Assembly (NCBI GenBank): GCA_005862285.1 | Contig: SZXW01000002.1 | Location: forward strand, 188,849 to 252,848 | DNA length: 64,000 nt | From: Chlorobium sp. | Lineage (GTDB): Bacteria; Bacteroidota; Chlorobiia; Chlorobiales; Chlorobiaceae | Direction of reading: 5' to 3' | In this document: in pieces, positions 1 to 64,000 of the stretch | Numbering within the stretch: the first letter of the stretch is position 1 | Layout: each line of letters starts with the position of its first letter | Position numbers and translations under genes: made by a program | Notes under the pieces: generated by a model | Database searches by the model: none | Seen by the model: only the letters and a program-made list of their open reading frames with translations | What the model was told of the DNA's origin: nothing

Positions 1-1173
1 ATTGACGGCATTGATCTCGAAAGCTTCACCTTCTCTCATGGTGATATTGAGATCGACCGTGTTGGGATTGACGATCTGCTCCTCGATCGTCGCTTTGTAA
101 GCGAGATAACCCCGATCGAGATAAAGTGAGGTTACGTCGGAATTATCCTGTGCAAAGTTCAGTCTTTCCTGAATCAGCTTTGCATTGTAAATATCGCCCT
201 TTTTGATCTTGAATGTCTTTTCAAGAATTTCAGTCGTGGCAAAATCTTTTGTATTACCTGACCAGGTAATGTTTCCGATATGGTAAACGGGTCCCTCCTC
301 GATATAAATATCAAGAAGTATCCCTTTTTTGTCGGGAGTGTAACTTATTTCATCGCGCAGAACCTTTGCATCGCGGTATCCGTTGTTGCGGTAAAATTCG
401 ACAAGGAGGTTTTTATCCTGGCTGAATTTGTCTTTATCGAGCTTGGGTGTTCCGAAAATTTTACGCCACCATGAATTCTGGTTCGTTTCCTTGAAAACGC
501 TTCTCAGTTTTTTCTGCTTGAATGCGGTATTGCCATGGAATGTTATTTTTTCAATTGACATTTTCGTTCCTTCGGTGATCGAAAATGCAACCTTTACATG
601 ATTTTTGCCATTCTCCAGCAGCTTGTATTCGGCCCCTGCAGTCAGAAACCCTTTTGACGCATAATGTTTTTCAATTTTGTTACAGGCAGTGATCAGATCC
701 TGTTCGACAATTTTTTTGCCGGTCACTAACGGGGCGATGCGCTTCAGCTCATCAGATTTAAACTTGTGGTTTCCTTTGAATGAGACATCGTCAAGTATCG
801 GAAGTTCGGTAACGACAAATTTCAAGGCGATCCTGTTTTGGCCGAGATCTGTTTGCTCGACTGCAATATCGCTGAAGAGCTGAAGCTGCCAGAGGTATTG
901 CATCGCTCCGCTCAGTTCCATACCGGGAATTGTAATGCGGCTGCCGGTTTTAAGCGGTATGCTGTTGATCAGCTCTTCTTCCTTGACGGATTCAAGGCCG
1001 CTGAAAGAAATATCCGTTACGGTATACAGCTCTTGTTTCGGGGCTGTCGTTTCAGTCTGTTCTGTTTTACCTGCTTTTTTTACGGCACGGGTTTTAGCTT
1101 CGACATTGCTTGCTTCGGCGTTCAGGGCAACGGCAACCAGAAGTAAAGGAATCAGTTTTTGTGAATTTTTCAT
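1..1173 (-). CDS. bamA: Outer membrane protein assembly factor BamA (Omp85 family), N-terminal part; the gene runs off the window start
   Basis: It is absent from the ORF track because no stop lies in the window. My translation of the minus strand from the ATG at 1173 gives MKNSQKLIPLLLVAVALNAEA (signal peptide). Repeated POTRA-like units follow, e.g. ISFSGLESVKEEELINSIPLKTG, VSFKGNHKFKSDELKRIAPL, ITFHGNTAFKQKKLRSVF, ITWSGNTKDF...IKKGDIYN. It sits directly downstream of uppS, a common arrangement. Confidence 0.8.
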   Translation of the reverse strand, partial: MKNSQKLIPLLLVAVALNAEASNVEAKTRAVKKAGKTEQTETTAPKQELYTVTDISFSGLESVKEEELINSIPLKTGSRITIPGMELSGAMQYLWQLQLFSDIAVEQTDLGQNRIALKFVVTELPILDDVSFKGNHKFKSDELKRIAPLVTGKKIVEQDLITACNKIEKHYASKGFLTAGAEYKLLENGKNHVKVAFSITEGTKMSIEKITFHGNTAFKQKKLRSVFKETNQNSWWRKIFGTPKLDKDKFSQDKNLLVEFYRNNGYRDAKVLRDEISYTPDKKGILLDIYIEEGPVYHIGNITWSGNTKDFATTEILEKTFKIKKGDIYNAKLIQERLNFAQDNSDVTSLYLDRGYLAYKATIEEQIVNPNTVDLNITMREGEAFEINAVN

Positions 1174-1196
1174 GGAATTTCAGGTATCAGTCAAAG

Positions 1197-2045
1197 TTAA
1201 AGCTTGCTGGCTGCAATTGTCTGTTTATGAATCTGTTCGCTGGTCAGCCCGAATCTTCGCTCCCTGTTCTGGAACTCCCTGATGGCTTCGTAAAGCTGGG
1301 AACGACGAAAATCGGGCCAGTAGGTATTGGTAACGTAAATTTCGGAATATGCAGTTTGCCACAGCATGAAATTGCTTACCCTGAACTCACCGCTGGTTCG
1401 GATGAGAAGTTCCGGGTCGGGGGCAGTGGAGGTGGAGAGACAGGATGTAAAAAGCTGTTCATCAATCGACGCGGGATCGAGACGGCCGGCTGATACTTCA
1501 TAAGCTATGGATTTGCATGCTTCTACGATATCCCATTTACCGCTGTAGCTTAGTGCGATATTGAGAACAAGTTTGCTGTTGTTTTTCGTGAGCTCGATGG
1601 TCCCGTTCAGGACTCTGCGTACTTTTTCAGAAAGCTGGTTCATGTTTCCGATGACATTGAACCGGATGTTGTTATCGTGCAGTTCCCTGGTTTCTCTTCC
1701 GATAACTTTGATGAGAAGTTGCATCAGCGCAGAAACTTCTCTTTCAGGTCTTTTCCAGTTTTCCGTTGAAAAGGTGAACAGCGTAAGGTAGCCGACACCA
1801 AGTTCGGCACATGCTTCTACAACATCTCTTACGGAATCGACACCGGCTATATGCCCTTCAATTCTTGTTTTGCCTTTCATGCGCGCCCAACGGCCATTGC
1901 CATCCATGATAATTGCAACATGCCTCGGGATTTCACATGTCGCTTTCAGCTCTTCCTGGATTCTTTTATCGGCAGCGTCAGGTCCAGAGGAAAACCAGTG
2001 GGGTTTAAACGTCGACACTAAATCCATTTGTTTTATCAATGCCAT
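1197..2045 (-). CDS. uppS: Undecaprenyl diphosphate synthase (cis-prenyltransferase)
   Basis: 282-aa ORF with the hallmark motifs HVAIIMDGNGRWA, TLFTFSTENWKRP and RTSGEFRVSNFMLWQ. Confidence 0.9.
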   Translation of the reverse strand: MALIKQMDLVSTFKPHWFSSGPDAADKRIQEELKATCEIPRHVAIIMDGNGRWARMKGKTRIEGHIAGVDSVRDVVEACAELGVGYLTLFTFSTENWKRPEREVSALMQLLIKVIGRETRELHDNNIRFNVIGNMNQLSEKVRRVLNGTIELTKNNSKLVLNIALSYSGKWDIVEACKSIAYEVSAGRLDPASIDEQLFTSCLSTSTAPDPELLIRTSGEFRVSNFMLWQTAYSEIYVTNTYWPDFRRSQLYEAIREFQNRERRFGLTSEQIHKQTIAASKL

Positions 2046-2240
2046 AAATCATTTTACATCTTGTCACCAGGTCATTGGACCACAAATATACCATACGTGG
2101 AGCTTCTTCCAGGGTAAACAGCCTAAATTGAATAATATGCAGTTATTTCTTATTATACAAACTTTAGACGGAACGGAAATCCTGCATCGACAGAAAGACA
2201 GGCCCCGGATATTCTTCTCTTAAAATAATTCAAAGACAAC

Positions 2241-3668
2241 GTGCATTTAAGTAGTTATGAAGAGCTGCGATACAAACTGCTGTCGCAGGCGGTCACATGT
2301 GAAGAGGCGGTGCGTTTTTACCTCGATCGTATCGATGCCCATCGCGATGACAATATTTATATAACCGTTTTTCATGAAAAAGCTCTTGAGCGGGCAAGAA
2401 GTCTCGACAGGAAGCTCAGGGATGGAGGCGAGCCCGGAAAACTGTTCGGTATGCCGATTGCGATAAAGGACAATATCGCCATGAAAGGCGGCCGGTTGAC
2501 CTGCGCATCGAAAATCCTGAGCAATTACGAGAGCGTGTATGACGCTACTGCGGTTTTAAGGCTCGAAGAGGAAGATGCTGTTTTTCTTGGCAAAACAAAT
2601 ATGGATGAGTTTGCCATGGGCAGTTCAAACGAAAATTCCGCTTTCGGAACCGTACCGAATCCTTTCGACAAAACCAGAGTCCCCGGCGGAAGCTCGGGAG
2701 GTTCTGCTGCCGCTGTGGCCAACGGGCTCGCCATGGTAGCCCTTGGTTCCGATACTGGGGGTTCCGTCCGCCAGCCGGCGGGTTTTTGCGATATTGTCGG
2801 TCTTAAACCCACCTACGGGAGGATTTCCCGTTACGGTCTTGTCGCTTTCGCATCTTCGTTCGACCAGATCGGCGTGCTTGCCCGCAACAGCGATGATGCG
2901 GCACTTGTGCTTGGAGTTCTGGCGGGCAGGGACAAACATGACGCCACCTGTTCCCTGCATGATGTTCCTGATTACAGTGCTGAAATGACCAATGTGCATG
3001 TTGAAGGATTGAAGATCGGGGTGCCCAAAGCATTTTTTCCGGAAAACCTCAATTCCGATGTTTCCCGGATAGTGATGGGAAAACTGCATGAACTGCGCGA
3101 AAAAGGAGCGGAACTTGTCGATATAACCCTTCCGGAAAGCGATTATGCAATTGCGGCCTATTACATTCTTGTCACGGCTGAAGCTTCGTCGAACCTTGCA
3201 CGTTTCGATGGAGCCCGTTACGGTTACCGTTCATCAGAGTCAGGAGACCTTTCGTCCATGTATGTGAATTCGAGAACCGAGGGTTTCGGCAGGGAGGTCA
3301 AGCGTCGTATCATGCTTGGAACTTATGTGCTGTCTGCCGGATATTACGATACCTACTATAAAAAAGCCCAGCAGGTAAGGCGGGTATTCCAGGACAGATA
3401 CCGCGAAGCACTGGAAAAAGTCGATGTGATTGCAGGGCCGACCTCACCTTTTCCGCCTTTCGGTATCGGAGACAAGATGGCCGATCCTCTTGAAATGTAC
3501 CTTGCAGATGTTTTTACCGTACCGGCAAGTATTGTGGGTATGCCGGCTGTCAGTGTCCCGGTCGGGATGGACTCTCTCAATCTTCCGGTCGGCATGCACC
3601 TTATCTGTAATTTTTTCGAGGAAGGTAAACTTCTCGGTATCGCAAAATTGATGCAGCGAAACAACTGA
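2241..3668 (+). CDS. gatA: Glu-tRNA(Gln) amidotransferase subunit A (amidase signature family)
   Basis: 475-aa ORF with a GTG start. It has the amidase signature [12 protein letters not shown] and [12 protein letters not shown], and the length is typical of GatA. Confidence 0.9.
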
Positions 3669-3712
3669 TTTTCAGGGAATTACTTCGTAACCATTTAATC
3701 AACGCTTCCATT

Positions 3713-4612
3713 ATGAGTGTTTTAGTCAACAAGGATACCCGTCTGCTTGTGCAGGGTATAACCGGTTCTGAGGGCACCTTTCATACCTCCCAGATTCTCG
3801 AGTACGGCACCAACGTGGTTGCCGGTGTCACACCCGGAAAGGGCGGATTTCTCTATAACGGAAACGACAGGGACAGTTTCTGCCGGCCGGTGCCGATTTT
3901 CAATACCGTCAGGGAGGCTGTCGAAAAAACGGAAGCCAATGCATCGGTTATTTTCGTACCAGCTGCATTTGCTGCTGATGCCGTCATGGAAGCTGCTGAT
4001 GCCGGACTGAAAGTTATCATCTGCATCACGGAAGGTATTCCGGTCAATGATATGATGAAAGCCTATGCTTTTGTGAAGGAAAAGGGTGCAGTGCTTGTCG
4101 GCCCGAACTGCCCGGGTGTCATCACGCCTGGAGAAGCGAAAGTCGGTATCATGCCGGGCTTTATCCATAAAAAAGGCACCATCGGCGTAGTGTCGCGCAG
4201 CGGAACCCTTACCTATGAAGCTGTTCACCAGTTGACCAATGTCGGTCTCGGCCAGTCGACCTGTATCGGTATCGGCGGTGATCCGATCATCGGCACCAGG
4301 TTTATCGATGCCGTCAAACTGTTTGCCGAAGACGAAGAGACGGAAGGCCTTATCATGATCGGAGAAATCGGCGGCAGCGCCGAGGAAGAGGCCGCCGAGT
4401 ACATCAGGGAGCATTTCCGTAAACCGGTTGTCGGATTCATCGCCGGCAGGACAGCTCCTCCGGGAAGAAGGATGGGTCATGCCGGTGCTATCGTGTCCGG
4501 CGGCAAAGGAACGGCCGAAGACAAAATCAGGGTTATGGAAGCTGCCGGCATCAATGTTGTCGAGAGCCCGGCCGATCTCGGTGAAGCCATGCTCAGGGCA
4601 CTTGGCCGATAA
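3713..4612 (+). CDS. sucD: Succinyl-CoA synthetase alpha subunit
   Basis: 299-aa ORF with [33 protein letters not shown] and the phosphohistidine loop MGHAGAI. No sucC is adjacent. Confidence 0.92.
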
Positions 4613-4615
4613 GAG

Positions 4616-4825
4616 AGTGCTGAGAGACTGAGGACTGAGGAACTAAGCCCCGTAGGGGCGGAAACTGGGTAGCCGGGGGTGAAACCCCCGGTAAAGGCCC
4701 AATAATATTTGGGTTTAGCTCTGTAGGAGCGTTATTCTCTATAGCCACGAAACGATGCTGCCCCGGTTTTGCTTTCCGGGGCAACATATGCGGGGTTGGG
4801 TACTGGTCTGATACCCAACTCCCCA
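4616..4825. repeat. Composite structured intergenic repeat: a GACTGAG heptamer run followed by two 'GC hairpin + GGCTA + CCTAC' units. It fills the sucD/bchH convergent spacer.
   Basis: It starts 4 nt after the sucD stop with agtgctgagagactgaggactgagga, followed by cccgtagggg, ggtagcc and the hairpin ccggggg-tgaaa-cccccgg. A second unit has ctgtaggagc, atagcc and the hairpin gccccgg-ttttgcttt-ccggggc. A third hairpin is ttgggta..tacccaa. An inverted copy lies at 43981-44075. Confidence 0.6.
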
Positions 4826-4839
4826 CTTACCATTACAAT

Positions 4840-7800
4840 TCACACCTCGATGCCTTCAAGGCGGTCTTCGAGGTCTGAATAGATCTCCTGCAGTTTTTCG
4901 ATCATGTCAGGGTCTGCATTCCACATGCCGCGGCCGCTCGCTTCGAGCATCCTGCCTACTATGTTCTTGAAGGCTTTCGGGTTCACCTTCATGAGCCGCT
5001 CGCGCATTTTCGGGTCCATGGCGTAAGTCTCTGCCGCTTCCTTGTAAACCCAGTCGTCTACGCCTTTTGTGACGGCATCCCAGCCAAGCATGTAAGTGAA
5101 ACGGTTGCTGATTTCTGTTGCGCCGCTGTGCCCCTGTTCCAGCATGGTCTCGAACCATTTCGGATTCAGCAGCTTGCTGCGGAACTCCACCTTGAGCGCT
5201 TTGTCGGCATCGTCAACCTTGACATCAGCCGTAAATGTTTCCACGTAGTTCAGCTTCACGTTGTCACCTTTCGGGTTGCGGCGGCGGGCTGAGAGCTGGA
5301 GTGCGCCCGATGAGGAGAAGTAACGGTCGATATCGGAGATCCCGAACTCGGCAGAATCGACCTGCTGAACGACACGGTCCACCGTACCGAGAAGGCCTTT
5401 CAGAATATCGGTTTGCTGGTCGCCGTAACGGTTGCCGCCGTAGGCGAAGCCGGTACGTTTGATGAACATGTTGTCGAGATCCTCCTCGGACTCCCATGCT
5501 GAATCCTCGACCAGTTCCTCCACCTGGGAACCGTAAGCGCCTGGAGCCTGTGTGAAGAGGCGGGAAGTGGCGCTTTCGAAATCCTTGCCTTCCTTGATGG
5601 CAGCATCGACATGCTTGCGGATGTGGTTCATCTCGTATGGTTCGATTGCCTTCGCTGCGTCCTTGACCATTTTGTCAAGGTGATCGACAAGGACACCGAA
5701 GGTGTCACGGAAGATCGAGCTGATCTGGATAAGCACGTCGATCCTCGGGCGTCCGAGTTTTTCGAGAGGGATGAGCCGGTAATGGCTGATCTTTCCCTGG
5801 GCGTCGTAAGCCGGTTCCGCTCCGACGAGGCTGATGATGACTGCGACGGCTTCACCTTTGCTTTTGATGGTATCGAGGCCCCATAGCACCTGGGCAATGG
5901 TTTCCGGGTATTCGCCTTTGTTTTCTTCGAGATGGCGCTTGATAATGGTGTCGGCGATCTGTTTACCGCGTTTGAAAGCAAGTTCCGAAGGAATTCTCCA
6001 TGGATCGATGGCATGGATGTTGCGGCCGGTCGGCAGAATGCCAGCGCCGTCTCTCACCAGATCTCCACCGGCTCCTGACGGGATGTATTCGCCGTTGAGG
6101 GCACGCAGGAAGTTCTGCATCTCCTGCCGGTTGTCCTGCAGGGCACGTTTCAGCGACAGTCCATCCTGCAGCGCAGCATTGATCGCGTCTGCCATCTCCG
6201 TGGTGGGTTTCGTACCACCAGCAATCTGATTGAAAACGTTTGATGGATTGCTGTTGCCGAAAATAGTGCCTTCAATGAATACCCTGGTATGTTCGTCGAT
6301 CATCTCGCGAGTTTTCATTGCCTGCGGTTCACCTTTGCGGGCGCGGGTTGCAAGAGCGGCGTAATCGCCGAAGGATGTGCTTGCGCCGGTTGCCTGCATG
6401 ATGATCGAGGGCAGCGACTTTTCGTTGCCGCGTACTTTCAGGTATTCAGTGATGGTGGTGACCTGCGTGTCGAGTTTCGGTGTTTCACCGAAGACGTGCA
6501 GAGAGTTGGAGATCAGACGTCCCTCGAGTTCCATGAGGTAGGTGTAGAGGCGGCTGATGTAGTTCATGAAGGACTCGCCCTCGACGCGCGGGCAGTCATC
6601 GGTGAGGTTGAGCTGCTGCGCCTTGTTGATGATGACCTCCTCGGTCTCGATGTCAACTATCTTTTCGAGTCCACGCTCGCGGTAGTCGTTAAGCATCTCC
6701 TTGAACGCCGGAAGCTCCTTGTAGAGGCCTGCGCGGGCGAGCGGAGGGATGTTGTGCGATATCATGGTTGCGTAACCGCGGCGCTTGGCGATGTTGGCCT
6801 CGCTCGGGTTGTTGATCGGGTAGATATAGAAATGCGGGACTTCGCCGAGCAGCGCGTCCGACCAGCAGTCGCCTGTTACGCCGAGTTGAAGGCCCGGCAT
6901 CCATTCGACCGTGCCGTGCATGCCGACATGCACCATGGCGCTGGCATTGAAGACACGGCTGATCCAGCGGTAGAAGCCGATATACTGGTGGTGCGGCGTG
7001 TTCTCCTTGTCGAAAAGCAGGCGCATCGGGTCGCCCTGGATGCCGAGGCGGGGCTGGACGCCGATGAAGATGTTGCCGAGGGTGACACCGCCGATAAAAC
7101 AATTGTCCGGCTTGACAGGAGCGACCTCGCCAGGGAACCCTCCCCAGCGGGCTTCGATGCGTTCGCGCTCGCGCACGGAGGTTATCGAATTGTATGTTTC
7201 GCGGTTGACCGAGAAGCAGTCCGGTTCATGGGCCTGGATCTCGAAATCGGTCGCCCTGTCGAGTATTGCGAGCAGGGCTTCGGGCGATTCCGGGATCTCT
7301 CCGACGTTATAACCTTCAGCACGCAGGGAGAGCAGGATATTGTAGATGCTTTTCGGTACGTCGAGCAGTGCGGCGCTGGCTTTCTTGCCCATACCCGGTG
7401 GATAGTCGTAAACGACGATGGCCAGTTTTTTATCCCTGTTCGGCATTTGACGAAGGTCCGAAAACTTTTTCGCGATGCCGGAAAGCCTTTCGAGGCGGTC
7501 CGGAACGGTCTGCAAGCGTCCATCCTTGATAGCGCCGAGCACGACCGGGCAGACGGCGCCGTCCATTTCGGGAAGTGAATACGTCATGGCCGACTGCAGG
7601 GGCACTACGCCCTGCGATTTCCACGAGTTGAAATCCTGTATGAAAAGTGGTTGCGAAACCACGTAGGGAGCGTTGATCTTGCCGAGGATCTCGTCGCGTG
7701 CCGCGGATGAAGCTCCCGGCGTGGTTGCGCCGGCCGGACCACCAACGAAACCGAACCCCATCATGTTCACCAGCATGTCGATGTTCGCATGCGTGAACCA

Positions 7801-8643
7801 CTCACGCGCTGCGACATGACCTTCCACACCCATCACGAATACCGGCAGGGGGTTCAAGCCCTTTGCCTCGATGGCCCGGATGGTGTTGTCGATATATTCT
7901 TTTTCCTGAAGCAGGTGCTTGCGGAAAAAGAGCATGCCTATATTTCTTTTTTTCGAAGAGTTTTTATCCTGTTTATGCAACCATTTTTCGTAGTGGTGCA
8001 GGTCCTTCTGGTATTCCGGAGCGTCAGGGTGATAGAAGCCCATCGTCGGCACTTCCTGCACTTTTTCAGCTTTTATGCCTACCTCGAAATACTCGGACAT
8101 GATGTAATTGAACATCGAAGCGAGGTTGTCAGCAGTGGGGTGCATCCAGTAGGTATACACCTGCATCCAGTTCTTGAAATCCTTCGCTTTTTTCGGGATC
8201 AGCGGCAGCATGGTGCGCATGATCTTCAAAAGCTTCATGTATCCGTAGAGCGCATCCTCATCGCGGCCTTTCACAAGCATTTTCGCGACTTTCTTCACGA
8301 TATCGGGCATTCCGCTTCCATCCCCGGCAACGACGTAGTTGCCAACTTTTGTCATCTGCATCACTTCCGGCATTGACTCGTAGGCAAAAATAACTTTCAC
8401 CTGAGACTGGTCGAGCTGCTCCTTCATCCAGTCGGCCTGTCCCTTGAACTGGATCAGGGTGGTGAAGACACAGTCCGCATTGTGGATCGCATCGGCGGCT
8501 GCCGGGTTCTGATGCTCCAGGTCCTGATCGGTCCATTGGGTGAGCTCGGCATGAGCGGAGATTTTCTCGGTTACCTCGCGCCAGACCCTCTGGTTGCATT
8601 GCTCCATCCCGACAATAGCGGCAATTCTGATTTTATCGTGCAT
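4840..8643 (-). CDS. bchH: Magnesium chelatase large subunit, BchH family (which of the Chlorobi BchH/BchS/BchT paralogs is not resolved)
   Basis: 1267-aa ORF. The N-terminal region ...VIFAYESMPEVMQMTKVGNY parallels ChlH ...VFPSMPQVMRLNKMGSF. The size and long conserved core fit ChlH/BchH rather than a shadow ORF. Confidence 0.88.
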   Translation of the reverse strand: MHDKIRIAAIVGMEQCNQRVWREVTEKISAHAELTQWTDQDLEHQNPAAADAIHNADCVFTTLIQFKGQADWMKEQLDQSQVKVIFAYESMPEVMQMTKVGNYVVAGDGSGMPDIVKKVAKMLVKGRDEDALYGYMKLLKIMRTMLPLIPKKAKDFKNWMQVYTYWMHPTADNLASMFNYIMSEYFEVGIKAEKVQEVPTMGFYHPDAPEYQKDLHHYEKWLHKQDKNSSKKRNIGMLFFRKHLLQEKEYIDNTIRAIEAKGLNPLPVFVMGVEGHVAAREWFTHANIDMLVNMMGFGFVGGPAGATTPGASSAARDEILGKINAPYVVSQPLFIQDFNSWKSQGVVPLQSAMTYSLPEMDGAVCPVVLGAIKDGRLQTVPDRLERLSGIAKKFSDLRQMPNRDKKLAIVVYDYPPGMGKKASAALLDVPKSIYNILLSLRAEGYNVGEIPESPEALLAILDRATDFEIQAHEPDCFSVNRETYNSITSVRERERIEARWGGFPGEVAPVKPDNCFIGGVTLGNIFIGVQPRLGIQGDPMRLLFDKENTPHHQYIGFYRWISRVFNASAMVHVGMHGTVEWMPGLQLGVTGDCWSDALLGEVPHFYIYPINNPSEANIAKRRGYATMISHNIPPLARAGLYKELPAFKEMLNDYRERGLEKIVDIETEEVIINKAQQLNLTDDCPRVEGESFMNYISRLYTYLMELEGRLISNSLHVFGETPKLDTQVTTITEYLKVRGNEKSLPSIIMQATGASTSFGDYAALATRARKGEPQAMKTREMIDEHTRVFIEGTIFGNSNPSNVFNQIAGGTKPTTEMADAINAALQDGLSLKRALQDNRQEMQNFLRALNGEYIPSGAGGDLVRDGAGILPTGRNIHAIDPWRIPSELAFKRGKQIADTIIKRHLEENKGEYPETIAQVLWGLDTIKSKGEAVAVIISLVGAEPAYDAQGKISHYRLIPLEKLGRPRIDVLIQISSIFRDTFGVLVDHLDKMVKDAAKAIEPYEMNHIRKHVDAAIKEGKDFESATSRLFTQAPGAYGSQVEELVEDSAWESEEDLDNMFIKRTGFAYGGNRYGDQQTDILKGLLGTVDRVVQQVDSAEFGISDIDRYFSSSGALQLSARRRNPKGDNVKLNYVETFTADVKVDDADKALKVEFRSKLLNPKWFETMLEQGHSGATEISNRFTYMLGWDAVTKGVDDWVYKEAAETYAMDPKMRERLMKVNPKAFKNIVGRMLEASGRGMWNADPDMIEKLQEIYSDLEDRLEGIEV

Positions 8644-8724
8644 AGAATTACAAAAAAGATGTGCGGTTGTTGGTTTTAACAGGATTGCGAAATGTAATAA
8701 AATCCTCTGATGATTGCTAACGAT

Positions 8725-8760
8725 TAAAAAAAGAGCCGGCCCCCTTGCGGGAGCCGGCTT
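8725..8760 (-). terminator. Rho-independent terminator downstream of the TonB-dependent receptor gene
   Basis: On the minus strand the 7-bp stem agccggc/gccggct has loop tcccgcaagggg and is followed by ctcttttttt. Confidence 0.6.
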
Positions 8761-8792
8761 TTGCTTTGATGATGTACTACGTCAGGCTTGCT

Positions 8793-11375
8793 TCAGAAAG
8801 CGAAGTCCACGCCTGCGACATAGCTGCGGCCCGGTGAGCGGAACCACTCGGCTTCATCGTACATCACGTTGCCGACATTCCTGCAAAGAAAAGTCAGAGT
8901 GACTTCTTTTGCTGGATGTATTTTGAGACCGGCATCAAATACGATGAAATCACCAGGATAATTATAGCCGGTTTTGTCGGTATACTGGGCAATATTTTTA
9001 TACTTGCTCATATACCGGCCGTTCACATTCACAGAGATTTTGCTGCTGGGTTTCCATGTCACGTTTGCTGAAGCGGTATGCTCAGGACGGTACTGAAGCC
9101 ATGAAGGATCAGGGTTCTTCTTATTCAGCCCCGCCAGTGCGTCTTCAGAGCTTGGATCATAGGAAAGGTCCTTTGCGTTCATGTAGGTGTATGCAAAGTT
9201 AAGAGCCCACTCATTTGACGGTCTGATATTGAGGTTTGTCTCTATACCCCAGATGCGCGCACGGCTGACATTGTCATATTCGAAATAGGTGACAGGTGAG
9301 CCGGGAAGTCCTACAATATAACCACCATAGCCAAACCATCTTGCCTGGATAAGGTTGTCATAGTAATTCAGGAAGCCTGCGATGTCAAAGGAAACCTTGT
9401 CGCTGAACTGCTTGAACATACCGACTTCCCATGATTGCATGGTTTCCTTGTTGAGGTTCGGGTTCGGGTTTCCATATGCGAAACCCGCATCGGTGACAAA
9501 GCGTTCAAAGATGGTCGGAGCGCGGAAACTCATGCCCCAAGAGGCACGGAAGCTCATGTCGTCCGTTGCCTTGTAGTTCAGCGCCACTCGCGGACTGATA
9601 GCGTCAACGGATGGATGTGCGATATTTGCAGTAGTAGGTGTGTATGTTAATTTCCCAAATGGAATTGTTGATAAATCAGGTGGAGGGCCATAGTTTGGTG
9701 GTAGATATGCTATTTTTGTAAACGATACATGATCGGCATCGATGCCGCTCCAGTCATAGCGAACCGACAGCAGCGAGGTCAATTTGTCCGTTATTTTCAG
9801 TTCATCCTGCAAAAATACCGCTGCGTTTTTTTCCTGTACCGTTCCAAATACATTAATTTTCACTGGTGTCGGTGCAGCTTGTGTCGATTGGAAATTGGTG
9901 ATGTCACCGTCTACGCCGAAAAGGATGCGGTTGTGGTCATTCGCTTTCCAGTCCAGCTTGATACCTGCGCCGTAGCGGTTTGCGTTCGTATCATTGAAAG
10001 AGCCAACAGGCTTCGCGGAAGTACCAGATCCTTGATCACCTGATATAGGGATAAAAACGGGACCGGGGAAAAAAGGGCTGCCTACATATCTTCCTGCACC
10101 ATAATTATACTCGATGCGTGAATCATTGTAAGTATAGAAGACCCTCGTATCGAGGCTCAGTTTGTCGCTCAGAAGGTTGACATAGTTGAGACCTACAAGC
10201 GCATTCTTTCGGGTTAGCGTGTCGTCGAAACTGTTGAGAGTGGAAAGAGCGATATCAAATGCCGTATCGAACATTCTCGCACCGGTCGGAGAGAATTGAT
10301 AGCCATATGCTTGTGTATAGCCGCCACTCGTATAATCGTAATAACTGGTAAGCTGAAGGTACTGCTTCGCATCGATATCGTAACGCAACTTCAGCTTCAC
10401 GTCGTTCATTTCGTTCTGGCTGTTCCGCTTGTAGCCATCGTCATCACTATGAGTATAGAGCAGACTGTAAGTCCATTTCCCACTCTTGTTGCCTATACCG
10501 ACATAGGTGTTCCAGAACATGGGAGTAAAATCTTTCCTGTAGACACTGTGGTCGCTTGAAGGCGGTGCATCGTAAAAACCCAAGCTTGCACCGGCTTTGA
10601 CTTCAAATGTTTCAGGGAGATGGCCGTAAACGTTGACCACACCGCCCATCGCGCCCGAACCGTAGAGCGTTGCCGCGGCGCCTTTCAGTACCTCGATTTT
10701 GTCTGCAGCGTTCATGTTGATGTTCTGCGTGACAATTTCACCGGTTTCAGGGCTGTTGATCGGGAAACCGTCATAGAATGCCTGAACCCTCGTGCCGATA
10801 CCTCCGCCCTGATAGGTGTTGGAACCGCGGATCTGCATGGTAGAAGCCGTGGTGCCGCCAGCACGGGTGATCACGACACCAGGGACGTCTTCAATAGCCT
10901 TGTCGAGCGATTCGTTCGGCTGCTGATGGATTTTTTCCTTTGACACCACGTTGACCGTCACCGGGACTTCGAGCCTGTCCTGCTTGTAAAGGGCGGCACC
11001 GACAACGACTTCAGAAGCCATGATGGTGGTCTGTCCGATAGTGATGTTGAGGGAGGCTGTCTGGCCGGGGCTGACGGTTACGATCTGGCTGGCCGGGGTA
11101 TAGCCGACGATCGAAACGGAGATTTTCTGCTGTTTGGCGGGGACATTCTGCAGGGTGTAGTTCCCGTTCATGTCCGTTGCTGTGCCGAGCGTTGTTCCGG
11201 CTACGGTAACCGAGGCACCGAAGACGCCTTCGCCGTCAGCCTTGTCGGTAATCTTGCCTTTTACCGTACCGGTATCGGCCCCGTAAGAGGGCAGGGGAAC
11301 CAGCATGGTCATAAGACAGAGTGCCGAAAAGACAAAACGGAAGGCGCGGTACAGATGCGCGTGTTTTGCTTTCAT
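8793..11375 (-). CDS. TonB-dependent outer membrane receptor with an N-terminal carboxypeptidase-regulatory-like domain
   Basis: The ORF track extends to 11411, but the likely start is the ATG at 11375 (MKAKHAHLYRAFRFVFSALCLMTMLVPLPSYGADTG, a signal peptide). The CarbopepD_reg-like stretch is GTVKGKITDK..GASVTV..TDMNGNYTLQNVP. The plug motif is VVITRAGGTTASTMQIRG and the C-terminus ends in aromatic ...VAGVDFAF. Confidence 0.85.
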   Translation of the reverse strand: MKAKHAHLYRAFRFVFSALCLMTMLVPLPSYGADTGTVKGKITDKADGEGVFGASVTVAGTTLGTATDMNGNYTLQNVPAKQQKISVSIVGYTPASQIVTVSPGQTASLNITIGQTTIMASEVVVGAALYKQDRLEVPVTVNVVSKEKIHQQPNESLDKAIEDVPGVVITRAGGTTASTMQIRGSNTYQGGGIGTRVQAFYDGFPINSPETGEIVTQNINMNAADKIEVLKGAAATLYGSGAMGGVVNVYGHLPETFEVKAGASLGFYDAPPSSDHSVYRKDFTPMFWNTYVGIGNKSGKWTYSLLYTHSDDDGYKRNSQNEMNDVKLKLRYDIDAKQYLQLTSYYDYTSGGYTQAYGYQFSPTGARMFDTAFDIALSTLNSFDDTLTRKNALVGLNYVNLLSDKLSLDTRVFYTYNDSRIEYNYGAGRYVGSPFFPGPVFIPISGDQGSGTSAKPVGSFNDTNANRYGAGIKLDWKANDHNRILFGVDGDITNFQSTQAAPTPVKINVFGTVQEKNAAVFLQDELKITDKLTSLLSVRYDWSGIDADHVSFTKIAYLPPNYGPPPDLSTIPFGKLTYTPTTANIAHPSVDAISPRVALNYKATDDMSFRASWGMSFRAPTIFERFVTDAGFAYGNPNPNLNKETMQSWEVGMFKQFSDKVSFDIAGFLNYYDNLIQARWFGYGGYIVGLPGSPVTYFEYDNVSRARIWGIETNLNIRPSNEWALNFAYTYMNAKDLSYDPSSEDALAGLNKKNPDPSWLQYRPEHTASANVTWKPSSKISVNVNGRYMSKYKNIAQYTDKTGYNYPGDFIVFDAGLKIHPAKEVTLTFLCRNVGNVMYDEAEWFRSPGRSYVAGVDFAF

Positions 11376-11623
11376 GGTTGTGTGTTGTGTGTGTTTGCAA
11401 TGTAAGAACAAAAAAAAGGTTGAAACCTTGTTCGCTTTCCATGATCATCAACACTATCTGTACGTAACAGTATAAAGAAACCGTGAATTTCATCCGCCCA
11501 TCCGTAGCCATCCCGGTAAATCTATTTAAAAAAATAAAAAGGCGCAACAATAAACGTGAAAAACGAAAATTGCGGGACTGAGATGCGGGATGTGGGTGAA
11601 GGCGATGAGGTTTTGAGGGATTG

Positions 11624-11657
11624 GGCCGATCGGTCTGATTAGACCAATCAGACCGAT
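11624..11657. repeat. GACCGAT-type short palindromic repeat (hairpin) just downstream of the stop codon of the alpha-oxoamine synthase gene
   Basis: In ggccgatcggtctgattagaccaatcagaccgatt, the arms atcggtctgatt and aatcagaccgat form a 12-bp stem. Related copies lie at 22856-22884 and 23818-23851. Confidence 0.55.
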
Positions 11658-11677
11658 TCCAGATATTATAGGCTGAA

Positions 11678-12895
11678 TCAGGAAATGACGCCGATTTCGC
11701 GGCCTATGGTGCAGAATTCCGTGACGACTTTATCGAGATGCTCGCGTTCGTGGGTTGCCATGAAACTGGTGCGAAGCGCTTCATGACCGGGCATGACACC
11801 GGGACGGATGAATGCGTTGACATAAACACCGGCCTCGAAAAGTTTTTTCCAGAAAAAGAGCGTCTTCATCTGGTCGCCGATCAGGACAGTGACGATTGCA
11901 GTTCGTGATGGCATCAGGGTGAAGCCGGCATCGAGCAAATGCTGTCTGACATATTCAGTGTTTGCTATGACCCTTGTCTGAAGTTCCGGCTGGGTACGAA
12001 TGATTTCGAGGGTTGCGAGAACTGCCGCAACGCTTGCCGGAGTAGGGGAAGCGCTGAAAATAAGCGACGGAGCGTGATGTTTTATGTAATTGATGATACT
12101 GCGGTCGGCGGCCACGTATCCGCCAAGCGAGCCGAAGGTCTTCGAGAAAGTGCCCATGATAAGGTCGACCTCGCTGACAAGCCCGAATTCGGAAGGCGTT
12201 CCCCGGCCGCCTTTGCCGATGATGCCGACAGCATGGGCGTCATCGATAAGGACCCTTGCGTTGTATTTTTGTGCGATCCTTACAAGGTTCGGCAGGTCAA
12301 CGATTTCACCGGAAACGGAGAAAACACCATCGGATACGATAAGCCTGCCGGCGGAATCGGGAATTTTCTGAAGTACCCGCTCCAGGTCTTCCATGTTGTT
12401 ATGGTTGTAACGCAGGAAATTTGCTCCGGCGCCCTGTGCCATGATGGATGCTGCAACAAGACTTGCATGGTTGTCACGGTCGGAAATGATGTACTCCCCG
12501 CGCTGGACGAGGGTCGGTATTATGCCCTGGCCGGTCTGGTAACCTGTACTGAAAAGCAGACACCGCTCTTTTTCAAAAAAGTCGGCAAGCTTTTCTTCAA
12601 GCTCGATATGCAGGTTTACAGTGCCGGTCATGTACCGGGAGCCGCTGCAGCTGGTTCCGTATTTGTTGATAGCGTTGATCGATGCGGCCTTGACTCTTGG
12701 ATCGGCTGTAAGTCCCAGATAGTTGTTGGACCCGGCCATGACAAGTTTCTTGCCGGCAAAACAGACCACAGGGCCTTCATTTTCATCTATCGGCTGAAAA
12801 AACGGATATAGACCCTGAGCCTTGACCTCGTCGGCCAGGGTAAAGTCAAAGCATTTTTTAAACAAATCTTTTGTTATTTCCACAGTAGCAAACAT
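11678..12895 (-). CDS. PLP-dependent alpha-oxoamine synthase, serine palmitoyltransferase (Spt)-like / 8-amino-7-oxononanoate synthase family
   Basis: 405-aa ORF with [33 protein letters not shown] and the PLP-lysine motif [13 protein letters not shown]. Length and N-terminus (GLYPFFQPI...) resemble Bacteroidetes-type Spt as I remember it. Assignment among Spt, BioF and Kbl is not resolved. Confidence 0.75.
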
Positions 12896-13109
12896 TTACT
12901 TCAGCTTTCGCAATCAGAGCTGGAATTTCTTGTTTATACGGTCAGCTGTCTTGGCAGTGACCGGGTTTAAGAATAGAAGGGCTATGCCCGGAAGACGTAA
13001 AGAAGCGCAATATATTTAATTTTTTAAAAAATTACGATGCGGTTTTTTATTGCCTGTCATCCTGATCGGGATGAGTAGCGCGTAATATAAAAGTAAATAA
13101 TGATCTTAA

Positions 13110-14102
13110 ATGAGTGAAAAAATATTGGTAACAGGCTCGACAGGATTCATAGGAGCGAGGCTTCTGCAATACCTTGCCGGAGAGGGAACAAGGGTAAGGG
13201 TGCTGCTCCGGCCTGAGAGTACCGGAGATGCATTGCCGGGTACGGTCGAGATTGCAAGGGGGAGTTACCTTGATAAACAGGCGCTGGGACAGGCTGTAAA
13301 GGGTGTTAACCGGATTATCCATCTTGCCGGAGTTACAAAAGCTCTTGACGAGGCAGGATACGATGCCGGTAACATCATGCCTGCAGGGAACCTGCTTGCT
13401 GCGGTTCAAAAAGAAAACCCCGGACTGCAGCGTTTTCTTTTTGTATCGTCGCTTGCTGCAGCCGGTCCTGCGGCGGAAGGAATAAAGGGTGTCAGCGAGT
13501 CGGACGACCCGAGACCGGTAAGCGCCTACGGGCGAAGCAAATTGCGTGCGGAAGAGCTTTGTTTCGATAATGCGGGGGACGTTCCTGTGACTGTTGTCCG
13601 TCCCCCGGCGGTTTACGGTCCCGGCGACAGGGATATTCTGCAGGTTTTTCAAATGCTTGCAAAGGGTGTGCTGGTATCGCCGGGAGATGTGATGAGGCAG
13701 CGCTTCAGCATGATTCATGTCGATGATCTTGTCCGGGGAATCATGATGGCGGCCCGTTCGGATAAAACGGCAGGAAGTACCTATTATATCACCTCACCAG
13801 CCGCACTTTCATGGAACGATGTTATTGAAGCGGCCCGGCCCGTTCTCGGATTCAAAAAACTTCATACGATTTCCCTGCCGAAGCAGCTCGTATTTCTTGC
13901 AGGTTTCATGGCAGGTGCGGCGGGCACACTGTCACGAAAGCCTTCGATCATCAACCGTGACAAGGCATATGAACTGGTACAGGATTACTGGGTATGCCAG
14001 TCAATACAGGCGCGACTCGATTTTGATTTTGAAGCAGAGATTCCGCTCGAAGAAGGGATAGCAAAAACGATAACGTGGTACAGGAACAAGGGGTGGATGT
14101 AG
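13110..14102 (+). CDS. NAD-dependent epimerase/dehydratase family (extended SDR) protein
   Basis: 330-aa ORF with the Rossmann motif VTGSTGFIGARL and the catalytic YGRSK. It is divergently arranged with the Spt-like gene. Confidence 0.8.
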   Translation: MSEKILVTGSTGFIGARLLQYLAGEGTRVRVLLRPESTGDALPGTVEIARGSYLDKQALGQAVKGVNRIIHLAGVTKALDEAGYDAGNIMPAGNLLAAVQKENPGLQRFLFVSSLAAAGPAAEGIKGVSESDDPRPVSAYGRSKLRAEELCFDNAGDVPVTVVRPPAVYGPGDRDILQVFQMLAKGVLVSPGDVMRQRFSMIHVDDLVRGIMMAARSDKTAGSTYYITSPAALSWNDVIEAARPVLGFKKLHTISLPKQLVFLAGFMAGAAGTLSRKPSIINRDKAYELVQDYWVCQSIQARLDFDFEAEIPLEEGIAKTITWYRNKGWM

Positions 14103-14128
14103 AATATCGAATAGAGAAATATGCCGTT

Positions 14129-15169
14129 TTATCCGAGCAGCTTCTGCATAAGCCGGAGGAGCAGGTATTTTTCATCCGGATAAGGCTTTAAGCCCTTCAG
14201 AGAGGCATCCGTTTCTCTCAGCGCTGCGATAGCCAGCTCCGTATCGCGTTGCGAAAAGGATTTTGTATAGGCGAGATAGTTTTTAACGAAATATTCCTGC
14301 TTGCCGTACATGCCGAGAATTCTGGCAATCTCTGAAGTTGGCAGCTGCCGGACTTCAGGGAGTGAAAGTTTCCATAAACGGATATAGAATGTTGTAAGGA
14401 AACGAACGATATTGCCCAGCCCTTCCTTTTGTCCCTCCTGGTCCATGATCATGAGAGAAATACCACTGCAGAGCCTCAAATTCCTGGCCGCAAGAGCTTT
14501 TTCGAGTTCAAAGACATTATAGTTGCGCGAGATACCGACACAGTCGTAGACATCGGTTGCCGTAATCCGTTTTTCTCCGTTTCGCGCGGAAGCGTAGAGG
14601 ATTATCTTTTCGATTTCCTGACAGATCTCCCTCGATGACGGTTGGATATAGGCGATCAAAGCCTTGAGGGCATCCGGATCGAATGTCCATCCAGCTGTTT
14701 CAGCCCGTTCCGAAGCAAAGAGATCAGGGTTCTGGATAAGGGGGAAATCATGACGGTATTGCTTCAGTGCGCTGAAAGGAAACTTTTCGAGTTCTTTTTT
14801 GTCGGCCAGCTCAGCGTCCATTACCAGCACGGTGAATTCGGCCGGGTTCTGTACATAGCGCCTGAATTTTTCTTCGTGCTCCTGCTGCAGTTCCTTTGAC
14901 CCGGTTTTTTTGATTTTTTCGGACTGCCGGACAATAATGAGCTGCTTCGGGGAAAACATGGGGTATTCGGAAGCCCTCGATATCAGTTCGCCCGGAGTTG
15001 TTTCTGAACCGTAAATAATATGGGTGTTGAAGGAAGCATCGCTTTCCGATGGGAAAACGGCCTTTCTGAGGCATTCGGCAATTTCCTCTTTGAGATAGCT
15101 TTCAGGGCCGTTAAGGAAATAAATCGGATCAATGGAGCCGGAAAGAATATTTTTTTTCAGTTTTTCCAT
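14129..15169 (-). CDS. holA: DNA polymerase III delta subunit
   Basis: 346-aa ORF. The N-terminus PIYFLNGPESYLKEEI and the LIIVRQSEKI region are typical of HolA, and the size fits. Confidence 0.72.
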   Translation of the reverse strand: MEKLKKNILSGSIDPIYFLNGPESYLKEEIAECLRKAVFPSESDASFNTHIIYGSETTPGELISRASEYPMFSPKQLIIVRQSEKIKKTGSKELQQEHEEKFRRYVQNPAEFTVLVMDAELADKKELEKFPFSALKQYRHDFPLIQNPDLFASERAETAGWTFDPDALKALIAYIQPSSREICQEIEKIILYASARNGEKRITATDVYDCVGISRNYNVFELEKALAARNLRLCSGISLMIMDQEGQKEGLGNIVRFLTTFYIRLWKLSLPEVRQLPTSEIARILGMYGKQEYFVKNYLAYTKSFSQRDTELAIAALRETDASLKGLKPYPDEKYLLLRLMQKLLG

Positions 15170-15244
15170 CGGACAGATATAGCGTATGAGGCTGTCACAA
15201 AAGCAAATCTAAAGTTTTTATGATGACAATTCGTTCGCCTTCCG

Positions 15245-15349
15245 GTCATTCTGAGCCTGACGAAGTCGGGCGAAGAATCCAGAAAATTCCAAAAGATATC
15301 AGTAATGCGGCTATCCGAATACTGGATTTTTCACTTCGTTCAAAATGAC
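15245..15349. repeat. MITE-like element with terminal inverted repeats of the GTCATTCTGAG...CGAAGAATCC family
   Basis: The left arm is gtcattctgagcctgacgaagtcgggcgaagaatcc. The right arm is ggatttttcacttcgttcaaaatgac, whose reverse complement is gtcattttgaacgaagtgaaaaatcc. It lies between holA and ssb; related arms occur at 43933-43961 and 45055-45138. Confidence 0.55.
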
Positions 15350-15417
15350 AAACAAAACGACTTAAAGAAAACTCATTGCTTAAATCCTTTTGAAACAGCT
15401 TCGCCGTAGTAAGGTGT

Positions 15418-15900
15418 TCAGAACGGCAGATCGTCCTTGTCGCTTTCGAGCATGGCCCCGGATGACGATTCGGACTGCTGGTAAAAATCAGGACCGGACG
15501 GCTGAGTATCACGCCTGGTCTGGCCGTAACCCTGCATACTTCCTTCATTGCCTCCCTGCTCCCTCTGTCCGCCAAGCATCTGCATATCGCTGCAGACTAT
15601 TTCCGTGGCATATTTTTTTTCTCCGCTTTTCGTATCGTCCCAGCTTCTGGTCTGGAGGCGGCCTTCAAGGTAAACCTGTCTTCCTTTTTTCAAGTACTGG
15701 CTGCAGATTTCGGCAAGTTTTCCCCAGACAACAATCCTGTGCCATTCGGTTCTTTCCTGAAGATTTCCGCTGCTGTCCTTGAAATTTTCGTTTGTTGCCA
15801 CCGTGAAATTGACTACCGACTGACCTGATGCGGTTGTCCTGAGTTCGGGGTCGTTTCCGAGATGGCCGATAAGCATTACTTTATTGAGTCCTTTTGCCAT
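15418..15900 (-). CDS. ssb: Single-stranded DNA-binding protein
   Basis: 160-aa ORF with an OB-fold N-terminus ([17 protein letters not shown]...[14 protein letters not shown]), a Gly/Gln-rich linker and the acidic tail DDLPF. Confidence 0.93.
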
Positions 15901-15972
15901 GATATATCTTCTTCTGTTTTCTGTTCGGAGAAACTTTTCAGTAATATCGGTTAATATAAAACAGTTCGCGGT

Positions 15973-16767
15973 TTATTCTACAAGCAGCCTTGAGTCGATA
16001 ACCGGTCCTTCCCTGCAGAGCAGGATCGTGCGTTTGCCGCCATCCGGACCTTTGACTTCCACGCTGCATCCGTAACAAATGCCGATGCCGCAGCCCATGA
16101 CCGATTCGAGCGATAGTTCGCAGGCAAGGTTCCGTTCACGGCAGAACCGTGCAAGTGCTTTCAGCATGGGAGTGGGGCCGCAGGCGAACACTTTCAGCGA
16201 GCCGTCTTTTTCGAGGTCCGGCAGTGTATTGCCGAGCAGATCAACAACGGTTCCCCTGAATCCCTCGGAGCCGTCATCGGTTGAAACCCTGCAGTTTGAA
16301 AGATTACCGGTGAGCAGATCTTCCGTAGAACGGCCTCCGATCAGATTGACCACTTTTTTGCCTGATTTCGAAAGTGTTGTTTCGAGGAAACGCATGGGTG
16401 CGGTTCCTATTCCTCCGGAAACAAGAACAGCGGTATCGAACCCGCGACCTTCAATATCGAAACAATTGCCAAGGGGTCCAAGCACCATGACGGTCGAGCC
16501 TTCGGGAACATTGCAGAAAAGTGCTGTGCCGCACCCGACGGATTTTACCATAATGTCGATATAAGGCCCTTCGACATGGTGTATGGAGAAAGGCCTCCTC
16601 AGAAGCGGCTGGGAGGAACTGTTGATTTTTACATTGACGAAGTTACCCGGCTTTGCATTGATTGCAATTGCAGGGCAGTGGAGTGTTATGATGCTGACAT
16701 CCCTGCTTATGCAGCGGTTTTGTATGACTGTTGACCGGATATCGGTTACAAGGTTTGTTTCTTGCAT
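15973..16767 (-). CDS. FAD/NAD(P)-binding 2Fe-2S oxidoreductase, PyrK/NfnA-like electron transfer subunit
   Basis: The ORF track begins at a GTG (16803); the ATG at 16767 (MQETNLV...) is more likely. It has RPFSI, GGIGTAP and the C-terminal cluster CGIGICYGCSV. No pyrD or gltD-like partner is adjacent. Confidence 0.7.
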   Translation of the reverse strand: MQETNLVTDIRSTVIQNRCISRDVSIITLHCPAIAINAKPGNFVNVKINSSSQPLLRRPFSIHHVEGPYIDIMVKSVGCGTALFCNVPEGSTVMVLGPLGNCFDIEGRGFDTAVLVSGGIGTAPMRFLETTLSKSGKKVVNLIGGRSTEDLLTGNLSNCRVSTDDGSEGFRGTVVDLLGNTLPDLEKDGSLKVFACGPTPMLKALARFCRERNLACELSLESVMGCGIGICYGCSVEVKGPDGGKRTILLCREGPVIDSRLLVE

Positions 16768-17252
16768 GACATTGTTTTCATTTTGGCCGCGAGATGATAA
16801 CACCGGAAATCAGTCAGCAATTAAACGAGCCTTGCGTTCATTTGCAAGCGTATAAGGATTTATTGATCCTCCAGCAGGACTTACTGGTTACAAAGTTTTT
16901 GACTTGCCGTTTAAGCCCTGTTTTGCCGTGGTATTTTGCAGTTGGACAAATAATGACCGGGCAGAAAAAGTGAAAATCCGTCTGAAAGAAAAAAAGAAAA
17001 TCTTTGTTTATTGTCTGCAGTCAAAATTCCTTGTCGCATCCATGTTTTTTAATGGATTATGTTTATCATGAAGTTTAAAATGGTTCCGTGTGGCCCTTAC
17101 GATTTCATCTTATGTATGTATTTCAGTTCACTCTCATTTTTTACTGCAGTTGGTTGAACTATATATGATACATCTTTTGCAGAGTCAGAAGAGAGTCATA
17201 TCTTAAACCTCTATGATTTTCCTTGTAGTCAAAACATTTCAATATCCGGTTC

Positions 17253-18500
17253 ATGCGTATTTTAACGTTTACAGGTAAGGGTGGAGTAGGAAAAACAAGC
17301 GTTTCTGCAGCTACAGCTGTCAGATTGTCTCAGATGGGATATCGTACGCTTGTTTTATCAACAGACCCTGCTCACAGTCTCTCGGATTCTTTTAACCTTC
17401 CTCTCGGTGCAGAACCCACCAAAATCAGGGAAAATCTTCAGGCTATCGAGGTCAATCCTTATGTGGACCTCAAACAGAACTGGCAGTCGGTACAGAAATA
17501 TTACACCAGGATTTTCATGGCCCAGGGAGTATCTGGAATCATGGCAGATGAAATGACTATACTGCCCGGCATGGAAGAGCTTTTTTCACTCCTGAGAATC
17601 AAACGTTACAAGGCATCCGGCTTGTATGATGTTCTTGTTCTCGATACGGCGCCGACCGGCGAAACCCTGAGATTGCTTTCGCTTCCTGATACGCTTTCCT
17701 GGGGCATGAAAGCCGTGAAGAACGTTAATAAATATATTGTCAGACCTCTCAGCAAGCCTCTTTCGAAGATGTCCGACAAAATAGCTAATTTTATCCCACC
17801 TGCGGACGCTATTGATTCTGTCGATCAGGTTTTCGACGAACTTGAAGATATCCGTGAAATTCTCACGGACAATGCCAAATCCACAGTTCGTCTGGTTATG
17901 AACGCCGAGAAGATGTCGATAAAGGAAACCATGCGAGCACTGACGTATCTTAACCTGTACGGGTTCAAAGTTGATATGGTGCTTGTCAACCGTCTGCTTG
18001 ATACAAAGGAAAACAGCGGATATCTGGAACACTGGAAAAGCATCCAGCAGAAATATCTTGGAGAGATAGAAGAGGGATTTTCGCCCCTGCCAGTTAAAAA
18101 GCTCAGGATGTACGAACAGGAAATTGTCGGACTCAAATCACTCGATCAGTTCGCTCACGACATGTACGGTGAAAGCGATCCGTCGGATATGATGTATGAC
18201 GAACCGCCGATCAGGTTTGTACGCAATGGAGATGTCTATGAGGTGCAGATGAAGCTCATGTTTGCCAACCCTGTCGATATCGATGTCTGGGTTACCGGGG
18301 ATGAACTGTTCGTGCAGATAGGAAATCAGCGCAAGATCATTACATTGCCGATAAGCCTGACCGGCCTTGAACCGGGCGATGCCGTTTTCAAGGATAAATG
18401 GCTGCACATTCCGTTCGATCTCGACAAGACCGAGCAAAGCCGCCTGCAGAAGGTGCAGAAGGAGTCACACGAATCAAGGGAACAGAAAGTCTATCAATAG
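17253..18500 (+). CDS. Get3/ArsA-family P-loop ATPase with a C-terminal alpha-crystallin (HSP20)-like domain (paralog 1)
   Basis: 415-aa ORF with the deviant Walker [19 protein letters not shown] and DTAPTGETLRLL. The C-terminal DVYEVQMKL...DIDVWVTGDELFVQIGNQRKIITLPISL...FKDKWLHIPF reads as an ACD-like beta-sandwich. The protein contains no cysteine. Confidence 0.85.
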   Translation: MRILTFTGKGGVGKTSVSAATAVRLSQMGYRTLVLSTDPAHSLSDSFNLPLGAEPTKIRENLQAIEVNPYVDLKQNWQSVQKYYTRIFMAQGVSGIMADEMTILPGMEELFSLLRIKRYKASGLYDVLVLDTAPTGETLRLLSLPDTLSWGMKAVKNVNKYIVRPLSKPLSKMSDKIANFIPPADAIDSVDQVFDELEDIREILTDNAKSTVRLVMNAEKMSIKETMRALTYLNLYGFKVDMVLVNRLLDTKENSGYLEHWKSIQQKYLGEIEEGFSPLPVKKLRMYEQEIVGLKSLDQFAHDMYGESDPSDMMYDEPPIRFVRNGDVYEVQMKLMFANPVDIDVWVTGDELFVQIGNQRKIITLPISLTGLEPGDAVFKDKWLHIPFDLDKTEQSRLQKVQKESHESREQKVYQ

Positions 18501-18635
18501 ACTGTGTCATTACTCTGAAGAAGAGTACTTGATTTGATTGTTTTTTATGTTTAACTTTTTGTAATTAATATTCTTGGCTTTACAATCAACAACAGGGGCT
18601 TCGTTTATGCAAGCCTCATTTCCAGGGAGAATAAT

Positions 18636-19055
18636 ATGTCGGAATCGTACCAGAATCTGCGCAAGGATTTCAAGGAACTTGAGTTGACAGACCGCCTTAC
18701 GTTTCTTGCTGAAAGCGTTCTCTTGACCGGGCAAAGTGCTGTCGTCAGTGGTTTGAATCTTGCCGGCAGTGTTTTTGATACCGTAACCGGAACTGTAGGG
18801 GCTCTTGTCGATGCATCCGGAGTCGGAAGGATTTTTGGAAGCAGCACCGGTGTTGTCGGCGAGACCATCGATCGGGTAGCCATTACGGTCAAGGATGCCT
18901 CGAGAACAGCTAACGAACTCTATAACAATGCTGTCGAGACTGTGGAAAATGCCGCAGGCAACATGGCGACTGCTGTCGGTGATGCAGGACAGTCTGCATC
19001 AGAAGTAGTCAAGAATTTTGCCGGGTCTTTCCAGAAAAGTCCGGTGAAAAAATAA
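18636..19055 (+). CDS. csmC: Chlorosome envelope protein, CsmC/CsmD family
   Basis: 139-aa Ala/Gly/Val-rich ORF immediately upstream of csmA, matching the csmCA arrangement known from Chlorobaculum tepidum. The assignment rests on position and composition. Confidence 0.72.
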
Positions 19056-19195
19056 GTGAGCGTTCCTTTTTTAAACAAACTGTTTTCAAAGGGCAATCTT
19101 TTTCTTGTGTTTTTTTATTTATTGCTGTAAATTAACGTAAGGTAACTATTCTGAATTATTAAAACTTTCCAATAATTAAATACCAAGGAGGAATT

Positions 19196-19438
19196 ATGAG
19201 TGGTGGTGGCGTTTTTACCGATATCCTGGCAGCAGCCGGCCGCATCTTTGAGGTAATGGTTGAAGGTCACTGGGAGACCGTCGGTATGCTGTTTGATTCT
19301 TTAGGCAAAGGCACCATGAGAATCAACCGCAATGCTTATGGCAGCATGGGCGGCGGCGGAAGCCTTCGTGGCGGATCACCAGAAGTAACAGGATATGCTG
19401 TTCCTTCTAAAGAGGTTGCTTCAAAATTTGCAAAATAA
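19196..19438 (+). CDS. csmA: Chlorosome baseplate protein CsmA (BChl a-binding), precursor form
   Basis: The 80-aa [53 protein letters not shown]... is near-identical to remembered CsmA sequences and includes His25. A strong SD (aaggagg) lies 5 nt upstream of the ATG. Confidence 0.95.
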
Positions 19439-19463
19439 GCATCTCAGGATTCCATTTATTCAA

Positions 19464-19502
19464 GGCAGTGAAAAGCTTGTGTTTCACTGCCTTTTTTTTT
19501 CC
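19464..19502 (+). terminator. Rho-independent terminator after csmA
   Basis: The 10-bp perfect stem ggcagtgaaa / tttcactgcc is followed by a run of 11 T. Confidence 0.85.
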
Positions 19503-19708
19503 CGTATAGCCAGCCTTCAGTAACATCCTTCTTGTCCGGTTATCTTGAACACAGCACTCGGCGAATGTATTTCTCAGACTTTCTGATCGGTTACCGATCT
19601 GTAGAAAGAGTGCTTGCAGGCTGATAAGCAATTTCTGTTTCTTCTAAAATTTTAATAGATTTCATTTCAATTTGCCAGTAAGAAGTGTTAAGTGAAAAGC
19701 AATAGCTA

Positions 19709-21544
19709 ATGGCTAATTTATCTTTGTACATATCAGGACAGACTGAAGAGAATGATGTAGCTGAATTTTTCCAGAAAAACCTCATGAGCGCCGGTGAAAA
19801 TCCGATCGCTTTTTTTGACGGGGTTTTTTATGAGTCACATCAGGAACGTGTTGGCAATATTGCTTTTCAGGACTATCTGATCTATTCCGACAAGGCGGTT
19901 TATCTTTGGGCAAGAGGGACGACAAAGGATTATCTCGATCGCTTCGAACTTGGTTCGGTATCCGTTAACAGCCGTAATAAAGATTACGATTTTGCAACCG
20001 TAAATCTGAAGGTTCGCCGTGAAGGCAAGGAACCTGTCTATGTTATTTTTGATATGGTCGAGTTGCGGGAAGCTGATCTGATTGTCAGACTCCATACTGT
20101 TATTGAATCGGTCATTGAACAATATATGGGCCTGAATTATCGGGCAACCCTGCCTGACAATGTGGCCGATATCGTCCTTGAGGAAGCGAGGAGCGTCTGT
20201 ATTCCCCAGTCGATAACACTTCGCCTCGATGCTCCGAATTCTTCACAGCAGCAGGCCAGTATCGGTTATGGTCAGGACCTGCTCGAGCAATACAAGGCTT
20301 CCATCGGTTACGGAGGTAACGAAAGACAGCCGCAACCGCAACAACAGTCGTACCAGAGACCGCAACCTCAGCCTCAACAGCAGTCCGGTTATAATCCGGT
20401 TCCTGCGGCACCCGGCGGTGCACAGTATCCGGAGGGATTTTCTCCAACCGATGTTTTCAAAAAAATTGAAGGCATGCTTCCCGGGGCTGATCCAGGCGCT
20501 CTGAAAAAAGTTGCCGACTCGATCAAGGATATGCTTGGAGAAGTTCCCATGAAGCTCAGGGATCAGTTCGTGAGCGATATGCAGCATGTTCCGGGTATGC
20601 TTTCTGCCCTGAATGAACTTCTTACAAATATTTCCGACAATCCCCAGGCAGAGCGTTTTGTCATGAATATTGTCAAAACAGCCGTCAGGAATGACGGGAT
20701 GATCGGTTCGGTAGGAAAGCTTATCAAGCTCTCTTCCAATTTTGGTTCATCAGGCAAGAAAAAACCAGCTCCTCGTTCTTCGCAGAGACCGGCCTCATCC
20801 GCTTCAGCAGCGTCTGTGCCTCAGAAAGAGAGAGATGACTCCTTCGATGATTTTGACAGTCCTGTAAGGAAAAAGAAAATACAAATAAAAAACGATGCGT
20901 CAGTTCCCGGCAGGGATTTTTTCAGCGACGATCTGATGGCGGATCTGCCTGACAGCGGTTCATTTGCACCGGAAAAGAGCAGACCTTTAGTTGAGGATAT
21001 TGACGATTCAGCAGTCCCGAAACGAAAGAAAATTTCGGTCAAGGCTCCTGAAGCGGATATGTCGCCTCTTATAAAAGACATGATGAGCATGGATGATCCA
21101 GATTCCGGGATGTCCGCTCCTGAACCTGCCGTGATGCCCATGGAAAACGGGCAGACGCAGGTTGCCACAAGAAAAATCAGAATTGTTCCTGAAGTTCCGC
21201 CGGCAGAACTCCCTGAAATCGAAATTTCAGAAGAGGAAATCCTGCAGGCAATGGTTTCCGATATTGATGTTCCGGAATTGCAGGCATTTGAATTTGAAGA
21301 TACGAAGGTTGATTTCCCTGAAGTGGAAGCTTCTGACATGGAAGAAACGGAACCAATGGTAACAGATACACAAAAAGCTGAAACACTAAAGACAGAAGTC
21401 AGACCTTCTGAAAGCGTTGCTGCGGAAAAACCGGAAGTGCAAATTCAAACTGCACCGGTTATGCAGACAAAAAAATCGGATTTTACCGGTAACAGTTCTC
21501 AAAGGAAGAAGTTCAACGCGCCGGGAAAACACGGAAGGCGGTGA
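19709..21544 (+). CDS. Hypothetical 611-aa protein: N-terminal globular domain, PQ-rich linker, helical middle and a long acidic disordered tail
   Basis: The long ORF has consistent coding character and lies between csmA and the second Get3/ArsA-like gene on the same strand. I recognise no family. Confidence 0.7.
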   Translation: MANLSLYISGQTEENDVAEFFQKNLMSAGENPIAFFDGVFYESHQERVGNIAFQDYLIYSDKAVYLWARGTTKDYLDRFELGSVSVNSRNKDYDFATVNLKVRREGKEPVYVIFDMVELREADLIVRLHTVIESVIEQYMGLNYRATLPDNVADIVLEEARSVCIPQSITLRLDAPNSSQQQASIGYGQDLLEQYKASIGYGGNERQPQPQQQSYQRPQPQPQQQSGYNPVPAAPGGAQYPEGFSPTDVFKKIEGMLPGADPGALKKVADSIKDMLGEVPMKLRDQFVSDMQHVPGMLSALNELLTNISDNPQAERFVMNIVKTAVRNDGMIGSVGKLIKLSSNFGSSGKKKPAPRSSQRPASSASAASVPQKERDDSFDDFDSPVRKKKIQIKNDASVPGRDFFSDDLMADLPDSGSFAPEKSRPLVEDIDDSAVPKRKKISVKAPEADMSPLIKDMMSMDDPDSGMSAPEPAVMPMENGQTQVATRKIRIVPEVPPAELPEIEISEEEILQAMVSDIDVPELQAFEFEDTKVDFPEVEASDMEETEPMVTDTQKAETLKTEVRPSESVAAEKPEVQIQTAPVMQTKKSDFTGNSSQRKKFNAPGKHGRR

Positions 21545-21625
21545 TGGCTGTATGCAGTTACCTGCAGACAAGTCAATCGGGCGTTCAGTCAAGATCAAAT
21601 CTACTCAATAGCTTTTATCAAAAAC

Positions 21626-22780
21626 ATGAGAATTATTCTTTACCTGGGTAAAGGGGGTGTCGGTAAAACCACCGTTTCAGCCTCGACCGCAACATCAATT
21701 GCACGGAGAGGCCAGAGGGTGCTGATCATGAGCACGGATGTGGCTCACAGTCTTGCCGATGCATTCAGCGTTGAGCTTTCATCTACCCCTCTCGAGGTGG
21801 AAAAAAACCTCTTCGCCATGGAGGTCAATGTCCTTGCTGAAATCAGGGAAAACTGGAATGAGCTGTATTCCTATTTCTCTTCGATTCTCATGCATGACGG
21901 CGCAAATGAAATTGTGGCCGAGGAGCTTGCCATCATGCCGGGTATGGAAGAGATGATCAGTCTACGCTATATCTGGAAGGCAGCGAAATCGGGTGATTAT
22001 GATGTTGTCATTGTCGATGCAGCACCGACCGGAGAAACCATGCGCCTGCTCGGCATGCCTGAATCGTATGGCTGGTATTCTGACAAGATTGGCGGCTGGC
22101 ATTCGAAAGCCATTGGTTTTGCCGCTCCGCTCCTGACCAAGTTCATGCCGAAAAAGAATATTTTCAAGCTCATGCCTGAAGTGAACGAGCATATGAAAGA
22201 GCTTCATGCCATGTTGCAGGACAAGAGCATAACCACATTCAGGGTTGTCCTGAACCCCGAGAACATGGTTATCAAGGAAGCTCTCAGGGTACAGACCTAT
22301 CTGAACCTCTTCGGTTACAAGCTCGATGCTGCTATAGTCAACAAGGTCCTGCCGCCGAATTCGACTGACAGTTACCTGCAGAGCCTTATCGATACCCAGG
22401 CAAAATACCTCAGGATCATCGAGAACTGCTTTTATCCGGTTCCTATTTTCCGCGCGCAGCTTTCTACCGAGGAAATTATCAATACTGACAAGCTGGACAA
22501 CCTCAGCAAGCAGATATTCGGTGATAGAAATCCCGCTGAGGTGCTTTTCATCAACGACAAAACACAGGTGCTTGCCAAAGTCGACGGTAAATATGTTTTA
22601 AGCCTTTATCTGCCGAATGTTGAGGTAAAGAAACTGAACGTCAATATAAAAGGCGACGAACTGCTGGTCGATATCAACAATTTCCGCAAGAGCATTATTC
22701 TACCCAATGTGCTTATTGGCCGTAAAACAGAGGGCGCGGATTTTTCAGAGGGTAATCTCAGTATCACATTCTCAAGCTGA
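21626..22780 (+). CDS. Get3/ArsA-family P-loop ATPase with a C-terminal alpha-crystallin (HSP20)-like domain (paralog 2, divergent)
   Basis: 384-aa ORF with [18 protein letters not shown] and [12 protein letters not shown]. The C-terminal [40 protein letters not shown]...GNLSITF is ACD-like. It has a single Cys. Confidence 0.85.
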
Positions 22781-22810
22781 ACCGTTTTCCTCAGAAATTA
22801 AAAAAATAAA

Positions 22811-22848
22811 GAGGCTGTCCCGGTTGAAAAACTGAGACAGCCTTTTTG
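22811..22848 (+). terminator. Rho-independent terminator after Get3/ArsA-like paralog 2
   Basis: The 8-bp stem aggctgtc / gacagcct is followed by ttttt. Confidence 0.7.
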
Positions 22849-22855
22849 TGTTTAT

Positions 22856-22884
22856 TGGACCGATCGGACCGATCAGTCAGATCC
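22856..22884. repeat. GACCGAT-type short repeat (tandem ggaccgatc x2) overlapping the folK stop codon
   Basis: The sequence ttggaccgatcggaccgatcagtcagatc belongs to the same family as 11624-11657 and 23818-23851. Confidence 0.5.
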
Positions 22885-23392
22885 TTTTTATGGTGAGTTT
22901 TTTTTTCAGCTTTATCAATACAGAGCGGTCGCTGCAGTTATCCAGAAGCTGCACTGCGGTTTGCCCGAGAAAGGGATGGAGCGGATTGGCGATATCGAGC
23001 AGGGGAACAAGCACGAATTTCCGGTTGTGCATCTCATGGTGCGGAATGGAGAGCATTTCGCTCCTTATGCACCAGTCATCATAGAGGATGATATCGAGAT
23101 CGATAACTCGTGGACTCCAGCGTCTGTAAGCGCCGGGTCTTCCAAGTTCCCGTTCGATTGTTTTGCAGTACAATCTGAGTTCTTCCGGAGGAAGGGAGGT
23201 TTCTATCAGCACAACTCCATTGAAAAACCTCTCCTGACCTGTTTCACCAACCGGTTCGGTCATGTAAACCGCAGAAACTTCCAATACTGACGTATGTTCG
23301 TTAAGGCTGAGCCGATCAACTGCATCCTGAAGATTCTCCAGCCGGTTGCCGATGTTGGAGCCAAGCGCGATAAATGCCTTGTGTAATGTCAT
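22877..23392 (-). CDS. folK: 2-amino-4-hydroxy-6-hydroxymethyldihydropteridine pyrophosphokinase
   Basis: 171-aa ORF with AFIALGSNIGN, YMTEPVG, PRVIDLDIILY and IPHHEMHNRKFVLVPL. Confidence 0.9.
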   Translation of the reverse strand: MTLHKAFIALGSNIGNRLENLQDAVDRLSLNEHTSVLEVSAVYMTEPVGETGQERFFNGVVLIETSLPPEELRLYCKTIERELGRPGAYRRWSPRVIDLDIILYDDWCIRSEMLSIPHHEMHNRKFVLVPLLDIANPLHPFLGQTAVQLLDNCSDRSVLIKLKKKLTIKRI

Positions 23393-23396
23393 TTAT

Positions 23397-23774
23397 TCAG
23401 CCGCGGGATGCGCTGTATGAGGCTTCTGCAAAATCACAGATGCCGTCAACCGGTGGGTTTCGTTTTCTCACTTTTATGACGGCTTTTTCCAGAACTGCGA
23501 AATCACTGAGAAGTTCGTTTGCAATCTCGTATGCGGCAGTTTCGATGAGGAAATATTTTCGGAGAGTGAGGGCTTCACGTATTTTTCTGTAAACGGCACC
23601 GTAATCGACTGTTTTTATGATGTCATCATCTGTCGCCGCTTCGGAGAAATCGAAATACAGCTCAGCATCGACTTCATATTTTGCGCCAACGGCATGTTCT
23701 TCCTTCAGAACACCATGGTATGCGTAAAATACCATATTGACAAGCCTGACGCTTGAAGAAGAGCGAGACATCAT
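23397..23774 (-). CDS. folB: Dihydroneopterin aldolase
   Basis: 125-aa ORF with FYAYHGVLKEEHAVGAKYEVD and TVDYGAVY. It lies immediately upstream of folK. Confidence 0.85.
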   Translation of the reverse strand: MMSRSSSSVRLVNMVFYAYHGVLKEEHAVGAKYEVDAELYFDFSEAATDDDIIKTVDYGAVYRKIREALTLRKYFLIETAAYEIANELLSDFAVLEKAVIKVRKRNPPVDGICDFAEASYSASRG

Positions 23775-23817
23775 ATAGTTATCCAGATCAGAAGAGGGGT
23801 TAAAGATTTTTTTTTAC

Positions 23818-23851
23818 ATCGGACCGATTGGTCTGATCAGTTCAATCGGTC
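23818..23851. repeat. GACCGAT-type short repeat/hairpin overlapping the stop of the YopX-like gene
   Basis: In catcggaccgattggtctgatcagttcaatcggtc, the arms accgattg and caatcggt form an 8-bp stem. Confidence 0.5.
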
Positions 23852-24185
23852 AAATTTTCACGTTCTTGTCGAATTTGCTGCCGATTACTTCACAATCGGG
23901 AATGCAGTACCATAAAATGACATCTGAATTTCCGTCATGAAGGGCTTTGTAGCTGCCGTGTTCATAGACAACTTCGACTACAGTGTCGTTCCAGTTCAGC
24001 AGATCGCCTTCATAAATTTCCGTCTGGTGCCTGTCATGCAGACCGGTGAACTGAAGCCATTCGGATTTTTGACGGAACGAGAGGAAATCAACGTCTTTCG
24101 TATTTACCGTAGAAATTTTCCAGACATCCCTGTTCGTGGCAATCTCCTTAAACAGTGCCTTGAATTTGATATTGTTGATCTGCAT
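23850..24185 (-). CDS. YopX-like (phage-type) small protein, orphan
   Basis: 111-aa ORF. QFTGLHDRHQTEIYEGDLL...VVEVVY...CEVIGSKFDKN matches the remembered YopX pattern (YTGLKDKNGKEIYEGDIV ... IGNIHEN). No other phage genes are nearby. Confidence 0.5.
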   Translation of the reverse strand: MQINNIKFKALFKEIATNRDVWKISTVNTKDVDFLSFRQKSEWLQFTGLHDRHQTEIYEGDLLNWNDTVVEVVYEHGSYKALHDGNSDVILWYCIPDCEVIGSKFDKNVKI

Positions 24186-24495
24186 AGTTTCTGTATCTGA
24201 AAAAGCCCGTCTGCCGGGAATGGTTCTGATAGGATATAGTGAAATGAATCGATTCGACCAACCATCAATATAATAATTTATCTAAATCCATATACCTTTT
24301 GAAGTAAAATCACTTTTCCAAAAAATGTGCACTGAACCACGAGTGATCTTCATGCGCAATGTCTGCGAAAAAATAAAGGCCTTGACCGGATGTTTGAAAC
24401 ATGTTGTTCAATGATCGAAAAACGGTTTAATAATCGTAAAATTCACTACCTTGTAAGCGAAATTTGATTTAGACAAACATGTATCCAAACGAGGC

Positions 24496-25383
24496 ATGAT
24501 GAAGAACAGTACTCGAAACGATTTTTTTGAGGGCTGCCGTTCCAGGGCTATCATGCTCGCTCTCGAGGAGGATCGTTACACCGGCGATATAACTACCCTC
24601 GCAACTATCGATCCCCGTCAGGTCGGTCAAGCCTTCATCAGGGCAAAAGAAGGTGGTGTGGCAGGAGGTATCGATGTCGCTGTGCATGTTTTTGCAGCTT
24701 GTGATCCATCTCTCTCGTTTGTACTTCATCGAAAGGATGGTGACTTGGTGCAGACCGGTGATGAAATTCTTGAAATAAACGGAAACGTTGCTCCTCTTAT
24801 GGCCGGTGAGCGTACCGCCCTGAATTTCATGCAGCGGATGTCAGGTATTGCAACGAGAACAAGAGAATTTGTCGATCGGATCAGTCATACCAAAGCCAGG
24901 ATTCTCGATACCCGCAAGACGGTGCCGGGGCTTCGCTATTTTGACAAGGAAGCTGTACGTATCGGCGGCGGGGTTAATCATCGTTTCGGTCTTTTCGATA
25001 TGATTCTGATCAAGGATAATCATATCGATGCTTCTGGAGGTATTGCCCAGGCGATCCGGCGTGCACAGAAATATAGGGAAAAACAGAAACTTGACGTGAA
25101 GATAGAGACAGAGGTCCGGACTTTGGATGAACTGAGCAAAGCCCTTGTCTGTATGCCTGATGTCATTCTGCTCGATAACTTTACTGTCGATCTGATGAAA
25201 GAAGCCGTCGATTATGTGAAAACGGCATGCAGCAGCGTTGTGCTTGAAGCATCCGGAAATATCGGACTTCACAATGTCAGGGATGTTGCCGAGACCGGTG
25301 TGGATTTTATCTCGGTCGGCGAACTGACCCACAGTGTAAAAGCGCTTGATCTGTCGTTGACGATTGAACTTTCGAAAGAATAA
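24496..25383 (+). CDS. nadC: Nicotinate-nucleotide pyrophosphorylase (quinolinate phosphoribosyltransferase)
   Basis: 295-aa ORF with GERTALNFMQRMSGIAT, DTRKTVPGLR, GGGVNHRFGL and MILIKDNH. Confidence 0.9.
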   Translation: MMKNSTRNDFFEGCRSRAIMLALEEDRYTGDITTLATIDPRQVGQAFIRAKEGGVAGGIDVAVHVFAACDPSLSFVLHRKDGDLVQTGDEILEINGNVAPLMAGERTALNFMQRMSGIATRTREFVDRISHTKARILDTRKTVPGLRYFDKEAVRIGGGVNHRFGLFDMILIKDNHIDASGGIAQAIRRAQKYREKQKLDVKIETEVRTLDELSKALVCMPDVILLDNFTVDLMKEAVDYVKTACSSVVLEASGNIGLHNVRDVAETGVDFISVGELTHSVKALDLSLTIELSKE

Positions 25384-25421
25384 AGCGCCTTAAAATAATC
25401 GGGAGAGTTCGGTGCGGACAA

Positions 25422-25458
25422 TAAAAAAGGGGTTCAAAACGAACCCCTTTCAGCTTTT
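25422..25458. terminator. Bidirectional terminator between the convergent genes nadC and tig
   Basis: The 9-bp stem aaggggttc / gaacccctt is flanked by an A-run upstream and T-rich sequence downstream. Confidence 0.7.
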
Positions 25459-25470
25459 CAGTTCAGCCCT

Positions 25471-26754
25471 TCAACCCTGATGTTCCGGAATTGACTTTTC
25501 TTCTTCAGAGATCGTCACTTTCGATTTGATGATATCATAGATCTTCTCTTTGAAGATGGTATCGGTGATATAATCCCTGAATTCAGCCGACATATAGGTA
25601 TTCAGAAGTTCTTCAGCGTTCATGGCTGTGTTTTTTTCCGCTTCTTTTTCTGCATAGGCGCGGATGTCATCTTCTGAAACGGAAAGGTTTTCCAGCTCGG
25701 CAATTTTCTGTGTTATAAGCAGCCACTGTGCATGTTTTTCCGCATTTGGCCTCATCGTGACGCCGAATGCTTTTTCATCGAAGCCTGCCGGGAATTTCCC
25801 TCCAAACTGGCGTTTTGCATTTTCCACCAGCATTTTCGAGAAAGACTCCACCAGTGCGTTCGGTGTCGGGACCGGGTTTTCCTCGATCAATTTTGCAGAG
25901 ATGGCTTCAAGCAGCTCTTCCTCAGATTTCATCTGGAAATGCTGGTCAAGCTGTATGCGGACATCGGCTGTAAAATCATCGATTGAATCAAAACGCTGTC
26001 CGGTGATTTCCTTTACCAGATCGTTTGTCAGTTCAGGCAGTTCGAGTCGTTTGATTTCGCTGACTGCTACACGGAAGCGTGCCGGTGCTGCATCCGGATT
26101 GTCCTGAGCAACTTCGATATCCACGGTATCTCCCGCTTTCTTTCCGGTGAGTTCTTTCCGGAACGGGTTTTCTTCAGGCAGATATTCGAGATTGAAGTGA
26201 TGATTTTCTGTTTTCTGATTTTCGTCCGGTTCTCCGGCTTCATCGAGTCTTGTGACATCACCGATGACAGTGTCGGTAGAAGATGCAGCTTCATCGACAC
26301 TGATCATCGTTCCGTGCCCTTTGAGAATCAGGTTCATTTCGCGCTGGATATCATCGTCAGTGATAATATAACGAGGCTGGGTGAAAGTATATCCGCTGTA
26401 ATCCTTCAGTTCGAATATCGGGTGGATTTCGTAAGAGAGCTGGATGGTCAGTTTGTCCGGCTCGAATGAAAAATTTTTAAGCTCTGCACGGCTTGCCGGT
26501 TTGATTTTTTCTTCATCGACAATGGCACCGAAATGTTTTGAAGCCATTTTTTCGGCGACCGACGCTTCAATGGCCGGTCCGGCCAGTTTTTTTATGAGGC
26601 TTTCCGGAGCGTGTCCTTTTCTGAATCCCTTGATCTGTACGTTGCGTTTCGCCTCTTCAAGTTCCTGGCTGTATTCTGGTCCGAACTCTTCGGTGGAAAG
26701 GATGATTTCCATTTCCTGTTCGGTTTCGCTGACATTCGTGATATTCTTTTGCAA
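25471..26754 (-). CDS. tig: Trigger factor
   Basis: 427-aa acidic ORF with the ribosome-binding signature GFRKGHAP. The domain order and size are typical of Tig. Confidence 0.9.
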
Positions 26755-26844
26755 GGCTCTCTGTGGTTGATTGATAAATAAATGTTTAAAGCTAAAATTA
26801 AAAGTCTACAAGATACGAATTAATACTGGTTTTGTAAAATCGGG

Positions 26845-28140
26845 TTACTTCCCGGGTTCCTGCCGTTTCGGCTTATAGACAAGGGTTGAAAACGGAGCGT
26901 TCCGTAAAACTTCTCCGGCGGCCCTGGCAATGTCGTCCACGGTTACCGATTCAATGGCAGCGGTTTTTTCGGCCGGCGTGACGTACCTGCCGAAATAGGA
27001 CAGATCGGATGCCGTCTGGGACATCCTTCGGGTCATCTTTTCCATTCCCATGACAAGAGCGCCCAGAAGCTTTCTTTTGGCAGCTTCCACTTCATCGTGA
27101 TCTGGATTATGCAGGGTATCGCTTCGCAGCAGTTCGGCAACAAGCTCAAGCGTCGTATCGATCTTGTTGCCGTCGGTTCCCGCATAGATATTCAGGGCGG
27201 TGAGATCGTCAAAAAAAGTCAGTGAAGAATAGACATTGTAGGCAAGTCCTCTTTTTTCACGAAGCTCGATGTTGAGCAGTGAACTCATGCCGTTGCCAAG
27301 TATGGAATTGAGTACCATGAGACTGTAAAACAACGGATCACAGCGTTCAATTGCTGTTCCGAGAACAATCTGCGCCTGATAGACCTGCTTTTTCAACGAT
27401 GATGTGAACGGTCTGTAATCGCCGGAAAGAAAAGGTTGCCTCACATAAAGGTTGTCAGGCTGTTCCTGCAGATGACCGAGATATTTCGATGCGAGCCGGG
27501 TGATGTCGTCATGTCTGATATTTCCGGTTGCCGTGACAAGCATTTTGTGCGGAACGTAATGTTCCCTCATGAACGTTTTAAGATGGTTATCCGTAAAGTT
27601 CTCGATGCTTTTTTCGGTGCCGAGGATTGGTCTGCCGAGTGGATGGCGCGGAAAGGAACGCAGGTCGAACTCTTCGAAAATCAGCTCTTCAGGAGTGTCA
27701 TTGACGCTGTTTATTTCCTCGATAACCACCTCTTTTTCCTTTTCGATCTCTTCGGGAGGAAAAACAGGATTGCTTACCAGATCGGCGAGCAGATCGAAGG
27801 ATGATTCGACATGCCTGTCGAGGCAGCGCAAGTAGATGCAGGTATGTTCCTTTGTCGTGTATGCATCGAGGTATCCGCCGTTGTTTTCTATGTTTTTTGC
27901 GATCTCGAGGTAGCTTCTCCGGCCGGTACCCTTGAAGAGCGCATGTTCTATAAAATGAGCGAGGCCCGGGTTTCCATCGGGGTCGTCCCTGGAACCCGCT
28001 TCGATCTGGATGCCGAGAGTGATGCTCTGGACATAGGAAACTTCATCGGTGACAATTTTCAGTCCGTTTGGCAGCATATCCTGAACCACGGATTTTTTCG
28101 AAACGGAAAGAGGCTGAGAGCGGGATTTTTCTTTTGCCAT
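26845..28140 (-). CDS. M16 family (pitrilysin/insulinase-like) zinc peptidase
   Basis: 431-aa ORF with the inverted zinc motif HFIEH (HxxEH) followed by ...ENNGGYLDAYT. Confidence 0.85.
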   Translation of the reverse strand: MAKEKSRSQPLSVSKKSVVQDMLPNGLKIVTDEVSYVQSITLGIQIEAGSRDDPDGNPGLAHFIEHALFKGTGRRSYLEIAKNIENNGGYLDAYTTKEHTCIYLRCLDRHVESSFDLLADLVSNPVFPPEEIEKEKEVVIEEINSVNDTPEELIFEEFDLRSFPRHPLGRPILGTEKSIENFTDNHLKTFMREHYVPHKMLVTATGNIRHDDITRLASKYLGHLQEQPDNLYVRQPFLSGDYRPFTSSLKKQVYQAQIVLGTAIERCDPLFYSLMVLNSILGNGMSSLLNIELREKRGLAYNVYSSLTFFDDLTALNIYAGTDGNKIDTTLELVAELLRSDTLHNPDHDEVEAAKRKLLGALVMGMEKMTRRMSQTASDLSYFGRYVTPAEKTAAIESVTVDDIARAAGEVLRNAPFSTLVYKPKRQEPGK

Positions 28141-28328
28141 TGCGGAATAATTTTCTGATGCTTGTTACAGGAATTGAATGCAATGTAGTTTTAATTATTA
28201 TTTTTATAAACAGAGAAGATTGACGTATTTTATATCGTAATTCCGGATGCTTTTTCATCTTTTCCGAACCTGAAAAAACGGTTTCGGTTCTGGTATGTTC
28301 ATGAAGATGCGGATAGATTCATTATGTA

Positions 28329-29318
28329 ATGCAGAAGTTTTCAGTTGCCATAACAGGGGCTACCGGCTATATAGGATCACAGGTTGTGTTCGCTCTGCTT
28401 TCAAGATTTGCCGGCCGTATCAGCTGCAGGGCGATTGTCCGGCAGAGTTCCGATTGTTCGTTTCTTGAAAGACTTCCGGTTGAAATCATACGGGCGGATC
28501 TGCTCAATCCTCTGGCGCTTAATGAAGCTGTCGGCGGCATTGAAACAGTGTTTCATTGCGCCGGTCTGATTTCCTACACGAAAAAGTATCGAAACCATCT
28601 GTACGATACCAATGTGCTTGGAACCAGAAATGTCGTGAATGCATGTCTTGCCGGCAAGGTGAAGAAACTTGTCATGACCAGTTCCATCGCGGCACTCGGG
28701 GTAACCGATGACGGTTCCCCATCCAGCGAGACGACATCGTTCAAGGATTGGCAGAGAAGAAACGGGTATATGGAAGCGAAGCACCTTGCGGAACTCGAGG
28801 GTCTGAGGGGTGTGGCGGAAGGGCTTGAGGTCGTGCTGCTCAATCCGGGTGTGGTGATCGGTATCGATCGCAGCAATCCGGCATCTGTCAGTTCATCCAA
28901 CGATGTCGTGCGTCTGATCTATGAAGGCAAACTCCCGTTCTGTCCTTCCGGCGCCACCGGTTTTGTCGATGTCCGTGATGTTGCCGAGGCGCATATCGAG
29001 GGCTGGGAAAAAGGTGTTTCCGGTGAACGCTATGTGATTGTCGGCCGGAATCTTTCCTTCAGGGAATTTTTCGAGAGTATCAGGGGCCTTGCCGGCAGCA
29101 GAACCGGCACTGTTATCCCTATTCCGAAAGTTGCCGGCCTGCTTGCCGGCATTGGAGGGGAATTATGGTCTCTGCTTCTGAACGCTCCTTCATTCATCAG
29201 TCTTGAAAGCCTTCGCCTCTCTTCAAAACCGGTCAGCTATGTCAACAACCGATCGCTCAGTGAGCTTGGTCTGCAGTACAGGGAGTTCTCCGAAACGCTA
29301 AAGACAATAATAGCCTGA
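28329..29318 (+). CDS. NAD-dependent epimerase/dehydratase family (extended SDR; dihydroflavonol reductase/HpnA-like)
   Basis: 329-aa ORF with [12 protein letters not shown] and YMEAK (YxxxK). Confidence 0.8.
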
Positions 29319-29361
29319 AGGATCTTATGTTATTTCTTTAAAATTTTATCATGATTGTTCC

Positions 29362-30405
29362 ATGGATACAGTGAAAACCGAACAGAAAGCGCCTGGAATC
29401 GACCCGGCAAAGCTCAAGCAACTTAACATGGCGGTGGAAACGCTTGAAAAGCAGTTCGGGAAAGGGGCGATCATGCGTCTGGGTGACAATTCGGCGGTTA
29501 TGCAGGTGCATTCGATTTCAACCGGATCGATGACCCTTGATTTTGCTCTTGGTGTCGGTGGACTGCCAAGAGGCAGGGTTACCGAAATATACGGTCCTGA
29601 ATCTTCCGGCAAGACAACCCTTGCGCTCCATGTGATTGCAGAGGCGCAGAAAGAGGGCGGTATCGCGGCCATCGTCGATGCCGAGCATGCGTTCGATCCA
29701 TCCTATGCCCGCAAACTCGGCGTCGATATCAACTCGCTTCTCATCAGCCAGCCCGAATCCGGTGAACAGGCACTTTCCATTGTTGAGACCCTCGTCAGGA
29801 GCGGTGCGGTCGATGTTGTGGTTGTCGATTCCGTTGCCGCACTGGTGCCTCAGGCCGAACTCGAGGGTGAAATGGGCGACAGTGTCGTGGGACTTCAGGC
29901 CCGTCTCATGAGCCAGGCGCTGCGGAAGCTCACCGGTGCAATATCGAAATCGAGCTGTGTCTGCATTTTCATCAACCAGCTTCGCGACAAGATCGGGGTT
30001 ATTTACGGCAGCCCCGAGACCACGACCGGGGGCAAGGCATTGAAGTTCTACGCATCGATACGTCTCGATATCCGCAAGATCAGCCAGATCAAGGAAGGAG
30101 AGGAGAATACCGGGAATCGCACGCGGGTCAAGGTAGTGAAAAACAAGGTAGCCCCTCCCTTCAAGGTTGCCGAGTTCGATATTCTTTACGGAGAGGGTAT
30201 TTCCGCTATCGGGGAACTGATCGACCTTGCAGTTGAGTTCGGTGTCGTGAAAAAAGCCGGTTCATGGTTCAGTTACGGACAGGACAAGCTTGGACAGGGC
30301 AGGGAAGCCGTAAAGAAAGCCCTGCGTGAAGACCAAACACTTTACCAGAAGATCCATGGCCAGGTCAGGGATCTTATGACCGGAAATCCTGAGCCCGTCA
30401 AATAG
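29362..30405 (+). CDS. recA: Recombinase A
   Basis: 347-aa ORF with [23 protein letters not shown] and the canonical RecA core throughout. Confidence 0.97.
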
Positions 30406-30411
30406 AGCATC

Positions 30412-31455
30412 ATGAAGATCGGGAGCATCGACATAGATCGTCCGGTCATTCTCGCACCGATGGAGGATGTGACCGACCGGGCTTTCAGGCAGCTCTGCAA
30501 GCGGCATGGGGCCGATATCGTCTATACCGAGTTCATCAGCGCCGAAGCTCTTCGCCGGGGCGCCGAGAAATCGGTGCGCAAACTCAGGGCGGATGAGATG
30601 GAGCGCCCGATTGCCGTTCAGATTTTCGGGAGCACCGTAGAGTCGATGGTCGAGGCAGCCGCGATCGCCGAGGAGTTTTCCCCGGACTATCTCGATATCA
30701 ATTTCGGATGTCCTACAAAAAAAGTCGCAGGAAAAGGCGCGGGCGCGGCCCTGCTCAGGGAGCCTGACAAAATGGCAGATATCGCTTCGGCGGTTGTCAG
30801 GGCGGTCGGCATTCCTGTTACGGCCAAGACAAGGATCGGCTGGGACCACGAATCCATCAACATTCTCGATGTGGTGACCCGACTCGAAGATGCCGGTATC
30901 CAGGCAATCGCGATCCATGGAAGGACCAGGAGCGATATGTACAAAGGCAAAGCTGACTGGAACTGGATCCGCAGGGCAAAAGAACATGCCCGTATTCCCG
31001 TGATCGCGAACGGTGATATCTGGACAGCCGCGGATGCGCTTGCCCTGTTCGAAACGACCGGGGCTGACGGGGTGATGATCGGCCGCGGTTCGATAGGAAA
31101 CCCGTTCATTTTTACGGCTGCCAGGCAACTTATGACGACAGGGCACCCCGGACCGTTGCCGGATTTCCGTCAAAGGATCCAGGCTGCGGTCGATCATCTG
31201 GAGCTTTCGGTGCAATTCAAGGGAGAAAAATACGGAACCATCGAGATGCGCCGTCATTATTCAACCTACCTGAAGGGGCTCCCGAAGGTTTCAGTGGTTC
31301 GCAACAAGCTGGTGCGCGAGGATAAATGGGAGCAGGTCATCGACATCCTGCTTTCCTACCGGCAGGAGTGTGAGGGATATGCCGCAGAAGGCAGGATCCA
31401 TTGTGATACGGAATATCTCAACGATCATTCCGATAAACTTGTTTTGAACTATTAA
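30412..31455 (+). CDS. dus: tRNA-dihydrouridine synthase
   Basis: 347-aa ORF with LAPMEDVTDRAFR, DINFGCP and the AIHGRTR..Y.G.ADW pattern of the Dus family. Confidence 0.9.
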   Translation: MKIGSIDIDRPVILAPMEDVTDRAFRQLCKRHGADIVYTEFISAEALRRGAEKSVRKLRADEMERPIAVQIFGSTVESMVEAAAIAEEFSPDYLDINFGCPTKKVAGKGAGAALLREPDKMADIASAVVRAVGIPVTAKTRIGWDHESINILDVVTRLEDAGIQAIAIHGRTRSDMYKGKADWNWIRRAKEHARIPVIANGDIWTAADALALFETTGADGVMIGRGSIGNPFIFTAARQLMTTGHPGPLPDFRQRIQAAVDHLELSVQFKGEKYGTIEMRRHYSTYLKGLPKVSVVRNKLVREDKWEQVIDILLSYRQECEGYAAEGRIHCDTEYLNDHSDKLVLNY

Positions 31456-31476
31456 GTATAAATTAAAAAAGATGAT

Positions 31477-32502
31477 ATGAGTAGTTTGGATTCACAATGC
31501 AGGGTCGCGGTACTTGGGGCAACCGGCCTTGTGGGCCGCACCATGATCCAGGTGCTGGAAGAGAGGAATTTCCCCGTCACCGAACTGGTTCCGATCGCTT
31601 CCGCAAGAAGTGCCGGTCAGGCTGTGCCGTTCCGAGGGAAGGATTTCATCGTGAGGGAGCCGTCTGCGGAGGCTTTCCGCGGGGTCGATATCGCGCTCTT
31701 TTCGGCAGGCGCGACAGCAAGCCGCGAGTGGGCTCCAATAGCTGCGGCAGAGGGAGCTATTGTCATCGACAATTCATCGGCATTCCGCATGGTGCCGGAT
31801 ATTCCGCTTGTTGTTCCCGAGGTAAATCCCGATAAGATTTTCAAAAAGGATGGAACTCCTGAAAAAATCATAGCAAATCCGAACTGCTCGACCATCCAGA
31901 TGGTTGTCGTGCTCAAGCCGCTTCATGAACACTACGGTCTGAAGCGAGTTGTTGTTTCCACCTACCAATCGGTTACCGGAAAAGGGAAGGCCGGGCGTGA
32001 TGCGCTCGAGAGCGAACTTGCCGGGGAACAGCAGGAGCAGTTTACCCACTTCCATCAGATTGCCTTCAACGCCGTACCGCAGATCGATGCGTTCACCGAC
32101 AACGGTTATACCAAGGAAGAGATGAAGATGGTTAACGAGACAAGGAAGATCATGGGAGACGATTCGATAAGCGTTTCACCGACGACGGTTCGTATCCCGG
32201 TCTACGGAGGCCATGGCGAGTCACTGAACATCGAGCTTGGAAAGGAGTTCGACATCGACGAGGTGCGCAGGCTTCTCGCCGCTTCTCCCGGTATCATCAT
32301 GCAGGACGATCCTTCGGCCCGCATCTACCCGATGCCGTTGACCTCCTATGAACGCGACGAGGTGTTTGTCGGCAGGCTCCGCCGTGATTACTGGCATCCG
32401 CAGACCCTGAACATGTGGGTCGTCGCCGACAACCTGAGAAAGGGTGCGGCTACCAACGCCGTTCAGATCGCCGAGGTAATCATTTCGAAACTGCAGCGGT
32501 AG
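31477..32502 (+). CDS. asd: Aspartate-semialdehyde dehydrogenase
   Basis: 341-aa ORF with VAVLGATGLVG and the active-site NPNCSTI. Confidence 0.92.
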   Translation: MSSLDSQCRVAVLGATGLVGRTMIQVLEERNFPVTELVPIASARSAGQAVPFRGKDFIVREPSAEAFRGVDIALFSAGATASREWAPIAAAEGAIVIDNSSAFRMVPDIPLVVPEVNPDKIFKKDGTPEKIIANPNCSTIQMVVVLKPLHEHYGLKRVVVSTYQSVTGKGKAGRDALESELAGEQQEQFTHFHQIAFNAVPQIDAFTDNGYTKEEMKMVNETRKIMGDDSISVSPTTVRIPVYGGHGESLNIELGKEFDIDEVRRLLAASPGIIMQDDPSARIYPMPLTSYERDEVFVGRLRRDYWHPQTLNMWVVADNLRKGAATNAVQIAEVIISKLQR

Positions 32503-32503
32503 T

Positions 32504-33361
32504 TCATTTTCTGAAAGCCATCAGCGCCGTGCTGATGGCTTTTACCGCGGCAGGAGAGGAGACTGAGAATTTTTCGAGGTTGCTTATCGGTATCGATGAC
32601 GGGATCCCGAGCGGTTTTGTCTTCAGCGATGTTTCTTTTCCGATAAGTGTTATAATGGATTTGTCAGCCCTGGATCCGGTTATCTGAACACCGGTTTCCC
32701 TGAGGAGGGGATTTCCGGAAAGTTCTTTTATGGTAAAAAATACGGCTTCTTCGCGGCTTTTTACCTGACGGCAGATAAATTTTTCCAGCCTGCCATGCTT
32801 CGATATCGAGAGCAGGAAATAATTGTTTTCCAGTTCAAGTGTCGCCAGCGGCTTATTTTCATACAAGGAAAGCTGAAGGAGCGACAGGTGGGGTGAGCAG
32901 CTGAATCGAACCGGGTATTGAGCTGAAAACATATCTGAAACAGTTCTGCATGGTTCTGCGGGATAGAAAAGAAGGAGTTTTTTTTCATGCAGGCTTTCCG
33001 TCATTTCGCCATAACCGGTAACATCACAGCTGTAATCGTCTGGCTTGTTCAGAAAATACTCCGCTTCCATCCGGCATAGCTCCTGATACTGCGCGGGATC
33101 GGCACCTGCCGGAAAATAGGCGGGAAGAGGCAGATATGTTTCAGGAGCGATACACAGCACCATTTCTTCACTTTTTATTTTTCCAACCTGTCGGGCAACT
33201 TTTTTCAGCAGACGTTTTCCTTTGTCTGAAACCAGTTCACCGATACCGAAAGGAAATGTTTTGCAAGCTGTAAGCCTGCAGGCAGTCCCCCCGGATGATT
33301 CAAGCCCGATCACAGCGCATTCGCTGGTATCGACGGTACAGACTGTCTGGCTTATGCCCAT
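32504..33361 (-). CDS. Hypothetical protein (possibly PilM-like), translationally coupled to comEA
   Basis: 285-aa ORF. Its ATG overlaps the comEA stop (TAATG at 33359-33363). I found no firm family motif; the PilM-like impression is weak. Confidence 0.55.
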   Translation of the reverse strand: MGISQTVCTVDTSECAVIGLESSGGTACRLTACKTFPFGIGELVSDKGKRLLKKVARQVGKIKSEEMVLCIAPETYLPLPAYFPAGADPAQYQELCRMEAEYFLNKPDDYSCDVTGYGEMTESLHEKKLLLFYPAEPCRTVSDMFSAQYPVRFSCSPHLSLLQLSLYENKPLATLELENNYFLLSISKHGRLEKFICRQVKSREEAVFFTIKELSGNPLLRETGVQITGSRADKSIITLIGKETSLKTKPLGIPSSIPISNLEKFSVSSPAAVKAISTALMAFRK

Positions 33362-33873
33362 TATTCAAGAGTGAAATGTTTTTTTAAAAGCTCGAGCTTT
33401 TTTTTGCCTATACCTTTTACTTCCAGAAAGTCCTGAAACTGTTCTACCCTGCCCCCTTTTTCCTTCCGGAAAGCGATAAGCCTGCCGGCCATGACCGGAC
33501 CTATGCCCGGAATTTTCTCCAACTGGCTTTTGCCGGCCTTGTTGAACGCTATCGTTCCGGTAAACACTTTTTCCGATGCATGAGCTTCCCGCTGTCTGGC
33601 AGCAGGCCGGCCGTTTTCTTCCGCAGCTGCATCCTGGAGAACCTCTTCTTTTACATGCTGCTGATCTGCTGCAGCCAGTTTTATAAGACTGTCGACTTCC
33701 GCTTCACGAAAACGGGATTGCTCGGCTTTTCTGACAAGCACCGCTTCCTTTTCGATCGAACGGATATTTTTCAGGATCCCCCCGAGCACGAGAAAACTGA
33801 TGAGTATTGTCACAAGCGTTATTTCCGCTTTGGTAAGGCTCAGTGCCCGGGCTGTTTTTTCAAGAGCGCTCAT
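33361..33873 (-). CDS. comEA: ComEA-like helix-hairpin-helix DNA-binding protein with an N-terminal membrane anchor
   Basis: The C-terminus has tandem HhH motifs (LEKIPGIGPVMAGRLIAFRKE...FLEVKGIGKKKLELLKKHF) and the N-terminal TM is ITLVTILISFLVLGGIL. The ATG at 33873 is preferred over the TTG at 33900, which would overlap alr. Confidence 0.72.
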   Translation of the reverse strand: MSALEKTARALSLTKAEITLVTILISFLVLGGILKNIRSIEKEAVLVRKAEQSRFREAEVDSLIKLAAADQQHVKEEVLQDAAAEENGRPAARQREAHASEKVFTGTIAFNKAGKSQLEKIPGIGPVMAGRLIAFRKEKGGRVEQFQDFLEVKGIGKKKLELLKKHFTLE

Positions 33874-33892
33874 ATCGTGTGACGGTATCAGT

Positions 33893-35026
33893 TTACACAA
33901 AAATACGTTTTACTCTCGAAGAAACCGAACAGAGCGTTTCATAACTGATCGTCCCGGAAATAGAGGCGATATCCTCCGCAGTCGGAGTATCCCAACCGAA
34001 GAGAACGGCTTTGTCTCCTTTTTTGATGTCCTTATCCGTACCGAGGTTTACCATGATCTGGTCCATCGTGACGGTGCCGATCTGTTTGTACGGCTTGCCC
34101 TTTATCAGTACCGAAGAGCGGTTTGAAAGAGCCCTTGGATAACCGTCTGCATAACCGGCAGCTATGGTTGCAACACGGCATGGTTCCTTGGCTGTCCAGG
34201 TGCGGTTGTAACTGATTGTGGTGCCGGCCTGGACCTCCTTGATGAAGATTACCCTGGATTCGACCTGCATGACCGGTTTGACGTCAAGACGCAATGATGT
34301 GTTTTTTGCGGGATGATAGCCGTACAGGAGAATGCCGGGCCTTACCATATCGAGCCAGGATTCCTGTGCTGAAATGATGGCTCCGCTGTTTGCACAATGC
34401 TTGCAGACGGTTTTCAATGCAGCATGTTCATATTCTGAGGTGAGGTCTTTGAAAGCTGCGAGCTGTTTGCCGGTAAAATCACCGGGTGAGGAGCTTTCTG
34501 CAAAATGGGTATAGATCCCTTTAAGTTCAAGGAGAGGTGATGCATCGATTTTCCGCAGCAGTTCCATTGCCATGGAAGGGTGGACTCCCAGTCTTCCCAT
34601 GCCGGTATCCACTTTAAGCTGCACGCAGAGTTTCATGTTCTGTGCGCTGGCGATTTCTTCAGCAGCCTGCAGAGTATCACCGTCACAGACGGTCATTTCT
34701 ATGTCGTGCTTCAGATACAGGCCGATGTGCGAAGCGAGAGGAGAAGAGAAAGCAAGAATCGATGCTGTTTTTTTGAGAGAACCGGTTCTGATTTCAATCG
34801 CTTCGTGGATATTTGCCACGCCGAAATCGGCTACTCCCAGCGATTCAAGAGCAGAGGCAACTGTGAGGGCGTTGTGACCGTAAGCATTAGCCTTTACGAT
34901 ACCCATCATGCGGGCTTTTCCTCTGATTCTTTCCATGATCAGTCGTGCATTCCATAAAAGGTTTTCACGTGATACAAGGGCTTCCGTCATGTTTTCTGCC
35001 TGAAAACCCGTTTCAATAATGGTCAT
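33893..35026 (-). CDS. alr: Alanine racemase
   Basis: 377-aa ORF with the PLP-lysine motif VKANAYGHN and a typical C-terminal beta domain. Confidence 0.9.
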   Translation of the reverse strand: MTIIETGFQAENMTEALVSRENLLWNARLIMERIRGKARMMGIVKANAYGHNALTVASALESLGVADFGVANIHEAIEIRTGSLKKTASILAFSSPLASHIGLYLKHDIEMTVCDGDTLQAAEEIASAQNMKLCVQLKVDTGMGRLGVHPSMAMELLRKIDASPLLELKGIYTHFAESSSPGDFTGKQLAAFKDLTSEYEHAALKTVCKHCANSGAIISAQESWLDMVRPGILLYGYHPAKNTSLRLDVKPVMQVESRVIFIKEVQAGTTISYNRTWTAKEPCRVATIAAGYADGYPRALSNRSSVLIKGKPYKQIGTVTMDQIMVNLGTDKDIKKGDKAVLFGWDTPTAEDIASISGTISYETLCSVSSRVKRIFV

Positions 35027-35257
35027 GGCGCGTCAGCCTTTATAATTATTACTGAGATCTTTTCATTATCTCCGGAAACTGGCTGTAAAGAAGCGTATTC
35101 CGGAACAATTTGTTTAAAAAACATATTTTTTTATGATTTTCAAGACAAGAAGCAGCATCTCCCTTCGGTATCTTTCATTGATCAATTAATGTATATTTTC
35201 CATGGAGTGCAATCAGGTTTTTGTTATTTCCTTTAATCCATTTTTCTCTCTACCATC

Positions 35258-36631
35258 ATGCCGAACAACGATATATTCGGGCTGACAGCGGAATCGCCGC
35301 TTGTCAACGTCAAGCGGATGGCTCGCAGCATCCCGCCCAGGGTCATGGCGAAACTCGAATACATGAACCCGGCCTGTTCGCCTTACTACCGGGTTGCCTC
35401 CGCACTGATCGCCGATGCCGAAGAGAGGAACCTTATTCACCCTGGCATGACGCTTGTCGACTGGACCTACGGCAACAGCGGCATCGCACTAGCCATGGCG
35501 GGAGTAAGCCGGGGGTACAAGCTGCTTCTGACCGCTCCGGAGAAAATTTCGAAGGAAAAACAGGACCTGCTGCGGGCAATCGGTGCCGAACTGGTGATTA
35601 CGCCTTCCGATGCATTGCCCGGGGAGCCCAGGAGCTGCATGAACGTTGCCGAAAGCCTCGTCTCGAATATTTCCAGCGCTTTTTATGCCGGCATGTATGA
35701 AAACCCTGTAAGTCTCAGGGTACACAGCGATGTGACCGGGAACGAGATCTTTCATCAGACGGAGGGCAAGGTCACGCATGTTTTTATTCCACTGGTGTCG
35801 GGAGCAATGATCTCGGGGATCGGGCGCTGCCTGAAAGCCAGAAACCCCGCTATCCGTATCATCGGTGTTGAATCGCAGGGCTCGGTTTATTCCGGCCTTT
35901 TCAGGGATGGCAAACCGGGCCGCTATTCCTTTTCCGAAATCGAGGAGATCAGCGCGCTGCAGGTCTCGAATTTGTGGGACCCTTCGGTAATCGATGATGT
36001 CATGCAGGTAAGCGATTACGATGCTTTCAACTGCGGCAGGGAACTGCTCCGTATGGAAGCGGTTTTTGCCGGCGGGTCTTCAGGTGCAGTCATGGCTGCA
36101 GCTCTTCAGGCCGGAGGAAGCTACAACGAGGATGACTGTGTCGTCGTCCTGCTCAATGATTTCGGCGGTTATTATCTCAGCAAGATGTATTCCGACGACT
36201 GGATGCGCAAACGCGGCTATTATCGTAAAATGAAAACCGCAGTCGAACAGATTACCGCTGAAGACATCCTCCAGCTGAAGGCCCGCCGTGACCTGATTTT
36301 TGCCGGTCCGGAACATACACTTGCCGAGGTCTTCGAAATGATGAAGCAGAATGACGTTTCACAGCTGCCGATCGTATCCTATAACGCTCCAATAGGCAGT
36401 ATCAGCGAAAACAAGATTCTGTCTATACTTATCGAAAACGATGAAGCGATGAATTCAAAGGTGGTCGGGTTCATGGAACAGCCGTTTCCGGTCTGCATGC
36501 CTGATGCAACCATATCCGAATTGTCAGGCAAACTGCAGCAGAATGCGTCCGGTGTGCTGATCAGCCTGTCCGATGGACGATTGCAGCTGATTACAAAATC
36601 TGACCTGATCGATGCACTGACTCATAAATGA
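35258..36631 (+). CDS. Cysteine synthase/cystathionine beta-synthase-fold protein fused to a tandem CBS pair; the catalytic PLP lysine is absent
   Basis: 457-aa ORF. KLEYMNPACSPYYRV aligns to the canonical KxExxNPxxSxKxR, with Y replacing the Schiff-base K. TYGNSG aligns to TSGNTG, and the GTGGT phosphate loop is replaced by LVSGAMISG. The C-terminal ~130 aa have two CBS-like repeats. Confidence 0.8.
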   Translation: MPNNDIFGLTAESPLVNVKRMARSIPPRVMAKLEYMNPACSPYYRVASALIADAEERNLIHPGMTLVDWTYGNSGIALAMAGVSRGYKLLLTAPEKISKEKQDLLRAIGAELVITPSDALPGEPRSCMNVAESLVSNISSAFYAGMYENPVSLRVHSDVTGNEIFHQTEGKVTHVFIPLVSGAMISGIGRCLKARNPAIRIIGVESQGSVYSGLFRDGKPGRYSFSEIEEISALQVSNLWDPSVIDDVMQVSDYDAFNCGRELLRMEAVFAGGSSGAVMAAALQAGGSYNEDDCVVVLLNDFGGYYLSKMYSDDWMRKRGYYRKMKTAVEQITAEDILQLKARRDLIFAGPEHTLAEVFEMMKQNDVSQLPIVSYNAPIGSISENKILSILIENDEAMNSKVVGFMEQPFPVCMPDATISELSGKLQQNASGVLISLSDGRLQLITKSDLIDALTHK

Positions 36632-36839
36632 AAAGAGTGAAAATTATCCGGTTGTTTTTTTTGCGGGATTTACGTAATTAGGCACTCCTGCATATTCCTC
36701 TTTTTTTTGAGGAATTCTGCACTATATTGCGCAATGCAGAAAACATGCAGGGAGTTGTCCGGCATTGGACAATTACGAAAGATGATAATACATCGAAAAG
36801 CCAGGCTGCATTTCAGCGGTTAAAAACCAGCGGTAGAAT

Positions 36840-37400
36840 ATGAAGGTAGAGTCCAGAAAAAGGCAGTTTATTTTGGATGGTAAAATCGAGGCCTGCTTCT
36901 GTGAAGGTTGCGGCCGGATTACAGAAAAAGTTTTTGTCGGTGAGTGGATGCCGAGCGACAAGCCGAAAGACGACGATTTGCTTTCATCCTCTCCACAGAA
37001 AAAGAGCAAGGCGGGAAAAGGCGTTTCCGGCGAAGTCCTGCCTGCTGCCGAAAACCAGTACTGGATCCGCTGTGCGGAGTGCAATCAGGTTTATCTTCTG
37101 AAAGAATGGCAGATACAGATCGATCGTGAAGTGAGCCCTTGTGAACTGAACCCTGAAGAGTGCCAGGTTTGCTCACCTCATGGAATTTATGCGAAAGGGG
37201 ATGCTCTTTATCATCAGTCTATCGGTGAAGTCGGTGTGGTCAGGGAAAAACTTGCGACCGGCAGCGGTGCATATGTCATTATTGTAGAATTCTCGAAAAG
37301 CGGCAGGAAACAGCTGCTTGAAAATGTCCGAGTGAATCCTGTCAAAGAGCAGAGCACGGAGAGTATTACCGATCTTATTAAAATGAAACTTAGACGCTGA
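36840..37400 (+). CDS. Hypothetical protein: split zinc-ribbon N-terminus plus a CarD/TRCF-RID-like C-terminal beta domain
   Basis: 186-aa ORF. The Cys pairs CFCEGC and CAEC are separated by a K/S/D-rich insert. The C-terminal GDALYHQSIGEVGVVREK...GAYVIIVEF resembles the CarD N-terminal pattern. This rests on pattern recognition only. Confidence 0.5.
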   Translation: MKVESRKRQFILDGKIEACFCEGCGRITEKVFVGEWMPSDKPKDDDLLSSSPQKKSKAGKGVSGEVLPAAENQYWIRCAECNQVYLLKEWQIQIDREVSPCELNPEECQVCSPHGIYAKGDALYHQSIGEVGVVREKLATGSGAYVIIVEFSKSGRKQLLENVRVNPVKEQSTESITDLIKMKLRR

Positions 37401-37424
37401 AATTGTAAAAGGGGGTGAATTTTT

Positions 37425-37622
37425 TTGGTTAGTGTGCAGGTCAATGAGAACGAATCAATCGATAAAATGCTGAAACGCTTCAAGAAGAAGTATGAGCGCG
37501 CGGGTGTTTTAAAAGAATTTCGTAAAAACGCATACTTTGTCAAACCTTCGATTGATAACCGGCTGAAGCGTTCGAGATGCAAACGCAGAGCACAGCGGGC
37601 AAATGAAGAACGCAATTCATGA
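37425..37622 (+). CDS. rpsU: 30S ribosomal protein S21
   Basis: 65-aa ORF with a TTG start. (M)[41 protein letters not shown] parallels E. coli S21 [42 protein letters not shown]. Confidence 0.9.
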
Positions 37623-37651
37623 TTGATCCGGAGGGAACAGGTTATATGCAA

Positions 37652-37682
37652 GCAGCTCCTTTGCCGGAGTTGCTTTTTTTTT
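37652..37682 (+). terminator. Rho-independent terminator after rpsU
   Basis: The 8-bp stem gcagctcc / ggagttgc (one G-U pair) has a 6-nt loop and is followed by 9 T. Confidence 0.75.
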
Positions 37683-37705
37683 GTCAACTTACAATCCACT
37701 GACTC

Positions 37706-39007
37706 ATGAGAGTTTTCAAAGGTGAAGTGACGGCCCTGCCGCCTGACAAATCAATATCCCATCGTGCCGCCCTTATCGGCTCCCTGTCGGAAGGGGTTAC
37801 CGAGATTACCAACTTTTCCGGAGGTTTCGACAACCAGTCGACTCTGGGAGTTTTGAAAGACACCGGCATTACTCTCAGGCAGGATGAAATAGCTGGCGCC
37901 TACGGACGAAGGATTCGCAGGGTTGTCATGGAGTCTCCGGGTCTGTGGGGTTTCAAGGCTCCATCCTCGCCCCTGAACTGCAATAATTCGGGAAGTACCA
38001 TGCGCATGTTTGCCGGCATTCTTGCCGCCCAGCCATTCGAAAGTGTACTGATAGGAGACAATTCACTGATGAAGCGACCGATGAAACGGATTGCCGATCC
38101 CCTGCGCATGATGGGAGCCGAAATCGAACTCTCTTTATCAGGAACCGCACCGGTCCGGATCAGAGGCAGGAAGGACCTGAAGCCTGTTGAATACCGCCTG
38201 CCGGTCCCGTCTGCGCAGGTCAAGTCCCTTGTGGCCCTTGCCGCACTGCATGCGGAAGGCGAGTCTCGGATCATCGAAACACTCCGCTCCCGTGATCATA
38301 CAGAGGTGATGCTCGGCCTCGAAGCAATCGAGAAAGATGGTGAGCGCATCATTGTGGTGCCCGGCAGAAAGCGGCTGGACGCAAAACCCTTCCTTGTTCC
38401 GGCTGACCCTTCAGCTGCTTGTTTCATTGTTTCGCTCGGCCTGCTTGCCAAAGGGTCGGAAATCATCATCCGTGATGTCTGCCTGAACCCTACCAGGGCG
38501 GCTTTTCTCGATATTCTCAGGGAAGCGGGAGCGGGTATTTCGATCGAAAACGGTCGTGTGATCGGGGGAGAATCCATAGGTGATATCCTGATTGCGAACA
38601 CTTCAGGAATAGCGCCTTTGACAATAAGCGATCCGCAGACTGTCGCGTTCGTTATCGATGAAATTCCCATGCTTGCCGTTCTTTCGGTTTTTGCATCCGG
38701 CAGGTTCGAACTGCACAATGCCGAGGAGCTTCGGACGAAGGAGAGCGACAGGATCGATGCTCTCGTGGTCAATCTGCAGCGGCTCGGGTTCGATTGCGAA
38801 CAGTATCCGGACGGGTTCATCGTCAAGGGCCGCACCACCATACCGCAGGGAACCACGGTTATCGAAAGTTTCGACGATCACAGGATCGCCATGAGCTTCG
38901 CGGTTGCGGGCAGGGCCACGGGATGCGCGTTCGATATTACCGATATCAATGTCGTTGGAGTATCGTTTCCGAATTTCTTCGATATTCTCGACGGGCTGGA
39001 AGCCTGA
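37706..39007 (+). CDS. aroA: 3-phosphoshikimate 1-carboxyvinyltransferase (EPSP synthase)
   Basis: 433-aa ORF with [23 protein letters not shown] and LRTKESDRI. Confidence 0.93.
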
Positions 39008-39022
39008 TCGCCGACAAGGCAA

Positions 39023-39808
39023 TCAGGCATGGCTTACGGCGTGAAGGTACTCGACAAGTGCGCGGTTGAAGGCATCGGGCTGTTCCATGTTCGAGATGTG
39101 TCCGGCTCCGCTCAGCAGGATCAGCCTTGAACCGCGGACACGGACACTGATATCTTCTGCGGTCTCAGGTGTCGTCATCCTGTCTTCAGCACCGCATATG
39201 ACCAGTACCGGACAGGTGATCGAGCCGAGAAGCGGCGTGGAATCTGACCTTGTCATGATTGCACGCATTGCCGCATTGATCACCTTCGCGCGCTGCCTTC
39301 GTATGATATCCGATACCTCTGCAGGCAGTTCGGGACTCGATTCATATGCTTCAGCGGAAAAATAGTTCGGTACCATTCGCCGGATGGCTTCTTCCGCTCC
39401 CTCAGATTCGACGGCTTTCATGAACTCACCGCGCTGTTCAAGCGCTGCGGGAGCATCAGCTTCAGCCCTGGTATCGCAGAGAACGAGGGAGACGATTTTT
39501 TCAGGGTAGTTACGATAGAACTCGAATGCCTGGTATCCGCCCATGGAAAGTCCCGTAATCGTAGCTTTCACGATGCCGAGAGAGTCCATGAGGGCAGCCA
39601 GCTCATGAGCATAATCCGTGAAATTCCATTCAGCTTTTTCATCAGAACCATCAATACCGAAGGCATTCGGGGCGATGACCCTGTAACCGGCTTTACCGAG
39701 TGCATAGAGCTGGGGTTTCCACATTTCTGCGGAGAGAGGAAAAGCATGAAGCAGAATAAGCGTATGGGCCCCCGGTTTGTCAGGTCCGGCCTGCAGGTAT
39801 GTCAGCAT
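39023..39808 (-). CDS. Alpha/beta-fold hydrolase
   Basis: 261-aa ORF with the nucleophile elbow GLSMGG, the oxyanion region LLHAFP and a C-terminal GAGHISN. Confidence 0.8.
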   Translation of the reverse strand: MLTYLQAGPDKPGAHTLILLHAFPLSAEMWKPQLYALGKAGYRVIAPNAFGIDGSDEKAEWNFTDYAHELAALMDSLGIVKATITGLSMGGYQAFEFYRNYPEKIVSLVLCDTRAEADAPAALEQRGEFMKAVESEGAEEAIRRMVPNYFSAEAYESSPELPAEVSDIIRRQRAKVINAAMRAIMTRSDSTPLLGSITCPVLVICGAEDRMTTPETAEDISVRVRGSRLILLSGAGHISNMEQPDAFNRALVEYLHAVSHA

Positions 39809-39811
39809 TGC

Positions 39812-40135
39812 TCAGTTTTCCTGGAGTTTCGGATGACCCTTGATTTCCCTGATGATGCTGTTTGCTTCATCGAGGATTTTTTTCGCCTCGTCGCGGGCCG
39901 TGTCGATAATTTCCTGTGAACGCTTTTTGGCTTCGTTGCTGTATACGACATCCTGTTCGTTGCTTTCGTAATAGTCACTCGCCTTGTCGAGTGCGTTTTT
40001 GATCGTGCCGGTTATGATCTGCTGGGTTTCCGTTCCCTTGTGCGGAGCGAAAAGCAAGCCCATGATCGTTCCTGCAGCAGCGCCAAGAACGGCACCGAAG
40101 AAAAGTCCCTTGTAAAACTTGTCCTGTTGCTCCAT
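39812..40135 (-). CDS. YtxH-like small membrane-associated stress protein
   Basis: 107-aa ORF. The N-terminal Gly/Ala helix GLFFGAVLGAAAGTIMGLLFAPHKGTE is followed by a charged coiled region. Confidence 0.7.
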   Translation of the reverse strand: MEQQDKFYKGLFFGAVLGAAAGTIMGLLFAPHKGTETQQIITGTIKNALDKASDYYESNEQDVVYSNEAKKRSQEIIDTARDEAKKILDEANSIIREIKGHPKLQEN

Positions 40136-40172
40136 GGTAATCTATGTTTTTTTTTACCGGTAATATACGATT

Positions 40173-41582
40173 CTATCGGCGTATCATGTCCATAATCTCT
40201 TCACTTGATTCGACTGCCTTTTCAACCAGATCAGGCCGGCAGAGAAGCCGGAATTTCTTTGTATAACGTTCAAAAGAGAGGATAAAATCCGATCGGAAAA
40301 CCGATTCATTCAGATCGTCGAAACAGATGTACTCTGAATCGAACTCCAGGGAATAGTGAATATGTTCCGAGCGGGTTGGATAGACTCTCAGCTCTTTCAG
40401 ATCCGCATAATCGAAAATATCCTTTTTTGATGGAGGATCGATCAGTACTTCATGGCCGTGCAGGCCAAGATGATACTTCCGGTCAAGCAGCCGGCAGATG
40501 TCGAGTTCCTTTGCTCGCCTCGTTGCGCTGTCGCTGCTGTACATGAACCATTGTTCGTCAGCCTCCTGTGAATCTTCGAGGTAAGGCTGGAGGGTAACCG
40601 CCCGTTTATAGACCCTGCGCATCAGGATATCCTCGAGAAGGGAGTTGAGCGGATGTGATTTGTCGGGAATCTGCTGTTTCAGTTCATGAAGCACCCTGTC
40701 ATCTGCATTGTCATAGAAAAGCTCCCTCATGGCGGTTGCTGTCATCAGGTGTTCCTGAGCGATATCCTGGAGCAGCCTGCGAAGCATGGCTGAAAGCGCT
40801 CTGCTGGTGTGATGCCAGTAGACGTTGCGCATCATCATGTATTTAGCGAAAAGAAGGCTTTCGAGCGGCGCGATCCCTTTTTCCGTGATGGCGAACCTTT
40901 CCCGTTCCGGGTCAGGTACGAACGATTCTATCAATCGCTCGATATCGATACTGCCATACGGAATATTGCAGTGGTGCGCATCGCGCATGAGATAGTCCAT
41001 TTTGTCCGGATCGAGCGTTCCACTGATCAGTTTGCTGAAACGGCTGCCGGATGCGCCTGTAATGAGCTTGATGACCGATTCGGGCGAAACCTTCCAGTCT
41101 TCATGCAGAATATCAGCTATAGACGGCAGCGTGGAATGCTCTTCGTAAATGAACCGCCTGCATAGCTCCTCGTGATGAGAGAAGACAGGTTCATTGCCGT
41201 ACATGGGGATCTGTTCCTCGATGATGTGGGCATGCGGGTAATGGCCGATATCATGGAGCAGGCAGGCGGAAAGCAGTATGCTGCAGTTGTGGCTGTCGAA
41301 CCTGAAACTGTCGTTCTGCAGGCTCTGGGCAAGTTCGCTGGTCAGCATACGCTGCAGGATAAGCTTCATCAGGTGATAGACACCGATCGAATGCTCGAAA
41401 CGGGTATGGGTCGCGCCGGGATAGACCTGCTGCGAAAACGAGAGCTGCCTGATGCCTTTTAGCCGAAGAAACGAGGGATGGGAAAGAATTTTTTTCAGCG
41501 GTGCGCTCAACGGAATGTGGCCCCAGATCGGAAGGCGGATGAATCCCCCGTCGGAATGAAAAAGCAGGTGTTCGGCTATCAT
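40173..41582 (-). CDS. HD-domain phosphohydrolase (dNTP triphosphohydrolase-like)
   Basis: It has THTRFEHSIGV, LLHDIGHYPHAH and DPDKMDYLMRD. The ORF track extends to 41645; the ATG at 41582 (MIAEHLL...) is the more conservative start. Confidence 0.8.
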   Translation of the reverse strand: MIAEHLLFHSDGGFIRLPIWGHIPLSAPLKKILSHPSFLRLKGIRQLSFSQQVYPGATHTRFEHSIGVYHLMKLILQRMLTSELAQSLQNDSFRFDSHNCSILLSACLLHDIGHYPHAHIIEEQIPMYGNEPVFSHHEELCRRFIYEEHSTLPSIADILHEDWKVSPESVIKLITGASGSRFSKLISGTLDPDKMDYLMRDAHHCNIPYGSIDIERLIESFVPDPERERFAITEKGIAPLESLLFAKYMMMRNVYWHHTSRALSAMLRRLLQDIAQEHLMTATAMRELFYDNADDRVLHELKQQIPDKSHPLNSLLEDILMRRVYKRAVTLQPYLEDSQEADEQWFMYSSDSATRRAKELDICRLLDRKYHLGLHGHEVLIDPPSKKDIFDYADLKELRVYPTRSEHIHYSLEFDSEYICFDDLNESVFRSDFILSFERYTKKFRLLCRPDLVEKAVESSEEIMDMIRR

Positions 41583-41730
41583 GGAATTTGCGAGGATGAT
41601 GTCCTTTGGATTTTTCCAAGATACGCAACAAAACAAATCACACAAACCGGCATTAGCATGAGATCAGCCGGCTATTACCGGCGATTATAGTTCGCAGATG
41701 GGTATGAGTTTGCAATAGCGGCAATGGGGC

Positions 41731-41764
41731 AAAAAAAAACCACTGTTTTGCGGCAGTGGTTTTT
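41731..41764. terminator. Terminator hairpin downstream of the RRM protein gene (bidirectional A-run/T-run)
   Basis: The sequence is aaaaaaaaa-ccactg-ttttgcgg-cagtgg-ttttt. Confidence 0.72.
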
Positions 41765-41786
41765 CGTATTTCCAGAGGATAAAGGC

Positions 41787-42059
41787 TTAATACCTTGAGC
41801 GGGAAGCGGGACGCTCTTCGCGTGGCTTGGCTTCGTTCACTTTGATGGTTCTGCCGTTTAAATCACTGTTGTTCAAAGCGTTGATTGCTTCTGTAGCTTC
41901 ATTGTTATTGGGCATTTCAACAAATCCGAACCCTTTGGAACGTCCGGTGAATTTATCGCTGATTACGTTTGATTTCGATACCTCGCCGAATTCACCGAAT
42001 GTGTTGCGAAGATCGGCTTCAGTTACGCTATAATCAAGATTGCCAATGTAAATATTCAT
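41787..42059 (-). CDS. RRM-type RNA-binding protein
   Basis: 90-aa ORF with RNP2 IYIGNL and RNP1 KGFGFVEM. A long AT-rich 5' leader lies at 42060-42244. Confidence 0.9.
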   Translation of the reverse strand: MNIYIGNLDYSVTEADLRNTFGEFGEVSKSNVISDKFTGRSKGFGFVEMPNNNEATEAINALNNSDLNGRTIKVNEAKPREERPASRSRY

Positions 42060-42244
42060 TTTGTCTCATAGTAGTTCGTGCTTTTATCAAAGAGAGAAAG
42101 ACTTCCAAATAATCAAAAGCACAAATCACTTGAGAGCTATCAGGCCAACTACTGGCCTAACATCATATGTTACTCTTTTTTTTTCAAAAAAAAAAGAAAA
42201 AGTAAATGCACGAAATAAATTTCCGAAAATGAAGCCCCTCCGGT

Positions 42245-43753
42245 TCATGTTTGCGCGGTTGCTTTTTGTGCCTCTTTGAGGTGAAGCTGGCAGACTTTCC
42301 GGAAATGGTGACCATAAATTGCCAGGGTCACGGCAAGCGGAAGGGACTGCTGGCGGTTGAAAAAGGTCCAGATAAGCATTTTCCAGTACTGGTAACGTTC
42401 CCGTCCAATCACACCGAGCAGGACGGCCGAGCGGGCGAATGCCATCAACTGGCTCACTCGGAACCTGCTTTTGAATCGTGGGGCCTGGTACTCACTGAGC
42501 AACGTTTTGATGCGTTGATAGTAGTGTTTTGGTGTATACAGATACTCCATCATCTCCCTGTACCCTTTTTTCAGGATGTCCGGGTCCATTTTCGGAATGA
42601 TGTTGGTGTTGCTGTCTGCATTGTCACCGCTCGAATTATGCAGCAGCCGACCTTCTTTCTTCATGCGTTCGTAAAGCCTTGTACCGGGAAGCGCCTGAAG
42701 AATGCCTACCATAGCCGTCACGATGCCGCTGTTCTGGATAAATTCGATCTGTTTCTGGAAGATCGAGTTTGTATCGGAGTCGAAACCGACGATGAACCCT
42801 CCCTGGACTTCTATTCCTGCCTGCTGGATTTTCCTGATATTCTCGAGCATGTTCCTCGAAGTGTTGTGCTGTTTACCGCATGCCTGAAGTGCAGTCTCGT
42901 CAGGAGTTTCGATGCCGATGAAAACCTGGGTGAAACCGGCCTGAGCCATGAGGCTCATAAGCTCGGGATCATCGGCAAGGTTGATCGAACATTCCGTATA
43001 GAGCTTTGTTGTCGTCTTGTTGCCTTTCTGCCATTCGATCAGCTTCGGAAGCAGTACTTTTTTCAGGTATGATTTGTGGGCTATGAAATTGTCATCGACA
43101 AAAAAGATGCTGTCCTTCCAGCCGAGTTTGCGTAGAGCGTCAAGTTCGCCTATAATCTGGTCACCGGATTTTGTACGGATTTTATGGCCGAGCATTGCCG
43201 TCACATTGCAGAAATCGCACTTGTAGGGACAACCTCTTGAAAACTGCACAGCCATCGAGGCATATTTGTGTATATCGAGAAGATGCCAATGTGGCGCAGG
43301 AGTGAGGCAGAGATCAGGAAACTGCTCTGTAGAGTAACATTTCTGCAGCGATCCGTTCTCAAGATCTTCAAGGAAAGGCCGGAGCGTAAGTTCTGCTTCG
43401 TTCAGCACGAAATGGTCCACGGAGGGGAAGGCTTCATGTTCTGTGGTAAAAAGAGGGCCTCCGGCAATGACCTTCAGTCCGGCCTGATTGCATTGAGCTA
43501 TCACCTTGCGCGCGGAATCCTGCTGAACGGTCATCGCGCTTATCCAGGCCATATCGGCCCAATCGATATCCTTCTGATCAAGTTTAACGACATTGAGGTC
43601 GATCAGTCTGCGTTCCCAGCTTTCGGGGAGCATGGCCGCTACGGTCAGCAGGCCGAGGGGCGGGAGCGAAGCTTTTTTGTTGACGAATTTAAGGGCATGC
43701 TTGAAACTCCAGAACGTGTCGGGGAATTCAGGATAGATAAGAAGGATTTTCAT
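42245..43753 (-). CDS. B12-binding radical SAM protein (class B, BchE/HpnP-like, with a C-terminal DUF4070-like region)
   Basis: The N-terminus MKILLIYPEF...PPLGLL is a B12-binding domain, and the radical SAM cluster motif is CPYKCDFC. The ORF track start at 43774 is 7 codons upstream. Confidence 0.85.
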   Translation of the reverse strand: MKILLIYPEFPDTFWSFKHALKFVNKKASLPPLGLLTVAAMLPESWERRLIDLNVVKLDQKDIDWADMAWISAMTVQQDSARKVIAQCNQAGLKVIAGGPLFTTEHEAFPSVDHFVLNEAELTLRPFLEDLENGSLQKCYSTEQFPDLCLTPAPHWHLLDIHKYASMAVQFSRGCPYKCDFCNVTAMLGHKIRTKSGDQIIGELDALRKLGWKDSIFFVDDNFIAHKSYLKKVLLPKLIEWQKGNKTTTKLYTECSINLADDPELMSLMAQAGFTQVFIGIETPDETALQACGKQHNTSRNMLENIRKIQQAGIEVQGGFIVGFDSDTNSIFQKQIEFIQNSGIVTAMVGILQALPGTRLYERMKKEGRLLHNSSGDNADSNTNIIPKMDPDILKKGYREMMEYLYTPKHYYQRIKTLLSEYQAPRFKSRFRVSQLMAFARSAVLLGVIGRERYQYWKMLIWTFFNRQQSLPLAVTLAIYGHHFRKVCQLHLKEAQKATAQT

Positions 43754-43932
43754 CGTATCGTAGCCTCCGGGCAATAACAGCTTTTCATTGAAAATGGGTG
43801 GAAAATCAGATTAAGAAATGATTTTATATTGTCTTGATTAAACGCCTGAAGATTCGTTCAAAGTTCCATAAGGAATTATTGCTCCGGCAACAATAAGTCG
43901 CAGGGAGATCCATCCAAAGGAGCTGTTATTCA

Positions 43933-44075
43933 GCAATGAAGCGTAGCGGAATGAAGAATCCATTTTATTACTATACCGCATTACCCCGGGTCTGCACCCG
44001 GGGCTACCGATATGTCATCCCTACGGGATTGAAGATGGTACCTGGGGATTGGGGAGTCCTCAGTCCTCAGCACTG
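43933..44075. repeat. Composite intergenic repeat: a GAATGAAGAATCC-family arm plus an inverted copy of the 4616-4700 unit, abutting the lptB stop codon
   Basis: It has gcgtagcggaatgaagaatcc (43941-43961), then the hairpin ccccggg-tctgca-cccgggg, gctacc, atccctacggga, and cctcagtcctcagcact ending 3 nt from the lptB stop. Confidence 0.6.
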
Positions 44076-44077
44076 TT

Positions 44078-44812
44078 TCAGTACCTGTCGAGGGAAAATT
44101 TTTCGCCAAGGTACATTTTCCGGACTTCGGGGTGTGCAGCGATCTCTTCAGGGGTTCCCTGCATGAAAATGCTTCCGTCAAAAAGCAGGTAGGCATGATT
44201 GGTGATGGACAGGGTCTCATGGACGTTATGATCGGTGATGAGAACCCCGATATCGCGTTTGACGAGCCCTTCGACAATCTCCTGGATATCTTCGACCGCA
44301 ATTGGGTCGACTCCCGCAAAAGGTTCGTCGAGCAGAATGAATTTCGGGTCGAGTGCAAGTGCCCTCGCAATTTCAGTCCGGCGGCGTTCTCCTCCCGAGA
44401 GTGCATATCCTTTGCTTTTACGAATACCGGTAATGCTGAGATCATTAAGCAGTTTTTCGGTTTTTTCATTTCTTTCCTCTTTCGAGAGGGTGGTGAATTC
44501 GAGGACACTCAGAATGTTTTCTTCAACCGAGAGGTTCCGGAAAACCGAAGCTTCCTGTGGAAGATAGCCGATGCCGAGTCGGGCTCTTTTATACATGGGA
44601 AGTTGGGTGATGTTTTCCGAATCGAGGAACACATCGCCGCCGTCAGGCCTGACCAGCCCGACCATCATGTAGAATGTCGTGGTTTTGCCTGCGCCGTTCG
44701 GCCCAAGAAGCCCCACGATTTCACCCTGCCTGACTTCAAGGGTTGAACTCTTGACGACCTCACGCCGGTTGTAAATCTTTTTTAACCTGCTGCAGCTCAA
44801 AATTGATTTCAT
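44078..44812 (-). CDS. lptB: LPS export ABC transporter ATP-binding protein
   Basis: 244-aa ORF with [24 protein letters not shown] and [11 protein letters not shown], which is characteristic of LptB. Confidence 0.88.
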
Positions 44813-45054
44813 GCCTGTACTGGAATGGTATCGTTACTCTCTTTTCCGGTATATCGCTGTTCTGCCGGAATTTTATCCAATTTTTTCAAATCTACAATTA
44901 TTAATCCGGCGATTATAAGTATCAGCTATATTTTAGAACAAACTCCTTGTTTTTGTCATTCTGTGTTCCCCGTATCCGGCAGTTACCGCAGACGGATCAT
45001 GAACAATAAATCCGTTTTGGTCAGTGAATATGCTAAAATCGGTACTTGTTCATG

Positions 45055-45138
45055 GAAAGCGTAGCGAAGAATCCGGATGTTTTTGTTTTACAAGAAGATG
45101 GATTCTTCATTCCGCTCTGCTTCATTGCGGAATGACAG
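45055..45138. repeat. Inverted-repeat element of the CGAAGAATCC / GGATTCTTC family
   Basis: The left arm is gaaagcgtagcgaagaatcc and the right arm is ggattcttcattccgctctgcttcattgcggaatgaca. The right arm is the near-exact reverse complement of 43941-43961. Confidence 0.55.
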
Positions 45139-45177
45139 ATTCGTTGCATGGATTTATTATTGCCGGAGCAATAAAGC

Positions 45178-45215
45178 ACAAAAGGCGGCCGGTCAGGAGA
45201 GACAGGCCGCCTTTT
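45178..45215 (-). terminator. Rho-independent terminator after bchU
   Basis: On the minus strand the stem aaaggcggcc / ggccgccttt is followed by T-rich ttgtgctttatt. Confidence 0.75.
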
Positions 45216-45232
45216 ACAGCTGTTACTGAGGA

Positions 45233-46252
45233 TCAGCCCTGTTTTACCGCTTCGCACAGGAGGTGTTCGTATCTCCTTACGATACGGACATTGGTGAAGC
45301 CGATCGATTCGAGGATCGGTTTGTAGGCGTCCTGCTGCTTGAAGCCGAGCACGCTGAACGGCATGCCTGCGCCGAGAATATAATGGCTGAGGTAGTCGAA
45401 GTTCGGTTTCTTTTCATCGTCGATGATCATGTCGAGGATGAGCACCTTGCCTCCGGCCGGAAGGGCATCGTAGGCTTTTTTGCACATCATGGCGGTAAGC
45501 TGTTCGTTTGCCGAATAGAGGATACGGCAGAACATGACGGCATCGGCCTGGGGATAGACATCTTTGTAGATATCGACCGCGGTGCCCCTGAGGCGGTTGC
45601 CGAGCCCTTTTTCAGCTGCGTTTTCGTTCACCAGTTCAATGGCTCCTGGCAGGTTCAGGATCGTTGAATCGAGCTGGGGATATTTTTTCAGCAGTGCGGC
45701 GGAAATATCACCGATTCCGCCTCCGACGTCGACAAGGGTTTTTGCATTTTCCAGTTCGGTTTCTTCGAGGAGAAGCTTGATGGCGAAGTATGCATTGCTG
45801 CGGTGAATTTCCTCGAAATACCAGTTGTCCTCGCGCGTTACGGGAGGATAGGGGACTTCGCCCTTGAAGTTCAGCGTGCCCCTTACGGCGCTGGCCATAT
45901 CCATGTAGAAATTGTCCGCGAGGTGGGCCATGGCTTTAGCCACCGGGGTCATATAGACGTTCGGGCGGTCCTTGTCCGGAATGAACATGTTTTTCGCGAA
46001 GGGGCTGAGGTCCCATTTGCCTTCTGCCTGCACGGTGATTCCGATCTGGCGGAGTGCTTCGAGAAGCATGCCGAGCCTTGGAGGGACTGCACCGGCAGCG
46101 GCTGCAAGGGCTGCCGTCTCTTTCGGTCCGTCGGCAAAGTGGTTGAAAAGGTCGAGGTCGAGGGCGGCTTTCAGACAGCCGAACTCGACAAGCCCTTTGA
46201 ATATGAGTTCGTTGGCCCTGTCGGTTTGCTGAAGCAACTCAATGTCATTCAT
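45233..46252 (-). CDS. bchU: Bacteriochlorophyllide c C-20 methyltransferase
   Basis: The 339-aa ORF is collinear and highly similar to the remembered Cba. tepidum BchU: ANELIFKGL, VPYPPVTREDN.YFEEIHRSNA, VGGGIGDISAA, STILNLPGAI.LVNENAAEKG, FCRILYSANEQL, NFDYLSHYILGAGMPFSVLGFK. Confidence 0.93.
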   Translation of the reverse strand: MNDIELLQQTDRANELIFKGLVEFGCLKAALDLDLFNHFADGPKETAALAAAAGAVPPRLGMLLEALRQIGITVQAEGKWDLSPFAKNMFIPDKDRPNVYMTPVAKAMAHLADNFYMDMASAVRGTLNFKGEVPYPPVTREDNWYFEEIHRSNAYFAIKLLLEETELENAKTLVDVGGGIGDISAALLKKYPQLDSTILNLPGAIELVNENAAEKGLGNRLRGTAVDIYKDVYPQADAVMFCRILYSANEQLTAMMCKKAYDALPAGGKVLILDMIIDDEKKPNFDYLSHYILGAGMPFSVLGFKQQDAYKPILESIGFTNVRIVRRYEHLLCEAVKQG

Positions 46253-46298
46253 GGTACAAGATTGGTTTTCGGATTTAAAGAAAATGGTGCGGTTTTAA

Positions 46299-47681
46299 TC
46301 ACAGATTGTGCTCCTTCCGGAAAATTTCAAGCTCTACACGGATATTCTTGCGGAACGCCATGCTGGTGATGAGATTGAGCAGCTTGTATGGGTTTCTTCT
46401 TACCCTGTTGGCAATGTTCTTGAGCGAGTAGGCTTTATAGTACGTTTTCATGAACTTGTACTGGAACTGGACCGGGTCGTATTTTTCCGAGCGGATGACA
46501 AGGTTCAGTGCGTTGTACCTGTCCCAGTCCTCGTCGGTGATGAGCCCCTTCGCCTTGTACTCCCAGTACATCGATGTGCCCGGGTAGGGTGTGATGATCT
46601 GGAAGATCGGCATGAAGACGGCGTTGCGGGCAACGAAATCGACCAGGTTGTCCATGTCCTCGAAAGTGTCGAGCGCCGGGTTGAACAGGAAATTTCCCTG
46701 GATATTCAGTCCTGCCTGTCGGCACTCCTCGATGAGGCGCGAGTACTTTTCGGCCGAGTTGACATGACCTTTATTGTATGCTTCCAGCGTCTTCTGGTTG
46801 ATGGACTCGAAGCCGACAAGCACCATGATGCAGCCTGAATCGACCAGCTTCTTCACGGTCTCCTTGTCCTCGAGGAAGTTGATGCTGAAGAAGACGCTGT
46901 AGTTGATATCGCACTCCTTGATGAGGTCGAGCGTGTCCCATAACCGTTTCTTGCTCACACCGAGGTTTTCATCGCAGAGCATGAACCACGGTTTCGAGGA
47001 TTTGCCAGTCGGCTTGAAGAATGCTTTTTTGGCTGCCAGGATCTGCTTCCTCAGTTCATCAGGCTTCTGGGCGCGGTAGAGTTTGCCGGTGAAGTTCGGC
47101 GTGACGCAGAACGAGCAGTCGAACGGACATCCCCTGGTGACATAGATGGGAATGGCCCTGGTGCCGTCGACTTTTTCGCGTTTCGACGCTTTGGCGATCC
47201 TTGCATAGTCGATAGGAGTGATTTCCTTGACAGGCGGGAAATCCTTCGAGTCGTAGAGAGGCTTGAGACGGCCGACGGCTGCGTCCTCGAGCACGGTCTT
47301 CCAGAGGTTGTCGGCTTCGCCGCAGACGAGACAGTCGGCATGGGGCCTGGCTTCTTCGGTGTTGAAGGAGACATGCAGTCCGCCGAGGATGACTTTTTTG
47401 CCTTTTTTTCGGAAGTCGTCGGCTATATCGTAAGCCCTCTTGGCATCGATGGTGCGGGAAGTGATGCAGACAAGGTCGTAATCACCGTCGTAATTGATGG
47501 CATCGTCGAAATGCTCGTCGACGATTTCAATGTGGTGGTGTTCCGGGGTGAGGCTCACAAGCACCCCGATAGCCATATTGAACAGCGGTTTCTGGTTTGA
47601 TTTCGAATCCTTGTTTCCCATCGGAGCGATGAGCAGCAGCTTGAGTGGCCTGTTTGCGCCTGGTAATTCGGGGTTACTCAT
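46299..47681 (-). CDS. B12-binding radical SAM protein, BchQ/BchR-like (BChl c C-8(2)/C-12(1) methyltransferase family), copy A
   Basis: 460-aa ORF with an N-terminal B12-binding region and the radical SAM motif CPFDCSFC. It lies 46 nt upstream of bchU on the same strand. By eye it is roughly 85-90% identical to copy B. Confidence 0.82.
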
Positions 47682-47820
47682 GTTGTTTCGACCGGTGTTG
47701 AACGCTCGGTTTTACAGATTGCCTGATCGTTTTATCCTTATCTGATGTTTCGTTGATTGCCTGATTGCAGGAACGGCACAATGTTGTGAAATACCGTACG
47801 ATGCATCAAGATCGAATGCG

Positions 47821-49059
47821 CTAATCAGAATAGTTGTTATTCAGCACTTTATTGTTCTCTTTTTCAAGCAGACTCTGTTTGTGGTTGTTAAGATCAAAAG
47901 GTATATGGAGCCATTTGCCTTTAAACACTGCATCGCCTGGTTCCAGGCCGGTCAGGCTTATCGGCAGTGTAATGATCTTGCGCTGATTGCCTATCTGTAC
48001 GAACAGCTCGTCGCCTGTAACCCATATATCGATATCTACCGGGTTGGCAAACATCAGTTTCATTTGAACTTCATAAATATCACCCTGCCGGACGAATTTG
48101 ATGGGCGGTTCGTCATACATCATATCGGATGGATCGGTATCGCCGTAAATATCATGTGCGAACCGTTCCAAAGCTTTCAGTCCGACGATTTCCTTCTCAT
48201 ACATTCTCAGTTTTGCAACCGGCAGCGGCGCAAAGCCTTCTTCTATTTCACCAAGGTATTTCTGCTGGATCGATTTCCATTTTTCAAGGTAACCGCTGTT
48301 TTCCTTTGTATCGAGAAGGCGGTTGACGAGCACCATATCGACCTGGAAGCCGTACAGGTTCAGGTAGGTAAGAGCCCGCATGGTTTCCTTTATCGACATT
48401 TTCTCGGCATTCATGACCAGCCGCACGGTAGATTTTTTCGTATCCGTAAGAATTTCCCGGATGCCTTCCAGCTCATCGAAAACGTGGTCGACAGAATCGA
48501 TCGCTTCTTCCGGTGGAATATAGAAGGCAATTTTGTCGGACATTTTCGACAGGGGTTTGCTGAGAGGCCTGACAATATATTTTGTGACGTTTTTAACGGC
48601 CTTCATGCCCCATGACAAGGTGTCCGGAAGTGAGAGCAATCTGAGCGTTTCACCTGTTGGCGCGGTATCGAGCACCAGCGCATCATAACTCCCGGCAGCT
48701 TTGTAGCGTTTGATCCTCAGCAGGGAAAAAAGCTCTTCCATGCCCGGCAGGATGGTCATTTCATCAGCTACTACGCCGGAAACGCCCTGTGCCATGAAAA
48801 TCCTCGTGTAGTACTTCTGAACAGACTGCCAGTTGTTTTTAAGGTCAACGTAAGGGTTTACCTCGATTGCATGGAGATTTTCCCTGATCCTGGTTGGTTC
48901 CGCCCCCAGAGGCAGATTGTATGAATCCGAGAGACTATGGGCAGGATCGGTTGAAAGAACGAGCGTACGATATCCCATTTCCGACAAGCGGACAGCTGTA
49001 GCAGCAGATACGCTGGTTTTGCCTACTCCGCCTTTACCTGTGAATGTTAAAATACGCAT
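47821..49059 (-). CDS. Get3/ArsA-family P-loop ATPase with a C-terminal alpha-crystallin-like domain (paralog 3, close paralog of 17253-18500)
   Basis: 412-aa ORF with [30 protein letters not shown] and the ACD-like C-terminus DIYEVQMKL...DIDIWVTGDELFVQIGNQRKIITLPISL. It has no cysteine and is about 90% identical to paralog 1 by eye. Confidence 0.85.
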   Translation of the reverse strand: MRILTFTGKGGVGKTSVSAATAVRLSEMGYRTLVLSTDPAHSLSDSYNLPLGAEPTRIRENLHAIEVNPYVDLKNNWQSVQKYYTRIFMAQGVSGVVADEMTILPGMEELFSLLRIKRYKAAGSYDALVLDTAPTGETLRLLSLPDTLSWGMKAVKNVTKYIVRPLSKPLSKMSDKIAFYIPPEEAIDSVDHVFDELEGIREILTDTKKSTVRLVMNAEKMSIKETMRALTYLNLYGFQVDMVLVNRLLDTKENSGYLEKWKSIQQKYLGEIEEGFAPLPVAKLRMYEKEIVGLKALERFAHDIYGDTDPSDMMYDEPPIKFVRQGDIYEVQMKLMFANPVDIDIWVTGDELFVQIGNQRKIITLPISLTGLEPGDAVFKGKWLHIPFDLNNHKQSLLEKENNKVLNNNYSD

Positions 49060-49287
49060 GACGCCGACTTTGATATTTTAAGGCAATAAGGAAAAATCTA
49101 TGAACTGAAAAGATAACATTTTGAGCGTAAGTAGCAATGGACAGGAAAATATACAGGTTGAAACTATATTTGCAAGATGTGAAATTGCGGATAAGAAGGC
49201 GATACCTGTCATGAACGGATAGAGCCGGTCAGATTAATTTGCCCGGCTTGTATCTGAGCCTGTTGTACCAGACAGGGAAAATGTACG

Positions 49288-49410
49288 TCACTGCTGCTTT
49301 TTCGAGGATGATTTTCCGATGAATTTATTCAGTAGCATGACGATGAAGATGCCCGAGACAAAGAAAATCACTGGTGCATAAATGGTCGTATATTTGGCAA
49401 ATTCCGGCAT
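49288..49410 (-). CDS. Candidate 40-aa single-TM small protein (unsupported beyond the ORF and hydrophobicity)
   Basis: My translation is MPEFAKYTTIYAPVIFFVSGIFIVMLLNKFIGKSSSKKQQ: one hydrophobic helix and a Lys/Ser-rich tail. It is on the same strand as the flanking radical SAM and Get3-like genes. It is below the ORF-track cutoff and has no clear SD. Confidence 0.25.
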   Translation of the reverse strand: MPEFAKYTTIYAPVIFFVSGIFIVMLLNKFIGKSSSKKQQ

Positions 49411-49489
49411 TGATGGTTTGTGTTTGATGGTTGACGAGTAATTGAAATATTTGGTTATTTGTAATGGCCCTTTTTCGAGCCTGTAAAGT

Positions 49490-50872
49490 TTACAGATTGT
49501 GCTCCTTCCTGAAGGTGCCGAGCTGTTCGCGTATATTTCTGCGGAACGCTATGCTGGTGATGAGGTTGAGCATTTTGTAGGGATTCTTTCTAACCCTGTT
49601 GGCAATGTTCTTCAGTGAATAAGCCTTGTAATAACTTTTCATGAACTTGTACTGGAACTCTATCGGATCGTATTTTTCTGAACGGATGACCAGATTTGTA
49701 GCATTGTATCTGTCCCAGTTCTCGTCGGTAATGAGTCCTTTCTCCTTGTACTCCCAGTACATCGATGTGCCTGGATAGGGCGTGATAATCTGGAATATAG
49801 GCATGAATACATTATTTTTGCTGACAAAGTCGACCAGGTTGTCCATGTCTTCGAAGGTATCGAGCGCTGGGTTGAAGAGGAAGTTCCCCTGGACGTTCAG
49901 ACCTGCCTGACGGCACTCCTCGATGAGGCGTGAAAACTTCTCGGCCGAGTTCACATGCCCTTTGTTGTAGGCTTCAAGCGTGCGCTGGTTGATGGACTCG
50001 AAGCCCACGAGCACCATGAGGCAGCCGGAATCGACCAGTTTCCTGACCGTATCCTTGTCTTCGAGGAAATTGCTGCTGAAAAAGACGCTGTAGTTTATGT
50101 TGCACTCCTTTATGAGGTCGAGCGTCTCCCACAGCCGTTTTTTGCTAACGCCGAGATTTTCGTCGCACAGCATGAACCATGGTTTCGAGGATTTTCCGTG
50201 CGGCTTGAAGAATGCTTTTTTCGCGGCTTCGATCTGCTTCTTAAGATCATCCGGCTTCTGGGCTCGGTAGAGTTTGCCGGTGAAATTCGGTGTGACGCAG
50301 AAGGAACAGTCGAACGGGCATCCTCTGGTGACATAGATGGGAATGGACTTGGTGCCGTCGACCTTTTCGCGTTTCGATGCTTTGGCGATTCTTGCGTAAT
50401 CGATAGGGACGATTTCCGTGACTGGAGGGAAATCCTTCGAGTTGTAAAGCGGCTTGAGCCGGTTGTTCGCTGCATCCTCGAGCACGGTCTGCCAGAGGTT
50501 CTCGGCTTCGCCGCAGACGATGCAGTCGGCGTGGGGCCTTGCTTCTTCGGTATTGAAGGAGACGTGCAGTCCGCCGAGGATGACCTTCTTTCCTTTTTTG
50601 CGGAAGGCATCGGCGATTTCGTAACCTCTTTTAGCATCGATGGTGCGGGAAGTAATACCAACAAAGTCGTAATCGCCGTCGTAATTGATGGTATCGCCGA
50701 AATGCTCATCGGCGATTTCGATGTGGTGCTGTTCAGGAGTGAGGCTGACCAGTACTCCTATCGCCATGTTGAACAGCGGCTTCTGGTTTGTTTTCGAATC
50801 CTTTTTTCCCTTCGGAGCGATGAAGAGCAGTTTGAGAGGCCTTGTTGCGCCTGGTGATCCGTGGTTACTCAT
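49490..50872 (-). CDS. B12-binding radical SAM protein, BchQ/BchR-like, copy B
   Basis: The 460-aa ORF has the same motifs as copy A (CPFDCSFC) and is collinear with it over the full length. Confidence 0.82.
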
Positions 50873-51314
50873 GTTCTTTCGACCAGTATGGGATGCCCGA
50901 TTTTACAGATTTTCTGATCGTTTTATCATTGTCTCGCGGCTTCGTCTATCATAGTCGGGAAGTAATTCGATTACAGATTTTCCTACACAGAAATTTATCG
51001 GGAAGAAGCTGTGAATTCAACCTGACTGTACAGCAATGTAAAAATTATTGTTTTAAAACGAGACCATTTTAACGGTTTTTGAACTGGGATTTTCGTTTTA
51101 TCATCAGTGGCTTGTCTCTTGAAAAAGTGGGCGGTGAAAGAATGGTGGCATGGATTAACAGTGAAAACAGAGATAAAAAAATCATATGTTCTCTAAAACG
51201 ATATCTGTCATGGCCATGCTTATCCGGACATTTCGGGACGGCCCGCTCCGGGTATCCTGATTCCGGCGGCAGGTGTATTCCGGACTCTCGCAACATTAAT
51301 TACATGATGAACGT

Positions 51315-51827
51315 ATGGGAAAAGTTCTGCCTTACAAAGGTATCTGGCCTCAGCTGCATGAAACGGTTTTTATGACCGAAGGTGTGTTCGTCATAGGGGA
51401 TGTTCATATCGGGGCCTATTCAAGTATATGGTTCAATGCCGTTGTGCGGGGGGATGTCTGCCCGATTCGCATCGGTGAGAAAACAAACGTACAGGATAAC
51501 GTCACCCTCCACGTGACGCACGATACGGGACCGCTGAACATCGGCAATTGTGTAACTATCGGTCATGGTGCTGTTCTCCATGCCTGTACGGTGCAGGACC
51601 ATGTCCTGATCGGTATGGGTGCGGTACTGCTCGACGACTGCGTGGTAGAGCCCTGGTCGGTTGTCGCTGCCGGTTCCCTGGTCAGACAGGGTTTTACCGT
51701 ACCGTCCGGTATGCTTGTGGCCGGTGTTCCGGCAAAAGTCATCCGTCCCATTACCGAGGACGAGAGGCGCAATATCGAGGAGTCTCCTGAAAACTATATC
51801 AGGTACTGCAGGAATTATCAGGGGTGA
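51315..51827 (+). CDS. Gamma-class carbonic anhydrase-like / hexapeptide-repeat (LbH) protein
   Basis: 170-aa ORF with left-handed beta-helix repeats (IGAYSSIWFNAVVRGD, IGEKTNVQDNVTLH, IGHGAVLH, IGMGAVLL). Confidence 0.85.
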   Translation: MGKVLPYKGIWPQLHETVFMTEGVFVIGDVHIGAYSSIWFNAVVRGDVCPIRIGEKTNVQDNVTLHVTHDTGPLNIGNCVTIGHGAVLHACTVQDHVLIGMGAVLLDDCVVEPWSVVAAGSLVRQGFTVPSGMLVAGVPAKVIRPITEDERRNIEESPENYIRYCRNYQG

Positions 51828-51979
51828 TAATCGTTTTGGAGGTGGGCGTTTTACTTGGGCACGACCAATATTTTCGCCGTTGTTTTTTTATATTTTTCTA
51901 AATTGTTAAAGGATCGGTTGGCTCTTAATACTTGTTATATGATGTAAAATATGTTATTCCAAGATTTATCAGAAATGTT

Positions 51980-53182
51980 ATGAGTTCCATAATGCAAAAC
52001 GATGTTGTTGTCGTAGGCGGCGGGATCAGCGGCCTCAGCTTGGCTTATTACTCTGTTAAGGCCGGTATGAAGACAACGCTTATTGAAAAGGACGATTCAA
52101 CCGGCGGTTCTTTCTCTTCCCCCCGTCATCGCGTCGGTGGCCGCGAGTTCTGGCTCGAACTGGGGGCCCATACCTGTTACAGTTCCTACAAGAACCTGCT
52201 TGACATTGTTGAAGGTTGCGGCCTTATTGATGCAATCACACCCCGTGCCAAGGTGCCTTTTTCACTTTACAAGGATGGAGAGGTCAAATCGCTGGTTTCC
52301 AGTCTCAATATTGCTGAATTGCTTCTCTCCGCACCAAAAATTTTCTCCCTGAAGAAAAGCGGTTTGAGCGTGAAGGACTATTATTCAAAGATAGTCGGGC
52401 ATAAAAACTACAATGAAATCATCAGCCATTTTTTCAATGCCGTTCCTTCGCAGGTGACCGATGATTTCCCTGCCGACTTGATGTTCAAGAGCCGGGAAAA
52501 GAGAAAGGATGTTCTGAAGAATTACACTTTTGCGGAAGGGTTACAGAGCATTGCAAAGGCAATTTCAGCATCCAGGGGACTTAATGTTTTTACCAGCAGA
52601 GAGGTTGTTTCGATTCAGGAGGAAAACGGAAAGTATATCGTTATTACCTCTGATGGTACAACATATGCTTCAAAAGTTCTCGCTCTTGCAGTTCCGTCGT
52701 CCGTGGCTTCCAGGCTTCTGGGGACTGTCAAACCTGCGATAGCAGAGCATCTCGGTCTTCTCGGTGCGGCAACTGTTGATTCAGTAGGCGTCGTTATCAG
52801 AAAGGAGAACCTTGATCTGAAGCCGGTTGCTGCGCTTATATCTCCAAACGACCTCTTTTTTTCGGCAGTTTCTCTCGATACTGTACCCCATGACAATTTC
52901 CGGGGGTTTGCATTCCATTTCCGACCCGGTTTCGACCACAATACGAAAATGACCCGTATCTGTGAGGTACTGAGAATAGCTCCGTCAAAGATCGAGAAGA
53001 CATTTACCCGGATCAATACGGTACCTTCTCTTTGTCTCGGACACCACGAGTGGCTTGAAAAAACCGATACCTTGCTGAAGGGGCAGAAAAACCTGCTTTT
53101 GACCGGCAATTATTTCGGCGGTATGGCTATCGAGGATTGTGTGTCACGTTCCAAAAGTGAGTTCAGCAGGGTAAGCCTGTAG
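51980..53182 (+). CDS. FAD-dependent oxidoreductase (protoporphyrinogen oxidase/amine oxidase-like fold)
   Basis: The dinucleotide-binding motif VVVVGGGISGLSLAY lies just after the ATG at 51980. The ORF track starts at 51932. The substrate is not assignable. Confidence 0.7.
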   Translation: MSSIMQNDVVVVGGGISGLSLAYYSVKAGMKTTLIEKDDSTGGSFSSPRHRVGGREFWLELGAHTCYSSYKNLLDIVEGCGLIDAITPRAKVPFSLYKDGEVKSLVSSLNIAELLLSAPKIFSLKKSGLSVKDYYSKIVGHKNYNEIISHFFNAVPSQVTDDFPADLMFKSREKRKDVLKNYTFAEGLQSIAKAISASRGLNVFTSREVVSIQEENGKYIVITSDGTTYASKVLALAVPSSVASRLLGTVKPAIAEHLGLLGAATVDSVGVVIRKENLDLKPVAALISPNDLFFSAVSLDTVPHDNFRGFAFHFRPGFDHNTKMTRICEVLRIAPSKIEKTFTRINTVPSLCLGHHEWLEKTDTLLKGQKNLLLTGNYFGGMAIEDCVSRSKSEFSRVSL

Positions 53183-53245
53183 CACCGGATTTGGAAAACG
53201 TCCCGCGGCAACAAGGTCCGGTGTAAGTTTCTGTCATCCGGTGAT

Positions 53246-54331
53246 ATGGAAATAAAGAACTTTTTCAATGCATTCCGGCAGGATATCTGGGTCCCTCTTC
53301 TTTTCGGGGCAGCAGCCCTGCTGTTGTATCTTGGCGCTAATTCGTTTTTCAGGAAGGTAACCTCAAGGATACGCCTGTCTATCCGTGAAAGCGCAATTCC
53401 GCTCGATCTTCTGCAGTGGCCTTTCCGTTATCTTGTCGTTGCAATTCTTTTTGCCGTACTGGTACATGCATTGCCTCTTCCTCCTTTTTATCTTGAACTT
53501 GCAAGACATGCGCTCCTGATTTTCTCGATCATCGGGATTGTCTGGTTCTGCATGCGGCTGCTGGTCGTATTCGAACAGTTTCTTCTGCAGCACTACCCTG
53601 AAAAAGTCAGGGAGAGCGAAACAGGCAGGAAGAATGCAACCTACATAAGCCTTGCACGCAAAATACTCAATGTCCTGCTGGTGCTGGTCGGTGTCTCCGG
53701 AATTCTCATGTCGTTCGATACCGTTCGCCAGGTTGGTCTCAGTATCCTCGCCTCAGCCGGTATCGCCGGGGTCATTCTCGGTTTTGCCGCCCAGAAAAGC
53801 CTCTCGACGCTGATATCCGGCATACAGATCGCCGTGACCCAGCCTATCAGCATCAATGATGTCGTCGTGGTGGAAAAGCAATGGGGCAGGATCGAGGAGA
53901 TCACGCTGACCTATGTCGTTGTCCAGCTCTGGAACCAGCGCCGACTTATCGTTCCTATCTCCTGGTTTCTGGAACGCCCTTTCGAGAACTGGACAAGAAC
54001 ATCTCCTGAACTGCTTGACACGGTTTTCATCTATACCGATTATGCCGTTCCACTCGATATCCTGAGAAAGGGGCTTGAACGAATAGTTTCAACCAATCCG
54101 CTCTGGGACAGGCGGGTCGTTAAAATGCATGTAACCGATTTTTCTGATAAATCGCTTGAAATACGTGCCCTTGTAAGCGCGGCCAATGCTTCCGATATGT
54201 GGGAATTGAGATGCCAAGTACGGGAACAACTGCTGGAATTCATCAGGCAGAATATTCCCGAAGGACTGCCAAAAGTACGGATGGAAATGGACCAGTCAGG
54301 TTTTCCCCGCACCGGAACGGCTTCGGAATAA
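53246..54331 (+). CDS. Mechanosensitive ion channel, MscS family
   Basis: 361-aa ORF with several N-terminal TM helices followed by the MscS core ILASAGIAGVILGFAAQKSLSTLISGIQI....PISINDVV. Confidence 0.85.
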   Translation: MEIKNFFNAFRQDIWVPLLFGAAALLLYLGANSFFRKVTSRIRLSIRESAIPLDLLQWPFRYLVVAILFAVLVHALPLPPFYLELARHALLIFSIIGIVWFCMRLLVVFEQFLLQHYPEKVRESETGRKNATYISLARKILNVLLVLVGVSGILMSFDTVRQVGLSILASAGIAGVILGFAAQKSLSTLISGIQIAVTQPISINDVVVVEKQWGRIEEITLTYVVVQLWNQRRLIVPISWFLERPFENWTRTSPELLDTVFIYTDYAVPLDILRKGLERIVSTNPLWDRRVVKMHVTDFSDKSLEIRALVSAANASDMWELRCQVREQLLEFIRQNIPEGLPKVRMEMDQSGFPRTGTASE

Positions 54332-54467
54332 AAAAATGAATTTTTACGGTTTTTCCCTTAAATTCGCTGATCATCCTGATCGTTATCCTTTTTTCGCTGA
54401 TCTGTCGGTAATGATTTCGGATTTCGTTAAATGATTATTTTTTGTACAGATAAAAAAGGAGAAAGAT

Positions 54468-54902
54468 ATGGCACAAGCCAAAATAGGGGATGTGGTCAAA
54501 GTTCATTACACCGGAACGCTGGATGACGGCACCGTATTCGATACGTCGGCGGATCGCGATCCGCTGGAATTCATCGTCGGAAAAGGACAGGTCATTCCCG
54601 GGTTCGACAGTGCGGTGATCGACATGGTTCCGGGTGAAACCAGGGTAACGGTCATTCCTGCCGAAGATGCTTATGGTGTTCACAGCCCTGAGCTTGTAAC
54701 CGATGTTGACCGTGAACGGTTTCCGGCCGATATGGAGCTTGAAATCGGACAGCAGCTGCAGGTCGGGCTCGCCGACGGCCAGCAGGCGATCGTGATGGTG
54801 GTCGATCTCTCCGACACAGCGGTGACCCTCGATGCGAACCATCCGCTTGCCGGACAGACCCTCACGTTCGAAATCGAACTTGTAGAGATCATCGAAGGCT
54901 AA
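54468..54902 (+). CDS. FKBP-type peptidyl-prolyl cis-trans isomerase, SlyD-like (no His-rich tail)
   Basis: 144-aa ORF with [26 protein letters not shown], an inserted IF-like segment and [20 protein letters not shown]. Confidence 0.88.
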
Positions 54903-55058
54903 CTTTATTCGGTTCGACTCTTTTTCCTGGTCCCGGTCTCCGGCATATGCTTCAGGCCGGGATTTGTAATATAGGAACTTGCCCCACTGGGCTGTAATAC
55001 TTGGGTGTAGAAAAAATGATGATTGTGTCAGAGAAAGACGGCTGGTTTTTTTAAGGCT

Positions 55059-55349
55059 CTACATTCTGCTTTCTTTGCTATGCCAGACACGAATAATGAC
55101 AACCGTATCGTGCCTGTCCCACATATAACGAAGTACAAAAGCGCTTGCCCCGAAAGACAGAACCAGTTCACGTCTTCCTGTGTCATCGTCCATGGGACGG
55201 CCAATCTCCGGGATCGATTTCAGCAGACCTGCACCGTCAAGAATGACCCTCGCTGCTCGTGCTGCAGCATCGGGTTTTTTTTCGTACAGGAAAGCATAAA
55301 GCCGCTCAACATCAGCCAGTGCGTCCGGCAGCCATTTTATCTGGGACAA
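55059..55349 (-). CDS. Type II toxin, ParE/RelE family
   Basis: The 96-aa ORF has the typical plasmid-stabilisation pattern (W.P.A..D...L..FL.......A......I......L...P..GRP......REL......Y...Y......V.I.RV.H). It overlaps the upstream antitoxin ORF by 13 nt. Confidence 0.8.
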   Translation of the reverse strand: MSQIKWLPDALADVERLYAFLYEKKPDAAARAARVILDGAGLLKSIPEIGRPMDDDTGRRELVLSFGASAFVLRYMWDRHDTVVIIRVWHSKESRM

Positions 55350-55606
55350 GCCGTCACCTTCCCTTGTGCCAGATTTTCAAGCCATTCGGCAGCTTGTTCA
55401 TGAGCTATGGCAACGCCGGTCAATTGATACTGTTCCCAACGTTCCATATCCTCCCGCTTTTCCTGTTCATATTTTTCTTCGCGATCCAGGAATGTTTCGA
55501 TTGCCCTGCACATAAGCCAGTGGGGCGATCTGTCGCGGATACGACCGAGAGCAGCAAGCCGCTTCTGTGTAGTGTCGTCTAACTTGACGCCTTTTGTCTG
55601 TGACAT
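55337..55606 (-). CDS. Type II antitoxin, ribbon-helix-helix (CopG/ParD-like)
   Basis: The ATG at 55606 is preceded by aaaaggagatttggcc (SD AAGGAG). The N-terminus KGVKLDDTTQKRLAALGRIRDRSPHWLMCRAIETFLD is RHH-like. The longer ORF-track start (55762) is unlikely. Confidence 0.75.
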   Translation of the reverse strand: MSQTKGVKLDDTTQKRLAALGRIRDRSPHWLMCRAIETFLDREEKYEQEKREDMERWEQYQLTGVAIAHEQAAEWLENLAQGKVTACPR

Positions 55607-55809
55607 GGCCAAATCTCCTTTTGATACAAGGTAGTACTTATGGCAACCATTAGCAACCTGATTGAACCACCGAATTTGATATGACCAATAAAGCTTCGTT
55701 TCAGAACGGGTTTTGAGCGTAGCGTATTTCTTCTCGTAATCAATACAAAAGTACATAAGCAACCCATAGGAAGGTGGTACAATCTCTTTTTTTACGTTAT
55801 TTATTTGTT

Positions 55810-55850
55810 ATCCATGTAAATTGAAAATCAGAATTTCAAATTACATGGAT
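55810..55850. promoter_or_regulatory. Near-perfect 17-bp inverted repeat in the divergent spacer between the antitoxin and SDR genes (operator or hairpin)
   Basis: The sequence is atccatgtaaattgaaa-atcagaa-tttcaaattacatggat. Confidence 0.35.
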
Positions 55851-55941
55851 TAAGGACGCAGTCTCTCTTGATCGCAGAACAGCTGAAGATGTTCGGTTCT
55901 GGGACTATGACGATATGGCAAATTTCCCCTGATCAAGCATC

Positions 55942-56748
55942 ATGAAACAACTGACTCTCTGTATAACCGGTAGCACCGACGGGATCGGGCTTGCGGCGGC
56001 GAAGCGGTTTGCATCGGCGAGGCACAGGGTCATCGTGCATGGCCGCGATGCTTCGAGGATCAGGATCGCATGCTCGGATATTCTCCGTGACACAGGCGAG
56101 GAACCGATTGGCGCGATCGAGGCAGATTTCACCTCGCTCGATGCCGTTTATGCCATGGGCCGTGTGCTGCTCGATCGCTATTCCGGTATCGATCTCCTGA
56201 TCAACAATGCGGCGGTCTATAATCCTGAACGTACGATTGTTCCTGAAGGGTACGAGACGACGTTCTGCATCAATTATCTTGCCGCGGTGCTGCTTACTAA
56301 AGTGATCAAGCCTCTCCTGATTGCCAACGGTGGCTCGGTGCTCAATGTGAGTTCCGTGGATCATCACAGCGCCATATTCGATCCGTTAAACATGCAGGGC
56401 GAGCAGCGCTATTCGGGATATGACGCCTACGCACGTAGCAAGCTCTTCAACATCATGTTCACGCTTGATTCCGCATTCGGCGATGATCCTTTGAGATCGA
56501 ACACGCTCGATCCCGGAGTGATTGCTACCAAACTGCTGCATGCCGGATGGGCTCTCGGCGGCGACGATGTTTCAGTCGGCGGCGAAGAGGTCTACGCGAC
56601 GGTTCTTGAAATCGCGAGGAACAATTGGAACGGTGAGTATTTCGAGAACCTTCGCCCGACAAGATGCTCAGCGGTTGCTATGGACCCTTTTCAGAGAAAG
56701 GAACTTGCCGAACTGGCCGGGAACATGCTGAGTCGTTTCAGATTGTGA
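55942..56748 (+). CDS. Short-chain dehydrogenase/reductase (classical SDR)
   Basis: 268-aa ORF with TGSTDGIGLAAA, NNAAV and YARSK. Confidence 0.85.
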   Translation: MKQLTLCITGSTDGIGLAAAKRFASARHRVIVHGRDASRIRIACSDILRDTGEEPIGAIEADFTSLDAVYAMGRVLLDRYSGIDLLINNAAVYNPERTIVPEGYETTFCINYLAAVLLTKVIKPLLIANGGSVLNVSSVDHHSAIFDPLNMQGEQRYSGYDAYARSKLFNIMFTLDSAFGDDPLRSNTLDPGVIATKLLHAGWALGGDDVSVGGEEVYATVLEIARNNWNGEYFENLRPTRCSAVAMDPFQRKELAELAGNMLSRFRL

Positions 56749-56992
56749 CAGGGTGAACGGAGCGCTTTATAATTGCTATTGCTGTGCATTCAGATTGCTG
56801 CGCTGATTGACACTCGAAAATTAAATCTACTCAGTTTTCATTATTGTTTCTCTTGCTTCAACCGTCTTGCCCTCGGTCCGCACATGAAAAAAATAGGGTT
56901 ACTTTTAAATTCCATCTTCGTCTAAGAATTGTAAATTAGAAAAACGAAGCTATTTGTTTATCTACTCTTTATCGGTAAATAATTTCGGATTC

Positions 56993-57583
56993 ATGGCTAT
57001 CAATACTTTTTCTGAGACCATCCAGCTTGGATATGAAATTCATGAGTGGAGACACGCTTCAGCGATCCTTGCCAGCGATTTTCCTCATGAACTGGCTGAT
57101 ATTTGCAGTGTTCTAGAACGCTTTCATCTCTGTAAAACTTTTTTAACAACTCCGGGTGGTCGAAAGTCGAAGGTTTCCGAGTTAATCGATTCTCAGCTTT
57201 ATGAGAAGGGATGGTTAGAAAAAAAGTTTGATACTGCTTTTGTCGTTGATGGTAATTCTCTTGCAAGTCCAACGCACTCGGTTGACTGTTATAAGAATCG
57301 GGTTGCACTTGAGATTGAATGGAACAATAAGGACCCGTTTTTTGATCGCGACCTCAACAATTTCAGGTTACTTTTTGAACTCAGGGTTATTTCGGTTGGT
57401 GTCATAGTGACCCGATGTGATGCTCTCCAAAATATTTTTGACGAACTTGGACGGGGAAGTTCTTTCGGGTCTTCTACGACACATATGAGCAAGCTTTTAC
57501 CGAAAATTGAAGGTGGTGGAGGTGGAGGCTGCCCGATACTTGTTTTTGGAATCAAAGAGACTCTTTATGATGAGAATTGTTAA
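56993..57583 (+). CDS. Type II restriction endonuclease, BglII/BamHI-like (PD-(D/E)XK)
   Basis: The candidate catalytic core is VDCYKNRVALEIEW (D...ExE). It is small and AT-rich and is followed 1 nt later by a DNA methyltransferase gene. The fold assignment comes from remembered patterns only. Confidence 0.5.
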   Translation: MAINTFSETIQLGYEIHEWRHASAILASDFPHELADICSVLERFHLCKTFLTTPGGRKSKVSELIDSQLYEKGWLEKKFDTAFVVDGNSLASPTHSVDCYKNRVALEIEWNNKDPFFDRDLNNFRLLFELRVISVGVIVTRCDALQNIFDELGRGSSFGSSTTHMSKLLPKIEGGGGGGCPILVFGIKETLYDENC

Positions 57584-57584
57584 T

Positions 57585-58244
57585 ATGACTGAGCTGACTC
57601 CGGCAGAGGATTTATTGTTGAAAGCTTGTGATCGGTACTCTACCATTCTTGCAGATCCTCCCTGGCAGTTTCAAAATCGCACAGGCAAGATGGCTCCTGA
57701 ACACAAGAGACTTTTAAGGTATCCTACGATGGAAATTAAGGAAATTATGGAACTGCCAGTTCCGAAGCTTGCTGCGGCGAAATCTCATCTTTATCTATGG
57801 GTTCCCAATGCTCTTTTAAAAGAGGGATTACAAGTTATGGAAGCATGGGGGTTTACCTATAAAACCAACCTTGTTTGGTATAAAATCCGTAAGGATGGCG
57901 GTTCTGATGGCCGAGGTGTCGGGTTTTATTTTCGAAATGTTACGGAGCTGATTTTATTCGGTGTAAGGGGTAGCATGAGAACATTGCAACCGGGAAGAAC
58001 GAAAGTTAATCTTTTTGCAACTAGAAAGCGTGAGCATTCCCGGAAACCGGATGAGGTTTATGATTTAATCGAAAAGTGTTCACCCGGTCCTTATCTCGAG
58101 CTATTTGCAAGATTTAAACGAGATGGATGGGATCAGTGGGGAAATGAAGATGTTGAAATGAACTCATTTCATGGTGTTGCCTTTAGAAACGGGCATGCTG
58201 ATGTTTTTGAAAATCAGTTGCAATTGCTTGAATCTTCCCAATAG
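57585..58244 (+). CDS. MT-A70 family DNA methyltransferase (DPPW motif)
   Basis: It has ILADPPWQFQNR (motif IV) and HLYLWV / TELILFG / HSRKP, typical of MT-A70. The ATG at 57585 lies 1 nt after the endonuclease stop; the ORF-track start at 57507 overlaps the endonuclease gene. Confidence 0.85.
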   Translation: MTELTPAEDLLLKACDRYSTILADPPWQFQNRTGKMAPEHKRLLRYPTMEIKEIMELPVPKLAAAKSHLYLWVPNALLKEGLQVMEAWGFTYKTNLVWYKIRKDGGSDGRGVGFYFRNVTELILFGVRGSMRTLQPGRTKVNLFATRKREHSRKPDEVYDLIEKCSPGPYLELFARFKRDGWDQWGNEDVEMNSFHGVAFRNGHADVFENQLQLLESSQ

Positions 58245-58476
58245 AAAACATTGCTTGTTCTTGTAAAAAAAGAAACCAGAAACATAAAGAGAATATTCGG
58301 CTTTCGACGATATGTATACCAATACTCGAAAGCATTGAGTATCAAAATGAAGATATCTTTTTAGTAGCGATTTTATCAGTTGCCTTACACATCCTCTGTT
58401 CTGTTATCCTTAATTCCCGTTTTGTTCCACAGAAGCTGCCGGTTTGCAGCCGGGCTGGAGCCCGGCGCTTACAGGA

Positions 58477-59751
58477 TCAATGCACCGAGCATGAAATGCA
58501 GGGGTCGTAGGAGCGCACCAGCATTTCGCAGAGCTTTTCGGTTTCCCGGTCGGTTTTCCCGTCCTTCACGGCTTCAGCTGCTAGCGCCTGCAGGTCGTAA
58601 TGGATGTTGGCGTTGTTCTGGGTCGTCGGGATGATGCAGTCAGCTTTCAATACCTTGCCTTTATCGTCCGTTTCCATGTGATGGTAAAGCACGCCCCTCG
58701 GTGCTTCGACCGCACCCGTCGCCTCGCCGGCCTTGAGTTTATATGGTGTTCTGATCTCCTGAAGGTCATCGTCAAGCAGACTTTCGATCAGCATTTCGGC
58801 GTTTTCGAAAATGTGATGGCACTCCACGAGCTGGGCGATGTTGTTCATGAACGGGTTGTGGCAGATCGGTTCGAGTCCGAACGATGCGGCAATATCATGA
58901 GCGCGGTGACCGAGCAGCCTGGAATTGTTGTTGAACCTGGCCAGTGCGCCTGCTGCGGATGACTGGCGGCTGACACGGGTGAACTTCGATGTGGAGAAAT
59001 CGGTCAGGTACTCGTTGGTCATCAGCAGGTAATCGTTCTCGTCCCGGACGACGCCATCGGTCGAAACCAGGTCGCCGCCGATGAACGGATAGTCCTTGCC
59101 GTTGCGCAGTGAAATGAACTCGGTTTCACGGACGAACTCCGGAATTGAGAGCGTCCTGAAAAAGTCGGTGGTCCTGTCAAGGGCCGTCCTGCGTTTCAGG
59201 ATCATCTCCTTCAGCTCCTTGAGGCGCTGTTTCGAGGGAGCTTTACTCACGCCTCCAAGCACGAGACTGACCGGATGGGTCGCACGGCCGGTGGTGGCGA
59301 TGCTCATTTCGTTGCCAAGTTCCTTGAGCAGGAGCCCCGCTTTTACGATTTCGGGATGGGAATGAAGGATCGGAACGGCGCTCGGCATGTCGAGAAAGTC
59401 AGGCGCAGCAAGGAAGAAGAGGTGTAGAGCATGGCTTTGCAGTGTTTCGCCATGCATGGCCAGCAGCCTTATCGTTTTCGCAGCTTCCGGCGGTTCGATC
59501 TCCATGGCGCGTTCGAGCGTTCTGATGCTGGCCAGCGAATGGCTGATCGAACAGATCCCGCAGATGCGGGACGTAAGGAATGAGGCTCGTTCGGCACTTA
59601 CACCTCTCAGCATCATTTCGAAGAACCTCGGGGTTTCGATCACTTCCCATTGGGCTTTCTCGAGAGTTCCGTTCTTTACGGAGATGTGAATGTTTCCATG
59701 CCCCTCCACCCTTGGCAGGTGGTGTATATCTATGTTGAAATCAACTTTCAT
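58477..59751 (-). CDS. [NiFe] hydrogenase large (alpha) subunit, group 3b (sulfhydrogenase-type)
   Basis: It has the N-terminal Ni-binding motif [10 protein letters not shown] and the C-terminal DPCISCSVH, which is followed directly by the stop. The ATG at 59751 is preferred over the TTG at 59769. Confidence 0.9.
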
Positions 59752-60505
59752 GGTCGAGGTAATCTGCAAAGCCGTTGTAAAATGCCAGTTTTTCCTGCAT
59801 TTCGTCCAAACTAAGGTTTTTTTCTTTCACGATCTGGATGAATGAGGGGAAGTTCATGTCGTCGGATGGTCCGCGGCAGCCGAGGCAGGGTGTTTTGCCT
59901 GTAGGGCACACAGCGTCGCAACCCGCCTTGGTGACCGGTCCGAGGCACACTTCGCCGAGGTCGAACAGACAGGTGTTGAGCTTCTGTTTGCAGTCAACGC
60001 AAACAGGGTATTTCGGAAGGTTGTTCGGGGAGCGCGTCACGACGCCGACCACGATCCGTTCAACCTCGGCTTTGGAGACCGGACAGCCGGGTATCATCAA
60101 GTCGACGGAAACAATATCGCTGATTTTCATCGAAGGCATTGTCTCGACCTTCTTGTCACCGTAAACCACTTTTACTGCTTCGTCCTGCGGAATTTTGTTC
60201 TTTAGATTGTTCACGCCGCCGAAGCAGGCGCAGGTGCCGAATGCAATCAGAACTTTTGCCTGAGCGCGTATTGCTTTCAGTCTCTCGACCTCGTCGCTTC
60301 TTGTAATGCTTCCCTCTACGAGGGCGATGTCGTAATCATCATGACGTTCCGAGGATATTTCCCGGAAGTTCCGGATATCGAGCAGGCCGAGGAAGGCTGG
60401 CAGGGTCGATTCCTTGTTGGCTAGCTGCAGCTGGCATCCTTCGCAGCAGGTGAAGTCGAACGAGCCGATTTTCACCTTGTCTATTTTGAAACCGAGATGG
60501 TTCAT
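59741..60505 (-). CDS. [NiFe] hydrogenase small (delta) subunit, group 3b
   Basis: 254-aa ORF with Cys clusters [17 protein letters not shown] and multiple distal cluster cysteines. Confidence 0.85.
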
Positions 60506-60515
60506 GAGGTTCTCC

Positions 60516-61376
60516 CTAAATCGCTTCCTTGAGGTTCATTACCGACCAGTAATCAAAGACCGGGCCGTCCAGGCAGGTGAAGGTCGAGCCGACCATGCAC
60601 CTGCAGCATTTACCCATGCCGCAGTGCATCCTGCGTTCGAGGGACACGAACATCCGGTTCATCGGAATGCCCTTGCCGTCGAGGTAGTTGCAGACGAACT
60701 TGAACATGATCGGCGGACCGCAGACGATGGCGAAAGTCTTCTTCGAGTCGAAAGAGAACTCGTCGAAGAGCGACGTGATCATTCCGGTCCTGCCTTTCCA
60801 GGTTTCGTCGGGCTTTTCAACGATGGTCATCAACTGGACATTGCTCACTTTCTGCCACTCTTCGAACTGGTAGCTGAAGAGAAGCTGGGATGGCTCCTTT
60901 GCTCCATAGAGGAGATAGACATTCTTGTATTTGTCCCTGTGATTGCTGATCCAGTATAGTGGCGCACGCACCGGGGCTATGCCGAGCCCGCCGGCAACAA
61001 GCAGCACGTTGCTGCCCTCCATCGCCTCCATCGGGAACGCGGTGCCGAAAGGTCCCCTGATGGAGACTATTGCTCCCTGCCTTGCTTCGAACATGGCTGA
61101 TGTCACGTGCCCGGCCTTACGGATGCAGAGTTCGATGAATTCGTGGTTGCTGTTGTCGCTCGATATGGAGATCGGGGCCTCCCCGTATCCGGGCACTTCG
61201 AGCATGAGGAACTGGCCAGGCCTGAAGTTGAAGAGCTGGCGCTCCACAGGGTCGACGATGCGCAGGAGGAACAGCTTCTCCTGCGAAGAGATGGGGACGG
61301 TGTTGGTGATCCGGCACTTGTAGCCCCGGTCGGTGATCATGACTTCGCATTTTTTCTGGAAGTCCGGTGACTTCAT
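60516..61376 (-). CDS. Hydrogenase gamma subunit (FAD/NAD(P)-binding, 2Fe-2S; PyrK-like)
   Basis: It has [18 protein letters not shown] and the C-terminal CGMGKCCRC. The start is ambiguous (61376, 61424 or 61433). The ORF-track N-terminal extension to 61763 overlaps the beta subunit gene out of frame. Confidence 0.78.
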
Positions 61377-61393
61377 CGCGAATGGTTCGCGGT

Positions 61394-62473
61394 TCAGGTC
61401 CTGTCCGGGGAGGGTGAAACGCATATCATGCATGATTCTCGCTCCAGTCTGAGATCGTTGATGACGTCTTTGGGATTGATGTCTGCCAGGCACGCACGGC
61501 CGCAACGGTTGCATCCCACGCAGATCTGCTGGTTGTCGTTTGCAGCGAACCCGCGGTAGTGGTGGTAGTAGCGGTATTTGAGGCGGTCTCCGTTCCTGGG
61601 CCTGAAGTTGTGGCCGCCGGCAACCTGTGCGAAATCGAGCAGGTTGCACGAGTAGAGGTGGTTCTGCCGCGAAGAACCTTTCAGATCGACGTCGAAACGT
61701 TCTTCGACGCTGTAGCAGTAACAGGTAGGGCAGACCATCGCGCAGGAGCCGCAGCTCAGGCATTTATCGCCCCATTTCTGCCAGATGGGCGAATCGAACT
61801 CGATGTCGAGGAATACAGGAAGTCCGGTCACCTCGATATTGGTCTCGAAGCTGTGCTTGATCGTTTTGCGCCGTTCGATCAGGAGGCAGTTGTCTTCGTA
61901 GGACGGCTCCTCGATCATGAATTCCTTGAGGAATGAATAGGCTTTGGAAGAGTTGATCGAGAGATAGTATTTGTCGCCGATGTCCGAGCAGAAAAGGTTG
62001 AAGCCATGGTTGACCGTATGCCGGTTCATCGATTTGCAGAAGCAGTCCGGCAGGGGCAGGTGGTCCATTCCGATGATGAAGGTGTTTTTTCTGCGGGCGA
62101 GGTAGTATGGTGACGGATAGGGACCGTGAAGCATGACCTCGTCGAGCATATTGATTGCACTGATATCGCATGGCCTGAGCCCGATCAGGATTAATGGCGG
62201 CGCTTCGTAGCGCACCTCCTGTTCCCAGTTTCCATCTTCGAAGGTGAACCGCGAGAGATCGTCGCGGAAAGGCAGGAAGAAATGCTTGGCTGAAGAGTGG
62301 GTTACCGAATAATCGAAATCGATTTCATCGGCCGATTTTACCGGCATGAACTGGTAGATCGGTTTGCCTCCGGTTCCTGTATCGACCTTTTGAGGCCCGT
62401 AAGCATTGTTGTGCTTGACGAGAGCATCGATGAACTTGCTGAACTCCGTTTTTGAAATGACCTTGTATATCAT
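61394..62473 (-). CDS. Hydrogenase beta subunit (4Fe-4S ferredoxin-like)
   Basis: 359-aa ORF with [16 protein letters not shown] and [11 protein letters not shown]. It is the first gene of the four-gene operon (order beta-gamma-delta-alpha). Confidence 0.8.
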
Positions 62474-62576
62474 TGTACAAACTCCTTGTGCGTACGTTCT
62501 GAAAAGGTCAGGATTTATTCGTTAAAGTTAAGCAAAAGCTGACGGCAAGAAAAAAAGATTCTTACCTTTATGTCGT

Positions 62577-63857
62577 TCATTGGCGTTTTTCAAGTACGTA
62601 TACCTGGTCTTTTTTCCTCACTTTCGGGCATTTTACGGTGACGCTGTCACCTTTTGATGCATCCTTTCCAGGGATGTCGTTGGTGAAAAAAGTATCTGCG
62701 GTGCAGTTGACCACTCCTGTTCCGGGTCCTACAATGGAGAGCTTGTCGCCTTTTTTCAGCCCTCTCGCCAGAATGGTTATCTCGGCCACTTCGGCTTTCG
62801 GGAAATATTTTTTCACTTCGCCGATGTAGGTCTTTTTTTCCGAGGCAAGTGAGCCGTACTGCCTGACCCATGCATCGAAAGGCTTGCCGAAGTAGAACCC
62901 TTCGGAAAAACCGCGGTTGTAGACAAGTCCGAGCTCCTTTTTCAACTGTTTTGTCAATGAACTGTATTCTTTCCTGAAATCCGGATCATTACGGTGGGCT
63001 ATGCAGAAATCGATAGCCTGACGGTAGGCGGAAGTTACCGTATGGACATATTCGGGGCTGCGGCTTCTTCCTTCTATTTTGAACGAGCCGATTCCGGCTT
63101 CCATAAGCACATCGAGAAATTCTATGGCACAGAGATCTTTCGGGCTCATGACGTAGTCGCTGCCGATTTCAAGCTTCTCATTCTCTTCCGGGTCGGTGAT
63201 GATATAAAGTCTGCGGCATGGCTGCAGGCACTGTCCGCGGTTCGCCGACTGGCCGAAGAGCTCCTGGGAGATGAAGCAGCGCCCGGAAACAGCAACGCAC
63301 ATCGCTCCGTGAACAAAACATTCAATCCGGACATCAAGCCGGTCTTCCTTTATTTTCCGGGTGATATGCCTGACCTGCTGCAGGGTGAGCTCCCGTGCGA
63401 GCACAATCATTTTCACACCGAGCGAAGCATAGAATTTTACCGCATGGTAGTTGCTGACCGATGCCTGGGTTGAAATATGGAAGGGCATGCCTTCTTTCCT
63501 GCAGGCTTCCATGACGGCCATGTCTGAGCAGATTACGGCATCGAGACCGGCCTTTTTCGCTGCGGCAACAGTACGGGTCATTTTTTCCAGTTCGCGGTCG
63601 TAGATGATGGTGTTCAGGGCAAGGTAGGCCTTTGCCTTGTAAAGGTTGCACAGTTCTCTTATCGAGGGATAATCCTGATCTTTGAAACTTCTGCTTCCAG
63701 CCCGCATGTTATAGCCTTCGGCCCCGAAATAAACAGCATCCGCACCTGCTTTCAGCGCGGTGACCAGTCCGGTCATATCTCCCGCCGGCGCTATGAGTTC
63801 GACAGCCTTTTCCTGCATTGCATATTGTGGAGAGTTCATTTTATTGCATAATAACAC
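62577..63857 (-). CDS. Peptidase U32 family protein
   Basis: 426-aa ORF with [16 protein letters not shown] and E.FVHGAMC...SGRC, typical of U32. The GTG start is at 63857; alternative ATGs lie at 63839 and 63818. Confidence 0.85.
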
Positions 63858-64000
63858 TTAAATTCGATGAATCGTCAACGCCGGGAAGAGCGAGGCAGCT
63901 GTTCTGTTCCACCGGTTATCCATAAACGCCGAAGTTATGAATGAACGTTTTTTTCTTAAACTGCTGCTTGGAATTTTTTCAGGGCTCATCGCAGCCGAAC

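Follow-up and report, generated by a model that had tools for sequence, protein, structure and literature searches.

Get3d, a Get3 clade with a C-terminal alpha-crystallin domain, has been conserved all the way from green bacteria to the chloroplasts of plants, and the literature names neither a client nor a partner for it (Barlow et al. 2023, PMC10248533). In vitro it binds tail-anchored proteins, the role of its alpha-crystallin domain was called 'unclear', and proteins of green sulfur and green non-sulfur bacteria have already been counted in the group (PMC10248533). Chlorosome assembly, including the question of how protein and pigment enter a monolayer-bounded organelle, is described by budding and aggregation models only, and CsmA has so far been regarded as the sole chlorosome protein common to all chlorosome-bearing phyla. 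No publication tying Get3d-type ATPases to chlorosomes was found in the searchable literature; Castillo and Saier (2010, PMC2963123) included these proteins of Chlorobium, Chloroherpeton and Chloroflexus, never mentioning chlorosomes.

We analysed a 64,000-nucleotide stretch of Chlorobium DNA (the window), in which the original prediction, made from the letters alone, had placed csmC and csmA, together with a 611-aa protein (P611), between two Get3/ArsA-type ATPases, and had proposed that the ATPases hold or target Csm proteins or pigment-protein intermediates. The alpha-crystallin-bearing Get3 clade that it mentioned exists and is Get3d (Barlow et al. 2023, PMC10248533). Sequence comparisons indicate that a csmA-ATPase-P611 cassette is common to two unrelated phyla of green photosynthetic bacteria, and the association is well supported.

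Gene content of the csmA locus

An ORF check returned five reading frames on the plus strand, with the same boundaries as in the original prediction. The locus comprises:

17253..18500, + strand: ATP1, clade-A Get3d-type ATPase, 415 aa (Pfam, NCBIfam, AF2, Foldseek); ATPase domain aa 1-305, alpha-crystallin-like domain aa 327-388 (nt 18231-18416), low-confidence C-terminal helix
18636..19055, + strand: csmC, chlorosome envelope protein C (PF11098, 204 bits, cutoff 26.3)
19196..19438, + strand: csmA, baseplate BChl a-binding protein precursor, 80 aa (PF02043, 113 bits, cutoff 25)
19462..19503, + strand: intrinsic terminator closing the csmCA unit (12-bp stem at 19462-19493, 8-nt loop, T7 run)
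19709..21544, + strand: P611, uncharacterised candidate partner protein, 611 aa, containing QPQPQQQSYQRPQPQPQQQ
21626..22780, + strand: ATP2, clade-B Get3d-type ATPase, 384 aa (Pfam, NCBIfam); alpha-crystallin-like domain aa 320-382 (nt 22583-22771)

CsmA here is 96-100% identical to Chlorobiaceae CsmA, and 81 bp separate P611 from ATP2. The strong terminator previously read after csmA is real, with its stem followed by the T7 run; csmCA is a separate transcription unit whose own terminator stands before P611-ATP2. A third ATPase paralog in the window (ATP3) had been overlooked by the first reading.

Domain architecture and fold of the ATPases

ATP1 and ATP2 (36% identity) are single-half Get3/ArsA-fold ATPases with an ArsA_HSP20 alpha-crystallin-like C-terminal domain. 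Pfam matched PF02374 (ArsA_ATPase) to ATP1 at E = 1e-116 and to ATP2 at E = 2e-84, and PF17886 (ArsA_HSP20) to both (ATP1, aa 327-388, E = 1e-19, 70 bits; ATP2, aa 320-382, E = 2e-19, 69.5 bits; cutoff 22.5), while TIGR00345 scored 281 and 239 bits, respectively, above its cutoff of 135. The alpha-crystallin-like segment expected at each C-terminus is thus present in both proteins, albeit with a length of ~62 aa, not ~70. We rejected an identity as stand-alone small heat-shock proteins (sHSPs): PF00011 (HSP20) had no match at E <= 0.01 in the ATPases, PF17886 being the sole crystallin-type match, and the crystallin domain is fused to an ATPase.

The AF2 model of ATP1 (pLDDT 82, pTM 0.81) has seven strands at aa 320-389 (pLDDT ~90) that form an alpha-crystallin-type beta-sandwich. 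Foldseek matched the model to 3zq6 and 8egk, and its alignments to 8egk and 8elf covered ~400 columns, crystallin domain included. HMM searches and structure prediction both bore out the crystallin-like domain and a Get3d-like architecture. In the putative client-binding region, part of which has low pLDDT, the prediction places helices at aa 69-122 and 147-204; across the window ATPases, 46-50% of the residues there are hydrophobic and 4.5-7.6% are Met. A deviant Walker A motif (GKGGxGKT) was found in the ATPases, and ATP1 and ATP2 both retain an intact P-loop, switch I and switch II. Motifs quoted earlier were also present (STDVAHSL in ATP2 and its ATP1 counterpart, DTAPTGET in ATP1 and DAAPTGET in ATP2). 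Judged by motif integrity, the ATPases are probably catalytically competent.

Cysteine counts agreed with those first reported, at none in ATP1 and one in ATP2 (C268), and ATP3 likewise has none, so that there is no CXXC zinc motif. Canonical Get3/TRC40 was rejected as an assignment on the absence of this zinc-mediated dimer motif. Many genome annotations instead make such proteins arsenite-efflux ATPases (ArsA), under names like 'arsenite-transporting ATPase', and PF02374 itself is titled 'anion-transporting ATPase'. This reading has practically no chance of being correct. ArsA comprises two fused homologous halves (~580 aa), against single halves of 415 and 384 aa in ATP1 and ATP2; TIGR04291, the ArsA model, requires 650 bits and gave 119 and 92; ArsA needs metalloid-binding cysteines, of which there could be at most 0 or 1 in the window ATPases; and no arsB, ACR3, arsC, arsD or arsR was found among the ~50 window ORFs scanned with Pfam or NCBIfam. 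Both the reported absence of ars genes and the earlier dismissal of an arsenic role were justified on these grounds. In the broad sense, the ATPases are members of Get3d as published, and they are not orthologs of the crystallised Get3d proteins; the NosGet3d equivalog model NF050088 was missed at 149.4 (ATP1) and 142.7 bits (ATP2) against a cutoff of 325.

Conservation of the cassette and distribution of ATPase clades

The order ATP1-csmC-csmA-P611-ATP2 recurred in Chlorobiaceae loci, 55 of them complete and 9 truncated by contig ends, and the five-gene arrangement is therefore far from chance. It was also kept in Prosthecochloris, where the housekeeping flanks are identical in kind, in two deep-branching Chlorobi lineages with strongly divergent CsmA, and on three metagenome contigs, so that the ATPase-csmCA-ATPase synteny on which the original prediction depended held throughout these Chlorobi. 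Conservation of ATP2 at the cassette position was 85-99% in Chlorobiaceae and 65% in deep Chlorobi. Within Chlorobi, this conservation is partly phylogenetic inertia, because the entire neighbourhood (holA, ssb, folK, folB, nadC, tig) is syntenic.

The synteny extended to a second phylum. In five lineages of Chloroflexales, a clade-A ATPase is followed by csmA 70-130 bp downstream, then by two proteins of the P611 family and finally by two more ATPases, the first of clade C and the second degenerate, giving the order ATPase-csmA-(two P611 homologs)-ATPase-ATPase. A short contig carries a clade-A ATPase and then a CsmA-like ORF only 37% identical to Chloroflexus CsmA. Barring a weak alpha/beta-hydrolase match (39473-39799), the cassette genes alone are common to the window and the Chloroflexus locus.

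The csmA-upstream ATPases of both phyla form one clade (A), with 49-54% identity among them versus 32-39% to other clades. Among 107 full-length representatives drawn from 1.84 billion protein clusters, clade A had only one further member, the relatives of which sit on contigs of Chlorobium and Prosthecochloris. A restriction to chlorosome-bearing lineages is apparent for ATP1's clade alone, which was met solely there among the samples examined, a set without Chloracidobacterium and the chlorosome-less relatives Roseiflexus and Ignavibacteria. The idea that the ATPases track chlorosomes may hold for clade A; clades B and C also occur away from photosynthesis genes, and the wider family in non-phototrophs.

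This wider distribution bears on whether the ATPases are general bacterial Get3-like chaperones, engaged in cytoplasmic-membrane tail-anchor targeting or acting as stress holdases, with the adjacency to csmA an inherited gene order. Relatives of ATP2's clade B (45-48% identity) and of clade C form tandem pairs amid genes unrelated to photosynthesis in taxonomically unassigned organisms. Housekeeping genes surround a clade-C paralog of Prosthecochloris as well as a third clade-A paralog present in both Chlorobium and Prosthecochloris, and the family is found in non-phototrophs including Bacillus (Firmicutes) and Aquifex (Aquificae), and in soil and sediment. The partly inertial Chlorobi synteny and the terminator that sets csmCA apart from P611-ATP2 also favour general chaperones. 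We nevertheless consider this explanation quite unlikely: the clade-A ATPase, csmA, P611-family and ATPase genes stay together in Chlorobi and Chloroflexales, which have no other neighbour in common, clade A is confined to chlorosome-bearing lineages in the examined samples, and ATP3 provides an independent second linkage, to BChl c genes.

A clade-A paralog beside bchU

ATP3 lies elsewhere in the window, among the following genes:

45233..46252, - strand: bchU (TIGR02716 BchU equivalog, 485 bits, cutoff 276)
46299..47681, - strand: BchQ/BchR-like B12-radical-SAM gene adjoining ATP3
47821..49059, - strand: ATP3, second clade-A paralog, 412 aa, 90% identical to ATP1
49490..50872, - strand: second BchQ/BchR-like radical SAM gene on the other flank of ATP3, 88% identical to 46299-47681

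The BchQ/R assignment was made by family similarity and context, without an equivalog model. The order ATP3, BchQ/R-like radical SAM gene, bchU was kept in 15 further Chlorobiaceae loci where the contig was long enough, and ATP3 is a second linkage of clade A to chlorosome genes, here BChl c-specific.

Such neighbours raise the alternative that the ATPases carry lipophilic chlorosome small molecules (BChl c and late intermediates, carotenoids, quinones, glycolipids) and not proteins, with the closed hydrophobic Get3d chamber shuttling cargo from membrane-bound enzymes to the chlorosome interior. Besides the conserved adjacency of ATP3 to bchU and to BChl c C-8/C-12 methyltransferase-like genes, the Chloroflexus cassette runs on into alpha/beta-hydrolase genes and a bchU-like methyltransferase, and the Chlorohelix ATPase pair adjoins a BchF-family hydratase gene and a PucC-family gene. 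Lipid-like molecules of ~750 Da co-purified in the AtGet3d chamber, and the authors keep a lipid role possible (PMC10248533). However, Barlow et al. (PMC10248533) held a dedicated lipid site unlikely because head-group contacts are unconserved, the remaining Get3 family handles protein helices, and the most invariant cross-phylum neighbour of clade A is csmA, a protein gene and no pigment enzyme. On balance, small-molecule carriage is unlikely.

P611, a candidate partner protein

The predicted layout of P611 is a PH-like N-terminal domain (aa 1-145), a PQ-rich linker, a conserved helical motif (aa ~255-345) that includes NELLTNISDNPQAERF, and a disordered acidic/basic tail; nothing was found for the protein in Pfam, NCBIfam or PDB. 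When a Chlorobi-only N-domain HMM was run against 9553 ORFs, it matched P611 homologs and the two uncharacterised proteins that follow csmA in Chloroflexales (E = 1e-13 and 7e-6) and nothing else, and by this measure the N-terminal domains of P611 and the two Chloroflexales proteins are homologous. The PH-like assignment is sub-threshold: bPH_3 (PF14470) had no match in P611 and scored 14.7-16.4 bits in four Chloroflexales homologs, below its cutoff of 23. A single-sequence AF2 model of P611 (pLDDT 54) contains 6-7 strands and two helices, one of them C-terminal, which corresponds to a PH-like topology, and Foldseek matches were enriched in PH-like folds, with a best E-value of only 5e-3. To our knowledge, the P611 family is unreported among purified chlorosome proteins.

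Three RKKIxIK-type motifs occur in the P611 tail:

20867..20890, + strand: motif 1 (VRKKKIQIKN)
21020..21043, + strand: motif 2 (PKRKKISVKA)
21164..21187, + strand: motif 3 (VATRKIRIVP)

Across 64 P611-family members, the motif [RK][RK][ILVF]x[ILV] was observed 131 times versus 12.1 expected (10.8-fold enriched), the strict motif being absent from 9 of the 56 Chlorobi P611 homologs. The basic-I-x-I/V repeats of these tails (RKKIQIK, RKKISVK, RRIAVR) resemble the IXI/V anchor that sHSPs place in the beta4/beta8 groove of the alpha-crystallin domain; bacterial sHSPs such as IbpA end in ...RRIEI. The ATPases beside P611 carry crystallin-type beta-sandwiches, and by analogy the RKKIxIK motifs may dock on these domains. 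Unlike sHSP anchors, motif and domain are on separate proteins here, with up to seven motifs per chain, and the Get3d crystallin domain is without the usual sHSP oligomerisation features (PMC10248533).

P611 combines a small folded head with a long, charged and disordered tail that bears multivalent short motifs, a build frequent in organelle adaptors, and the ATPases fall in the MinD/ParA superclass with weak ParA/MinD matches (Pfam, NCBIfam). Together, a SIMIBI-class ATPase and the disordered adaptor P611 could therefore space or tether chlorosomes along the membrane, for which the ParA-type McdA/McdB system of carboxysomes is the model. Positioning of this kind is highly improbable, given that the fold and best matches are those of Get3/TRC40 and that the ATPases have a putative client-binding helical insert and no ParA-type features.

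Proposed role in chlorosome assembly

We put at about even the chances that the interval represents the form taken in Chlorobi by a conserved chlorosome cassette, in which Get3d-type ATPases and P611 handle and deliver Csm proteins. Csm proteins, as small hydrophobic products, would be destined for a lipid monolayer without a translocon, and the 80-aa CsmA precursor is probably too short to be targeted efficiently during translation; the ATPases would instead hold CsmA and further Csm proteins and deliver them post-translationally. A dimer of the clade-A ATPase (ATP1) would use its putative helical client-binding domain to catch the hydrophobic helix of newly synthesised CsmA or of another Csm protein. 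P611 would serve as adaptor or receptor, its N-terminal PH-like domain marking the chlorosome or membrane assembly site and its RKKIxIK repeats docking on the ATPase alpha-crystallin domains in the manner of sHSP IXI anchors. Upon ATP hydrolysis, the client would be released into the growing baseplate or envelope, and ATP2 (clade B) would act as the second ATPase of the system.

Several observations count against delivery. CsmA is not a classical tail anchor, because its hydrophobic helix is N-terminal and charge-bearing. Clade-B/C pairs and some paralogs lie amid non-photosynthetic or housekeeping genes, the PH-like assignment of P611 falls below threshold, and csmCA is closed by its own terminator, apart from P611-ATP2. 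A more elaborate version makes P611 the missing Get3d partner, with a PH-like head at the chlorosome site and an IXI/V-like anchor array that recruits ATPase dimers via their crystallin domains for a GET-like monolayer insertion of CsmA, the unit having been transferred between phyla with csmA; this we offer tentatively, and regard as doubtful.

By linking csmA to one particular Get3d clade and to a new family of candidate partners, the shared cassette gives two fields about four candidate genes, and two protein families would join the short list of cross-phylum chlorosome genes. It offers candidate machinery for chlorosome building that is testable in the genetically tractable Chlorobaculum tepidum and in vitro.

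Comparison with known systems

The window ATPases share their fold and Pfam family (PF02374) with ArsA, but are half its length and have neither the metalloid-binding cysteines nor an ars operon. In gas-vesicle clusters, ArsA homologs (and an hsp20 gene) adjoin genes for small, very hydrophobic organelle proteins (PMC2963123); a non-bilayer organelle is concerned in both cases, although the organelle and the neighbour genes differ. Get3/TRC40 proteins are the best sequence and structure matches across the ATPase and client-binding domains (3zq6, 3ug6, yeast Get3), and post-translational handling of short hydrophobic clients would be the common logic. In contrast to Get3/TRC40, the window ATPases are without the CXXC zinc site and have an additional crystallin domain, homologs of Get1/2, WRB/CAML and Get4/5 are not known in bacteria, and the proposed target is a lipid monolayer organelle, not a bilayer.

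With Get3d (At1g26090 and Nostoc All4481), the ATPases have in common the Get3 fold, the deviant Walker A motif, the C-terminal alpha-crystallin domain and the lack of CXXC, and they are counted in a group that is largely restricted to photosynthetic lineages. By sequence, archaeal Get3 (3zq6, E = 7e-52) is nevertheless a closer match than either NosGet3d (E = 1e-25) or AtGet3d (E = 7e-17), and ATP1 and ATP2 keep switch I/II and related motifs, whereas the active site of At/NosGet3d is incomplete. Several specialised paralogs are present per genome here, and the genomic link to csmA, BChl c genes and a candidate partner, undescribed for Get3d, is conserved.

Composition of the csmA cassette

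The interval around csmA holds five forward-strand ORFs, matching the original prediction exactly. The outer two encode ATP1 and ATP2, ATPases of the Get3d type (Get3 homologs with a C-terminal alpha-crystallin domain), and one encodes a 611-aa protein, here P611:

17253-18500, forward strand: ATP1, 415 aa
18636-19055, forward strand: csmC
19196-19438, forward strand: csmA
19709-21544, forward strand: P611
21626-22780, forward strand: ATP2, 384 aa

In both ATPases, PF02374 (ArsA_ATPase) spans the entire ATPase domain, and the C-terminus that had been read as alpha-crystallin-like is indeed matched by PF17886 ('HSP20-like domain found in ArsA'). Pfam made the identities of csmC and csmA unambiguous, and P611 had no match in Pfam, NCBIfam or PDB sequences. 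The terminator anticipated 3′ of csmA was recovered at 19462-19493 (12-bp stem and T-run); matches in a promoter scan were not above shuffled expectation. Both ATPases passed the TRC40/GET3/ArsA subfamily model and fell far below the true ArsA models (119 bits for ATP1 and 92 for ATP2 versus a cutoff of 650). These scores, together with the cysteine counts (none in ATP1, one in ATP2) and the lack of ars genes, which held among the ~50 window ORFs scanned, exclude a role in arsenic resistance.

Further downstream, a 111-aa ORF between folB and nadC (23850-24185, reverse strand) may be a small insertion: neither Prosthecochloris (L175) nor the deep-branching Chlorobi loci have a counterpart there. 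The window matches a metagenome-assembled genome of the Chlorobiaceae at 99% identity.

Conservation of gene order in Chlorobi

The order ATP1-csmC-csmA-P611-ATP2, whose conservation had been proposed as a check, was complete in 55 of the 80 genome loci retrieved with ATP1; nine others break off past csmC or csmA where the contig ends, and 16 represent a paralog of the type of ATP3, the third such ATPase of the window. In Prosthecochloris the cassette is identical in order and is likewise framed by holA, ssb and a PyrK-like gene at one end and by folK, folB, nadC and tig at the opposite end. The cassette is also found in two deep-branching Chlorobi lineages from metagenomes (identity to the window proteins 70% for ATP1, 65% for ATP2 and 33% for P611). 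Because the flanks are syntenic as well, conservation confined to Chlorobi is weak proof.

In the deep-branching lineages, gene calling places a 57-69-aa ORF with no Pfam match between csmC and csmA, where none was seen in the window:

L083, 9568-9774: small ORF
L085, 9661-9834: small ORF
L086, 7881-8090: small ORF

Linkage to csmA in Chloroflexales

A single-sequence search for CsmA homologs reached only Chlorobiaceae and Prosthecochloris; Chloroflexales CsmA was retrieved only with a profile that included Chloroflexus CsmA, in a version 99% identical to a database entry. Five Chloroflexales lineages carry an ArsA_ATPase+ArsA_HSP20 gene 70-130 bp upstream of csmA: Chloroflexus, a MAG of the Oscillochloridaceae, and three lineages from metagenomes, represented by four loci. 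Judging by the GI numbering in Castillo and Saier (PMC2963123), the genes would be spaced alike in Chlorobium tepidum, in Chloroherpeton thalassium and in Chloroflexus aurantiacus J-10-fl; in C. aurantiacus, those flanking csmA are probably Caur_0125 and Caur_0127-0130. Downstream of csmA in the Chloroflexales loci come two proteins that lack Pfam domains and a further two such ATPases, followed by hydrolase-like genes and a bchU-like methyltransferase. Beyond the cassette genes, the Chloroflexus locus shares with the window a single weak alpha/beta-hydrolase match (window 39473-39799).

One Chloroflexales cassette carries a tandem csmA pair (L176, 7342-7869; 81 and 79 aa, both PF02043). In Chloroflexus, three alpha/beta-hydrolase-like and three Pfam-negative proteins, one of the latter with a sub-threshold DUF4386 match, separate the cassette from the bchU-like gene (L081, 15241-19820) and are further candidates for chlorosome-related functions.

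Clades of the Get3d-type ATPases

Pairwise identities and a neighbour-joining tree divided the ATPases into four clades. Clade A unites ATP1 and ATP3 with their deep-branching Chlorobi orthologs and with the gene that precedes csmA in Chloroflexales, at a cross-phylum identity of 49-54%. Clade B comprises ATP2 and its Chlorobi orthologs, with 45-48% identical relatives in Candidatus Chlorohelix and other organisms, and clade C consists of 407-434-aa proteins from Chloroflexales, Chlorohelix and Prosthecochloris, the same group that Castillo and Saier numbered 'cluster 11' and in which a Chloracidobacterium protein also falls (PMC2963123). All catalytic motifs are intact in clades A, B and C. 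Clade D, found only in Chloroflexales, retains the ArsA fold and crystallin-like domain with a degenerate P-loop (FTAHHQLQQSAA) and lost switch motifs. Its members (360-375 aa) lie directly 3′ of the clade-C gene; they are likely pseudo-ATPase partners and possibly one half of a heterodimer:

L081, 14123-15226: clade-D paralog
L089, 14347-15456: clade-D paralog
L087, 14379-15506: clade-D paralog
L176, 11626-12708: clade-D paralog

Searched exhaustively, 1.84 billion cluster representatives yielded 729 proteins at E ≤ 1e-30; among the 107 top full-length representatives, P0217 alone joined clade A. It was considered as evidence of a third phylum and rejected, the contig neighbours of its relatives sharing 90% identity or more with proteins of Chlorobium or Prosthecochloris; clade A is therefore seen, in the samples examined, only in chlorosome-bearing lineages. 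The other 73 metagenome loci derive from soil and sediment and had only 35-46% identity to any reference, except for a fragment at 56-59% (L161). On this 1.2-kb contig, the 3′ part of a clade-A ATPase gene is followed by a divergent CsmA-like ORF (L161, 924-1181) that is 37% identical to Chloroflexus CsmA. The ORF has GWW in place of the conserved GHW, where the BChl a-binding histidine lies. In nine further cases, a CsmA match and a clade-C ATPase match agree in the length of their longest contig, soft evidence that suggests the linkage seen in Chloroflexales.

Clades B and C, unlike clade A, form tandem pairs, which in three loci are surrounded by envelope or housekeeping genes; in Candidatus Chlorohelix such a pair lies beside a BchF-family and a PucC-family gene. 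Tight pairs of a clade-B (~382 aa) and a clade-C (415-428 aa) gene were found as follows:

L090, 8825-11248: clade B and C pair
L091, 8747-11263: clade B and C pair
L093, 8808-11260: clade B and C pair
L094, 8714-11287: clade B and C pair

It is improbable, though less so for the clade of ATP2, that the ATPases are general chaperones whose gene order was inherited. Clade-C matches of ~420 aa considered as Chloracidobacterium candidates proved to be such tandem pairs, and CsmA searches did not retrieve Chloracidobacterium CsmA.

Linkage of ATP3 to bacteriochlorophyll c genes

ATP3 (47821-49059, reverse strand) is 90% identical to ATP1 and sits within one block:

45233-50872, reverse strand: bchU, BchQ/R-like radical SAM gene, ATP3, second BchQ/R-like radical SAM gene

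The two B12-radical-SAM genes of the BchQ/BchR kind that sandwich ATP3 are 88% identical and are a local duplication; the adjoining bchU scored 485 bits on its equivalog model (cutoff 276). Other Chlorobiaceae have a single radical SAM copy, and the order ATPase, radical SAM, bchU was found in all other ATP3-type Chlorobiaceae loci whose contig reaches far enough. BchQ/BchR and BchU act only on BChl c/d/e, the chlorosome pigment. This linkage, and the lipid-like density found in Get3d, make a role of the ATPases as pigment or lipid carriers the main rival to protein delivery, albeit a rather unlikely one.

Three other gene groups of the window were noted. A 1267-aa CobN/Mg-chelatase large subunit (BchH-family) gene adjoins a TonB-dependent receptor gene (4840-8643 and 8793-11411, both reverse strand), and overlapping genes for a BglII-type restriction endonuclease and an MT-A70 family methyltransferase form a small restriction-modification module (56954-58244, forward strand). 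NiFe-hydrogenase large-subunit-like, small-subunit-like (Oxidored_q6) and FAD/NAD/Fe-S reductase subunit genes are clustered at 58477-61763 (reverse strand), resembling a sulfhydrogenase-type soluble hydrogenase.

The P611 family

Residues 1 to ~100 of P611 show homology by BLASTP (E 8e-14 and 8e-7) to the N-terminal part of each of the two proteins encoded downstream of Chloroflexales csmA. An HMM of this N-domain built from Chlorobi alone matched, among 9553 ORFs, solely the P611 homologs and both Chloroflexales proteins (E ~1e-13 and 7e-6), and a central helical motif (NELLTNISDNPQAERF) is shared weakly but specifically with the 363-aa type. The N-domain looks PH-like, a provisional assignment consistent with sub-threshold bPH_3 matches in Chloroflexales homologs, a low-confidence single-sequence model (helix, 6-7 strands, C-terminal helix) and PH-like folds among the weak Foldseek matches.

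The disordered tail of the family carries a repeated basic-I-x-I/V motif (RKKIQIK, RKKISVK and RKIRIV; RRIAVR in Chloroflexales), with 131 occurrences in 64 members versus 12.1 expected from shuffling and up to 7 per protein. Small heat-shock proteins use an IXI/V anchor to dock in the alpha-crystallin groove, and IbpA ends in a similar RRIEI. The tail motif resembles this anchor, and the ATPases adjoining P611 bear crystallin-type domains.

Functional interpretation and comparison with Get3 and Get3d

There is good support for the association of csmA with one Get3d clade and with a new partner family, which would be hard to account for unless the genes share a function or were transferred jointly. 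The most likely function, to which we give about even credence, is that the ATPases hold CsmA and further small hydrophobic Csm proteins after translation and deliver them to the monolayer organelle, P611 serving as adaptor or receptor.

In the openly searchable literature, we found no paper linking the chlorosome or csmA with ArsA, Get3 or an ATPase. The Chloroflexus genome paper shows the csmA-flanking genes as uncharacterised or non-photosynthetic, and the C. tepidum genome paper reportedly noted six ArsA homologs. Barlow et al. (2023; PMC10248533), who defined Get3d, included green sulfur and non-sulfur bacteria and counted as many as five copies in Chlorobium chlorochromatii. These authors demonstrated tail-anchor binding in vitro, described the partners as unknown, the crystallin-domain role as unclear and a lipid role as possible, and did not mention chlorosomes (PMC10248533). 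The ATP1 model (pLDDT 82, pTM 0.81) has archaeal Get3 as its best structural match over the ATPase (3zq6, E 1e-24, target-normalised TM-score 0.73-0.79), and aligns with Nostoc and Arabidopsis Get3d over ~400 columns, crystallin domain included. In sequence, ATP1 is closer to archaeal Get3 than to the crystallised Get3d proteins.

Follow-up and report, generated by a model that had tools for sequence, protein, structure and literature searches.

Two predicted bchQ copies and a Get3d-like ATPase in a bacteriochlorophyll c tailoring unit of Chlorobium

The minus strand of the 64-kb Chlorobium window (the whole stretch of DNA analyzed here) harbors two similar genes of B12-binding radical SAM proteins (rSAM-A and rSAM-B), with a Get3/ArsA-type ATPase gene situated between them and bchU at the downstream end. 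Such an arrangement raises the question of which steps in the finishing of bacteriochlorophyll (BChl) c are served by the two radical SAM enzymes, why both have been kept, and what an ATPase of this kind would do among pigment genes. BchQ, BchR, and BchU are the side-chain/ring methyltransferases of BChl c, whose biochemistry is covered in PMC7242693; at C-8(2), BchQ attaches as many as three methyl groups, tuning the absorbance of the pigment aggregate (PMC7242693).

Composition of the Tailoring Unit

The gene order and strand proposed in the first-pass annotation were recovered for all five open reading frames. On the minus strand, the predicted bchQ copy B (rSAM-B, a class B radical SAM enzyme of 460 aa; 49490–50872) is followed by TM40, an ORF for a 40-aa single-pass membrane micro-protein (49288–49410), the gene of the Get3d-like ATPase (paralog 3, hereafter ATPase-3, 412 aa; 47821–49059), the predicted bchQ copy A (rSAM-A, 460 aa; 46299–47681), bchU encoding the bacteriochlorophyllide C-20 methyltransferase (339 aa; 45233–46252), and an intrinsic terminator (45169–45216). 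As described earlier, a spacer of 430 bp separates rSAM-B from the ATPase gene; it contains the TM40 frame. The bchU product covers the full length of the BchU equivalog model TIGR02716 with 485.4 bits (cutoff 276.1) and bears the name BchU at NCBI (TLU88306.1). With this identity and those of the bchQ genes (see below), the five-gene, same-strand stretch represents a BChl c side-chain tailoring unit, as the cluster had initially been interpreted.

The terminator closing the unit comprises a 12-bp GC-rich stem (45216–45179) and a U-run. Its 81-nt fold reaches −37.2 kcal/mol (z = −4.2, with 0 of 200 shuffles being as stable), corroborating the terminator earlier placed after bchU; with a loop of more than 8 nt, it escaped a consensus scanner. 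This is the only strong terminator-like hairpin within or after the five genes, and a search for an internal terminator across the stretch returned none. At the same time, the gaps on either side of the ATPase gene (228 nt and 139 nt) hold promoter-like matches, so the ATPase may be transcribed independently.

The two radical SAM proteins align without gaps and are identical at 403 of 460 positions (88%), and both carry the motif CPFDCSFC, reported for them previously, at residues 185–192. The earlier estimate by eye (85–90%) agrees with the protein figure, but the wording “near-identical” was somewhat overstated, since the DNA identity is only 84.3% and the longest identical run spans 28 nt. 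The radical SAM domain PF04055 is recognized in the two copies with 50–52 bits; the B12-binding domain PF02310 scores 26.5 and 29.9 bits, just below the cutoff of 32.1, and is nonetheless listed in the precomputed domain set for the same bchQ protein. The architecture characteristic of BchQ, i.e., a radical SAM CxxxCxxC motif together with an N-terminal cobalamin-binding domain, is present. A PDB search with the bchQ product gave AprD4 as the sole match (E 2.8e-6).

Copy A is ~70% identical to the C. tepidum protein P0061, encoded on AE006470.1 (1,683,528–1,684,949) with a BchF-family gene and a RuBisCO-like protein as neighbors; this location at ~1.68 Mb next to the BchF-family gene matches that of CT1777/BchQ. 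In the phylogeny suggested earlier as a check against C. tepidum BchQ, the clade rooted on P0061 includes both copies. The BchQ family forms a single 50%-identity cluster, beyond which the next relatives drop to ≤37%, and copy B belongs to a 90%-identity cluster whose members are named C-8(2)/C8 methyltransferase by JGI. Both genes are orthologous to the genetically characterized CT1777; hence, judging by sequence, they are co-orthologs of C. tepidum BchQ and predicted C-8(2) methyltransferases.

One of two options advanced in the first-pass annotation was that the genes are a bchQ/bchR pair, one enzyme acting at C-8(2) and the other at C-12(1). Indeed, BchQ and BchR are both B12-type radical SAM methyltransferases of one pathway, and two Chlorobium loci (L008 and L060) show the order bchR–Get3d–bchQ–bchU, where bchR stands at the position that copy B has in the window. 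Nevertheless, BchR is a distinct family of 466–469 aa, tight (76–90% internal identity) and named C-12(1) methyltransferase by JGI, to which neither copy belongs: 88% identity links the two copies, against only ~30% (29–31%) with that family, and they are monophyletic inside BchQ. Two sister genomes carry a separate bchR, in each case on a contig other than that of L003 or L002 in the respective assembly; for the window’s own MAG it was not located, and no BchR is present in the 64-kb window. Tree position, ~30% identity, and the separate bchR thus refute the pair at the orthology level, leaving it very improbable.

History and Possible Function of the bchQ Duplication

The other option, a lineage-specific duplication, was confirmed. 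The ten bchQ copies of five genomes form a clade of their own with 100% bootstrap support. The blastn alignment of 50934–49492 with 47743–46301 extends 62 nt upstream of the ATG, and this leader (minus strand; 50873–50934 for copy B, 47682–47743 for copy A) is conserved across those ten copies and in no others. The dS between the copies amounts to 0.6–0.84, and the dS to single-copy orthologs is saturated. Overall, the coding sequence and its 62-nt leader were duplicated together in the ancestor from which a small clade of freshwater Chlorobium (five genomes) descends. Both copies are intact in all five, and the rSAM-A/rSAM-B comparison gives a dN/dS of 0.08 at a dS of ~0.8; both have been retained under strong purifying selection.

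Most likely, the two BchQ isoenzymes would differ in processivity or substrate preference, so that BChl c could be shifted to more heavily or variably methylated homologs suited to low-light growth; tuning of side-chain methylation would therefore mean tuning of antenna absorbance and low-light fitness. It is possible, although doubtful, that the duplication provides plain redundancy or dosage, the copies doing an identical job and diverging neutrally. Such an explanation is in line with the similar purifying selection on both copies and with their occasional recombination: the positions of the copies are swapped in L001 and L002, so the type adjoining bchU varies, and a conversion tract in L051 (dS 0.12) indicates that most of the gene can be homogenized without loss. 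The rate asymmetry between the types is modest (Tajima median p 0.08) and would also fit a redundant copy under relaxed constraint. However, the type-specific N- and C-termini persist even in the converted L051 pair, and the pair has been kept over a dS of ~0.8. The A-type copies are 95–99% identical across species, yet only 86–88% identical to the B-type copies. At sites where single-copy BchQ is conserved, the A-type also has 10 fixed derived substitutions vs. 0 in the B-type. In 44 of 46 comparisons with single-copy orthologs as outgroups, it is the B-type that is closer; in the window, copy B is the ancestral-like gene and copy A the derived paralog.

The retained, asymmetrically diverged second bchQ represents a natural experiment on the tuning of side-chain methylation in stratified lakes. 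Judged by title and abstract, none of the searchable papers combining bchQ and duplication deals with pigment tailoring in green sulfur bacteria.

The Get3d-like ATPase and Its Neighborhood

ATPase-3 consists of a PF02374 domain (residues 1–305, 382 bits) and a C-terminal PF17886 (ArsA_HSP20) domain (residues 327–388, 66.8 bits). It belongs to the Get3/TRC40 subfamily TIGR00345 (279.7 bits, cutoff 135), displays the deviant Walker A and switch I/II signatures (a 13-residue motif and DTAPTGETLRLL), and has the DTAPTG motif intact. None of its 412 residues is cysteine, and the CXXC zinc-binding dimerization motif is accordingly lacking. Its best PDB matches are Get3 homologs, e.g., archaeal Get3 (3zq6, E 7e-53), NosGet3d (2e-25), and AtGet3d (7e-16); the score against the cyanobacterial NosAFP equivalog NF050088 (139.2 bits) stays below the cutoff of 325, placing it outside that group. 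An AlphaFold model built from a 3-sequence alignment attained a pLDDT of only 48, too low for structural conclusions. The combination of a Get3 fold and a C-terminal alpha-crystallin domain without CXXC is that of Get3d, and the sequence identifies ATPase-3 as a cysteine-free protein of predicted Get3d type with intact catalytic motifs. Its public name at NCBI and JGI, “arsenic-transporting ATPase”, and the Pfam ArsA_ATPase match would make it an arsenite-efflux ArsA. This assignment is hardly credible: the ArsA pump is defined by two fused ATPase halves and metalloid-binding cysteines (equivalog TIGR04291), and ATPase-3 is a single 412-aa ATPase unit with an HSP20 domain, zero cysteines, and 114.7 bits against a TIGR04291 cutoff of 650. 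Moreover, arsB and arsD were not found among the annotated neighbors.

Two further Get3/ArsA ATPases, already implied in the first-pass annotation, are encoded on the plus strand of the window. Paralog 1 (17253–18500) lies directly upstream of csmC (18636–19055; PF11098, 204 bits) and csmA (19196–19438; PF02043, 113 bits), the genes of chlorosome envelope/baseplate proteins, and paralog 2 (21626–22780) closes this block. Paralog 3 is 87% identical to paralog 1, and paralog 2 is 35–36% identical to both. Paralog 1 shares a 90%-identity cluster with Swiss-Prot Q46465, and its linkage with csmCA occurs in three genera, being syntenic in Cba. parvum and P. luteolum.

The order Get3d–bchQ–bchU was found in 16 of 38 judged single-copy Chlorobiaceae loci, plus 4–5 duplicated loci, in at least five upstream and at least seven downstream genomic contexts; bchR adjoins the module in five loci. 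Only one Chlorobium clade shows this linkage; 19 of the 38 judged loci lack it (Prosthecochloris, Chlorobaculum, C. phaeovibrioides/luteolum), as do the Chloroherpeton-like genomes examined. Within this clade, the ATPase is the conserved upstream partner of bchQ–bchU. It therefore does not interrupt the radical SAM pair, as had been thought; rather, the extra upstream bchQ is an unusual addition to the conserved core. The proposed search for recurrence in other Chlorobiaceae was answered in the affirmative, so the arrangement cannot be dismissed as unique to this strain.

TM40 is a real, conserved micro-protein: 41 orthologs share the core YTTxxAPxxFxxxGxxIVxxLNKFIGK, with a pN/pS of 0.22 and a variability of 0.16/0.07/0.45 over the codon positions. 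It is genetically linked to bchQ and normally lies directly 3′ of it, e.g., in 18 of 19 loci without the ATPase/bchU linkage. Pfam, NCBIfam, and PDB gave no match to it. Its basic C-terminal tail would argue against a classical tail-anchored topology.

A functional link of the ATPase with chlorosome or pigment assembly is plausible from the gene neighborhood (guilt by association). The chlorosome-related role proposed earlier is backed by the 87%-identical paralog beside csmC–csmA and weakened by the restriction of the bchQ linkage to one clade. The reading that we consider probable, taken as a whole, is a bchQ(B)–TM40–Get3d–bchQ(A)–bchU tailoring unit with diverged BchQ isoenzymes and with the ATPase as a holdase or targeting factor. 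ATPase-3 would be driven by ATP and serve a hydrophobic client required at the site of BChl c completion and transfer to the chlorosome; the candidates are an envelope protein of the Csm type, TM40, and the pigment. In a stronger and rather speculative form, which we regard as unlikely in its entirety, the Get3d paralogs of green sulfur bacteria would be chaperones dedicated to chlorosome biogenesis, using ATP to hold hydrophobic cargo, be it Csm envelope proteins, TM40, or completed BChl c, and to carry it from the cytoplasmic membrane to the chlorosome as it forms, with the derived second BchQ reshaping the homolog mix in this lineage. In that form, two Get3d paralogs bracket csmC–csmA, and the third travels with bchQ/bchU, sometimes bchR, and TM40.

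There is also some chance, though not a large one, that ATPase-3 is a general housekeeping targeting factor or chaperone of membrane proteins, one that owes its position to inherited synteny and is functionally unconnected with pigments and chlorosomes. Half of the Chlorobiaceae loci, like the deeper lineages, lack the linkage; promoter-like sites occur in the ATPase-flanking gaps; and Get3d is universal in cyanobacteria, organisms without chlorosomes (PMC10248533), which means that Get3d in general is not specific to chlorosomes. Still, mere synteny would have to account for a module kept in at least 5–7 genomic contexts, its joining by bchR, the fixation of the nearest paralog beside csmCA in three genera, and the lack of an internal terminator in the unit. 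SIMIBI-class NTPases are known to serve in the metallocenter assembly of metalloenzymes, and ATPase-3 might likewise be a maturation factor loading Fe–S clusters or cobalamin into the neighboring B12-radical SAM enzymes, directly upstream of whose genes it is found in at least 21 loci, sometimes between two. This is improbable: a protein without cysteines offers no obvious cluster or metal ligands, the 87%-identical paralog adjoins csmCA and not a radical SAM gene, and the best matches are Get3-type targeting factors.

The holdase/targeting reading bears on chlorosome assembly, i.e., on how a lipid-monolayer organelle is supplied with its envelope proteins and with BChl c molecules in the hundreds of thousands, as well as on what Get3d, a family conserved all the way from green sulfur bacteria to chloroplasts, does physiologically. 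The searchable literature contained no paper with both chlorosome and Get3. The persistence of Get3d beside csmCA in three genera and beside bchQ–bchU in ~20 Chlorobium species, through many rearrangements, yields a concrete hypothesis testable in the tractable C. tepidum.

Relation to Known Systems

The predicted enzymes resemble C. tepidum BchQ (CT1777) in full-length identity, CxxxCxxC plus B12-binding architecture, and their common 50%-identity cluster. C. tepidum has a single gene, whereas each genome of the duplicated lineage has two diverged copies, each with a duplicated leader; moreover, the neighbors of C. tepidum bchQ are the BchF-family gene (bchV) and recX, and its surroundings lack the ATPase, bchU, and TM40 genes. 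BchR (the CT1320 family) is comparable in enzyme class and pathway, and neighbors Get3d–bchQ–bchU in some Chlorobium genomes, but constitutes a separate family. TokK and ThnK are B12-radical SAM enzymes that methylate sequentially, one enzyme building a side chain from several methyls, as BchQ does at C-8(2), although no close sequence relationship with them is detectable.

For the ATPase, the closest characterized counterparts are AtGet3d and Nostoc All4481 (PMC10248533), with which it shares the Get3/ArsA fold, the C-terminal alpha-crystallin domain, and the lack of CXXC; in sequence, ATPase-3 is nearer to archaeal Get3, and its catalytic loops are intact. Get3d binds TA proteins, possesses ATPase activity, and has a hydrophobic chamber with lipid-like density (PMC10248533). 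The same paper reports the Get3d architecture, in multiple copies, from green sulfur bacteria, and does not discuss its embedding in pigment or chlorosome gene clusters. Finally, the window reproduces the Chlorobiaceae csmC–csmA neighborhood with its flanking “ArsA” genes (Q46465) as paralog 1–csmC–csmA–large ORF–paralog 2, but departs from it in having a third paralog linked to bchQ/bchU instead of csm genes.

Layout and surroundings of the cluster

The tailoring cluster comprises five genes, situated on the minus strand exactly where the first-pass annotation had placed them (45.2–50.9 kb): the radical SAM gene rSAM-B (49490–50872, 460 aa), the small ORF TM40 (49288–49410, 40 aa), an ATPase gene (47821–49059, 412 aa), the second radical SAM gene, rSAM-A (46299–47681, 460 aa), and bchU (45233–46252, 339 aa). 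The gaps between them are, in this order, 79, 228, 139 and 46 nt. The bchU product passes the BchU equivalog model (485 bits vs. the required 276). A terminator consisting of a GC-rich 12-bp hairpin and a U-run (45216–45169) begins 16 nt past the bchU stop codon; with a z-score of −4.2 relative to shuffled sequences, the hairpin is the sole strong terminator-like structure within or after the five-gene stretch. An Rfam scan of 43.5–52 kb gave no significant match, and a cobalamin riboswitch was absent from this region.

The sequence originates from a metagenome-assembled genome (MAG) of Chlorobium sp., where the cluster proteins are recorded as TLU88306–TLU88309; the rest of the window represents an ordinary green-sulfur-bacterial chromosome harboring, e.g., bchH, gatA, sucD, recA, tig and hydrogenase genes. 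The nearby lptB is flanked by a 62-nt inverted repeat (arms 43908–43969 and 45092–45153, 84% complementary), each arm being intergenic, which resembles a dispersed intergenic repeat element. On the other side, a flavin amine-oxidase-type gene divergent from the cluster (51932–53182) scores 92 bits with the protoporphyrinogen oxidase (PPO) model TIGR00562 (cutoff 97.85); three further species also have such a PPO-like gene together with an MscS-like gene ca. 9 kb from bchQ (loci L028, L030 and L044).

The 40-aa ORF, TM40, is a genuine gene: 41 orthologues of 38–41 aa share the core YTTxxAPxxFxxxGxxIVxxLNKFIGK, pN/pS is 0.22, and third codon positions vary about six times as much as second positions. 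The product has a single hydrophobic stretch and ends in a basic tail, and its gene is nearly always located directly downstream of bchQ or within 1–3 kb of the Get3d–bchQ–bchU module (see below). No match to TM40 was found in Pfam, NCBIfam or the PDB; a small reaction-centre subunit was considered as a candidate and rejected, as the comparison with PDB chains returned nothing. The JGI label for this protein is “hypothetical”; since the accessions of rSAM-B and the ATPase are consecutive (TLU88309 and TLU88308), NCBI appears to leave TM40 unannotated in this record.

Identity and history of the bchQ copies

The rSAM-A and rSAM-B proteins are identical at 403 of 460 positions (88%) in a gap-free alignment, and both display the CPFDCSFC motif and a Radical_SAM domain, as well as a weakly scoring B12-binding domain. 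In JGI, their close homologues bear the name “bacteriochlorophyllide d C-8(2)-methyltransferase”. The homologue from C. tepidum TLS (P0061, ~70% identical) is encoded at 1.68 Mb, next to a BchF-family gene and near a RuBisCO-like protein; we take this position to be that of CT1777/bchQ beside bchV, presumably far from the expected site of CT1320. When BchQ was compared with 1.8 billion representatives of 50%-identity clusters, one cluster appeared at 57% identity and the next at no more than 37%, so BchQ is a family without a close sister.

The first-pass annotation had offered two readings of this tandem pair, i.e., a bchQ/bchR pair or a lineage-specific duplication. The former is contradicted by the nature of BchR, recognised via cluster names as a 469-aa B12-radical SAM neighbour of the cluster in other Chlorobium loci and named C-12(1)/C12 methyltransferase by JGI. 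It forms a separate, tight family (76–90% identity across Chlorobiaceae), only 29–31% identical to the window pair. Moreover, bchR resides on other contigs of the assemblies holding two of the double-copy loci, L002 and L003 (the latter 99% identical to copy A); therefore, this lineage possesses two bchQ genes along with bchR and bchU. From the window's own MAG, no bchR was found among the members of the BchR clusters. A third B12-radical SAM gene of the window, with a DUF4070 domain at the C-terminus of its product (42245–43774), was also considered as BchR and rejected: it belongs to a generic conserved family, 63% identical even in Anaerolineae, called YgiQ-like by JGI, conserved across Chlorobiaceae and related to proteins in MAGs of non-phototrophs. 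Two further observations concern this enzyme group. Two distinct BchR-family proteins (P0560 and P0594) are attributed to one genome of Prosthecochloris sp. GSB1, so duplication of tailoring radical SAM genes may extend to bchR in another genus. In several Chlorobium species (loci L009 at 12698–14524, L011, L016, L018 and L042), bchU is directly followed by a gene for a B12-radical SAM protein of 608–643 aa, ~26% identical to BchQ and ~25% to BchR.

It is the second reading, a lineage-specific duplication, that holds. A survey of one genome per GTDB species yielded 60 Chlorobiaceae bchQ loci, and the double-copy arrangement was encountered in the window and in L001, L002, L003 and L051. In a neighbor-joining (NJ) tree built from 56 BchQ sequences, all ten copies of the five double-copy genomes constitute a single clade (100% bootstrap) nested in Chlorobium. 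The duplicated unit spans 1,443 nt (the CDS and a 62-nt leader; 84.3% nucleotide identity), and the leader is conserved in these ten copies only. Single-copy loci showed no bchQ pseudogene remnants next to TM40; whether the second copy was gained here or lost elsewhere is therefore judged from the tree, the leader and dS.

The duplication is old, retained and functionally constrained, with signs of divergence, and is neither recent nor neutral. Between the copies, dS amounts to 0.6–0.84 (it is saturated against single-copy orthologues) and dN/dS to 0.08, all copies being intact. At sites conserved in at least 80% of 46 single-copy BchQ sequences, the A-type has fixed ten derived substitutions (K21M, K23N, G59D, I118L, E124D, K175R, S176A, E449V, Q450E and T453I) and the B-type none; 44 of the 46 outgroup sequences are nearer to the B-type, and the median p in Tajima's relative-rate test was 0.08. 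Recombination between the copies is indicated by L051, whose copies are homogenised over their central two-thirds (dS 0.12) with the termini still type-specific, and by L001 and L002, where the A-type is upstream and the B-type adjoins bchU, in reverse of the window order. Comparison of the window with L003 (JAAXXY010000001.1) gave a dS of 0.07 between A copies and 0.54 between B copies; at the protein level, bchU, copy A, the ATPase and TM40 are 99–100% identical, copy B 93% and the PPO-like neighbour 76%. This jump in divergence at the boundary of TM40 and copy B suggests a between-strain recombination breakpoint near TM40. Separately, seven or eight MAG contigs (L046, L047, L049, L050, L054, L056 and L057, and L053) stop inside bchQ just after Get3d; such contig ends could mask more bchQ duplications or strain-level variation.

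Two BchQ isoenzymes of unlike properties would change how heavily or how variably C-8(2) is methylated, and C-8(2) methylation of BChl c tunes the absorbance of its aggregates (PMC7242693).

The Get3d–bchQ–bchU module

In the first-pass annotation, the ATPase was regarded as an interruption of the cluster and its recurrence between radical SAM genes in other Chlorobiaceae was proposed as a check. Its association with bchQ was found again in many Chlorobium loci, and the “interruption” turned out to be part of a module. Of the single-copy bchQ loci, 38 had sufficient sequence on both sides for the arrangement to be assessed; among these, the order Get3d–bchQ–bchU is present in 16 (including C. 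ferrooxidans and one MAG of C. chlorochromatii), Get3d only in two, bchU only in one and neither in 19; in 18 of the latter, TM40 is directly downstream of bchQ. The window order reads as a composite of both common types, bchQ–TM40 followed by Get3d–bchQ–bchU. The module occurs in at least five upstream and at least seven downstream contexts, none in common with the window; bchR adjoins it in five loci, two of them ordered bchR–Get3d–bchQ–bchU.

Other arrangements exist as well. In C. tepidum, bchQ adjoins bchV, and in L022 TM40 and bchU are separated by a BchF-family gene. In L087, a Chloroherpeton-like, deep-branching Chlorobiales-type MAG, genes for a bchU-like O-methyltransferase and a UbiA-family prenyltransferase (perhaps the BChl c synthase) lie on one strand (2632–8913) together with a bchQ-like gene and a second B12-radical SAM gene, and a Get3d gene is absent from this cluster. 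There is thus more than one way in which the tailoring genes cluster, and the linkage to the ATPase is specific to one Chlorobium clade.

The Get3d-type ATPases

In the ATPase of the cluster (Get3d_3), PF02374 is combined with PF17886, an HSP20-like domain of the ArsA type. The protein scores above the cutoff of the TRC40/GET3/ArsA subfamily model and below those of the equivalog models for ArsA and NosAFP. Its P-loop, switch I and switch II are intact, and it contains no cysteine, therefore lacking both the metalloid site of ArsA and the zinc motif of Get3. Among solved structures, it is best matched by Get3 homologues from archaea and algae, with weaker matches to Get3d of cyanobacteria and plants; structure prediction from an alignment of only three sequences gave a pLDDT of 48, too low for the model to be used.

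Two paralogues bracket chlorosome genes elsewhere in the window. Get3d_1 (17253–18500; 87% identical to Get3d_3) is directly upstream of csmC (18636–19055, PF11098) and csmA (19196–19438, PF02043), and Get3d_2 (21626–22780) ends the block. This Get3d-bracketed block, with its pyrK-like and folK–folB–nadC flanks, was also found in Cba. parvum (L084) and P. luteolum (L085). Between csmA and Get3d_2, there is a low-complexity Pro/Gln/Ser-rich ORF of 611 aa (19709–21544) that matches nothing in Pfam or NCBIfam; at the syntenic position, the two other genera have ORFs of 527 and 751 aa, likewise without a Pfam match. Get3d_1 is at least 90% conserved across genera, and its cluster includes Swiss-Prot Q46465. 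The NJ tree of the ATPases did not separate csmCA-linked from bchQ-linked paralogues (backbone support below 40%).

The gene neighbourhood, on which the functional part of the first-pass annotation was likewise based, suggests that the Get3d-type ATPase is functionally linked to the completion of BChl c or the assembly of chlorosomes, where it might act as an ATP-driven holdase or targeting factor. Two facts weaken this suggestion: the linkage to bchQ is phylogenetically restricted, and cyanobacteria possess Get3d as well. Overall, the cluster is of interest chiefly for the testable clue it offers to Get3d function and the biogenesis of chlorosomes.

The published account of Get3d (PMC10248533) does not mention chlorosomes. 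It reports several Get3d copies per genome in green sulfur bacteria, five of them in C. chlorochromatii, and, for plant and Nostoc Get3d, ATPase activity, binding of TA proteins and a hydrophobic chamber with lipid-like density. The window ATPase fits the green-sulfur “Get3d” of that study in its alpha-crystallin domain, conserved catalytic loops and multi-copy occurrence.
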